From: Bugula neritina
Lineage: Eukaryota > Animalia > Bryozoa
DNA: 64,000 nucleotides
NCBI GenBank assembly: GCA_964035545.1
Contig: OZ037766.1
Location: forward strand, 15,738,722-15,802,721
Reading direction: 5' to 3'
Shown: piece by piece, positions 1 to 64,000 of the stretch
Layout: each line of letters begins with the position of its first letter
Position numbering within the stretch: the first letter of the stretch is position 1
Notes under the pieces: generated by a model
Databases searched by the model: none
Seen by the model: only the letters and a program-made list of their open reading frames with translations
What the model was told of the DNA's origin: nothing
Program-made: the position numbers and the translations under genes

Positions 1-2241
1 ATAATAACTTTGACAGATTGCAAGATAATTTGATGAAATTGTCTTCTTGGGAGAGTTGAGTAATGAAGGTGTAAACCACTATTTTGATCTCAAATTGACC
101 CTTCACCTGTCAAGAAATTGCTAACTGTGCACTAACGCTAGGTGGGTTTGAGACTAAGGCTCCAGAGGCCTTGGTTTGAGATGAAATTTAGTGAGTGGAA
201 TATCAATAAAAATATAGCTTGGTGAATTTTTGTCAACTAAGATCAAAGAGATATAAGCCTCAGTATTGGTGCAACTAGACATTGCTAAGCTCTAGAATAA
301 GGTTTTTTCTATTTCTGCCTCATATTTCGACAATTTTGAAAAAATATAAAAGAAAGTACCAAGATTATCCTGTGACCCCTGACTCCATGAGTCTGAGTCA
401 TGATAAAATAAGATAACTGCAATATGCATATATTTAGTACTTACTGACAATAGAGCAGCAGACTAAACACATTCAGATTATTGAATGTAGGTTTATATTA
501 AAAGTTACAGTAACGGAATAACAAATGAGTCCAAAGTACCACCAGTGATTATGTTTCAAGTGATTCAATGGAGTCACAGTGACAAATGCTACAAACCAAA
601 TATTTTCTTGCTAAACAAACCCTTTTCTAATACATTGCAAATGTTGTAACCAAATGGATATTCCCGAAAAGGTGCTATGCTTAAATATAAGTTCTATGTA
701 ATGCATTGCTGTTTGAAAGTCATTATGTTAGAAACAACTTAGATTGTAAACAAGTGATGAGTTATAAATATTTGAACCTGCTAGTTCTAATATTGCAATG
801 ACAGCTTTCTTTAAAATTATTTCACCTCTTTTTTGCTATCTGAAAATTGTATCTGATTATGTAGGGCCTATAATATTTGTAGGAATTAGCAAGCTTTTTC
901 AAAAAGGCATACTGGAGATGTGCACTAATAGACCTGAAAAATTTGTGGATAATTTGAGTTCCTGCATTAAATAGTAAATATAGTACTAGTAAAATTCTAT
1001 TCAGTTGGTAATAATGTTCTATATTTTACCGAATTGCTCAACTTCCCAGTGAATATTTTGATATAATGTAATGGCTACCAACTGGCAATATTATAGGCTA
1101 CTAGTAACTACCTAGCAATCAGTATTGTCAAGAAATCTGCAGCATGTAGAAAATTCACTTGCCAAAAATAAAGCATATATATTCAAAAGGCTTTCTACTG
1201 AAATAACCAGTTGAGTTATAAAATAATATATTATATTAAAATACCCAGAGGTAGACAGTTTCCATGCATAGGAAAGTTTAAATGCTTGGAGGCTTGAAAA
1301 CCAAGTAATATGCATCTGATGCAGATAATAGCTGCTCAATTCCTTAGATCACATGGAAAACATTTCTTAAAACAAATCTAGTTTTACCCACTTGTAATTG
1401 ACCAAACTTCTAAGAGCAACTGAGTGAGTGAGATGCTGGCTTCATTGAGTTTATAGAAGTATGGCAGCACTTGGTAAGCACATCTGATATCCACTACCCG
1501 ACCAGTTGCGTGGGTAAAGTTTCCATGCAATCACTTGGCTGATTTTCACACTTAAAGTAGCATACCTTGAATGCATTAGGACTGAGTTGTATTGCTAGCT
1601 GCTCTCCAAGTTTTCGAGGCCTCATTACATCAGCAGTAGCTACTAGCTTCTCCTTTCTGATAAAAGTTGGGCCAGGAGTATTTTGGAAATTCTTGACTCA
1701 TATTAGATCTCTTTATCTACAAGGTATTTAAGATAAAATATTGGATGCATGTACTAGTAAATATAGATAATGTACATTTAAAGTGGGTGGGAGACAGAGT
1801 TAATATTGACAGCTGCGTTATTTTGAGTATCCTTTTTAGATTTTGCTAATTGAATCGTTTTAATTTTAACCTGCATCATGCTGTCACTTGTGCTGGATGG
1901 CACAGCAAGCAAAAACATTTCGTAATGTCACTGGTGTAGAATAACTGTTTCCTATAAGTCATTGACATTCTTATTCAGTATTGTTGAAAAACAGTAGAAT
2001 TACCGAGCCTGGTTTGCCTCATCCTGCTACCAGATCCTGGTGGCCTTATGAAGAAGGTCTTTACCTTTTACCAGGCACTTCAAAAATAACTAAAATTTTT
2101 CAAGTTATTGTCCAAAAAAAGTTATTGTATGGAAATCTTCATTGAAAATAGTTTAGATGATTCTGTGCAACTGGCTGAGCCATTTACTCAAATAATTCCA
2201 AGTTGTTCACCTTTGTATAAGTCTTCTATATTTTTATGTAG

Positions 2242-5200
2242 GAGCCTGAAGAGCCTCCCAAGCCATCTAGTAACGGCTTCCAGCCTAAAGCTGGAGTCTT
2301 CAAAGCCCATTCTAAACTTGCAGAGCATGGTAAGTTACCATTACATTCTACTGTTGTAGTATGCAAACCAATCCCTGCACTTGAAATATGTGCAGGAATG
2401 TTATTATTGGAATCGAGATGTAATGTTAGTGTATCAAAGTGCATTTTATTTCAATGCTGCCCTGGCTCATGAACATGTTGGGCTCGGAGAATAGTCTAGT
2501 TCTTGGGAGTCATGTACACCCCTTCACTTGAATGCTGCATTAGAAACTCTTGCTAATCCTATGAAGTGTCATACTCAGTATATATAGGTTCCACATCTCA
2601 AAATGTAATAATGGGGGTGTCTTACTGCACATGCTGCATACAAATATTTATCAGGTGCTGACTCTGAAGGTTCTGCTCACACCACTGTCTCAGTCACTGT
2701 TGCTGGATACTCCTTGCTGAAGCCTCAGCCGGAGATTACCAAGTCAGGTAATTACTGTGAGATACTGTACACTGTACACCATAGATCTCACCTCAAACCA
2801 GGCAAATCGATAATAGTAGCTGCACTTACATGTTGCATTGGATTTATTCATGTTTTGGTTTGAGAACTTTCCACAGCAGCAAAAGTCCCACAACTTCCTG
2901 GTAGCCTGATGTTTCATTCGTGATGTCAATGCCAGGCAAGTCTGGGCAGATTTTTAGTGCTAGTTGGCTGTTCAATCAATAGTAATAAACAAGGAACTTC
3001 TTGGCCCGATGATATCCTAATCAATCAAGATTTTATCATCACGTTATGCTTGGCATAATAAATGCACTCAATGATAACAAAATTGATCTCAGGAGTTGTC
3101 TTTTCACATATTTTATATGAAGGGTAAGACTTTGTGATTGATTTAAGGCATTTTGATGCAGGCAAGACGATGAGAAGCTCTATTCTACACATTACTACTT
3201 TCAAAGACTAACCATGTCTATACTAATCTCTATTCATATTTCAATTAGCTGATGTCTCGTTGCCTGGAAAACCTCACAAGCCACCCACCACCTCTGCTAA
3301 GACAGGTTTAGCACCCTGGGTGCCAGTTGGCCCTGCCCACATCTCTCTTCCTGCAACTACCAAAGTAGACTGGGGTCCAGTGGAGTCGGGTGCCCACCCC
3401 CAACTACTGGTATTTTGCCCAGTTCTATTTTTGAGTGTACTACAATTTTGTGACAACTTTTTATGTTGCTTAAAATGTTGAAGTAAATAACTCTATCACT
3501 ACCATAATATTATAAGTTGAAGGCATGTGGTGTATTTTTGTGGCTAATAACAGATAAATTGAATCTCCTTGTTTTTCTCTTGACATGCCATGACTGATCA
3601 TGTGATATTCACAGGTGAAGCATTCAACTGCAGGAGGTTTTACTGGAGGTTTTGGTTCTCCTGCTGACTATTCATACGTGCAAGGTATTTCCTCTTTATC
3701 TATAGTCAATAAAAACCTCTATAACGGTTGTACGTATCATATATGCATGTAGTTAGGATACAACTGTATAATGCAGAGTATAGGAAATGTAGTTGTTGCT
3801 TGCAGTGTTGCTCTATCATTTATGTCTAAGCATTTTTCTTGGTGATTTTTGGAGTATTAGGTTATTATTGTATGAATGTGTGGGAAGTAGTACAAATTAA
3901 CAGTTTTTTTTCTGGCAAATGCATCATGAACATTTGCTTGATTAAAAAAAGATTTGAAAGCATTTTACACTCAAATGCCAAAACAAAAAAATGTAAACCC
4001 AACTCTATCTAAGCAAAAACTGTATTTTTTATTATCCTAGATTTTTGAGGTCCTTTATTTTTGTTATAAGCATCTTTTAATTTTATTAATGAGTATGCAA
4101 TATGCAATTTAATTTGATTTGAACCTTTCTCAAATGGTGTTGAGTGATTAGTGATACTGCATCACACTTATTTCACCCTGTTGTACATTACGTTGGCAGT
4201 TTTCTCGAACTGTCGACTACTACTTGAGTAAAACTATAAAAAGGATGTTTTGAAAACCGTAGTATGACAGTTCAAGGTTGTTAAAGTTTAAATCTGTGCA
4301 ACTATGTTGACTGATAGTAAAATAACTGAACCTAGTAAAATTGAATTAAAGTATGCTTGTGCCTTGTTGTCAAAATATGAGTTGGCAGTACTCCTTAGTG
4401 ATGGTACCTACATTTCTGCTGATTGCTGATATGTTTATGGATGACTGTATGAAATTTAAAAAAACACTTTGAGTTCTGTTTTATGTTAGTTTTGCTTTTC
4501 AGACTACATGGAACATATTATTTCAGCTCATAATGCTCTATAGACTAGCTCACATTAAACTGGCATATATTAGACTAGCACATATTAGACTAGCACATTA
4601 AACTGGCATATATTTAGTATAAGGAATTCTATATGGGTTGACGTGTTCGCAGGAGCTGGAGGTAAGAAGATCACTGGAAAAGCAGAAGTAGGTTTTGTTA
4701 GCAGTAAGCAGAAGGCTTACCTGAGCAAAGTGAGGGCCACCACGGCTAACATACCTGTGGAAGGTGGCACACATACTGGCCTTGTAACCTCACTTTCACA
4801 GCCAGGTAAAGGGTCCACTGTTCACCTCTCTTCATTAGCACAAGCTTTTTATATACTGTACTCGACTAGAGCTTGTATAATTAAGTTCATCATAAATGCA
4901 ACTTGGTGGTTTCTTTCTAATATTTAGTTTATTCTTTTACACAGTTTTAAGCACAGATATGGTTCACCAGATTGTTGAATAAGAGCCCCAATGACAATGC
5001 GGAAATAATAAAGTTAAAAATTTTCTTTCAAATGGCTCTTCCATATTTTAGGTTATTTCAGTTTAATCAATATATTGAAATGTTTTCTAGATGTTTCTAG
5101 GGAGCAAATAGCAGCTGGCTCTGTAGCAGATGTTACTAAGGTAAGTTATGGGCAATGAAGTCACTAGTGCACCATGTGGAGTTACACTGCATGTATTGGT

Positions 5201-8200
5201 AGCATGTTATGTCATACCACCACACATCCAAATCCTAGGCACCTTGCTTGCAGAGCTTGCAGAGCTTTTATCCATATTCTGGTTTTCTTCACTTTGCCAG
5301 GGAGGTTAATATTAATATATACAAAGAATAAAGTTGTTATTCAATTCATATATATGTGATGATATTTCCTCAGATAAATTATCACATAAATATAATTGAT
5401 AGTTAAACTTAATTACTCTTGTCAGGCCATACCAGCACTGTGATTGATGGTGTGACTGAAATAAGTTTACTACTATCTCTCAGCTCTCCACTGTTCCACC
5501 TGGTGTCATGCATCTGTCACATCTCAGATCATGTCAACAAGCACTTAACATATTTATTTTTAGTTCTTCCAAACGGAGAATGCTTGCATAAATAATAACA
5601 GTGAATAATGTGCACTAGATGCCTGCCTTTGTGAGAAAATAATATTACTATTATGTGTTGACTTACTAACTAATTAATACTGCAATGATATTGCACAGTT
5701 GGGATTCTCAGTAAACTGGCAATCTGCCAGATATGTAATATTTTATTTTATTCAGTAGTATGCAGGTGTACAGAGTTACCTATTACTGAGTCATTCTATC
5801 ATATAATTAGTAAATTCCCAGAAGCATAGCATTGGTCAAGTTTTGTAGCTAGGTTCTGCAATAGATTTTCATTTTCAGTGTAGATCATGATTATTTGTAG
5901 CCTCCGTTGTCCATATCTAATCTGTTAGCTAATACTCTCATTTTTGGCACTACTAATAATCATGTTATGTCCACCTTTGAATTTTGCAGGTACTGACCAG
6001 GTCAAGTCAAGGAGATTCGCCACAAGCCCCTCCCCCCTCTGATGTCACAACTGACCTACTTAGCCCTACAGGAAAGGTGGGTGCTGACTATTCTTCATCC
6101 AGACTTGCTCTCACCAGCAGCTTTGCTCTATTTTCTGTATGAACTACTGCAGCTTAAGTCTGAAGTTTGAAACTATGACATAATATCTTCCAACATGGAA
6201 TTAAACTTGTACAGTTGGTGTTATCTTTGCGAAATATAGCATTTGCACTATATAACTATTCTATAGTCAATTTAATGGCATCACATTCTGCTGTGAGAAT
6301 AATTCTACTGGGATGATGACATGAGACAGGACAGAATAGGCAGCAAATGAAACTGAATTCGCTTCATGTACAACTTTTTAAGAATTTAAATTAATTTGTA
6401 TACCCATACTATGTAGGCTTGTGAGTTAAGGCGCAAGCAGCAGCAATGTACTTCGTACTTTTTTATTTGCGGGCTTCACCAGTACTTTGAAATGTCAAAA
6501 CTATTTTTAGATTCCCTTAGTAATGTTTACTCATTATCAACTGTATTTAAAGTAGTTTATCTTGATGATTCATGTGATAGGCATTCAATTGTTATCGCTT
6601 AGATATGCTAGGTTCTAGAAAACTGCCCTCTGTTTAACCTTAGTTGTTTGCATAGAGCTTTAGATTAATTGCACCATCTATTCTTAACTAGTTTTCACAA
6701 TATTGCCATGGGGCAATTAGCTACTTGCTTCAGTTCTACATTTGCAATTTATCCAACAACACTGGCGTTTGGCCAAGCAGAAATAGTCCAAGACATAATT
6801 ACAAGCATTATGAAGGAAAATTTCCAAAATACTATGCGTGGTTATTGTCTACCCTTTCACTCTTTAAACCTATAGAAAAAATTATTTTAGTTTTGTCTTC
6901 AAAAATTCAAACTTAACTTGTATGGGTGTCCTCTTTTAGAAAGTGTGATGTGATTGAAACTATGTTAATTCAATTTTTCAGTCCACATGCCAGGTGGTAA
7001 ATTAACTAACGGAAAATTTATATTTTACCCTGAAGGGAAGTCATGTATGCAGCCCCATTCGCTAAGAGTTGTGATTTCATGCTAAGGCCATAGGCAAATG
7101 ATGGGAATATTTACCAGCTTTTCAATCGGACTGCAGCCACTCATCTTCTGTTTAAACATTTTTCTGTGATTTTATTCTTTGATCTCACTTTTTGTTATAT
7201 TTATATCACTGAACATCATACATTCACTAGTCAGGTTGGTAAGCAGCATGTATTGTATAGTATCTTTAATTCAACATATTTAACTAAGGGGCTTCTACTA
7301 TTTTATCTCTGGTTGATAAGGAACATCACAATTTTAGAAAGAGAAGAAAATTCCGCCTCCTTTTGCTCTTCCAACACACATCACTGAGGAGAAGGCTAGC
7401 GTTTCACCTCAGAGCACACAGAGCCCACTGCGCAGTGGATCATTTTTCAAGAAAAACTTTGACTCTGAGCGAGACAAGTAAGCAGTCTTGTAAAAGCATG
7501 CAAAATTCGTTTGGACTTTTTTTGGGGTGATAACTTCCATGTAATAAAACTTGAAATCTAGATATGTATGTTTTAAAGACTGTAAAAAGTTTTTGCACAT
7601 TTCAAATGACTTTCAAAAAGCCTCGTAAAATTAAGTGCTTTTATGTTACGCTTTACTGGTATGAATAGATTAAGTATTGTGTATGTGAAGAACTATACAT
7701 TTATGATGAGTAGGTAAGAGTTAACCTCTCTAAACAGTTGGGGGCATAAGGTAGGTGTAGTGAGTTTGCTTGTGTTTCAAAATGAGCTTGGATCTACACA
7801 ACATCCACTTGGGCAATGGTGAATAGTAATGCACTAATAATATCAACAAGGGTAAACTGTGGTTTTAGTAGAAGTTATTCTCTCTTGTTGTGCTCAGGAT
7901 GAGGGGTGATAACTTCTAAATGTATCTATATTTATTATCATAGAGTTATCTTTCCTTTCAACAAGCATTTGGTCTAAAATAAAATTGAATTTGGCCAAAG
8001 TTCTTGTAGGCTGAGGGCATCTTGATTTTTCAATTTTTAATTTTTTCAGAATAGATATTTAATATTTTACTACATTTGTAATAGGTTGCAGTGATATGTA
8101 TGTTCAGTGTTGATTTAATTTACGTGCATACATTTAAGATAATGATCATAATGCTTTCAAACAAATCATAAAAAGTGTATAATTTTATTTGAACTTTTAT

Positions 8201-11200
8201 TAGCAGGTAATTGTACTCTGACTGAGATCCAGAGTGTGTATTTTAGTATGAAAAATAAATTATCAAAGTGATTCTAGTACAGGCCTAGCTTACATACATA
8301 CCAATTAATGATTGCAACCGACATTTTCACCAAAATAAAAGTGGTTATGCTGTCTATTTCTACTAGTAAGCAAGGGACAAAACCAATGCCATCAATCAAA
8401 TCATCTTCATTAATACTCAATTGGTCTTTAATTCTCAATAAAATATTAAGTTAGAAAAGTTATTGCATTGCCAAGGGACATTCTCGAAGCAATGCAAGGA
8501 GCTCAGGCTAGCTAGCACTCTTTAGGTTGAGTGCTAAGGCTTCTTTTTTGCCTTTTTTTCTTCTTAAATTTATACAAAAAGGTGCTTTCTGTAACATGCA
8601 GTATTAATTCACTTCAAACTGTAAACTATCACTATGCTTTCCATATTTAGTATAAGGTCATATCTGGTTAAAATACTACAGACTAGGCAAGACAAAGATT
8701 CTCGTATAAAGCAAACTAAACAATATTCGGAAAAATAACTCCATGTTTCTTATAAACCTACATTGAGTAGATAAAAACCCAAGCAAGTTTATAGTCAAAA
8801 ACCCCTGATGAAGGGGTTTTTGTTAAATCGGGCTAAGGACTTATTCAGATGGGGCACAGGAGCAATTATAACTGGATGCTCTTCCTAGCATCACCAATGG
8901 CCTCTGTCGGGTTTGAACCCATCACTTAGTGTTTACTGGCAAACTCTCTAACCTACATTGAGTAGATGTTAAAATAAAACTAGTAAATTAGCTTATTGAA
9001 ATCAGCAATTTAAAATTAAAAAATGATTTATTGTAGGGTGTTTTGTCTGTTGCTAGAGTACCCTTAGTTGTTTGCTGTTGGCAGGGTGCTGGAAGATGTA
9101 GGTTTTGAGGCTAAGTTTGACCAGCTGCCAGAGTTTGACCCTAGTAAGGACAACAGAACACCAATACCGCAGAGTCCCAGAGGGTTGATAGCATCCATCA
9201 GGAAAAAGAAGATGGAGTTTGTGGACAGCCCAGCCGGGACCCCACTCCGAGTTTCTGGTGGTTCAAGGTAGGAGCATATTTCTAGAAAAGTCACAAATTC
9301 ATAGCTGGTTGCCTTCAAGGCACTTGGTAAAAGTTTTATTTATGTGAATTTTTGGATTGCAAGTCACAAAGTTCATTAATACAGCTCAGCTGGTGCACTT
9401 TTGTATTTCATTATAACACCATTAACTTTGAAGCCATGTCTATAGAAGAGCATGTTACTTCTTAATTCTCATTATACGAATGGACTAAAAAAATATTAAT
9501 TAATATTTCTCTGTTATATTAACTTCTAAGTTAGCTAACTCCTTGTATTATAATGTAGCAGTTAGAATGTTTATTATTACATTATGTAATTGGAAACATT
9601 GTTCTACCAGGAAAGTTTTTCAACTCAAATCTTTGAACCAAAAAACTGACAATTTTTTTAATCTGTGTTTTATTAAATGGCAACTGGTCCTTTTTATGCA
9701 ACATTTCTGGGACACTGTGTTTGACAAAATATGCAACTTAATTGAAATCTGCTCAAACCCATCTTCTGCACTTCCTTAACGTCTGTCTTTTGTTTCAAAC
9801 AGCGCTGCCACTCCTTCTTCTGCTGCTACTCCAGGAGCTCCTAGAAAGTTCTTTGGTCAGGACTTCAGCTTAGACAATCTCTCTGACTCATCCATTACGT
9901 CCAATCCTCACCAATACAGATGTGAGTATGCTATTAACACACTATATTATGTGTAGTTACACAGTATACTAGATACTAACAGTAGGGGTAATGGGGGGGG
10001 GGGGGCACAACGAGCCGAATTTTGCATTTTTTGCTCTCATTCGTCTGTTTTTCAAGTTACTAGTTCAATAATCTCTAGTCTTAATGCTGCATCTGTTGTC
10101 TATTACAGGTATCAGTTTGTTGTTTCTATTTCTCTCACAACTTTCAGAATAATGAAATTTTCATGCTGAAAAAATCGGCCCATTGTGCCCCGGTACCAGG
10201 GTACAATGGGCCACTGGGTGGGACACAACAAATATATTGAAACTTTGCAGATTTTGTTGCATCTGATCTTTATTTATTCAATATTACAAACAAATAAAAA
10301 TATTCTTTCAGATCTAAAGCAAAATTTATGTTTTAGCTGTACAGTTTGTGCCACCACTGATAGCAGAGGAAGGCAAAATCAAACGCACATCACTCGGTTC
10401 TACGGTGCCATTATCATTACTGTTTAGAAATGAAAATGTTTTTTTATTTTCACTTCAGGGGAAATTTTATCAGAAAAAATCTTTAGTAACATGTACTACA
10501 AAATTCCGAGTGGACTTTTTTCTATGAACTGTAGCTAAGGTGCATGGCTTTGGTTTGTGGCTGGGGTACGGAAGGAAGAGGGAGGGGGGAGCAAATGAGC
10601 AAATTACATTTTATTTTAGTGAAATACATGTATATTTCCTCAATGATATAATATATAGTGAATATCAGGAATCTACTAGTAGCAATAGCAGAGTGTTTTG
10701 TATTATGTATAAAATAGCAAAGCTTTAACCTCACCAGATGTATATATTAGGGGAGCTTCACCTTGTAGTTTTGTAGTCTTACCATGATGTCTTTGATATT
10801 TTACAAAACGGTTAAAAATGGCTATATCTATAGATTTTAGCAACATTTCAACCAACTTTTTGGGCAAACAAACTAACAACAGTGATCAGGGTGCAATAAT
10901 CAGATGGCCCATTGTACCCCGGTCAGCGTGGCCCATTGTGCCCCGTGTGGCCAATTTGAAAATAAATGTGCCTCAAGGAAAATTTATTTTAAAGTTTGCT
11001 GTTATACTAGTTAAGCAATGTAGAGACAAGCAATGGCAACAATATCAGTAAAATCTAGGCTTGTTGCCTTTGAGTGTAAAAAGTTATGAAGCTTTTAGAC
11101 ATCTTAAAAAAATTGCAAAACGTAGGTAAAAACAGTTTTTTATCGCCTTTTCAACACGTATGTTCCGCAAGTGATGAAACTACAAAGACTGAATAATTAT

Positions 11201-13515
11201 GTCAATACCTTTTTATGAAAAAAATCACAGCTCCAAGTCAATAAGTTCTCTCACAATTTGGCCTGCTTTTTGCATCCCCATTACCGTTGTGCCCAGTTAC
11301 CCCTATTGCATTGTTTTATTATATTCATGGTTATACAACTTATACACAAGTTCAATTTTACTGGTAGCAGCTAATAGCTGAAATTTAAATAAAATTTGTG
11401 TTTGTAAAACAGCAGATAAATATTACTAGTTTTATTATGACTTTCCGATATATTGCATTGTTTCTATATGCTAAAATTTGTTTTTTGTTACATTTATTGT
11501 AAAACAGCATTCATATAAACTTTACTTAGCACTTATTCCGTCGCAGCATTGTAAGCTGATATTTTGTATGCTGTGAGATTCGCTATCTGATGAATGTTTG
11601 CATAATATGGATGACAAGAAAGACAAAAACATGTAGGATTCATAGGCTATAGGTCAGCTGCTTAAGTACATTTCACAATTTGTGTCGTTACAATTTGTCA
11701 TAACAGCCCGGGATATATTTGAGGCCATTGAAAGGCTTGTTGTGTCAGTTAGGCTGATGGGCTTTTTTCCATTTTTTAACAACTCATTTCAACATGCGTA
11801 TTACCTTTTTCTCAATGTGTTAACAAATTTGTGATTGCTACAGAATATTTCAATGAATTGGTGCACTGCAAATTCCACAAAAACATACTTTTTATAAAGA
11901 TAAATCAGGAAATCACGTTCAATGGTCCTAACTAGTATGCAATATTCTAAAAGATGCAAATGCCCGTAAACTGGCTGCCCATCTTATCAATATGTGTGAC
12001 TTCAATGCTAAATTGCCAAAACAAGTTTTATTATAAGTAGCATGGTGTAAGCTATATATGTGAACACTATATATGTGAATACTCATTAGCATAGGATGGC
12101 TAGTCCAGTGTTAGCATTTACATCCATTATTTTTAGTCTATCAGACCTTTTGGCTGATTAAACAAATTTGCTAGCAAAGGGGCCATTTCTGTAGACCTTT
12201 ATTCTTCCTGTTTACTATTATTAGATTCAGATTTGCTGAGCTCTGGTTGTTGCACACCTATCATATCAATTAAGCATATAGTGGCTTGCTGCAGCTCAAC
12301 TAGATCATGCAAAGACCAGGGCGTTGCTGGCAACCTTAATAAAATTATCTAATTCTAACCCAAAACTAATTAGTTGTTATTATGTAGTTATTTCTTTATT
12401 CTATTCATTACATCCAATTATTCAATCTTTCATTATTGAAGACAGTTGAGTGGGTTATTGTGTGCATAGAGAGTATAGAGGTTTTTGCACCCAGCGGCAG
12501 TCCTATATTAGCTCCTATCTGCTGCAAGCCTAGCATCTTCACATACATCTCACATGCCCAATCTGGAAATACTACCAAATGGAATTCTTGTGATGGTTTT
12601 GCAAATGATATGCAGCTTTTCTATTGTTTTAGATTGTAGTGTAGAGTAGACTAAATGGCCTGTATTCACCTTTAATTCTCCAACATCACATAGTACATAG
12701 TTTTACACTTTTTGATATGGCCTTGAGCCATACAATCAGGCAAAGACTATCCACCACCACAAATCGGTTTATGTTGTAAATTATTATTCATACGTTTCAC
12801 TTTGGGTATATCATCCATTGTCTGCAAGCAACTGCATGAGAAAGTTGTCAGTTCAAACCAGTTTCCCAAATAACTTAGTGATGCCCGTAAAATAGTGTTA
12901 TGTTCTAGAACTGAAATTCTAAAATCAAAATTTTGCACCTTCAAGAATTTTTTGTTATTTACTGTTGGATTTTACAATTGCAGTGACCTTGTCGGGAGAG
13001 TTATCATCAGATGGGGTGGCATGTGATTCTCCCCGTACTCCCAGAACCCCTGGATCACCAGGTAGTTGCTCATCTCTACGTCGTATCCTAGATCAGCGAA
13101 GAAATTTGGTGCTACAATTATTTGAAGAATATGGCAGCTTCTTTCCATCCAGTAAGTTGTGTTCACCATACTTTACCTGGATATGTGGTTATTGACTGCC
13201 ACCAATATAATTTTAAAATCATTTGTTATATTTTGTAGATGATTACTTGGTCAAATAGTGTTAAATTATGCTTCTATTTTCACTCCTGAATATCTTAGAC
13301 CTTAACCATAGTGAAAGAATTGTCCATTCTTAACATAGCATGACACCTCTGTATTATATATTACAGGTGAAGCTACACAAGCATTCTACGACAAATACGT
13401 TGATATATTTCCTACTAAAAGTTGTTTACAACTGAAGATACGAGAGATGAGACAGAAGCTGCGGGCTGCTCCACCTCCTTCTAGTGAATTTACTTCTTCT
13501 GAACGTCCTCGGTGA
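2242..13515 (+). CDS. cic: Capicua transcriptional repressor, 3' part (HMG box not seen, presumably upstream of the window). Exons: 2242-2329, 2655-2747, 3249-3409, 3615-3684, 4653-4805, 5091-5140, 5990-6076, 7338-7477, 9085-9267, 9803-9921, 12984-13151, 13367-13515
   Basis: All junctions are GT-AG and phase-compatible. The spliced product has Cic hallmarks: [41 protein letters not shown]...[22 protein letters not shown], and the C1 domain [59 protein letters not shown]. Stop TGA at 13513-13515. Confidence 0.95.
4541..4615. repeat. Short imperfect tandem duplication in a cic intron
   Basis: TAGACTAGC occurs three times and CACATTAAACTGGCATATATT occurs twice. Confidence 0.7.
8773..8949 (-). 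mobile_element. tRNA-derived SINE with Meta-like core, copy 1 (slightly 5'-truncated), in a cic intron
   Basis: Homologous to 38841-39046 and 53301-53496. The minus strand has B-box GGGTTCAAACCC followed by TTGGTGATGCTAGGAAGAGCATCCAGTTATAATTGCTCC. It is flanked by an 18-bp direct repeat AACCTACATTGAGTAGAT (8755-8772 and 8950-8967). Confidence 0.8.
9983..11305 (+). mobile_element. Non-autonomous TIR DNA transposon (~1.3 kb, TA-flanked, Tc1/mariner/pogo-type), copy 1, in a cic intron
   Basis: Termini are TAGGGGTAAT-G13-CACAACG and CGTTGTGCCCAGTTACCCCTA. A closely similar inverted copy lies at 48047-49336. No transposase ORF. Confidence 0.9.
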
Positions 13516-16500
13516 TGTCAGTAGAAGCTAAATGAATGTGACCACCTTGCACTTACTTAATCTATGCAGTCTCTATGGGTAACTTATTATGCACTACTAA
13601 TTTTAAGTTATGTATGTAATTATATATTTTTTTACATTGACTCCCTGTTTTTCTTATATTATTACACTAATGTGTGGGAGACATGATATGATGTTGCCAT
13701 GGAGATGTACTGGTAAAACGTGGTGTTATACCTGTAATTTGCTATTTTTCTGTTCAACAAATTTTTATCATGTTACTAAATAATATCACCCAAAAAATTA
13801 CATTTTCTCACATGCACACATACATAAGTACTATGTGTATATGTATATATATTAAAATATATATTAAAAAGTTATACTAAATAAATTATATAGAAAAGTA
13901 GTTAGGCTCGAGTTAATATTCAAATAACCTCAGTCTGTTCACATCTCCCTAGTCCCTATTTACGCATCTACCCAACCTTTCATAGTCATATACTCTTGCA
14001 GTTTTCACTATTTTCACTAATTCAAACAACCTTAACTTTTATTATTGACCCAATTTGATTCCATGTATTGAGAAATTAATTGACGATCTTTGTCTTTGAT
14101 ATGTAAATTTGAAACATTCAGTTCCGGGGATGATTTTGACCTCTTGATGAGTTAAGCCCATAAGTTCAGCCTACGTATTATGCTTATTACGTATTTCCGA
14201 AACCTAGGAAAGGTTCAAATTTAACAAAGTTGTAATTGTTTGAAATAAAGTTTTGCTTTGTCATTGTACAGCCTTTGTAAAGTTTTCATCAGTTATTTTA
14301 CTGAGTTTTTTAATTTACAAAATGATCATTTATCTCTGTATGTTTTTTTAATTACTCCATTATTCTGCTGATATATATATTTAAGCATCAGCTGCTTTGT
14401 GCACAACTACAAATTGTAATGTAACTGCTGCAGTACATCACAGAAACATGTAATTATTTCAACAAACTATTTTGTATGATAATTTTGAAATTATTTTCCA
14501 TGATACCAGATAATAAATAAATGAAGGTAGAACTACAATGGATAGTAATAGAGTTTAATTTGTACTTTCACGCTCTCGGTGTTATTAGTTATACAACAAA
14601 AGTATAAGTAAAGCAGTGGAAAGTGAACATAAGATTCTTTTCCTAAACCCAATCTTAGAAAAGTATTTTTGAGTAATTATTCCTTGCCTGCAAACTCCCG
14701 GCCAACTATTGAACTGGCGCAAGGGTATAATGTACTGCAGCCTGGGCCAGTCCTGCAATACTGTTTGAGATATTGTACTTGGCTAAACTAATAAATGTAT
14801 AAGGTTCAAGTTAATTCTGCTATGCAACTGCTCCTACCTAGCATTTGATAATACTCTAAATCTAATAATTTGATAATTCTTACATCCTGGTATTTTACGA
14901 ATAAGAAAGGAAAAGTGGAATAGACCGGCTTGTCTAGGGTTAAACTAAACTTGCAACTTGAGAAGAAATTAGTGAAACCCTTCCTAGGGTTTCATGTACT
15001 TTAGATGTAGGATGGGGGCTGACTGTTAGACAGCCCTATACTATGCAGTGCATAAAAACCGCGTATAGATTGCTTTAAATAGTTATTTTTCATCAGCTGT
15101 TGAATTTAAAAAATCATAATTTATCTTTAATGTATTTACGGAGTAGTGTGTTGGGATGAGATGAAGCCTGCATAATAAAGTTTATATTTTATTTTTTGCC
15201 TACTAGCTGTGTATAATTGTAACATAGCTGTGTAATAGATATATTCTTGATAATTTTATTCAGACAGGGCAATAGAATCTCTTTTATAAAAGTAAGGCAG
15301 CTGAATGTATAACAATTTAAATGAACCAAATTTTAGGCCCCACCTCTGCATCATTTATGTTCCAATTAGGAAAGCATGATTCTAATAAGCATCTGTTAGG
15401 CATTCTTTTGGTACCATTGGGAAGGGCACTCTGAATCTAACAACACAGTAGGGGGTGACCTTAGGTCACCCTTGAAGGCAGATAATAGCCTACTTGGTAT
15501 AATCCTATTGTTTTGATTAAGATAATTGGTAAAGAATGTAGATTGTATAACAATGACATTAGATTGTATAACTCTGATAATTGCTTAACACCTTCATGCT
15601 GAGGTATTAGCTCTATGCCCTACCTTATTAGCACTACTCTGCAATTTACGCCATAATTACCAATTGTTATACTTGTATTGTCTAAAAATCTCATGATTCT
15701 TCACATAGTTTCAGATTTTTGTAATCCCATTGATAAGTATCAAGTTTTCTTAATTTTCCTCAATGCCCAATTGTTAGATAATGGTTAGAAATGAGAGGTT
15801 GAGTATTCATAACCTTGCAGGCTGTCAATTAGACAATTAAATGTCTCAAAAGTTTTAGCTGCATGTTTAGCTAATTTATGAAACTGTCAAGTTTTAGAAA
15901 GCTCTAGAAGTTTAATGAATAGGTTTATTGCAATACAACATAACATCAAGTCTGGAAACCAAGAAATATTTTTACTTAAAAGATATTTTCATATAATTTA
16001 TGTACTCGAAGAAAAAGGTTATCCCAACAATGTCTTGAAAAAAATATTTTGCTTCCCTATGCAACCCTATACTTAATGAGGTATACTGTGATGACCAAAG
16101 GCTTAGGGGTATTTCATAAAAAAGACGTTGACCCGCATGACCAAAGTATAAAGCTTTAAACTTTATTCATATAATGAAAATCAAACCTTGCTAACTCAAA
16201 AAGGAATTTTTGTTCAAATTTTTATTTCTGCTTAAATTCTAGTGCATATATTTTATGCTATCACAATGCTATGTGTGTGGGTCACCTGCTGCATTTGTCC
16301 TCAACCCTTAATCTAATATTTCCTACCACCACACGGCTTTGACTAAACCCCACACCTACCTTACATAATCTAAACAATGATTTCCAGAGTTGAATTACTT
16401 CCGCAGGTAATTTGTTATATTTCAGGCCAGTTGTCAACTTAAACTTAGTGTAGTTTTTCTCGGGTGATGTAGCAGTTTCTGTCGATACAGAATTTTCTTT

Positions 16501-17670
16501 GACGTAGTAAGCTAATCAGTAACCAAAATGTTGATTGAAAACGTATGACAGTATTGAAACTTCTAATTTTGGGAAAGAAGAGTGTTGAGGAATGCATGTG
16601 GACTTCCTGCTAGTCTTATTTCACACATCGATGTCTGCGGGTACCTTAAGAAATATGCGTTCAGTAAATGCACTAAGATGCTACTGCCTTATAACAATAA
16701 TGAGCATATGTTTGACAGGTAACATTGGATTAAGTTAGTGCATTTTTAATATTTCCATACCCTAAAAATATACTACTGAACATACCAGCTCTCATAGGTG
16801 GGACTTGTAGGGTGAGCTGCCAAAATATTTTCAGGTAGAAACTGTACAGGAAACAAGGTGCAGCAGAGCTTTTATAGTAAGTTTCTAACAGACTTTCACT
16901 TGACAGTTGTCTTTTTTATAATCAAGCAAGTTTATAAATATACTATACAATTTTTTATAATGATATATATTTGTATATAAAATTGTATTTTAGTATGTTT
17001 TCAATACTTGATATTTTATTGTCAACTTTACTTGAGACATTTAATGTGCAATTGTAGCTGAAGGTTTAATTTGTTTAGTTGACTTTTGGTAATTATTAAG
17101 ACAGGAAAAAAATATGTTCATTTGCCTTCCAGATTTAGAAACATAGTATGAACTAAAAGGTTAATAAACTTGGTAAATTATTGTTCTTATAAAATATTCA
17201 GCGTTTTACTTGTTATCATTGTGCATATAATACGATTTTTTTGCAAAATGTTCACAGCATTCTTCTGTAACATGCAGAATGAATCAGTGAAGTATTGAAA
17301 AGCAGCTTTTCATGCTTACTTTCTCTGGAAAAATAGGTACATGTAGCCAATATCACAATTGAATGATTAAAACATTCAACCGCCCATCTGTGAATTTTGG
17401 TTTAAATTTGTAGTTAGTATGCTATTGCTCGTAGTTATTGCTGCTAATGCAAACCTGGTGCCTGGTTTTCTCTAAAATTTATTTAAAGAGAGAATGGAAG
17501 TATAATTGCACCTTAAACTTTTCAGCTGAAAAATACTCTTTTTAGACTTTTATTTGCACTATTCTCTTATCTAATCATTGATTTATTCTTTTATGTGAAA
17601 TCACTGTACTTTTTTGGTGGAATAAGTATACTTTGCTAATAAAAGCTGCTACAAATAACTGCCCTTACTG

Positions 17671-17720
17671 CTGATTGGCTGCACCCCTAAGAGGTTAAAA
17701 GGTCAAGCTGTTCTATAAAA
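17671..17720 (+). promoter_or_regulatory. Proximal promoter of the coiled-coil/CTLD gene
   Basis: Inverted CCAAT (CTGATTGGCT, 17671-17680), AGGTTA-aa-AGGTCA (17692-17705) and TATAAAA (17714-17720), about 115 bp upstream of the ATG at 17832. Confidence 0.65.
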
Positions 17721-17831
17721 GCAGATGACCCAAGAAGATTTGTTCATGCACCAGTTGACTGCTCACCTGTAGGCCTCCACTGGACATCAACTCTCTGATA
17801 CTGAAGGGAAGAGCTACTCTAGACACGAGTC

Positions 17832-20800
17832 ATGAAGAGACATATGGTTATAGCGCTAGTAGCGCTCAATATACTCTGCATTTTTGCTACACCACTGAAC
17901 AATGTGGCAGTGGAAGAGTCTGATAGTCAGGCAGCTGTAAGTAGAATACATTCAGGAAGTTGAACTTCTTTTCATCTATTGTGATACCAGAATTAATAAA
18001 TTGTTAACTTTGTCAAATAAAAACATTTTATGGTGATACTAAATATGAATATAGTGTTTATAAAGCCCCTGTTACTGTGACAATGAAGCTTGTAAAAGTG
18101 TTAGAAGAATATTTTCGGAACATTGTTGTGTCAATTTTGTAGGCTGTTGTGGCCGAAAACTTAAAAGGAAATCCAGATGAATTATTAAAGAATTACCAGA
18201 GTGGTAAGTAAAATGTTTCTTGTTGAATACTATTATATCCAATTATTCTCATTTTATTTAGCATTGTTTTCTTAATCAGATTGGAGTGAAATTTAAGAGA
18301 GAATGCTGCTATAACTTTGTAAATCCGCTTGTATCATACCAAGCAAAACTTTTACTGAAAACCAGCCATTTTTTCTGTATCTTCACACATTTGAAAATCT
18401 TTTGAGTTCCAATATATAATGAATGCGTAGCATTTAGAACTTGTTAGGGCAGATATTCAACTTATAATAGAGAGTGAGAACTATCTTCAAAATACTGTAA
18501 TCTATGATAGTCTCTTTGAAGACTAGCACACAATTTGGGTAATGATAATAAACCTAAATTTAGCACTGTAAATTACAGTCTGAGCAGCAATGCTGTGTTG
18601 GACAGTAGTATCATTGTTAGTTTACAAACTTGCTGGGAACAGGAATATGTGTTTAGTTTTAGTCAACTACTACTCTGCAATTTTTGGCTATTTGAAATGT
18701 TTTATACAAAGTTCCATTTCAGCTATCAAAAACTTAACCGTTTATATGAATGATCAGTAATAGACTCCGTTATTATCAAGTTGTCTTCACGCCAGAAATT
18801 TCAAGTATTGTCCAATATTTAGCAAAATAACACCATTAACAAGTTTTTCTTTCAAGAAGTGCATTTTTTAGTGCTTTTTAAAAATGGCTTTAATTAATAA
18901 AAAAAGATTGATATTTTAGATGGTTCATTATAGTGTGATATTTGTTTTTGTTGATGTAGCTGATATTTTTGTCAAGTTGGTTGCAAAGAAAGAAGGTAAT
19001 TGAATAGCCCAAAAATATGCAGGATATTTCATTTCAATAACTGACTAAATTATGATAAACATTTTATATCATTTGGAAAGCTGTTTGCTAGCTGTCTATG
19101 CTGTACTGGAATCTAGTACAAATACAACAATTTTTGAACTCAGAAACATCTCAATGAACAAACTTTAGTGAACAAAAATTACCCCCAACAGTGGGCAAGC
19201 CACATCTCGATTGGGCTTATCTGTAAACTGACAGTATTTCTAAGAATTATCATCAGTGCATCAGCTTCTCCAATCTGGCTCTTACATGAGCAGCTAGCGA
19301 GCCTAGTCCATTCTAGATATGGATGCCAGATGTGTGTAAATTTCTGGGCTGCATAGCTGTATGCATTGTCAGCAATTACTACAGCCGTTTAAACTCTATG
19401 CATTTTTGAGCAGCATTTATTAAAATTGAATACAGTAGGCAATTGTGTCTGAAATGGCTGCTAATATTTAACATGTGTATAGCATACATAACTGGCTATT
19501 GTGAAAAGTGATTTCAATTAGCGGATCCTTTAACATTTCCTCTCAGATTTTTAAAGGCTTGCAAGTCTAATGCAACTGATTGATCTTTCAAATAACTCAA
19601 ATCAAATTAAAATTTCACATCAAATTTCCTGTCTACACTTTGACTTTAGTATTAGATTTAAATATGCTTTTCCCATGGTCACATTTATATTAGATTTATT
19701 AAATTTGGTTACCATTATATTAAGTTAAATTGAATCTCATTTATTGATAACATAAAAGTTTTTCTATAAGTTGCATTTCAAAAATTTGTCAAGCATATTT
19801 TTATAAAAGGCATGTGAATGTAATGTATTATATGATAGTGTATTATAATATAAGGTAGTAAGATTTTGTGCAATACAATCTATATGATATGATGATATAA
19901 TTGATATTTTGTAATGCTATACCTTGGCTTTATTTACGCTAATCATATAGTCAGAGGTATTTAATATAGGGATATAATGTGACATAAAATAGAGTTTCAT
20001 TAAGACTTTTTTCTTGATATACTATTAAGTAAGCTATAGGTTTGATTTACATGATAAGAAAATCATATGTATTTGTAGACTCAACAATGGTAAGAGTGTG
20101 TGATGCCAACAGTTGTACTGTCAGCAATGTTGGAGCTGTTAAAGCTATGCCATACGACAGCATTACCAACCTGATGGCTGTAAAAGGAGATCCTATGCTG
20201 ACCAAAGCTCTTACTCCCTCAGTTGACACAGTTCTGGCCTCCGTCAAAGGTCTGAGTGCCCAGCAACAGGTTAGTGATCTTTGGTATTAGTTCTCGGTAC
20301 ATTTCGATGCATTGGGTTTGAGCAATTGTTTTGTTTAGAAATAGATGCCTTTTGTCAGAGTTTATACAGAAATATTCTTTTTGTTTGATTAGAGACTGGA
20401 GAAATTGCAAGCTGAGATGGATGCTCTCAATGCCATGTTTGACAAAGGAGCTGCATCTTCAACTAAAGCAAGTACTCAGTATGCTGCTGTGATGACTAAA
20501 GGAATTGTCTTACCTGCTGCTCCACCCAAGGCCTATGCTGCCGCTCTCCCACCTAGCAAAGGATCAGTTGCTGCAGCAGCTGCTTCCAAAGGATGTAAGT
20601 GTGATTAATTTAAACATGAAAGAAAATGAGGCTGCACTTAGTATGTTAGGATTTCTCATAAAGGCTAGGATTTATACTACATTTCTATTATTTGAAAACA
20701 AACTCTGTAAACTGTTGGGCTAAGCTTCAGGAAAAGTCAACTTCTTGAATAAAATTTACAATTAATACTGAAATATGACTGTTTTAGCCATGCAACTGGA

Positions 20801-23800
20801 AGCCGCCATGTGCCCAATGACTATGTATGAGCTCGGAAAAGCACAGAAACTGAACGCTGAGGTCACCTCTCAACTGCAAACGTGCAACCTAAAGACTGCC
20901 ATGCTGATGAGAGAGAAAGCCGAGTGTGAAGCTGGCAAAGCTGTGAGTAAATCAAAGTATTACTTCACATACTGTAGGAAAATATCAGGCCATGTTAATT
21001 CTCTCAGAGTTATCTACTCTTTACAACCATTTGCTAAGAGTTGTCTTCTCAAAATACTAGTCTAATATAATTTAAAGTTGTTATGCTATAAAAGTTTACA
21101 TTGTAGAGAAGGAGTTGCTTTACCTTACCGTTATAAGTTTTACTCCTGTTGACCTTCAGATCTAATGATGTATGTGTTTACTTGTTAGGCTGCTGAGATG
21201 GGCAAGATGGCTGCTGAACAGCAAGCTGCTATGAATGCTAAAATAGCTGCCGAGCAAAAAGCTAGAGCTGACAGACTAGAGATTTTGTTGGCACAGGCTA
21301 ACCAAGAGAATGCTGCTCTCAGAAACCAGAAGGTGCGTGGAGTGTAGTAGATTATACAGACGATCATAATCTTATAGAGTTTTGTTGACTAAAATTTATT
21401 TGTCAAAGTTACTAGTCACATATTCTACGACTTGAAAATTTATACAAAATAAATATATATTTTTAATTTTGTAGGCTATCCTTGAGGAAACTCTCAGTGT
21501 AACCCAAGATGCTCTCACTATGGAAAGGGAAAAATCTGCAGCTCTTACTGTCGCCCTTGGCCAATGTAATGATGACAAGGCTCAACTCGAAGCTGAGAAG
21601 GCCGTACTTATTTCTGTATGTACCTTTCTGTTTCGATATTTGATAATGAGATGACTATTCACATGTTGCAATATAAGTGTTAGTATAATTGTCTTTGTGA
21701 AGAAATATACATCAACGCAAATGGTGTTGTTTGTTTTAGACCTTGGCTGATACCAGAGAACAGCTAGCAGAAACTCAAAGAGCTTTGGAAAAAGAAAAGA
21801 TCGAACACCAGAAGACACAGAGAGAACTTGAAGCCACGATTGCTGAGCGTGATGCCATTGAAGCTGCCAGGAAACAGCTGGAGGAGGCCAAGCAGCAGCT
21901 GGAAGATGAGCTTGCCGAGACTAAGAGCCAATTGGAAGCCATGACCGTTGAGAGGGACCAAGTGAGTTGCTGCACATTTAATTTTCTAGAATATGTTTAT
22001 TTTGTACAATTTGCATTTATTTTGATTGTGTCAAGTTAGAAGTAACATCTGTAGCCTGCAAGAAGACATATTTATTTGCAGCTCCAAATTGCTCTTGATG
22101 CCACCAATGCTCGTCTGGAACAATGCACAGCTGACAAGATCCAATGTGAAGCTGATTTGAGTAACGAGAAAGCTTTGACCGCCCTCCTCACTGGACAGCT
22201 GGCCGATGCCATGGCACTGCTTGCTGAAGAGAAGAAGGCAAGAGAAGAGCTCACTGCTCTCCTTATGCAAGTCAAGGCTACGGCTGAAGCTGTAAGTTTG
22301 TTGAAATAAAAAATCCGCACTAAAATTGACTCTAATATTCATTACTGCTTCCACTAATTCTACATTTTAAAAATAGATTTATATCATACATTGACATGTA
22401 AGAGGTTTCGACCAAGTAATGCAATTGAATATTTAAACACAAGTTGATTTCATTTCCTCCATTTTTCTTATACACTAAACAGTTTCTTTATCCAATTTAA
22501 TGTATATCATTCTTTAAATATAAAGTATTTTTTCAAAAATTATATTATTACAAAAATTACTTTCAATTAAGTGTAGAAAATTTGGTAATGTTATTGTAGC
22601 TCCAAGAAGAAGTCAGAAAACTGCAACTTGAGAACGCTCTACTCCGAGATCAGCTGATGAAGTTGAAGACTGAGCAAGGTAGTTATTACCAACAATACTA
22701 ATAGAACGCACGTATTTTCATAACATTTGCAAGTCATAACACTGGGTGTCTAACAACATTACACTAGACATCGATCACTTCCTGTTAAATAGTCGGATAA
22801 TTAGTTTATGGCTCATGAGTCCCTTTAAGCTATATTCACCGAGTAGCATCTCAGTGCTCTGTAGTTTTAGGCTGCATAAAACTTTAGTAACCTGATTTTA
22901 GTAAGCCAGATATTGTCTGACAGCAGCATTCTTATTTGAAAATTATTTTTATCTAAATTTAGAAATGGCCCTAGCAATGGCTGCTGGATGCCCAGCAACA
23001 TATGAGAAGTTTGGAGCCAGTTGCTATAAATATGTGAGAGAAAAGACCCAGTGGAAGATGGCCCAGGAACAGTGCATGAAAGATGGCGGTAACTTGGTCG
23101 CTGTTGAAACCGGAATGGAGCAAGCCTTCCTGGTTGACTACCTTAAACGTCATGGTAAGTTAAAAGTATTTCTGGATGGCATACTGAGCTACTATATTAT
23201 TATGGTGATTACCACTTACTTGAAAGCAGGCAGTTTTTCATAGCAGACCAATGCAATACTATTTAGCTTGCGTAACTTGTCAACATAAAACACAACCTTC
23301 TTTTTAGTAGCATCTTACAACAGAAACAAGGCCAAAACTACTATGCAGCTAATAGCTAGCAATTATATAATGTAAATTGAATAGGTAGTATAATATTGAA
23401 ATTAATTTTAGAACAAAATCTTATGTGGTTGTGGTGTGCTAGATTTTGCTGTTGTGTGTTCTTCTGCCTTTATCAACACATTTTGTTAAACTCCCCCACA
23501 GTGATTGTTAGTCTACTGAGTTACCCTAACAAACTCCCTGTTAGTGCTTAGTGCATGCCAAACCTACAATATTTTTTCCTAAGTCTATACAAACACAATT
23601 ATTGGCTGTGTGTATAGGTGTCGCATCAGAAAAATACGTGTTGACCAGTGGTTATAAGAGTTTGCCCGGTGGCTACTGGAAGTGGCTAGGAGGTGCTGAC
23701 CAATATATGGGAGCTAGTGGACCCACTTACTGGTTTAATGAAATGACCAAAAATAAGCCACAATATGACTGTCAGGCTCTTTATGTGTTTGACCCAACTT

Positions 23801-24111
23801 ATTATGCCTCCTGGGTCGGCTACCCCTGTGATAGGCCCGCTGTATCCGTTTGTGAATATCAGGTCGCTGGTTCATTGAGCTCTCCCACCGATGGCGCTTA
23901 CATGACTGAACTTCTTCGAAACGCTCCTAACTACCTTCAACCAACGTCCAGTAAAGGGGTTCTCGCTATAGCCCCATCAAGTAGACCTGTTGGTGCTCCT
24001 TTAACTAAAGGGGTGCCACTTGCTCCAACCCTCAAAGGGTCCACCTTAGTAATGTCTCCCTACGCTAAAGGAATGGTCAACATGGCTCCCTACTTGCTAA
24101 AAGGAGTATAA
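17832..24111 (+). CDS. Secreted coiled-coil + C-type lectin domain protein (~743 aa). Exons: 17832-17936, 18143-18203, 18960-18995 (microexon, less sure), 20079-20269, 20393-20594, 20788-20942, 21189-21332, 21475-21615, 21740-21961, 22082-22291, 22600-22678, 22963-23154, 23618-24111
   Basis: Signal peptide MKRHMVIALVALNILCIFA. All introns are GT-AG and in phase; exons total 2232 nt. Heptad-like A/E/K/L/Q-rich exons precede a CTLD: CPATYEKFGASCYKY...WKMAQEQCMKDGGNLVAVETGMEQAFL...WKWLG...DCQAL...WVGYPCDRPAVSVCE. Confidence 0.88.
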
Positions 24112-26255
24112 AACGTGAACTGTTATTAATAGAGCAGTAGCTGACTCTGTCTATAGACTAACATTTTCTTGGCTGTTTTATGACCAATGAGAGAATGATG
24201 TGAACTAATTCAATGTATTATATTGTGTTCTAATGTGTGTTTCTCTTCTATCACTATGATGCTATTCTTACTGGAACCAGCCAGGATTTCATGACTATTG
24301 TTTGAATATTTAAGTTTAACTAATGAAAACCCTTTGCTTTTTCCTTCTTGCTACCCTGCTTTACCCCTTTTAAACCAACTTTCACTGTGCCAATAGTGTG
24401 CTAAACATCTCAACATGTTATAGCAATGGTAGAAAGCAAAGGGTATTCTTTCTTTCTCTCTTTCTATAGTATTAAGTAATGTTGTATCACCAAGAAGTGT
24501 TCAATTTTTCTCTTCAAGTTCATTAATAATAATTGATATGATACTATTTTAAGCAAACACTTATTTTTGTGCTCTCCCCTCCGCAAGAAATTTTATGAGC
24601 AGAGAAAATAGGTCACAAAATAGGGAATTCTGTACACGCATTGAGTAACTGAAGATAAATTTTGTATTGCTTGGTAAAGCCTTTATAGTTGTGAAGGAAA
24701 TGTAATGATTGTGATTCAATTGGTAAAGTTAACTGTTGCATGAACGCCCCCATGAGTTTTCCACACAGGTATTAGTCTTTTCTGTAGACTATTAATAGCA
24801 CTCCCACACTCCCACCCCCCACTTTTACAGACATTGATTCATGCAACAACAAATTAATATCATCAATTTACACGATAATCATCTTTTGTTCAAATTTCCA
24901 TCCTAAAATTTCAGTTTAAGGCACAGCTACTTAAATTAGCCAACATACAACTTTTGATGCTGCAAATGGTGTTGATGACTTGTAAATTTCTTTGAAGGCA
25001 GATTTTTTCGCCTGCTTCACAAATATAAATACAGCAGCTAAAACTGACGTACTTGCAAAGATTAACTTTACCTAGTTTACCTATTCACTGTATAGTACTT
25101 TGGAGTTGAGTGAATAAAACTTTATAGATATTGCATATTCTTGCAAGGCGATGAAGCAGAACAAATCATTAAAATATAAGTAGCTAGTGATAAATATTTG
25201 CATCAGCTGCAAATACAAGATGTTTTAATACTTTGCCACAAAAAATCTATTTTACACAAGGGTGTGACATGTTGGCTTAGCTGTATCCTGGTAATTTATA
25301 CCTACTGAAGTTTTATGCTGCAGCTGAAAATTATGCAGTTCAATAAATAATTTAAATTAATATATTTGTATAATTGAATCGATAGAAAATTAGTTTCAGA
25401 ATTTTGAATACATTTGCACAAATTATTAACTTTTTAAGTCCCTGAGTAGAAAGAATCACACCCTCATAGTGTTATACTGTTTAGTAAAACAGTATGTGCA
25501 GTTGATAATATGTGTAAAATTTAAATGTCTCCCAATACTGTGTGCTTCAGGACTTATACAAAATATAAAGTATTAATTTCGGTTTTCAAATGTAAAACAT
25601 TATATTTTTTATTAATATAAAAAACAACATTTAAACAATGGTTTGTCAGAAGTGTTTTGCTTGAAAAACTTTCAGTTTTATTTATTCACTATGATACTAT
25701 TTCTCACTTATCATATCTTTTGTATGTTTGTATAATAACTTAAAAGTCAAGTCAGTGGGTGATGATATATGAGTAAGACGTGGTAATTTAGATATTGACA
25801 TGCTATACATGTAGGTGTACTGTTTTTCTGGTTGACTATTAATCATTGCCTTCGTTGTTGTTTTTTGCAAGTAAAAAAACTGTTTAGAACTAATGGAACA
25901 AAATTGAACTGAAATAGGAAGTGTCAGGCTTTCACGAGGCTTCCTTTGAACACTCTACATCAGTGTAAAAAATATCTTCTAATTGCTAACAATAATGAGA
26001 GCCTACACAACTGTTAAACTGTCTATATGAAAACTGGTGTTCCAGATACCAAGCAGATACAGGGCTGAAGAATTGGCAATGATCATGAAATTTTATTAAT
26101 CCTGAGCTTATGTCTAGAAGTAGAAGTTGCATCATATGGGTGTATTTTATATTTTATTGTCATTTGAGCATATATATCATTAGGTAGAACTTATTAAGTC
26201 TGAAAAGTTGTACAAGTCAGCTAGTAGTACCAACAAATTTTATTGCCTTTTGTAG

Positions 26256-26503
26256 AAGCTCGATTTGATGACAAATACTTGCATTTGGGAGGATTTGACT
26301 ACCATGCCAATGGAGTGTTCAAATGGATAAGTAACCAAAGCCCTGTAGACTTGGGGAAAACCTTTTGGCTGTTGAACAACCCAAGAGGCATGGGGAGACG
26401 ATGCCTTGCTTTCCAAACCTGGGATATGGATTACTTTGGCCAATGGGCTGATGAATACTGTTGGGTGTCATTACCATTTGTATGTGAAATGTCCGTAATC
26501 TAA
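26256..26503 (+). CDS. Second C-terminal half-CTLD exon; probable alternative last exon of the gene starting at 17832 (isoform ~661 aa)
   Basis: Acceptor TTTTGTAG ends at 26255. The phase-1 start matches the donor after 23154. It encodes YLHLGGFDYHANGVFKWISNQSPV...FWLLNNPRGMGRRCLAF...WADEYCWVSLPFVCE. No N-terminal CTLD half or signal peptide was found in 24112-26255. Confidence 0.75.
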
Positions 26504-27724
26504 TAACCTACTCATGTATATTTTATTCTTGTATAACAGTTTGAAATAATGTATTTACTCCTGTACAACTCGTTTGGGCAGGCCACTGCTCTCCCTTTAA
26601 CCTGTCAGCTACATTTTACTGTCTTTTTATATTTCACTGCACTAAAAGTATTCTCATCCTATTAGCTATCACCACCACCCAATGGTTGTATAAAATTATT
26701 ATAAACAGTACAGTTTTGTCTCTGCTTTATGATTAGAGTAGTTTAAATTGGTCAAGATTGAAACTTTGAAACAATAATCCTGTACAATTATTTCTGATAA
26801 ATTAGCAAATCAATGGTGATCTCTCATCTAGAAATTATTAAGCAAATTAGTTATTGCCTTGCCTGTACTGGTATATTTTTTAAAACTAGTTAGTTTATGA
26901 GTAGACATCATTTAACAAAGTTTCAACTCCCCCAATTTTTCTTGTATCATTGATAATCTGTGTAAAAGTAGACTGTAGTGAATAGATTTTGGTTATCACA
27001 CAACAAATTACTAACATGTTTTATTTCCTTTATAGTTTTATAGGATTTTTCTTTCACATATTTTATGGAACTTGATTTTGTTGACTTGTCATCTTATAAC
27101 ATAGAATGTTTTAAACGCTTCCACTTATGTAAGTAACTGCTCAACAGAGCGTAAATAAATTATTTACTTTAAAATAACCAACACCTGCAATGTGTCATTG
27201 ATTTTTCCTACATCTGCTTTTTTAATCAACACAAATCTAATAAGGATACCAAGAAAATGCCACAGTTATATTAAGAAATCTTCAACTATAATTCATCAAA
27301 CATTTGAACTTTAATTGTAAATCTGCCCATTTATTTTGAAAGTAATAAATAAAATTAATAAATAAATTAACTATTGTCAAGGTTATATGTGGCAAACATC
27401 TATGAGCAAATACAATTACTATCCTTATGAAGCTAATGATTGTACATCAAGACCATAATTTACCTCTAACTTTTTTTAAAGTTACACAATTGAGTATTTG
27501 CACAATACACATACAGATAGGAGGTTTTAAAGCTGACATTAAGTTTCCACCATCATGAATACCTATAAATATATACAATATGTGTATAAACATGATGCAT
27601 CATGCTTCAAGGCATCAAGTTCATGGTTCTGGTTAGTTGAGCATTGCAACTCATTGATGCAAATCTTTTGCTATCGGGTAACTGTGAACTACCATTGGTT
27701 AATTGAGATGGAGACTAGAGAGCG

Positions 27725-30381
27725 TTAGCTGCGATTAGTCATGCCCTCATTATGAACAGGTAGTATGTCTTTAATACTGCTGGCATGGCACACATTGCCT
27801 TTATCTAGATTAAAATATATTTTCTCCTCATCTGATGCCTCCTCACCCGAATGCTCGCAACTAGATGGCGATTGTAGCGATTCCTTACTAGTATAATGTT
27901 TAATAAACTCCTGCAGCACGCCATCTTTCCCTAATGTTAAGCTGTTTGATGTGCATTGAAACTCGAATGTGGTTTCTGTTTTCTGTGATAAAACAGTATG
28001 TTGTTTTAAGACTGTAGACGTAGCTAAAGAACCAGATCGGGCTCGTAGGTTTAGAGCAGGCTGAGAGTAGCTACGACCATCTAGAGTTGTAATACCAAGA
28101 GCATGTGATATTCCATTAGCATATGATAGGGCCCTTTTTGGTGGGGCGCCTCCTTGCCGAATATATGGATATATTTCATCTATTTCTTCAAACAGATTAT
28201 TCTCTTCTTTATGACCAGAAATCTGCCTACTTGGAGTTGTATTGCTGCTGATAAAGGTTTTTATTGTCTTCATATATTGTTCCACTTTGCTCGTGCAAGA
28301 GTCTACTAGTTGGTTAAATATATAATGATGCTGAAGTTCTCCCATGTTTCCTGCTTTGTAAAATGATAGTTTGTTGTTCAAGGCTACAGGTAAAATAAGT
28401 TGTTTTGCTGACAGTGGGCACAGTAAAGCTATTTTTTCTTTTCTAATTCCTTGTAACCTAAACACACCCAGTCTCTCTTCACTGCACGCTGCTCGTGGTA
28501 TTTTTCCTGACACAATTCTCACAGTGCAAGGAAGCCGAAACTGAGTAAAGACTGATTTCATAGTATGTACTCCAGATATGCTCTTTGGTTTAGCAAATGG
28601 GCTAAACACTCCTTTAGTATTGTAGTTCAAGTATAAGTCAAACCCATCCTTGTCTTTGCAATGAAGATAAAGCTCAGAATAATCTCGTTTTGTTATCTTT
28701 ACTTTACCTTTTACAGTTAGTACACTTCCTTTCTGTAGACTCCTCACTGAAGTCCTATTTGTAACATCTACAAGGGCATCCACTCTGCTTCTGATTAAAA
28801 ACTTCTCTGATTCAAGTTTGGCAACTTCAGAGACAAGATGTAATGGCGGAGACGATTCTCCATTTTCTGACAGAAATTCAAAAAGTCCTTCATAAAGCTC
28901 AGGAACGGAGAACCGGGTCTCATCACAGGAGTTTATGCTCTTGCATATTACCGATTTGTAGTTGACAATAGAGTGAAGCAGCATTCCTTCACTTGCAGAA
29001 AATTGTTTTGGCAGTTTCTTCGTAGTGTTGTGATTTGAGGCTAATTTAATAATGCAAGGTCCTTTAAATCCATCTCCCAGGTTTTTCACCATTGTTGGCT
29101 ATAAAATTCAAAACAAAATTAATATGCTAGTAATTTATATGCATAAAGCACTATTACTACAAAAGTTTTCATGAGGCGGCATACCATGGTTTAATATAAT
29201 CTTTACCACAAGTCCTAGCTTTTAAAGACAGTCATTAATCATGCATTTGTCAATCATTCTCAGTATGTATAGTCATGCTAGTTCAATTATAATGCTTCTA
29301 TGTCTATGGTAAGATATAGAAAAATAAACACAAAATATGTTTCAATAGAGATTTCTCAAGAATAATGAATATACTAGCCTTTTAATATCAAAGATACTAT
29401 ACAGAAACTATGAACATTTTAAGAAAAAGGTTAAGGGGAGACCGAAGGTTACAGCAATTAGCAAGTTATTTACAGGGGAAATTGCAAAAAAAGAGGAAGT
29501 ATATGGCTAAAGCATTCACTATGATAACAGAAATTGTGCTCCACAAAAATATCTTTTTTTCATGTAAAATAAAAGTTCGTAAATACTAGAACAATTATTT
29601 GTTTGAGGTTAACAAAAAGAATTGACAAAGACCCTACATAGTTTATACTTGAAGTTGTTATTGAATAATTCACGGTATATTTTGTTATATATATTCTTGA
29701 TTTTATTTTCGCATCTGAATGGTTTCTTAAGAATAAAATACAGTGTGCACTGGTCCATAACAGTGGGACTGATGCAGTCTGTATGAGCTAGGTGACATAT
29801 TAACAGACCTAACTTATGATAATTAAGATAAGGAGAGTTTTTAGCTAAGTTATAAGTATACAGCCAACATTGTCTTAGTTTTGAAGATGTATTCTTAAAA
29901 TCTCATTGCTTACCGATACTATTGAATGCTTTTGTAGCAAGTTTTAGCATCAAATCTATATACGTATGCAGTGTATACGGTTTAAAGTTATTGAGCATAA
30001 AAGTTTCAAGTGTGTCACCGCAGCTCATTTAAGTCAGTTTTTTAACAAGATAGCTTGTATAGTTTAGACATGTATGTTAAAGGTTAACATGTAATGTAAT
30101 TATCAGGGTGACTTTTTATTTGAGGAAATAAAATATATTTATTACTCATTACTCATATGCAGCTTTCCTCAACAATCTCAATAACTTTCTACGCTTGCAT
30201 ACTTTCATTATTAGTAGTAGAAATTAAATTTACAATTCCACAAATGTCTTATGTAATGGCACAAAATATATTAAACACATGAAACTATCAACTAATCTAT
30301 TTTTAAGAAGTACAGCAATAAATATTTCACACTCACCTCAAAAGTATTCCATATGACTTCTTCTGCCAGCTTTTCAGTCAT
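27725..30381 (-). CDS. CABIT-domain adaptor protein (GAREM/Themis-like), ~472 aa; exons 30381-30337 and 29098-27725
   Basis: A 455-aa ORF is extended by an in-phase exon MTEKLAEEVIWNTFE|PTMVKNL. It shows two CABIT-like units (W...GPCIIKL...FSVPELYEGLFEFL and GVHTMKSVFTQFRLPCTVRIVSG), then a disordered Ser-rich tail with Tyr motifs. Family call is by motif recall, not an HMM search. Confidence 0.75.
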
Positions 30382-33300
30382 GGTGTTTCTAGTCAGCAGT
30401 GCCCAGTATGAGGTAGATCTTGACTGAAGGGGTATAGAGGGAGCTGGTAAGTGTCACTGCTTATCTTCAAGTAATATCGAGTACTGATCTGTAATTATGC
30501 AGACGTAGTGGTGAATGGTTGAGTAGCAATACACCTAATTACTCTTCAACTAACCACGCCTCTTCAAAGTTTTGATTAACTAGTCCAAACTCTGCTTGCC
30601 ATCCCTTACCAACGTGCAATTAGATATTTATATGACAACTGGCAATGAGATCCTGCAAAGCTACGCAAGCATATAGATATTATTGCCAACTCAGTCAAAG
30701 TTTCACTGTTAACTTTCAAGTGCATTGCAATGTTGTTACTCTTGGTAATGTATACTTAGCTATATTTTATGCTTCTACAGTAAAATAAGTTTAGAATAAC
30801 CCATCTTCATTGAAAAACTTTAATAGATTTATGGATTAAACATAATAAGCAGACGTTTAATCACGGCTTTGCACTACACCCTGGTTTTTAATCTAAGGAC
30901 TTATGTTCCAGACATAAATATTAAGACCCCAGTTATCATCTCAGTTTCTAAACTTTTAGTTATAATATATTTTTCATAGTATATTAAAATATATCAACAA
31001 GAACAACATCACAAGATTTAGATTTATATAGTAAAGCTAGATACTTGATGTATGATGGTACTATATATAGGTATTGCATGATTTGCATTTTTTGGCATCT
31101 ATGTCATAGATAACTAAACAACAAAACCAGCTTGTAGCATAACAAAACTAGTTATCGCAAAAAATTGTTTTTGGTGATTGAATTTTGTGTATAGAATTAT
31201 AAATATTTTGTAAATATTATAGGAAAGTTGCAATATCTGTTAGATGCTATATTAGTGAAAATAGCATTTAGTTTGTGTGAATTTTCATCATAATATAAGA
31301 CAACTAAATCAAAGCTCAGTGCAAATCGAAAAGATCTTAATGAGTTTATACTCTAAAGTATGTAGATTAAAAGAATAGGTTTAGCAAGAAATCATGATAA
31401 ATGAATATAAATAAATAGACCCACAAATTCTTACCCCTTGGTTACCAAAACTCTCTTTAGCAAATTAAGGCATTGCAATCATGGTTATTGTTGCCAGTCT
31501 CTTAAAAAAGAAACATAAAATCAGATACAAAAGTTGAACTTGAGTCTTCACTACTTTTATTGCTAAAAGCATTAGCTAGCAAACATAAGGTCTAAATATC
31601 TGAAATAAAGATTTTCCAGTCTCAAAGCTAAGCCTTAAATCATTTTTAATTGAAACACAAACACAATCAGGTTTCTCATTAAGAGTCCAGCTAAAATTAG
31701 TTTGTTTAGATTTGCTGTGCCTGAATGTTAATTTCGGAAGAGACTTTGATTGTTGCAATATAAACTTTTTGCACTCATTTCAAACTTTATCACTTGAAAG
31801 TTGGTCGGCACGTCACCAGTTCAACACCACATGATTAATTACTGATAGCCAGATTATTTGTGTGAGCACAACCTTTGTCTGAAAATGCATGCAAAGAATC
31901 CGTATTAACCTACCACATTATCCAAAGCAACGTTCGACCTTAAAGCATACATATGCCATTTTTAAGCTTTCGAGGTAAATACGCAAACCTATACAAATAG
32001 TTATAAAACAACATACAATGATTAGTCCACCAAGAAACATTTCATATAAAGTGAGTCTTTGACAACTTATCATGTTGATTTGCCAATATTTTGGCCTCCT
32101 TAAAATAATTTTGTTTGTAGCTCTTTTTAAGAACAAGACAATGTCATCTCCATAATCATGCATTATACTTAATCTAAGAGAATTTGAATCTTTTATCTAT
32201 TGCCAGCTTTATTCTGGTGTTAAAGTTAAAGAAGACCTTTTTAAATTGCTCTCAAAATTGAGGTAGTCACAATAATTTGAGTTTTAAACATCATCTAATT
32301 ATTTTTTTGCACACAACCATATACTCTGAAAGTTTTAAATTTTTATGTTGCATCAATCATATGGGCTTCAATATAACATCGTACACAGACTCAAATACAA
32401 ACCCTGTGCCTCTGTAACCAAATCCTAGGCAACCTAAAGATAATTATTTATACTTAATAACTGTTATATTTAAGTAACGCCTAAGAGAAAAATATCTGTT
32501 ATAAAAATGCCATGCCGAGATATTTCATTAGGTATCAAAAAGAGTATTTTTAATTGATTCGGTCTTTAAAATAGCTTTTTAGATTAGTTTACCTTCAAAA
32601 AAGGACAAATTTCAAGAAAAATAGACATTTGCATCTTTTCACAAGCATAATTTAAAACAAAGTAACTTTTAAGCAGAAAAACTGAAAAGTCAACCAGAGC
32701 ATGCTAAGACTGCATGTTCAAGTACTAGTTCATTATTGATAATCCATTTCTGAGTCTTTACATTACATATTTTAGGACAAAATGTAGTGTTCATATGGAT
32801 ATATGGGTTAATACTTCTCCTAGATTTAATCTCTTTCACTCTATGTGGAGTTGTGTGTTAAGCTAGAGTTAGGTATAATCTTAATTAGAAGAAATTCAAT
32901 TTGAGTAGCTATAATTTGAATGAGGAATAAGTTGCAGCTTTTACACCTTTCAGTCATTGCATTAAGTTGAAAGTTTTTATTTAGAATTGCAGCTTTCAAT
33001 TCTTTTGATGTTTCCAAACAATGCTCAAACAGATGAGCTAAAACTTGTGAAACTAATCTTATTATTCTTTGTTTGCAAATGTGAACATAATTGAAAGCCA
33101 CCCATGAATTTATATTGACAATTTATTTAAAATGCTTCTGAAACTGTCAAACTCAAACTCAACTCCTTTAACTTTAAATCGAATTCTGATTCATCAGATT
33201 AATTTCTTTCTAGTTAATAGCAAATTATGGATACTATTATTTCTCATTAATTTCCTTTCTCAGTAAACTACCCTCACAAGGAATGTTGGGGTCATTAAAA

Positions 33301-34936
33301 TGACTGAGTCATTCGAAGATTTGCAAGGAGATCAGACTGCTGATGAACCAAAAGTTGACTAATCTTGCTAATCTGAAACATTTGCAGACTACAGTGCTTG
33401 TCAATGACAGTAGCTAAAGCCATGTTCCTAGGCTCAGTTTAATGATTACGCCTAATACATATTTAAGCCAATACTGATTGAGCTTATACCTGTTTGATGC
33501 AACTGGCCCACCCAGGCACTAATCACACAACCTCAGTGGTTATAGCTGTTTGCCACCTTTTCTGTGTTGTCTGATACATAAATATTATTACTAGCTTATA
33601 AATAATGGTCAAACAGGATATTTCAATTGGTAGTAATATGTAACTTATATTATCTAAACCTATAGGCCTATACATATTCCGGCTACTATTACTAGCTTGT
33701 ATATTGTTTTAATATAATATTTTATACGTAGCTTCATTTACCATGTTGACAAATAGTTTCAGGCTAAGATTTATTAGAATAGATATTGTGTTAATATTAT
33801 TACTCTTTTTAACAGATTAATTTATATTGATAACTTTTTGAAATATTTTACGTATTTAGTACTTATTTTACTGTTTAAGCCCTAACAACTTCGGAGTTTG
33901 TGCTTATACAGCTATAGTATAAAAACACATTATATTATTAGCACTTCATAGCTTCCTTTGACAAGAATTTATTAGTGAGATACTAGCTTATTACAGATCA
34001 TCTAATTAATATTGAGTTGGCACACACACACACCTAATTATGTACATATACTCACTAGCAAGCCCTTCCCCATCCTTTGTCGCATGTTGCTCCAACTTCA
34101 AATATCAAAATTAACATACTTTACAAAGGAAATACTAATTGGCCAACAACTTTAGCTGTATAATCATGCTAATTAGCTAGCAACTACTAGCCATCAGATA
34201 ATAATTATCATTGAAGTGTATTCATTCAGTAGCACTATAGCTGTGATAATCTGTCTCATTGCATCTATTTTCTCAACCATCAAGAGCTTTGCTACGAAAA
34301 GTCTGTATTTCTTTGAGAAGTCTATGCATGGCAACATTTATTGATAATTTTCAGTTCTCGACACACACGCACACACCTTGTATTGGTTTAGAGTTGTGTA
34401 CTTTTCCAAAGACAAGACAGATTCTTCAGCTGACAAGATTTCTATAGAGTATTTATATATTAACTGGAAACAACTTTTCATGTATATAATATTATGCATA
34501 TACTAAATCATAATTCCACACCCAAACAATGCTCAAGGTTTAAATCTTTTACACTAAAAACCAATAACCACATTTAAGAGAAAATATAAGGAATCAAGTA
34601 ATGACTGAAATATTTAACAAGTAACTGTGTTTATTCAGATAATATTTAAACATCATTTATTCACAAAGATATCAATGCAACTTAAATAATAGTTTATTAT
34701 ATAATATTAATGAGCTAGCTATAGCTAATAGTGTCAGTTTCAAAAAATATGAACGCTATTTCGAACCTATAGCCTGATTTGGAAATTTAAGTTTGTGTGG
34801 TTTCAACATATAATTAAATTTGATTCAAAATATATTACTTTGATACTTTTACCAAATACTTGTTTAGTAGGTTTGATATGGTCAATAAAAGGAATATATA
34901 AACGTAAAGAACAGAGATGTGACATGTTTAAGATTG

Positions 34937-37867
34937 TCAGACAAAGCTTGGTGCAGAAGTGGTCTTGGTTGGACCATGGAAATCAGCAGGGAATGTGAAT
35001 TGTAAGTATGAAGGAAGTACAGGTTCAGAGTTGGTTGTGGTAAGAGCAAATGGATACGGAGGTGGCGGATATTTCTCTAAGAGAGGAGATGATGCAGAGG
35101 TGGTGGTTGGTTTAGGAGGATTTTGTGGTAGAATATCAGAGCTGGTGATTACTTTCACCACAATTTGCTGATATACTACAGCAAACTGATTGGTTTGATC
35201 AAGGAACCATTCGGATCTCTAGAAGAATGGGAATAGACGGGGTAAGAAATAGAATCGACTAGAATGAGTGAGTGAAACTAGAAAACAATGCAGTAGCTGA
35301 ATTTAAATAGAAAGTCTGCAACAAAAAATAAAAACTTGAAAATATAAGGTGTTGAGAATTGATTTGGGAAAAGTCTTGTGAGAAAATCAAAGGTAATAGA
35401 GAGTTTTGAATTTGAGAAAGGGAAAAATTGTTTTGGGTGAAATACCTTTGTAATTATATAGTAAAAAAAGTGTTGCAAAATTGAACAGACATGAGGTTGA
35501 ACAATCATGACATACTTTTCTCAGACGCTCCAAACTTCTCATCATAAGTTTTTCTGCTTCTTCATTATATAACTTTATGAATTCATGGAATGGCAGAGTA
35601 GGCTAAAAGTGAATGCATGGCTCTAAGTTATTACATGGCATGAGAACATGTGGAGTAGTAGAATGCCCATGCAAGCTAAATTATATAGTTTAAAGTAAAT
35701 TCAGCATTTTCTTAGCAAGCAACATAGTTTATGAGAAATTTTATGCTACCTTCATAGGTTTAGCATCTCCATTATCACATCTTGTCAATTGGAACACATC
35801 ATTCTCTACAGACCCTGTCTTTGTCAGATAAGCAAACTGATTTAAATTCTCTAGACCAAAAACAGAGGTGAGTGGAAAATAATTCAGCAAGAGCTCCACT
35901 ACTTCAACTGCTTTCTTGACTTTACACGGATCATTATTACTGTTTCTATCAAATAAAAAATTTACTAATTATAAAATAATTTCACATGTTTAGTGTACCC
36001 AACATGACTAAATGTGCAAACTATAACTATCGAACTATACTAAAATCTAGTCAAATAATTAATTTGCATGTAAACTTAAAAAAACTATAAATGTATTGCA
36101 AAAATATTTCTATATGTGGTACAAACATGTCTGTATAAATTTTTTAATATATGGCATATGGTGTAAATTTTTTTACTCAGATGCATGTTTTAACAAATAA
36201 ATTTATACATCACTAATTGAAAAGCTATAATGAATAGTTTTTATATTGAATCAAATCATAAGCAACAAAAAGATTACGTAAACTTGCTAACACTCACCCA
36301 AACAGGGATCCAGCAATAGACTTGGCCAAACTTTCAAATGGCAGGTTTTGACGCTTACATACACAAAAGGCGAGTCCCACCATCAATGTCAGGAGTTGTC
36401 TGACCGGTTTTGAGAGAGACATGAGATGTCTATAAAATTATAACTTAACTTAAATACCGAAAAAAATAGAAAATGCAAAGTCTAAATTTCAATAATAAAG
36501 AAAAAAGTTTTAGAAATTGCTTGGTGAAAAAAATATTTAAGTGTGTTATTGTGATGTATAATTGAAGCAAATGATGTAATAGTTGAAAATCTATGCATGT
36601 TAAACGATTTAAATAAAACAAAATTTAAGTTACAATACACAGAAACTAGAAATGATAACCATCTAACTTTGCATTGGACTATAATATTCAGTATAAAATT
36701 TACTTGCTGATTTTCTTTTTCTTTTTTGCCGGTTCCTTACTTTTTACAACGTTTAATAATTTCTTTTCAATTTCCTTTCCAATAAGGCCACCAGGTATGG
36801 AGAGAAAAAACTTCTGTAATGTAATGTATTGTCACCAACATACTATTTGCTAGCAGACTTACAATACAATATTGTACAGCATTTCTACTGTTCTGTTGCA
36901 GGTATTGTCAACATGTCTCATGATCATGTATAGTAAATGTAAAACTTGCCTGAATAATATTTTTAGCTGTAGTATTACCAGTCAGTTGAAGCGTCATGTA
37001 AAATGTAGCATGTGACTTAATACCAACTTGAGTTATTAATAGAATAAAAACAACGAGTTGCATGCAAATAACTATTTTACCTTCACCACAGAACATAGTG
37101 AGTGGATGGATGCAGTTTTAATATCAAAATCTTGTCCCGTTGAAAGATATTCTGACAGACGACGTACTTCACCTGCACTACCGGGTTGCCGGAATATTCC
37201 TACTTGTGCAATGCCAGTCAGGGCGATTTGAATGAAGATTTTCTGCAAGGTTATTTGCTTGGTTTTAGGCTGACCAATTAATTAGTCATGTATGTAGTAT
37301 ACTACTAAATATATACAAATCAATATACATGTGTTTTACAATTAAAATGGGTAGGTCTATGTTATTAATACCTACCAGAAGTATAGCTGGGATCTCATTG
37401 TTTTTGAAAGTGTGCTTTAAGGGCATTCCAAACTCCAACCTAAAGCAATATAAATACATTGATTCCTCAAATAATTTTTATACTTGCTACAATAAATATA
37501 TTATAACTTTGAAAAATTAAAATAGCAGTTATAATGATTAGAAAGACTATATAATATTATTTCTACATGCATGTACTGTGCCTTCATCTTATTCAGATGC
37601 AATGTAAAAAGTCTATAATTTTTTAATGTGGCATTTAGATAAAGTTAAATAAATGTTTTGTATTTTATTCCTAAAGCTATCTAACAAAAGTTAAATAAAA
37701 AATTCAAAAATAAGCTTTGTAGAAGCTATTGCTTATAATAGCTAAATACTATTATAAAATATGCTTTAGTTTATGGTATTAACCTACTTTTTGATAGTTG
37801 GTTCACCACTTTCATCAGCAGAACATCTTTGAGATTTTTTCGTAAAAAGTTTTCTTAGAAAACTCAT
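34937..37867 (-). CDS. RhoGAP-domain protein (~370 aa). Exons: 37867-37788, 37439-37376, 37242-37081, 36813-36704, 36429-36298, 35945-35750, 35602-35516, 35218-34937
   Basis: GT-AG, in-phase exons total 1113 nt. The product contains EFGMPLKHTFKNNEIPAILLKIF, arginine finger GIFRQPGSAGEVRRL, IHSLCSVVKKFFLSIPGGLI, and ESLAKSIAGSLF...VVELLLNYF. An acceptor site just before the ATG implies an additional upstream exon. Confidence 0.88.
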
Positions 37868-38840
37868 CACTAAAAGAAAAAAACCATGAATAACTCTATT
37901 TTAAAATTGAAATATAAAATTTACTATATAGTAATACAGGCTAATGAACTATAGCAATGGCACAGCTAAAGAATATAAGAAATTTAAACAATTAGAACAT
38001 ATAGTGCTTATGGTTTTGACAAGTAAGCACAAACAGAACAAAAGCCTTTTTAAAGAGTAAGACTCTGATGAAAAAGTTTGATTTTACTAACCTGATTATC
38101 TCAGAGAAATGTATGTCAAAGAGAGAGAGATAACTTCAATAAGTTATGTTGCAAAATAATACCAAAACTCAATAGCAATTGTATAGAACACGTCACAACA
38201 AAGTACGATACTGAGATAAGTAAACAATTTAAACACTAGATTCTATAATGTACAGAATAAAAGATAGAGGCATCCGTTTTCTGAGGCAGAGCGAATCAAA
38301 CTACATAGAGTCATAACATGATGTCTTTCTCATTGTCTGATTAACGCCACATAACTCATACATTCCTAGCTAGTAAAATTAGTAAATTACTAGTTATCAA
38401 AGTGATTGTTATAAATAAAAAACTTCCTAAATTAAAAAATTCATTAATGTAAACTTTATTGATTTTACTAACAGCTTGAGATTATTTTACATTGACATAA
38501 AACATGCTTAGATGAGGCGGTGCTTTTTGTAAAGCACAGCTTTCAAAACTCACATATTAGCATAATTTCTAAATAATATTTTCATAATCTTATTCATCAC
38601 CAAATTGTAAGATACAGACTATAGAGGGAAATCTAATGCATTATAGTGCACCTAAGCTACCCCTATGGTTTTGATGTGTGCAAGCTTTGAATACGTCAAA
38701 ATAAGCTTTTGGCTTATAATTAAGAAACATTTGTCTATATTGCTTACTCCTGTCAATCAGGTTAAATATGTAACTTTTTATTTTGAACAGAAACAGGATG
38801 CCAATGCACATTTTATAATTATATATTATTAAAGATAAAA

Positions 38841-39046
38841 ACACTCACGCCAGTTGATAGTAGTTATACCTGTGAGAAACCCTGATTGAAAGATTTTTTT
38901 GTTAAATCGGGCTAAGGACTCATTCATATGTAGAGCAATTATGACTGGATGTTCTTGCTAACATCACCAAGGGCATTTACTGAGGTTCGAACCCATGACT
39001 TTGTGTTTACTAAGCCAACTGCTTTAACTTTTAAACCACGGCTGCT
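38841..39046 (-). mobile_element. tRNA-derived SINE with Meta-like core, copy 2
   Basis: The minus strand starts AGCAGCCGTGGTTTAAAAGTT (A-box-like), has B-box GGTTCGAACC (38984-38993), then TTGGTGATGTTAGCAAGAACATCCAGTCATAATTGCTC. Confidence 0.82.
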
Positions 39047-39652
39047 GTGGTAAAGATAGAGAACTATGCACAGTGCAAAATAACTTGTGGCAGCCTTTAA
39101 CCAGGAAACAATGTGTTATATATTCATACAGATGAAATTTTTTAATCTTTGTAATTTTTATACTATTTTGCATTTGAAAGTCAATATAATATGTTGTTAC
39201 ATAGAACACATGTATTATTTTGTTATAGCTATTATAGTATTATAGTTTACTTTCTAAACTCAGTACTACACACATGCCTATAAGTCTGCCCCAAAAAAGC
39301 AACAACAGCTTATTAATTATCTATTTCTGCAACACGTTTTATTTTTTATTCAATTTATTGACGCATAAATCAAATTTTTAGTTTTTGAAGTGCAAAAGAT
39401 GTTTCCTTACACAGAAATTTATAAACAAGCAATGAAATCTTTAGAAAACATTGTTTCCGACCATGCATATATGATAAAAATAATTCAAAGGCATAATCTA
39501 ACTATTCTACAAAATTAATTAAACTAGGTACCCTTTTTGTCCAAGATGATCTTGATGTGCTTTTTTATGTACAGTTAAATTAATTGAAAGTCATATAATC
39601 TTTAAATGAATACATTTTGTAAAATAATTAGTTTTGTTCTTATAGATACAAA

Positions 39653-39720
39653 CAAAATAATTTAATAATAATATTTTATTGTTATATATAACAACAAAAT
39701 ATTATAATTAAATTATTTTG
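39653..39720. repeat. 68-bp AT-rich near-perfect palindrome
   Basis: Two 34-bp arms with no spacer and 2 mismatches (CAAAATAATTTAATAATAATATTTTATTGTTATA and its near reverse complement). Confidence 0.85.
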
Positions 39721-41051
39721 CTATAGCCATTTCTATAACCAATTATTGCAGAGCCATGTATATTATTAGCAATAGAAATTATATAGTTATAACAGTATAA
39801 TGATTTTTTCAAAGACATTTAATGATTAACTCAAAAACAGAGAAAATGTGATTGGTTCGTAAATGTGCAAATAGCAATTACAATGTTGAAGTAAGTTTTT
39901 TTTGGCTGAAACTATATTACATAATAACTATAGTCTGATATAAATTGTGCATGTGATCAAACATTATAATATATATTGACTCTATAGTAAAATATTATTC
40001 TGATTAAGCTGTTAACAAGTAGGATTTGTCTTACCTGAATAAGTAAATCTCAAATTGAACTAAATGACATACTTCACACTATGATGTGATACCCTAGTTA
40101 CCAACATCAGAAACAAATAAGAATATATGTATGTGTATTTAATTTTGTTTATTATAGACATTTAAAAAATGAGAAAACAACAAACTCTAGTGTCAACAAC
40201 TATCAATATAACAAAAAAGAACTGAGACAAAAACAATTCAACAAAATATAAATATCTTTAGTATAGGCCAGGCCAGGGAGTAAATTCAGTCCAGAATTCA
40301 TTATTTTGATTTTCTACAACATAGAAATATTGTACCTCAAAACAATTAAATAAAAGAGCTTCTTGTGGAGTTGTTCTATAAAGATACTAATGCATTTAGG
40401 TTTTATAAAATATAAACTATTCTTAATATTGAAACCACCAAAAAAGTACAATTTAGGGTATTTTAAGTGCCTATAATCATAATAAAATTTCAAACCATAT
40501 AAGGTAATGTCAATTATATACATTGGCTTTATAAAAATTAATAATATATACATTATATATTAATAATTTTTATAAAACAAAACTGCAAATTACTAATCAA
40601 CTGCAACAAAAAACATTTAGCTTAAGTACAAACATTGCGTATTAATTCATTCAAATGTGCTTGGTAAGTAAAATTTTAAGCTTTGAAAACAGTTTAATTC
40701 AATATTTTACACAGTTTGAAAGGCTAATAATTCTGCAACTTTCAGCAAAAACATATATATGCTAACTTTTGTTATGCAAGCTTATAATTGAGAAAGAGCA
40801 TTAACACTGGCTTTTAATAATCTCCTTAAAACATTCTTTACTTTAAGTAAAGCAACTAACCCGTAGAGTAGATGCTACTTTCTTAAGGCGGTTGTTTAAT
40901 TAGTAGAATGCAAGATTTATTTACTATAAACTGCAAAACCAAACAAAAAAGTGTTTTAAGAGTGCATATAGAGAGCTCACTATACCCCCTCTTAGGTTTT
41001 TAAACTCCATTTTACAGAACTTAGTTGAGGGCACCTACCAGGCGTTGCTAT

Positions 41052-41270
41052 TTAGTATCTTCCATAGTAAGATGAGAGTTTGGATGGGTAGAAGTTATAG
41101 CCCTTGCCAAAGTTGAAGTGTCTGTAGTTGTTGTATAGACCTCGGTTGTATAGACCTCGGTTGTAGTACTTGTAGTTAGATAGTCCGTATCCTCCATAGA
41201 GATAGTTGTTGTAGTAACTAGCTGAGGTAAGTGCTAGGCAGACAGCCAATAGGATTGCAATGACCTTCAT
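41052..41270 (-). CDS. Secreted Tyr/Asn/Gly-rich cationic peptide, copy A (72 aa)
   Basis: Signal peptide MKVIAILLAVCLALTSA followed by a 55-aa mature region with 16 Tyr. 5'-UTR intron at 41601-41286 and TATA box at 41687-41681. Paralog at 45594. Confidence 0.9.
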   Translation of the reverse strand: MKVIAILLAVCLALTSASYYNNYLYGGYGLSNYKYYNRGLYNRGLYNNYRHFNFGKGYNFYPSKLSSYYGRY

Positions 41271-41601
41271 GTTTTAGTTTAAGCTCTGTAGAAATATAGA
41301 ATTAAGAAATCATACAACCTAATATTTAATGCTACAGCTAATTGCGTGTATCAATAATTAGTCTATTACTTCATCTTAATATAAAAAAAAATTTTTAGTG
41401 ATAAAAGAATAAAATCTTTAATGGAAAACAATAAGTATAACATTTTGTTATTTCTCTATGACAGTTTTTATAGTTTATGAATAGTGAAAATGATGTTTAA
41501 GCATCTAGTTGAGTGTCAGAAATAATTTAACAGTTTACACAAACATATTATAGCTAGAATGATAAAACCAATCTAATATATAAAAGAATGAAGTATCTTA
41601 C

Positions 41602-41818
41602 TTTGAAGTTCAGGTAGATCACACTGTATAGTTGATGTTCAACAATTAAGTGAATAATTTATCCAATATTATTCTCTCTCTTTTATACTTTTTGAGTTAT
41701 TCCAATTGCCTTTGCATGACTTAGCTGTTTTGATTATAAATAATTTTTCATTAACTGCTATAGTGTATAAAATGAGGATAACACATTAATCATATAAATT
41801 ATATCTCAGATGACCATC
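41602..41818 (-). promoter_or_regulatory. Promoter and non-coding first exon of Tyr-rich peptide gene A
   Basis: Alignable to 44767-44989. Contains TATAAAA, donor AAA|GTAAGATAC and conserved ATGACTTAGC (41716-41725). Confidence 0.75.
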
Positions 41819-44766
41819 ATAGTGATTTCCTGTATTTTTTTTACAACATTTGCTTTAACCAAGATGTATATAGATCGAAATGTAATTGGTAATTGCAAGC
41901 TTGATATTTGTCACTTCCTAAATTTGACGAAACTAGTTTAAACAATGTAAACAAACTTTACAGCCAATGCACATTAGTGACTAGAAAAAGGAAATAAAGT
42001 AAGGATTATATAATGTAATATCATAGAATTATATACCAATATGATTTAGCTATACACTTTGGTTAAATATTACAAACCAAGCGATCTTAAGTACAATGCA
42101 ATTCAAAGCATTGTCAGGAATTTAAAATCAACAATTTTACCAATTTTTTATAAATATAAAGTTGTGTTTTGTTGTTCTGCTTTTGTTTCCTCTGTTTTTA
42201 AGCACTGTTTGTAGTTTTATTTTTACTTTTTGCAGCTTTAAGGCCATCAAGTTAGCAGACCATGCAGTTAATATTTAATACTATGTTTGATTAAAAATGG
42301 GTAATATGCAACAACTCCTTTTAAGTAAAAGATAACATACTTTTTCAATTCTTTCATAAATATACTAATTTTTGCATAAACATATAAATTTAATGTTTTA
42401 AGTATGTTTCAATTTATAAAGAATTACACGAAAAAAAACATAAATGCATGCATGCTAAAACGACCAATGATGTTTTTTGACAATAAATTCTGTATATTTT
42501 GCATTTAATGTTAGCAAAGTAGCTGTTAGATTTGTTAATAATTGCTGTGGTGTCATTGCATAATTTTTTTGTAATGTTATTTTACTCTCATTTCTGGTTA
42601 TAAAATTAGTATACTTGATTGTTGGCATATATGTTATTATATTTTGTCAGAATAAATAAATATATGGATATAAAATTGCCTCCTTAATTTTTAGATTTAA
42701 GGTTTCATTCCTCTGCAATATTTAATTTTTTGAGGATATGAAATAATAGATATATAATGTCACTTTTATGTCACATTTCTTACCTAGTATTTCAAAATAA
42801 GAAATTATGGAAAAGTTTTGAATAGTGTTTTTTATACAGTTTTATATTAAGTGAACTCAAGAATTAAATTACTTTATATAGCAAGGCTTACTTTTAAATA
42901 TTTTGACTTTTATTCATTGTTTTTTGAAGTATTAGCAAAACAAATTACATATATCTTTTTCAATATACATAAATTGTATATTTCAATTAATAATTTGCAA
43001 CAAAACAATAAACAAGAATCAGAATATTTTAAAAGCAAGTTTTGCTAAAAACAGGCAGCATTATTCAATTGTTTCAAATGAGATTTGCAAAAACTATATA
43101 TTGAACAGTTTCATCATTTTTCATTTTAGGAAATTAGAAGCTTCAGATAGGAAATGTGACATGAAAGTGACAATCTATGTTTTTTTATCTACAAAAGGAA
43201 AATATTGCAAAAAATTAACGCCTTTTAGATTTAGAAAGCAGGCAATTCTTTTGTTGCTAATAGCATACCAACAATCAAGCATACTATTTATATAACTTAT
43301 ATACATGCCTATTGGTAAAGTATAATTACAAACAAATAGCATTATTATAATGCAATATGAAGCAACAACAATAAAATTTGCATTGTAATAATCAACAAAT
43401 TTCCTAGCTATTTTGCCAGCATCTAATGCAAAATATCTTTTTAAATGCTTCAAGACAGTTGCTATAAGGCATGAAAAAATTCACAATTATTTGTTTAAAA
43501 ATTTGTAAATTGAAACAATATTATATGCGTGGAAAGAAGTAAAAATACTGTAGATATTATTTATATTTTTACGCAAAGTTGACACATTTAATACAAAGAT
43601 GTGGAAAAACCTTCTCGCAAAAGTTTTATATACTTAAATTAAGCTGTTGCCTTATTCAATCGTATGTAAACTTAAACTAGCTGATCTTTTAGATTTGACT
43701 AGTTATAAGAGATGTGAAAAGTAACCGAGCTTGATGTACCATTTGGCACTACTATAGAGTGATAAAAACAAACTATACCTACTAATAAATCAAAACTTTT
43801 TATCTTTATAGTTATCCAGCATATTTAGTTCCCAATAATTTTCTTTGCTATATATATATATTATGTATATTTTATTAATGAGAATATGTTTTAAATCATC
43901 ATGGTCTTATCAACTTGTAAAAAAATGAACCTCTTCTCATCTAATCAAACAGTGCTTATGATAATACAGTTATTCTTATTGAAATATATTTTTAATGCTT
44001 CAATTCAATTTTTAATTGAAATTTAATTTTCAATATTTTGCTACCATATACTCCATTATATCATATAGTAGCTACCTTATTGTATATAGGCTATATATAT
44101 ATATTGAGAACCTATAAACACAGAAGTTGTTAAAACTTTCCTCCACCAGCTTATTTCTAGGCTTGGTGATAAGAATTAAACAATTTAAAATTATTATTGT
44201 TATATTAAATGTAGATATGCATAAGTTTGTTTAGATATAATAGTAATAATCACAAACATCAAAATACAAGGAATGAAGTTAGGTGATTACTATAAAAACA
44301 GTTTTTGTTGTAATATTTAGTATAGAATGCCACTAAAAGCTTTGAGTACACTTGCAAATGTACTCAACCTATTTTTCTTTGCATACAGATTACAGTTTTT
44401 TTATAGGCATTCTAGTTGCACGTCTTAAAGAAAATATACAATGACATTTGGCCAAAAAAATATTCCATTGAAACTTGTTAACAAAGATTTAATTATATAA
44501 CCATTTTTTTATCAATTTCCAACTACAATTTGACTACCATATATTATGCATATAATTCTATGAATTATAACATGGGTATATTGATAATAGCTTCTCCTAC
44601 CAAAATTCTCAAACTTCTCATCTGCGTTGTTAATGATTCAATAACTTACCATTCTCTGATAGCCAGGCAGAAATTTAATTATGCAATTGAAATTTTTTCA
44701 TTTCCATACTCCTTGCTTAAATAATGAAAAGTGTTGAATAACTTGAAATAAAGAGGAAATCAATAA

Positions 44767-44989
44767 GATGGCCATCTGAGATGTAATTTAGATGATTGAT
44801 GTGTTATCCTCATGTTATACACTATATCAACTAATGAGAAATTGATTATAATTAAAACAGCTAAGTCATGCCTAGGACAAAAGCAAGGAATAACTCAAAA
44901 AGTATATAAAGAGAGAATTTGTTTGAATAAATCATTCACTTGTTGAACTGCATCAGCTGTATAACAGTGTGTTCTACCTGGGCTCAAAA
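44767..44989 (+). promoter_or_regulatory. Promoter and non-coding first exon of Tyr-rich peptide gene B
   Basis: TATATAAA at 44903-44910, donor GT at 44990, acceptor CAG ending at 45578, and conserved GCTAAGTCAT (44860-44869). Confidence 0.75.
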
Positions 44990-45593
44990 GTAAGATACTT
45001 TGTTATTTTATAGTATAGATTATAATATAGTACTTTAATTTTCTTAAAATTATCAACGTGTATTTTAATAAAAAAATTCATAGACATCACTTGTATTACA
45101 AACTGTTTGTTTTATTGAAAAGTATAATTGCAAAATATAATATTACCATATGTTATGCTTTTGAAACTTATTCAGTGTGTTGTTTTTGGACTGAGAAATA
45201 CATATAATATTGAATTTGACAAATCCCAAATGCCAAAGACATATTAATATTTTAATCTTAAAACTAATTGCTTATAAGTATCTTATTTACTGTCAATGAA
45301 ATACAAAAGTTATAAAACCTTTTACTATCTAGATCAAGGATTGTCGCAAAGTGTTATCATGTACCGGTACTGCTCTTTTTATGCTTTTATTCCGTTTTCA
45401 TTGAAAATTATATCTTTTTGCTAAATTTTGATAAAATAGGAATTGTAATTTTTTGATTTTAAGGTTTAAATTTGATCTATTTTATAAAAATTATGTTTTG
45501 TGAAAAAAAATAGCTTTTATGTTCTTTTCTAATTTTTAATTGTTTGCCATTTATATAGCAATTTGCTTCTTTTTACAGAATTTAAATTCAAAC

Positions 45594-45812
45594 ATGAAGG
45601 TCATTGCAATCCTATTGGCTGTCTGCCTAGCACTTACCTCAGCTAGTTACTACAACAACTATCTCTATGGAGGATACGGACTATCTAACTACAAGTACTA
45701 CAACCGAGGTCTATACAACCGAGGTCTATACAACAACTACAGACACTTCAACTTTGGCAAGGGCTATAATTTATACCCATCCAAACTCTCATCTTACTAT
45801 GGAAGATACTAA
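45594..45812 (+). CDS. Secreted Tyr/Asn/Gly-rich cationic peptide, copy B (72 aa)
   Basis: 217/219 nt identical to copy A, with one F>L change. The true start is ATG 45594; the ORF-track extension to 45540 is mostly intronic. Confidence 0.9.
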   Translation: MKVIAILLAVCLALTSASYYNNYLYGGYGLSNYKYYNRGLYNRGLYNNYRHFNFGKGYNLYPSKLSSYYGRY

Positions 45813-48046
45813 ATAGTAACGCCTGGTAGGTGTCCTTAGCTAAGTTATATTATAAACCAATAGCTTTTCAAGTAATTTCTCAGTAGTTTACTTTGTAACA
45901 TTAATTTGCCTTGTAGTTCATAGTGAATAAATGCTGCATATTACTTTTACTGTTTTAAGAATTAGTTTTTAAAATTAGTTTTTCTACGTAGTTCAGTCAA
46001 AAATGGTTCAGCTCAAAAAAACTTTTGAGCTTGTAAAAATATTTAATAAAAAGTAGCATCTTTTTGAAGCATAGCTCTATAATTATATGTATTATTATAA
46101 CCATGTAAAATATTGAACACATATGCAGCAGCTTCTATAAAGCTAAACACCAATGTCTTGGTTTTCTGTTAAGCAGCTGCTGGGTAATGCAGTTTTGGCT
46201 TCAAAAGCAATATCTAATATATTTGATTGAAATTATTTTTTAACAATATTGACTGCTAATAACTATATTTTGGGAAATAGCCTAAATTGTGCTTAGTTTT
46301 TTTATGTATTGTTAAATATCTAAAATAGGTCATATTTTATGAAACTTATATACAAATTTTTTTTATTAATAACCATTATAGAAAAACTCCACACCGAACT
46401 TTCTTCTTTTATGTTCTTTTATGTTACATTGCAGAACACTGAAAAGATGAACTTTGGACCGATTTCACCGCTTGACCTGCCCCACTTGAAAACCCTATTT
46501 TGTTAAACTTTTCTTTATGTCTACAATTTGCCATTTTATTTTGTTTGTTATAATTATAAATATGTTGACATTAGCTATTATTAAAAAATAGTCTCGATGC
46601 AAATTCTTAGGCCTACTTGTCTTTGCTATTATAAACAGGATACTACATCATAATACGGAGTAACAACATTTAGTGTTAAGCTTATTGATTTGAAGATAAC
46701 TGATAGGGAGTTAAGCTCATAACCTCCGAGTAATCTAAAACTGCATAATTATATTTTACTTTAAATTGTAACCATGTTACAGCGATTGCAGAAGCAAGCT
46801 TTCCATTAATAGTTATCGCACTACAAGTGAGGCTAGCAATATGTTTTAAAAACATAACTCCTAGCTGTACATTTACAATTAAAGCTTTATGTAGCCAAAA
46901 TTTTGTGGTTGCAGTGTACTATATAATATAATTTGTAGTGCTTACACAGTAAAGGTTGATGTTCAAGTGTGGATCTTCACTCGTGTATCCTTTTATTGTT
47001 TACACTTGACCTACACCGAGTTTACAGCATCTGACTCTATACACTGGTTTAGCGAAACCAAGATCAATAGCAAATTCACTTAAAAAAAACAATTACAAAA
47101 AATTATAGCCTACAAAACAAATGCTTTCGCATGCTGTAAACCTAAGATGCATGCTTCATAACGAATATAAATTTTCAGCAAGCTAGAAAAGACAAAATAT
47201 ATAATTAAATGCACCAACGGTTACTGTAGAAAATAATTATTTTGCTATAACAAAGCCCCATCTGTTCACCAGCATGTCTTTTGCTAAATGGTTAAATTGA
47301 TAGCAGCTCTCACTGCTGTGCAGGCACAGCTTGTCTGCAAAACGCTAAAGGAACAATTTTGTATTATACCTTATTAAACACATGATCTTTAATCAACATG
47401 ATCAATTACACAGTCTCTAATTCCCTCCCTTCCCCTAGCACATAAAAATATTTCAAATTTTTCACTATTGAGATGTGTGGCGCTATGGGCAATAGTTCAA
47501 ACTCATATATAATATGTGTTTGAAACATGAAGCAGCAGCTACTTTGTGTAATTAGCACAGATTTAGGTCTAATCTTTTAATTTTACTAATAGAATTTTAA
47601 TTGTAATATAATCAACTTGAATCTGATGCATGTTTTAGAATGAAAACAACAACAACTCAAAGCAGAATTAAACTTTAGCTAAATTATTATTTTTTTTAAT
47701 ATTAGGAAAATGTTTTTGATAATACACAAACAGATGAAAATAGATGCTAAGAACTATTTTAGCACATCTATAACAATTGAGAAATTTTGTCATGATTAAA
47801 AACTATAGATTTATGAAAACGTATACTTGCATCATATATGTCACATCAAAATTTACATTATAGACTGTTGGCCAGGTTTGATAGAAACTGCTCTTAGACC
47901 AGAAACACTCCTGAGTAGAAGTCGTATAGGCAAAAGATTTACACCATTATTTCTTAGACAGTGTTTTGCACATTTGAACACAAAGCTGAAAGTAACCAAA
48001 GTTGGGCTCACTATGTTGGACATAAGCTGCTATCTAACATACTAGG

Positions 48047-49336
48047 TAGGGGTAACCGGGGCACAACGGTCATAGGGGTACAAAAAGCCGGCCAAATTGT
48101 GAGAGAACTTATTGACTTAGAGTTGCGATTTGTTTTTCATAAAAAGGTATTGACATAAATATTCAGCCATTGTAGTTTCAACACTTGCAGAACATAGGTG
48201 TTGAAAAGGCGAGTGAAAAACTGTTTTTACCTACCTTTTGCAAAATTTTTAAGATGTCGTTAAAGCTTTATAACTTTTTACACTCAAAGGCAACGAGCCT
48301 AGATTTTACTGATATTGTTGCCATTGCTTGTCTCTACATTGCTTAACTAGTACAACAGCAAACTCTAAAATAAATTTTCCTTGAGGCAAATTTATGTTCA
48401 ATTTGGCCATCCGGGGCACAATGGGCCACCTGATTATTGTACCCTGATCACTGTTATTAATTTGTTAGCCCAAAAAGTTGGTTGAAATGTTACTAAAATT
48501 TATAGATATAGCCATTTCTGACCTTTTTGTAAAACATCAAAGACATTATGGTAAGACTACAAAACTACAAGGTGAAGCTCCCCTAATATATACATCTGGT
48601 GAGGTTAAAGCTATGTTTTTTTATACATAATACAAAACACTCTGCTATTGCTACTAGTAGATAGTCATGATATTCATTATACATTATATCATAGAGGAAA
48701 TATACATGTATTTGACTAAAATAAATTGTGATTTGCTCATTCGCTCCCCCCCCTCTCCCTTCCGTACTGCAGCCACAAACCGAAGCCATGCACCTTAGCT
48801 ACAGTTCATAGAAAAAACAGTTCACTCAAAATTTTGTAGCACATGTTACTAAAGTTTTATTTCTGATAAAAGTTCCTCTGAAGTGTAAATAAAAAACATT
48901 TTTAGTTCTAAACAGTAATGATAATGGCACTGGAGAACCGAGTGATGTGCGTTTGAATTTTCTTTCCCCTGCTATCCGTGGTGGCACAAACTGTACAGCT
49001 AAAACATGAATTTTGCTTTAGATCTGAAAGAATAATTTTATTTATTTGTAATATTAAATAAATAAAGATCAGATGCAACAAAATCCGCAAAGTTTCAATA
49101 TATTTGTTGTGTCCCGCCCAGCTGCCCATTGTACCCCCGTCATGAAAATTTTATTATTCTGAAAGTTGCGAGAGAAATAGAAACAACAATCTGATACCTG
49201 TAATAGACAACAGATGCAGCATTAAGACTAGAGATTATTGAACTAGTAACTTGAAAAACAGACGAATGAGAGCAGAAAATGCAAAATTCAGCCCGTTGTG
49301 CCCCCCCCCCCCCCCCCCCCCCCCCCGTTACCCCTA
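48047..49336 (-). mobile_element. Non-autonomous TA-flanked TIR element, copy 2 (inverted relative to copy 1)
   Basis: Termini are TAGGGGTAACCGGGGCACAACG and CGTTGTG-C26-GTTACCCCTA. The body aligns to the reverse complement of 9983-11305. Confidence 0.9.
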
Positions 49337-49960
49337 CATAGCTGCTAATGTTTGTCAGACTTTTATTTCCTATACATTGCTATCATTTTGAAGAAACACA
49401 AGTTCATTGTTAGTGAGTGAATTGTTTCAAAACTGAAAGATAAAGAATGGAAATATCTTGGGCAAATATGTTGCCAATGTTTATGAAAACATCTGTCCAA
49501 CTAAAGATAAAATTTATAATGCCAGAGCTGAATAACTAAATTTAACACTGCAAAAATCAGTATGCATAGTCCCTCCTGTCAAAATGACACAGGTAATAAT
49601 GGCGCAGCTAATAATAGCACAAGAGGTAAAAATGGCATGCTTTCAATATTAGAGTTTAGGGTGGAATTGAGTTTTTGTGATGGGTTTGAGTTTGGGAAAA
49701 TTTATTATCAGCGTACCATTTTAGATAATCTGCAATTTTGTTTATGCTACAAGTTATAAAATAAATTCCTACCATATCAAAATATTTTGAATAGCATTAT
49801 ATTGGGTATTACATAACAGAGCTCAGACTTCTAATAAAAATAATTGGTCATAACTAACAAAGGTGTAAGATAGAGATGAAAGTTGATGGTTGTAAAAAGA
49901 TATAACTAGTATTTAGTTATCAAGCATTTATTAGATCTTATTACATTCCACTATGAGGTT

Positions 49961-53124
<3,164 letters not shown>

Positions 53125-53300
53125 TTTATATGTGACTGTTACCAGTGTCTGTTTGAGGTTGAAGACCAATTGTGTTGCAAGTCTCTAGAAGTTCTGGCGA
53201 TCTGTATAAATTATCATAATATACTTAGTTCTCAAAACCAAAATTGGCTGTTGTTTTGAGTAAATGGTTCCTCTACTCCAAACCTTTTTATTTATATAAG

Positions 53301-53496
53301 CTCACTCACACAAGTTGATAGTCACTATTCCTGTGAGAAAACCTCTGATGGAAGGGCTTTTTGTTAAACCGGGCTAAAGACTTATTGAGATAAGTCACAG
53401 GAGTTTTTCCTAACATCACCAATGGCTTTTGTCTGGGCACAGACCCATGATCCATGCTTACTAGGCAGACGCTCTAACCCCCTGACCAAAACTGCT
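53301..53496 (-). mobile_element. tRNA-derived SINE with Meta-like core, copy 3 (internal deletion)
   Basis: Shares TTTTTGTTAAA(C/T)CGGGCTAA and CATCACCAA with the other copies. The minus strand begins AGCAGTTTTGGTCAGGGGGTTAGAGCGTCTGCCTAGTAA. Confidence 0.75.
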
Positions 53497-54249
53497 TCCA
53501 AATCTTTTTATTTAAATATATACTTTCAAAAGTAACATAAATCAAACTGATAGATTAATAATCTATAATATAATTTTGTAGTTTATAGGTATTTGAAGTT
53601 TAGGCTTTGGATACATATGCCGCTTACAGTTTTTCGAAGCATATGCTCTTCTGTCTACAGCACTATAATGAATGAGACAAGCAGCAAAACTTTTGTAAAT
53701 TTATAGCACCTTCTTGTCAGAGTTACTCAACTGAACTATCAAATATTATGGAAACAAAAATCCATTAAAAATTAACAATGAATTACAAATACGCTACAAT
53801 TACCTGTTACAGTGCTCACTTTAAGAAAGATTGATGCTGAATTAGACTATAAAGTTTCTGTTGTGATGATATCCTGCACAGTCAAATTTACTATCTATAT
53901 TCTTTCCAAATGAATGACCAACAACTAAACTTGAGAAGCACTTTGATAACAAGCAGTATTATAGGCAATGAAATTAGGCTAGTGTCGAACTAAATGAACT
54001 TGGACAATTATGATTAATGATTATGAATAAATCTTGCATAGCCAACACTAATGGGGTCAACTGCTAGTAAAAATCATAAGGTGATCTTCATAGAATATTT
54101 CTAGGCATATGAAACAATAACTCTACTTTTTAGTCACTTCTTGCTTTTGCAATGATTGATCTTTTCTAAGCAAGTGTTACCTAGATGCCTCTTTAATGTT
54201 GTTTTTAATTGGAATTCAGCATGCGTCTAGTAAAGTGCCTTCACCATTT

Positions 54250-55290
<1,041 letters not shown>

Positions 55291-56055
55291 TGTTTCATAG
55301 TCCATCGTCATAGCATATTAATAGCCCCTAAACAAAACAATAAATTCCTACAACTGCCAGCAAAAGCCACAATCAATGAATCAAGTGTATTGCAAAAGCC
55401 TAAGACAACAAATCTGCCAGAATATTTCTGTTCCCTTATTTGGAATTACTTGGGGCTGGTGGTGCAATTTGGGTGACCAATGGGATCTGGAACACATCAT
55501 TTTTGTTTATTTGTTTTTTGTGTATTATTCTGCTGCTGTTGGAAAGCATTGGTTATCCTGATCAGTTGCACTTAGTAGAGCCAAAGAGCAAGTTATACTA
55601 CTTATAATTTTACATTAAACAAGATACATATTGCTAACTATTGAAACCTAAGAGCAGAAGCTGTATTATCAAGTTATCAGAGAAGCGCTAAAGGTTTGTC
55701 TACTATTAATTTTTCTATCATTTATTGTCCAAATGCTGTAATATCAATACATTTAGCTTATATTATACGAAGTGGTTTATAGCTGACATTATTTTTAGTG
55801 AAGTATTATGCAGTAATATTTTGCTTACTTTAATAATTTTTATGTGTGTTATTTCCTTACATTTCTTATTTTCTTGTACTTTATTTAGCCTTATATTGTG
55901 TGTATTTTATTTAGATTTCACGGTGTAGCTTTGTGAGCAAAAGTGTTATAAGTTGGAATAAAATACTAATAACTACACTCACAAGACATCAGTTGAATTC
56001 CTAAACCTACTCTGATAAGCTTGCGGTTGCTAGCAGACCTAACAGAACTGCTACA

Positions 56056-56310
56056 ATGTGTATATATATATATGTATATGTATCTGTGTGTGTGTGTATA
56101 TGTATATGTAACTGTGTGTGTGTGCGTGTGTGTGTGCGTGTGTGTGTGCGTGTGCGTGTGCGTGTGTGTGTGCGTGTGCGTGCGGGTACACCATGCATAC
56201 ATGCATACATGCATAAGCATTTATGCATGTGTATATGCATGTATTTATATGTATTTAATCTATATGTATTTATATGTATTTATATGCATCTGTGTAGATG
56301 CCTAAAGCAT
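56056..56310. repeat. Second, shorter compound microsatellite related to 54250-55290
   Basis: Same order of blocks: (GTGTGC)n, GCGGGTACACCA, (TGCA)n-like, TATGTATTTATATGTAT. Confidence 0.85.
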
Positions 56311-56643
56311 GCAATGCATCAGTAGAATTCTAACAAATAGATATAGAATCTGTACTTTTATTTATAGTCAGAGATTATGGGGATGGTATGAATATGCAAT
56401 ATAAGTGATTAACAACTAATATACTTTCAAACAACTGCATAACATAGATAATTGAATGCACGAAAACAAGTATAAATGATAATGGCAGTGTTTACAAGCT
56501 TACAATTATATTATAATTTATTGCATGGAATAAATATAACATGTTTTATATTTAATGTCATACCAAATAGAACAAATAGATAGACAGATACACAATTTTG
56601 TAAGTATGTTATGGAGAACAAGTTACAATATTCTAAACATTCA

Positions 56644-59393
56644 TTAGGTTACAGTTTTGAAAAATCTGTCCCCTCGTGTGCAAGCTATGCTTTGCATTAT
56701 AATAGGTAAAGCACAAATAATTACTCCGTATCCCAAGAAAAATGTTGTCATAACTCCAATACCTAACATTTCCACAAAGTGACCAATGATGGGCAGGAAT
56801 GAGATATCAGCTATACCAGAAGCAATTGAAGGTACCATAACTCCAGTAGCGGTAACAGTTATGTAGCGATTAGTCCAAGCAACTCCTGAAGGAAAGGTTG
56901 GACCAATAAAAAGTCCCAAACAGCATACAAAGACCCACAAGATGATGTCATTACCACTAAAGAAAAACAAGACTACAGCACTAACAAAACCTCCAACTCC
57001 TTCAATAAAAATGATATACTTCATATGAATCAAATTACTTCCAACAAAACCCAAAATCCGTCCTATTGTAAGAAATATCCAGTAGTTTGTCAAAAAGTTT
57101 TCAGCTTTACTTGGACTAAAGCAAGCTTGATTTCTTGCGTAAGAGTAAAGATATTTAGAACCAATTCTTTCTCCACTAACTGCTACATAGGCCCAGAGAA
57201 AAAGTAATACATAAAGGAAAAAAGCAAACATTGGATCACCAGGTGCACAAGTATTAAAGTTGAACATGTCTTTAATTGATTTTTCACTATTTCTGTTTGC
57301 ATCGTTATCTGAAACTTTTTCTTGCTTGCTTTTGCGAAAATAAAAAAAAATCCACAAACAACCTACTAAAGTAACAATTCCTGAAATAATGAAAAAGCCA
57401 TATTTGAAATTGGAAGAAGTATTGGTGAGAGTGCTTGCAGGTAGGTTTGTGGTGATATTAGATAACATTGAGTCAGTGCAATTTATGATATCAAATGTAG
57501 AGTTAGTGAAAGGTGGAGGTGCGACTTCACAGACAGAGCCGGTAATTGTCTTCTCATCTTTCGGAAGCTGCTTACTAATGAAAGGTTTCACAATTTGAGG
57601 GACGATAAAGCCACCGACCCCATAACCAACATGAACACTGTGAAGAGGTCCACTGGCTTTTTCTTTCCAAATATCCATGATAATTGTTTGACCAGCTGTA
57701 ACAGAAAGTGATGTTCAATTTGTTATGCATAATATTAGTGTAATAGCAAAATAATTATTTAAAGATAATTAATACTTAAAAACCTTGGATTAATAAGTAG
57801 TTATAAGTACTATAGTTGTACACCCAGCAATGGGAATTAGTAGCTATAACTGTAAAAAATTGATTGCATAGTTTCTAAAAATTGAGAACAGCATGCTGCA
57901 ATTTACCTAATTTAATAAATATAGGTACGGATGCATAATTGTATTTAAGTTGTAAGTTAGGATTACTATATGCATACAGTTTTTTTACAATGTACTGAGT
58001 CAGTGATTTTGCAATTTTTTTACACACCATCATAGCATTTTTCAAGAAATCTACTTTTTACACCCAATGCAAATAACCATTGTAAAAGCGAAACATAAAG
58101 GCCAAAACATATTATAAAAATATTACTTAATGCTAGGCTTCTACCCTCTTCTGCGGCAACCACTTCAAGTTTTAAAAAATATTGGAAAATTTATTGATGG
58201 TACTATAAAATGAAAATATAACCAATTAACTATACATAATTTCATGAAATTTTATTGAATGCTTACCGATATTTAGAAGAATATCTGCCCAACCAAGTAT
58301 AAAATTTATGACGCCAAAGCCAACAACGTAATGGCAGAATGGAATAGCCAAGTTTAGTCCGGCTGAAATCATCACACATACTACTAGGATAAGCTCAACT
58401 TTGTGGTGAAGCCTTTCAACAATGTATCCACCGCCTGGAAATGTAGAGCAATAACCACATACTTTTTAAAAAAATATTTGTGCTAATTTTAATTTATCCT
58501 AATTTCTGAATATATACAGTAGCTATGTACAATTCAGTATACTGCAGGTATATAACCACTGTTTTACAGTATAAAAGTTAATGTCTTGCTATGTGGTGTA
58601 AAATGGCAGCCTAAATTTATAAATTGTAATTTTCTAACATGTCTATATTATTAAAAGGAATTTCTATGGGACATTACATAAAATATTTTTAGTCTTCAAG
58701 TTGTTAATGCAAATTGAGATGTAAAGTTTTACCCAGAATACATCCACATAAGCCACCAACACCTTTCATAGATATAGCTTGAGACAGAGCACCATAGTTT
58801 GAGTTTGTTAGGGACATCAGATCTTGAAAGGTTGCTCCATTTACTTCTGACCACAAACCCTTCGAAACGGTAGGATTATTGAAATTTATTCATAAAACCA
58901 TTATAGTGAGTATAATTATAATGGGTAATTTTACTTACATAACTTTAATTTTCAAAGGATATTCCTGATGCAGTTAAACCATAATTTAATTAGAAATAAA
59001 AATCTTACCATACTAAACCAAGTCAGGATTAAAGAAAGTGTCTTCAATATTTTATGTAGTGTTGAGAGTTGCGTTTCCTCAATTGAGTCATCAGTTGGTT
59101 CATTATCCTCTGACTTTTCTTCAGATTGTAGAATTGGTGCCTATTTAAATTAATATTTATTATGTAACACAAGCAATGAGCGTTGAGTAATTTACAAATC
59201 TGTTGTTGAATTAATTGGCTTGACCTAGAGTACCAGAGAAAACTCTATCACATTTTCAAATGTTTTAAGTTATTGCGGTTTAGTTTTGACAATTTATAAG
59301 TCGCAATACACATTTTCTCTGCACACATGAATTAATCATTACTATACCATACCATACCTTTTCCTCCATCTCTTTTAGTTTGTAGGACTCCAT
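56644..59393 (-). CDS. MFSD4/NaGLT1-like major facilitator superfamily transporter copy B, intact (~504 aa). Exons: 59393-59358, 59140-59009, 58859-58733, 58434-58267, 57695-56644
   Basis: GT-AG, in-phase exons total 1515 nt. Multi-TM pattern with NGATFQDL, GGYIVERL, IWKEKASGPLHSVHVGYGVGGFIVPQIVKPF, long N-glycosylated loop, YWIFLTIGR and GPTFPSGVAW. Confidence 0.9.
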
Positions 59394-60564
59394 TACTTCT
59401 GTAGATCTTCACCGTCTGTTTTGGGGTAAATTTGATGGAAGTTGGTCTTGAACGTTTTCTAGTTCAAGCAACTATAATGCGCATATGCAAGAATTACCAT
59501 AGTCCAAGTTTTAAGTTTGCAGTGCTGCGAATAGAACATGATATGATTTTTAAGTGTTAAGATTGTTAGATGAGTAAATATTAGATGATAAAATACAAAG
59601 CGGTATAGAAATTTTATCAAAAAAAATCTTTTAAATTTGACTGCATCAATTGGATAATAGAATCATCAACTATGCCACAGCAAATAAGTTTTGTATTTTT
59701 GTCTTAGGCATTGCGAAAACTGTTTTTGGTCATTTTTGCAACTTTGACTAACAATTAGAAACGCTTAGAATTAATATATATAAAAAGATATGTGTTGTTG
59801 ATTAGAACATTAGTAAAATAATAATATAAAATTGTGTTTTTTAGTCAAGATTAAAATATCTACAAGTGAAGATTATTCTACAGTTATATTACAGAGGACC
59901 TATAATTATTTGAGGGGTATATTATATATAAAATAAAAAAAATGAGAGAAGAGGGGAAAAATTATTAAAATCAAGATGACTATAACTTGAACTGCTTGAA
60001 GGTGTTTTAACATATGTGGTATTGCTACCTAAAAGCTGAGAATAAAATATTATTCTCATGCAATGCCAGGTTAGTTGCATTTACCATGCAATTAATGTGG
60101 CTGTATAGGTGAATATGCATCCAAGTTTTCCAGCCAACATACTAGTTGATCACCGAGTACCAACTGTCTGCTTTTAAAAATTGTAGCTACCTTTCTATAA
60201 AAAAGCTATAGTGTTGTACTTTACTATATTATTTTTGTTACCAAACCATTCTACCATGTATTTGGCCACCTTTAATCACTTTTCATCGCCTGTGGTCTTG
60301 CGTGGTCTTGCGTGGGTAGCTAGCTGGTTAAACTCATTACTAATGTATTTATCAGTTATTTATTTTTAAATGATTTATTTGGCAATAAACTGTCATATTA
60401 GCCAGCAAGAGAGATATGCTTATAGATAGTGGTATATTTAGATAGAGCCTTTTTTTGTAATAGTTAACATTATACTGGTGCATTTTTAAACTAGAACTGT
60501 GTACCTATTGATAAGGGATTCCTAGAAAATTAGAAGCTTCATCCTTCTAGCTTAGGATATCTGT

Positions 60565-61470
60565 GTTGTGTTTGTTTGACAAGGGTCTGTCTCTGTTGAC
60601 AGTGCATAGCATTTTCAGTGCTGGTGTCTCGCACGTCTAGCCATAAGACTTTTAGCGTTGTTATCTGAGTCAAATGTCTGTCCGGTATGAAGGTTTTTCC
60701 TCCATTTAGCACAATTATAGGAAAGTGTGGTAAAGCTGCTGAGATTTGTATGAAAGTATTTGAGATCTGGCTTTAAAACATTTTTAGACTTTAGATAAGG
60801 TCTTTCTGTTTGACGGGATTCTTTCTGACAATACGTCATGAAGCAAAATGTGTGGAATGCGGCGCTTTGGCATGCAGTTTAAGTGACCAGCCCAACGAAG
60901 GTGGAGAAATTTTAGCTTTGGGGATAGAGAACCTGAACCTGTGAGTTGAAAAACATCTTTTTTTGTCATCTTGCTTTTCCAGCTTTTGCCAAGAATTTAC
61001 CTTAACTTCTGGTGTGAAACACACTGAGTTTTGATTCTTGGTGCCAATAAGTTGCCCAAGTCTCTGATCCATAAAGAAGAATGCTGAGAACCACGCTTCA
61101 TAGACACTAATTTTGGTGCAGATGCTAAGATGTCTGTTCTTCCAGACTAGGTTGTTTAGGCACCAAAAAACACTAGCAGCCTTTCCCAATCTAATTAATA
61201 TTTCTTGGTCAACTGTGGTGTTCTTAGTGAGAGTAGAACCAAGATAAGTAAATTTATCAACATCCTCAAGCTGATTCTGATTGATGGTAAATGTATGGGT
61301 CCTTGGAGATTGTGTGAGGGTTACAGTTTTCTTCACACTTATGGTTAGTCCAAAAAGATTACATGCATCACTAAAGCTGTTTAAACAGTTTTGAAGCTGT
61401 TCAGGGGATGACGCACAAAGTGCAGCATCATCAGCATATAGTAACTCATGAAGAACAAACTTTTGGACCT
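60565..61470 (-). mobile_element. RTE-type non-LTR retrotransposon, 3' part of RT (degenerate)
   Basis: Minus strand reads KVQKFVLHELLYADDAALCASSPEQLQ...FGLTISVKKT...VDKFTYLGSTL...RLGKAASVF...LRWAGHLNCMPKRRIP, with frameshifts. Confidence 0.9.
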
Positions 61471-63693
61471 ACAACCTACAACCAACTTGAGGATACTGTT
61501 GAAAAGGCATCACTTCCTGAGCATACTTTTCTGTTGGGAGACATGAGTGCTAGGGTGGGAACTGGCTACATGTCTTGGCCTGAATACCTTAAAAACGTTG
61601 GCGTTGGCAAAATAAATGAGAATAGAGTCAGTTTACTTCATTTAGTACACACCAGCAACTTATGACCTAACATTAATGTTTGCTCAAAATCAATTGAAAT
61701 TTACTATACATGGTGTTTTTATGTGTTGGTTTTAACTACGCATAACAGAAAAGGCTGGGAGAGGATTCCCCAACATTAAAGCACAGGTCATTGTCATATG
61801 CACTTAATATTCTATATGTGCGGACCGTTACGAAAAACGTAACCAAAACTAGCTGAATAATTAGGGAAAAACATAGGAAATGAAGCAAAATTAAAAAAAC
61901 CTTTGATTATTTAAGTGTATTTATTGGTGTTTTACTACCATGTTCATTACCAGCTAAATTGTAAAAAAATAGCCAAAAACTGAAGATATCCAGTGTGTAC
62001 TAAATTAAGTGAAATGACCCAATAGTCTGCGACTTTCATAATTCTGCAGTAGAAACTATTTATTCATCACAAACAGTTTCTTTCCTGGCAAACAGTGCAG
62101 AAAATTATCTTGGCACCATCTTCGCTCCAAGACTTGGCACCAACTTGACTCTGTGATTACTAGCCAAAACAGCAACTGGAAGTGCTCAATACACGTACCT
62201 ACCACAGTGCCGACTGTGACACTGATCACAGCCTTGTTGTGTCATCGATGGTATTACAAGCTAGGCCGTATAATTGCCAGTGTAGACAATCTATGAAGAT
62301 AGACGTGAGTAAAGCAGAATTACCTGAGCTTCGACAAAAATACTGGGATGCATTAAATACTAAGCTGGTAAGTTTGTGGAATTAGACACCGATGTTGAAA
62401 GTTGCTGGAACTACCTACAAAGTGTCATACACCAGTCCGCAATTGATACTTTTGGACGTCGAAGATGTTTAGATCCTGACTGGTATAGAGAATCACGTGA
62501 CACCATCGAGCCTATCTTTGAAAGGAAGCATGCAGCAATGCTTAAAATGAAATCAAGACTTTCTCGTTTTTCACTGGCTGAATATAGTGCTGCCTGAGCT
62601 TTGGCTCACAAAAACATTTCGTGAAAGTGTGCAGGTATTCTGGGGTTCATTATGTTCTAATATTGAAATAGCTAGAGACTCTGAAAACATGAAAAAAATG
62701 TTTACTGCCATCAAAACAGTCACAGGGCCTTCTACTCAAACCTGCAGCATACTGAAGGACAAAAATGACTCATTCATAGAAAACAATTCCCAAAAGCTTA
62801 ACTGCTGAGTAGAGCATTAAATTGAGCTATATGGGGCCGCAGGCATAGCTGATCATAATTATATTAATAAAATCTCAGACTTACCAGTCCTAGAACATTT
62901 GAATATGCCCTCAGATCTTTCTGAAATTATTACCGTTATTTAGAACCTTCGATCCGGTAAAGCTTCTGGCAGTGATAAAATTCCAGCAAAACTTTTAGAA
63001 GCTGGCTCAGGCCCACTAGCTAAATATCTACATTATCTGATGAATAAATGCTGGCTTTCTCAATCTGTATCACAAAGATTTAAAGATGCAAAAATCACTA
63101 CCCTGTACAGGAACAAAGGCGGAAGAGGTGACTGCAATAACTACCGTGGCATTTAATTATTGAGTGTCACTAGCAAAGTATTTGCAAAAATACTTCTCAA
63201 GCGCTTCCAACAAGTAGCTGATACAATTTACCCCGAGTCACAATGTGGGATCTGGGCACAATGATCAACAACAGACATGATCTTTGCTGTTCGCCAACTG
63301 ATGAAGAAGTCCTGTGAGCAGAGAAGACCACTTTTCTTGGCGTTTGTAGACCTTACAAAGGCATTTGATCTTGTGAATCAAAAAGCTCTGTTTACAGTAC
63401 TGGCCAAGGCTGGTTGTCTACGAACCCTGGTTGCCTTGATTAGGTCATCCCATAATGGCATGTTTGCCAAAGTTCAGTTTGACAGCCATTTGTCTGAGGC
63501 TTTTCCTATCAGAAAGGGTGTTAAGCTGGGATGCATGCTGGCTCCTACACTTTGTAGCATATATTTCTCATATGTTTTTAAAACAGTGCATGCTGACTTG
63601 AATGCAGATGCTGGTGTGTCTCTGCTTTCTCGAGATGATGGCAACTATTTCAACTTGGCACGATTTTGAGCCCGAACCAAGGTCCAAAAGTTT
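61471..63693 (+). mobile_element. Same RTE-type LINE, inverted 5' part (APE endonuclease to RT N-terminal half), degenerate
   Basis: YNQLEDTV...LLGDMSARVG, ITNSFF...SWHHLRSKTWHQLDSVI, ADCDTDHSLV, GDCNNYRGI, LFLAFVDLTKAFDLV, GVKLGCMLAPTL...NYFNLARF*ARTKVQKF. Multiple stops and frameshifts. Confidence 0.9.
61663..62062. mobile_element. ~400-bp unclassified insertion nested in the LINE endonuclease region
   Basis: The LINE frame ...HTSNL|FITNSFF is split exactly here, with TTA on both sides. Confidence 0.7.
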
Positions 63694-64000
63694 CTATATA
63701 TCTATAAAGGATATCTGTAAAGCAAGTAACTGTAGCAAAGCTAAATGTGATAAGGCTGCTATACTAACACATATAGAGAATTGTTTGTTTAATTACTATG
63801 TAAAACTTTAGGTTAGGACATTTGTGGCATGTTAAGTAGAATTTTAACCATTATTATAGAACCTATGTGAGAAAATCTTTTTAAAAAAGCGTCTATAGCC
63901 TATAGCTATAACCTCTAAGTTTATACTTCAAAGCTAAGGAATCAGTTATCAAAGTTTATTTCATACTATACCTGATATTTGAATAGTTTACTGAGTCTGT

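Follow-up and report, generated by a model that had tools for sequence, protein, structure and literature searches.

Two head-to-head genes in the DNA of the bryozoan Bugula neritina encode an almost identical small, tyrosine-rich, cationic peptide, and this peptide is under purifying selection. The genes lie in a window of 64,000 nucleotides, which is the whole stretch of DNA that we analysed (assembly GCA_964035545.1, contig OZ037766.1, positions 15,738,722 to 15,802,721), and our results support both loci as real secreted-peptide genes. Together they are an inverted copy of a two-gene unit of ~8 kb located at 3.23 Mb. Regarding its function, the peptide may be a disordered material protein that is secreted in bulk, condenses and is then oxidatively cross-linked into cuticle or cement, a reading to which we give a little less than an even chance and in which mussel-type DOPA is probably absent from the maturation of the peptide. 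The features of the locus, in coordinates of the window, are the following.

39960-47591, unstranded: whole duplicated two-gene unit, collinear, in inverted orientation, with C2:3232279-3240537 (genes L006/L007)
41018-41294, unstranded: left arm of a 277-nt inverted repeat, comprising the coding sequence with flanks of 34 nt (3') and 24 nt (5'); putative gene-conversion tract
41052-41270, minus strand: coding exon of the minus gene, 72 codons and stop, for a 17-aa signal peptide and a 55-aa Tyr/Asn/Gly-rich cationic peptide
41286-41601, minus strand: predicted 5'-UTR intron of the minus gene, 316 nt, GTAAGA...TTCTACAG, with the acceptor 15 nt before the ATG
about 41602-41655, minus strand: predicted non-coding exon 1 of the minus gene, a block conserved in eight paralogues
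41681-41687, minus strand: TATA box of the minus gene, in a block conserved in eight paralogues
41688-41842, minus strand: conserved upstream promoter block of the minus gene, about 80% identical to that of the plus gene
44746-44989, plus strand: conserved promoter block, TATA box and exon 1 of the plus gene, delimited by comparison with paralogues
44903-44910, plus strand: TATA box of the plus gene
about 44935-44989, plus strand: predicted non-coding exon 1 of the plus gene
44990-45578, plus strand: predicted 5'-UTR intron of the plus gene, 589 nt, GTAAGA...TTTTTACAG
45594-45812, plus strand: coding exon of the plus gene, from the ATG at 45594 to the end of the stop at 45812, 72 codons and stop
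45570-45846, unstranded: right arm of the 277-nt inverted repeat, partner of 41018-41294

The gene pair had been proposed in an earlier, sequence-only reading of the window, and both 72-aa open reading frames are intact. The encoded proteins differ at a single residue, Leu in the plus gene for Phe in the minus gene, and share an identical signal peptide, beginning MKVIAILLAVCLAL; both peptides are presumably secreted. When the composition reported for the 55-aa mature chain was recomputed, the same values were obtained: 16 Tyr (29%), 9 Asn (16%), 8 Gly (15%), 4 Arg plus 3 Lys (13%), and no Asp, Glu or Cys. Tyr and Phe together make up 35% of the peptide, with a computed mass of 6.8 kDa and a pI of 9.66. 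The YNRGL repeat described in that reading is an exact tandem duplication of 15 nt, present in one, two or three copies among the paralogues, while the remark that Tyr often sits near cationic residues proved uninformative, given that six of the seven Arg/Lys have a Tyr at most two residues away and about five of seven are expected from a Tyr content of 29% alone. In the AlphaFold model the signal peptide forms a helix and residues 24-72 have pLDDT values below 50, and the mature chain is predicted to be disordered. Since the 55-mer contains no dibasic processing sites, it would stay whole after removal of the signal peptide. A neuropeptide precursor was rejected, because these sites are absent and a survey of B. 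neritina neuropeptides does not include the peptide.

The TATA boxes and the 5'-UTR intron claimed for both genes held up in a comparison among paralogues, which, rather than RNA, is the basis of our splice model: the TATA box, the donor and the acceptor are kept in all eight genes of the subfamily, the acceptor lying 15 nt before the ATG in every one of them, and the body of the intron is variable. The transcription start of the minus gene was placed solely from the TATA spacing. Most of the other subfamilies likewise have, ahead of the ATG, a pyrimidine tract with an AG (CAG or TAG), and in three divergent metagenomic relatives the acceptor is found 8-14 nt before the ATG. The promoter block of the minus gene is 77-83% identical to those of other subfamily members; such a block was detectable only inside the subfamily of the pair, and no family-wide promoter was found. 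Because the two TATA boxes are ~3.2 kb apart, a shared bidirectional promoter was ruled out.

The pair does not stand alone but is an outlier of a much larger family. The genome search gave 31 matches on the same chromosome, with the self-match of the minus gene at 100%, from which we take the family to have at least 31 genes; they form clusters at C2 2.37-2.44 Mb and 3.23-3.35 Mb, and the pair lies 12 Mb away from them. The pair and the clusters share the signal peptide, the 5'-UTR-intron structure and the type of mature peptide, and the protein of the pair is 92-96% identical to those of six genes in the clusters. The first ~35 nt of the coding sequence are nearly invariant in all 31 genes, and the family architecture appears to consist of a whole coding sequence in a single exon, with the predicted acceptor of the 5'-UTR intron 8-15 nt before the ATG. 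The mature parts, in contrast to the nearly invariant signal peptide, differ strongly between subfamilies, although across the family they are basic (pI 9.7-12), Tyr-rich and almost without Asp, Glu and Cys: none of the nine tabulated genes has Asp or Glu, one (L031) has a single Cys, and L007 and L008 carry single Asp or Glu substitutions. L010, L011 and L012 encode the same protein, and the existence of several copies with identical products argues for dosage rather than diversification.

The origin of the pair was established by blastn, in which the non-coding DNA of the two-gene unit was 73-80% identical to that of its counterpart at 3.23 Mb. A recent in-place inverted duplication could have accounted for the near-identity of the two genes, but it was rejected, since their introns and 3' flanks do not align with each other and each gene matches another member of the unit at 3.23 Mb. 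The plus-gene intron aligns to those of L004 and L006 (71-73%) and not to that of the minus gene. The 277-nt arms are 96% complementary, compared with about 80% for the arms formed by the promoters and first exons; their edges are sharp, and outside them the minus and plus genes do not align.

In the published draft genome of B. neritina, the genes EB796_020868/020869 occupy the position syntenic to the pair. The description of the peptide as unannotated stands for the present assembly and fails for the draft, in which EB796_020869 and EB796_020868 are annotated as hypothetical proteins. The two assemblies represent lineages whose non-coding DNA is only about 83% identical, a difference of about 17%, and the draft orthologue shows three non-synonymous and four synonymous differences. 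The residues derived in the pair, Ser at mature position 1 and Arg-His-Phe, are also present in the draft orthologues. Five derived sites are common to both genes of the pair, and at four further sites the two genes agree within each genome and differ between genomes. These shared and concordant sites, together with the sharp edges of the arms, indicate that the two coding sequences have been kept alike by continuing gene conversion in both lineages.

Within the subfamily dN/dS is 0.22 and the frame is intact in eight close paralogues; the maintenance of the frame at this dN/dS and the existence of a syntenic orthologous pair elsewhere place the pair far beyond chance. Codon use in the pair is strongly biased (TAC 78%, AAC 88%, GC3 0.52) when compared with neighbouring genes, a background of just five open reading frames (TAC 39%, AAC 45%, GC3 0.27-0.43), and synonymous divergence is 0.075-0.11, whereas the non-coding DNA on either side has diverged by roughly 0.2-0.3. 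The bias and the low synonymous divergence fit high expression, gene conversion, or both.

The family appears to have no detectable homology to proteins outside it, including any characterised family, in the databases that we searched. The Pfam scan assigned no family to the peptide at E values up to 10, and for 27 of the 31 genes the best match to PF04202, the Mfp-3 family, was one gene with E = 0.35, the pair giving none. A PDB sequence search gave no match, a word search returned matches limited to Bugula proteins and contigs of Bugula-associated metagenomes, and a profile search against 1.84 billion representative proteins recovered the family itself and, beyond it, a single arthropod cuticle protein, which was spurious. 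These results agree with the earlier statement that the resemblance to mfp-3 is compositional and not homologous. The scan of metagenome loci yielded one match, which was spurious and due to the word HFNFGKGY. The contig collection has no record of the exact proteins of the pair, and the only public run holding the stretch is DNA, as judged from its contigs, which extend over genes and spacer without distinction and contain heterozygous variants; the JGI and Logan contigs with paralogues are likewise genomic and not cDNA. Our literature search gave no relevant description of a bryozoan Tyr-rich protein.

We infer bulk expression, condensation, cross-linking and the tissue of the favoured material model as follows. 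A secretory epithelium would make the peptide in bulk as a material protein. The 55-mer left by removal of the signal peptide would condense through cation-pi contacts of Tyr/Phe with Arg/Lys and through pi-pi contacts, with Gly, Asn and Ser as spacers. Its tyrosines would then be coupled oxidatively, so that the product became part of the organic outer wall (cuticle) of the colony or of its attachment cement. The oxidant would more likely be a haem peroxidase or a laccase-like oxidase than a tyrosinase, in which case dityrosine-type cross-links are to be expected rather than mussel-type DOPA. In favour of this material reading are a family of acid-free, Cys-free, Tyr-rich, basic genes with a single coding exon, the identical copies, the purifying selection, the codon bias, the parameters close to those of the mussel protein MFP-3f and the abundance of peroxidases and laccases; against it, the conserved signal peptide, the variable mature parts, the clustering and the TATA boxes also fit inducible defence peptides. 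A precedent for the proposed chemistry is the tick cement protein tick-GRP77, in which Arg and aromatic residues at regular intervals bring about simple coacervation in salt and the coacervate then ages, without DOPA, to an adhesive gel (PMC11794139). Like the Bugula peptide it is small, secreted and disordered, and we favour it as a working model. However, the two are not homologous, and tick-GRP77 has about 9% aromatic residues, 26% Gly and acidic residues, as compared with 35% Tyr plus Phe and no acidic residue in the Bugula peptide.

The sequence-only reading preferred a mussel-type DOPA adhesive or quinone-tanning peptide, with Tyr hydroxylated by a co-secreted tyrosinase, which we now consider improbable. 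The resemblance is close, as MFP-3f has 6 kDa and a pI of 8-10, and MFP-3f/3s form a highly polymorphic multigene set of secreted, basic, disordered proteins of 5-7.5 kDa, rich in Tyr, Gly, Asn and Arg (PMC9999432); besides, the animal is a strong fouler and its larvae need an underwater glue. MFP-3, however, carries hydroxyarginine and DOPA, the latter (10-20 mol%) made from Tyr by a catechol oxidase that is secreted along with it, while the Bugula genome offers little tyrosinase: a six-frame search, which can miss exons, gave a single tyrosinase-like locus, at C7:2.09 Mb, of which no more than the CuA half can be recognised (Pfam model positions 15-66 of 214), and in the exon expected to carry CuB the histidines are lost, as judged by eye. 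A search of the genome for haemocyanin-type phenoloxidase, run without a positive control, gave none. In contrast, there are 87 exon matches to haem peroxidases in eight regions and numerous clustered laccase-like genes, although the presence of enzymes in the genome at most permits a given cross-linking chemistry. The gene structure and the signal peptide are also peculiar to the Bugula family. An antimicrobial or other defence peptide, which the epidermis would release onto the surface of the colony and which would belong to a family diversified by duplication, is unlikely but has a precedent in the NLP-27..31/CNC peptides of C. elegans, the nlp-29 cluster among them, which are clustered, Gly/Tyr-rich, small, secreted and cationic, and duplicate and diverge fast (PMC2453101). 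The size, charge and clustering of the Bugula genes and their strongly divergent mature parts behind an invariant signal peptide are in line with it, and a nematode-specific peptide family appears among the ESM Atlas feature-space neighbours, whose scores of 0.81 or less make them leads only. Yet the nematode genes show positive selection and induction by infection, whereas the Bugula subfamily shows purifying selection and homogenised or identical copies, which points to dosage. Moreover, the peptide is built neither as an amphipathic nor as a Cys-stabilised molecule, antimicrobial peptides rarely contain as much as 29% Tyr, and neither the profile search nor Pfam relates it to NLP/CNC or fungus-induced peptides.

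Mollusc shell-matrix proteins include basic Gly/Tyr-rich ones, and by analogy a small, secreted, basic Gly/Tyr-rich peptide of a calcifying animal might belong to the organic matrix of its lightly calcified skeleton. We regard this as very improbable, given that acidic and phospho-Ser-rich stretches are absent from the peptide, as are known calcium-binding features. That the genes are silent or decaying copies without present function is suggested by a deletion of one nucleotide in EB796_020868, the draft orthologue of the minus gene, but it falls inside a CC run with an open frame downstream and may thus be an assembly error. Both open reading frames, both TATA boxes and all the splice signals of the pair are intact, and the low dN/dS and the conservation of the peptide across the two lineages make decay extremely improbable.

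Bugula-type bryozoans are major foulers of ships and aquaculture, and our literature search found no paper describing their glue or cuticle proteins. The large and conserved family of these very small Tyr/Arg-rich secreted peptides, which is probably highly expressed, is an obvious candidate for such proteins. The contribution of the pair is a clean orthologous comparison, which indicates that selection conserves the peptide and that gene conversion homogenises it; the origin of the pair as an inverted unit, the synteny with the draft, the gene conversion, the dN/dS of about 0.22 and the codon bias are new. In a more specific form of the material reading, which is possible although we hold it to be doubtful, the family would be a bryozoan-specific, DOPA-free underwater glue or cuticle, made of 6-10 kDa Tyr/Arg "all-sticker" peptides that coacervate in seawater and are cured by peroxidases or laccases. 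If true, a DOPA-free glue of this kind would represent a class of marine bioadhesives unrelated to the mussel, tubeworm and barnacle systems, and the peptide would be a concrete target, simple to synthesise, for work on antifouling and on wet adhesives free of DOPA.

The window contains two intact 72-codon open reading frames in head-to-head orientation, whose proteins are distinguished by a single residue. Both proteins have a 17-residue hydrophobic leader ending in Thr-Ser-Ala, followed by a 55-residue chain (16 Tyr, 9 Asn, 8 Gly, 4 Arg, 3 Lys and 3 Phe; no Asp, Glu or Cys) with a computed mass of 6.8 kDa and pI of 9.66, in which the YNRGL repeat corresponds to an exact 15-nt tandem duplication of the coding sequence. 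Recomputation reproduced exactly the ORF pair and the peptide figures of the sequence-only reading; its observation of Tyr close to cationic residues is explained by composition alone, with Tyr found within two residues of six of the seven Arg/Lys and about five expected by chance. In the AlphaFold prediction, the signal helix is the sole structure, and residues 24-72 have a pLDDT below 50. Both coding exons also hold, in another frame, a 49-aa Thr-rich ORF (41048-41197, minus; 45667-45816, plus), which was rejected as a gene and arises as a by-product of the TAC/AAC codon run.

To model the structure of the genes, the eight closest paralogues were aligned over 1.5 kb of upstream sequence. Conservation in this alignment picks out a promoter block (about 200 nt), a TATA box (GTATAAAAGAGAGA), a predicted non-coding exon, about 55 nt long, that stops at a CAAA/GTAAGA junction, and an acceptor (TTTTTACAG) exactly 15 nt 5' of the ATG; between the junction and the acceptor, the predicted 5'-UTR intron (316-589 nt) has a freely varying body. 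The TATA boxes and 5'-UTR intron proposed earlier for both genes are thus backed by conservation, as a model predicted from comparison. A shared bidirectional promoter was rejected, since about 3.2 kb separates the two TATA boxes. In X1, the one sequencing run containing the stretch, coverage is even over genes and spacer and heterozygous variants occur, and the run is therefore DNA.

Features of the two genes; TATA boxes and introns are taken from the paralogue alignment.
41052-41270, minus strand: coding sequence of the minus gene
41286-41601, minus strand: predicted intron of the minus gene
41681-41687, minus strand: TATA box of the minus gene
44903-44910, plus strand: TATA box of the plus gene
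44990-45578, plus strand: predicted intron of the plus gene
45594-45812, plus strand: coding sequence of the plus gene

Searched in six frames, the window's own genome gave 31 matches, all on contig C2 and all with the whole coding sequence in a single exon and a common signal peptide.

Positions of the family on contig C2.
2.37-2.44 Mb: family members
3.23-3.35 Mb: family members
15.78 Mb: the pair in the window
19.86 Mb: one member

The mature parts split into subfamilies, and in every one of these they are basic, rich in Tyr and almost free of acidic residues and Cys. Across all subfamilies, the first 35 or so nucleotides of the coding sequence are almost invariant, including synonymous and third codon positions, whereas the 15 nt of 5'-UTR just before it are only about 53% alike, which suggests conversion or a constraint at the nucleotide level.

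Matching public proteins are hypothetical proteins of the Bugula neritina draft GCA_010799875.2, together with contigs of Bugula-associated JGI metagenomes, so that the description of the peptide as unannotated loses force: the orthologue of the minus gene is annotated as EB796_020868. The draft locus that carries it (L047) is syntenic and collinear with window 36996-53723, with 82-86% non-coding identity, and at a second orthologous locus (L043 in the draft, L007 in the window's genome) this identity is 83%. Since orthologous non-coding DNA is about 83% identical at two loci, the comparison indicates that the window's genome and the published B. neritina are closely related but of different lineages, the former perhaps a cryptic species of the B. 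neritina complex. EB796_020868 (L047:2471-2692, VXIV02003143.1) has a 1-nt deletion in the CC run of the first YNRGL repeat; its frame is otherwise open 3' of the deletion, and therefore either the gene became a pseudogene very recently or the draft assembly is in error here.

Elsewhere in the window, a multi-pass membrane protein is represented by two paralogues in tandem on the minus strand (49961-50985 and 56644-57678), the first of which appears to be missing from the syntenic stretch of the draft. The extreme GC-skew of -0.28 and +0.36 is caused by very long microsatellites, (CA)n and (TG)n, that switch strand (52347-55313), and by eye ORF fragments at 60836-61336 and 63277-63669 resemble retrotransposon reverse transcriptase.

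The origin of the pair can be read from its flanks. A 7.6-kb segment (39960-47591) has an inverted, collinear counterpart at C2:3232279-3240537, where L006 and L007 form a head-to-head pair; the non-coding DNA of the two segments is 73-80% identical. The minus gene matches L007 in its intron (86%) and 3' flank (70%), and in these two parts the plus gene matches L006 and another gene of the family, L004 (71-75%). The draft has both loci, and hence the two-gene unit was duplicated before the two lineages split. Beyond the 277-nt arms of the inverted repeat that spans both coding sequences, the minus and plus genes do not align with each other; even so, their coding sequences, at 99% identity, have five derived sites in common when set against the six other subfamily members. 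At four alignment columns (53, 60, 81 and 135), the two genes of a genome share one state, and this state is not the same in the window's genome as in the draft, while no site in the alignment groups them by orthology. As judged from these sites, gene conversion between the inverted copies is therefore homogenising the coding sequences, in each lineage independently, while the flanks evolve freely. In the spacer, 42494-42934 and 42988-43436 show patchy inverted similarity (67-81%, centred near 42965), probably what is left of the original palindromic duplication; the spacers of other gene pairs in the family also contain similar sequence.

As to function, the pair peptide has no match in Pfam or among PDB sequences. 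The likeness to mfp-3 is compositional and not homology, as proposed: the pair does not match the Mfp-3 model PF04202, and among the 27 of 31 family genes scanned one reaches only E = 0.35. A neuropeptide precursor was rejected, the peptide lacking dibasic sites and being absent from the B. neritina neuropeptide survey. The adhesive or sclerotising analogy itself holds, MFP-3f (PMC9999432) coming nearest to the peptide in size, charge and composition, but its DOPA component is weakened by the enzymes found in the genome.

Candidate oxidative enzymes in the window's genome.
C7:2083000-2092999, about 5200-9100, minus strand: L035, the sole tyrosinase-like gene found
C9:8.06-8.14 Mb; C3:1.19-1.24 Mb; C7:9.24-9.28 Mb: tandem clusters of haem peroxidases
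C3:22.32-22.39 Mb; C5:7.13-7.17 Mb: tandem clusters of laccase-like multicopper oxidases

The tyrosinase model PF00264 matches this single locus (C7:2.09 Mb) over positions 15-66 of 214. L035 has an upstream pacifastin-like Cys-rich exon (E = 5e-5, below the Pfam cut-off) and then a clear CuA exon; its CuB half is not recognisable, the exons adjoining CuA being unmatched by the Pfam model and the exon expected to hold CuB having, by eye, lost the expected histidines. A haemocyanin-type phenoloxidase gave no match in a genome search run without a positive control. Animal haem peroxidases account for 87 exon matches in eight regions, and their clusters and the laccase-like ones are possible sources of cross-linking enzymes. 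This evidence, permissive in kind, makes peroxidase- or laccase-type coupling of Tyr more plausible than DOPA made by tyrosinase, and a true DOPA adhesive, for all the resemblance to MFP-3f, is accordingly improbable. Our leading reading, held tentatively and at somewhat less than an even chance, is of a peptide that would be secreted in bulk, disordered and rich in stickers, would condense through cation-pi and pi-pi contacts, and would then be oxidatively cross-linked into cuticle or attachment cement; the tick cement protein offers a comparator for a DOPA-free mechanism (PMC11794139). A defence peptide resembling the nematode NLP/CNC set (PMC2453101) is unlikely, although it is the strongest of the other readings; a skeletal matrix protein is less probable still than the DOPA adhesive, and silent gene copies are very improbable.

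The bulk-secretion reading can be set beside the pattern of selection. Mean dN/dS in the subfamily is 0.22, and the plus gene differs from its draft orthologue by 3 non-synonymous and 4 synonymous changes, with synonymous divergence (0.075-0.11) two to three times below that of the surrounding non-coding DNA. Codon use is strongly biased (TAC 78%, AAC 88%, GC3 0.52) relative to five neighbouring ORFs (TAC 39%, AAC 45%, GC3 0.27-0.43) in a region of 28% G+C, and other subfamilies contain copies encoding identical proteins. The low dN/dS and synonymous divergence, the codon bias and the identical copies therefore point to dosage and bulk production being favoured over diversification.

A profile built from 27 family members and searched against 1.84 billion representative proteins gave 16 matches. 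One of them, an arthropod cuticle protein, is spurious and matches through signal-peptide-like repeats; the others are the family itself plus four remoter members, which lie on metagenome contigs from ENA. In three of the four metagenome contigs, those read (L040-L042), the acceptor lies 8-14 nt 5' of the ATG; these contigs are AT-rich and eukaryotic, come from unrelated samples, carry family members of greater divergence, one of them Trp-rich, and probably derive from other bryozoans. No description of this peptide family was found in the literature searched. The family is lineage-restricted, and its kind is one already known, that of small Tyr-rich secreted material or defence peptides.
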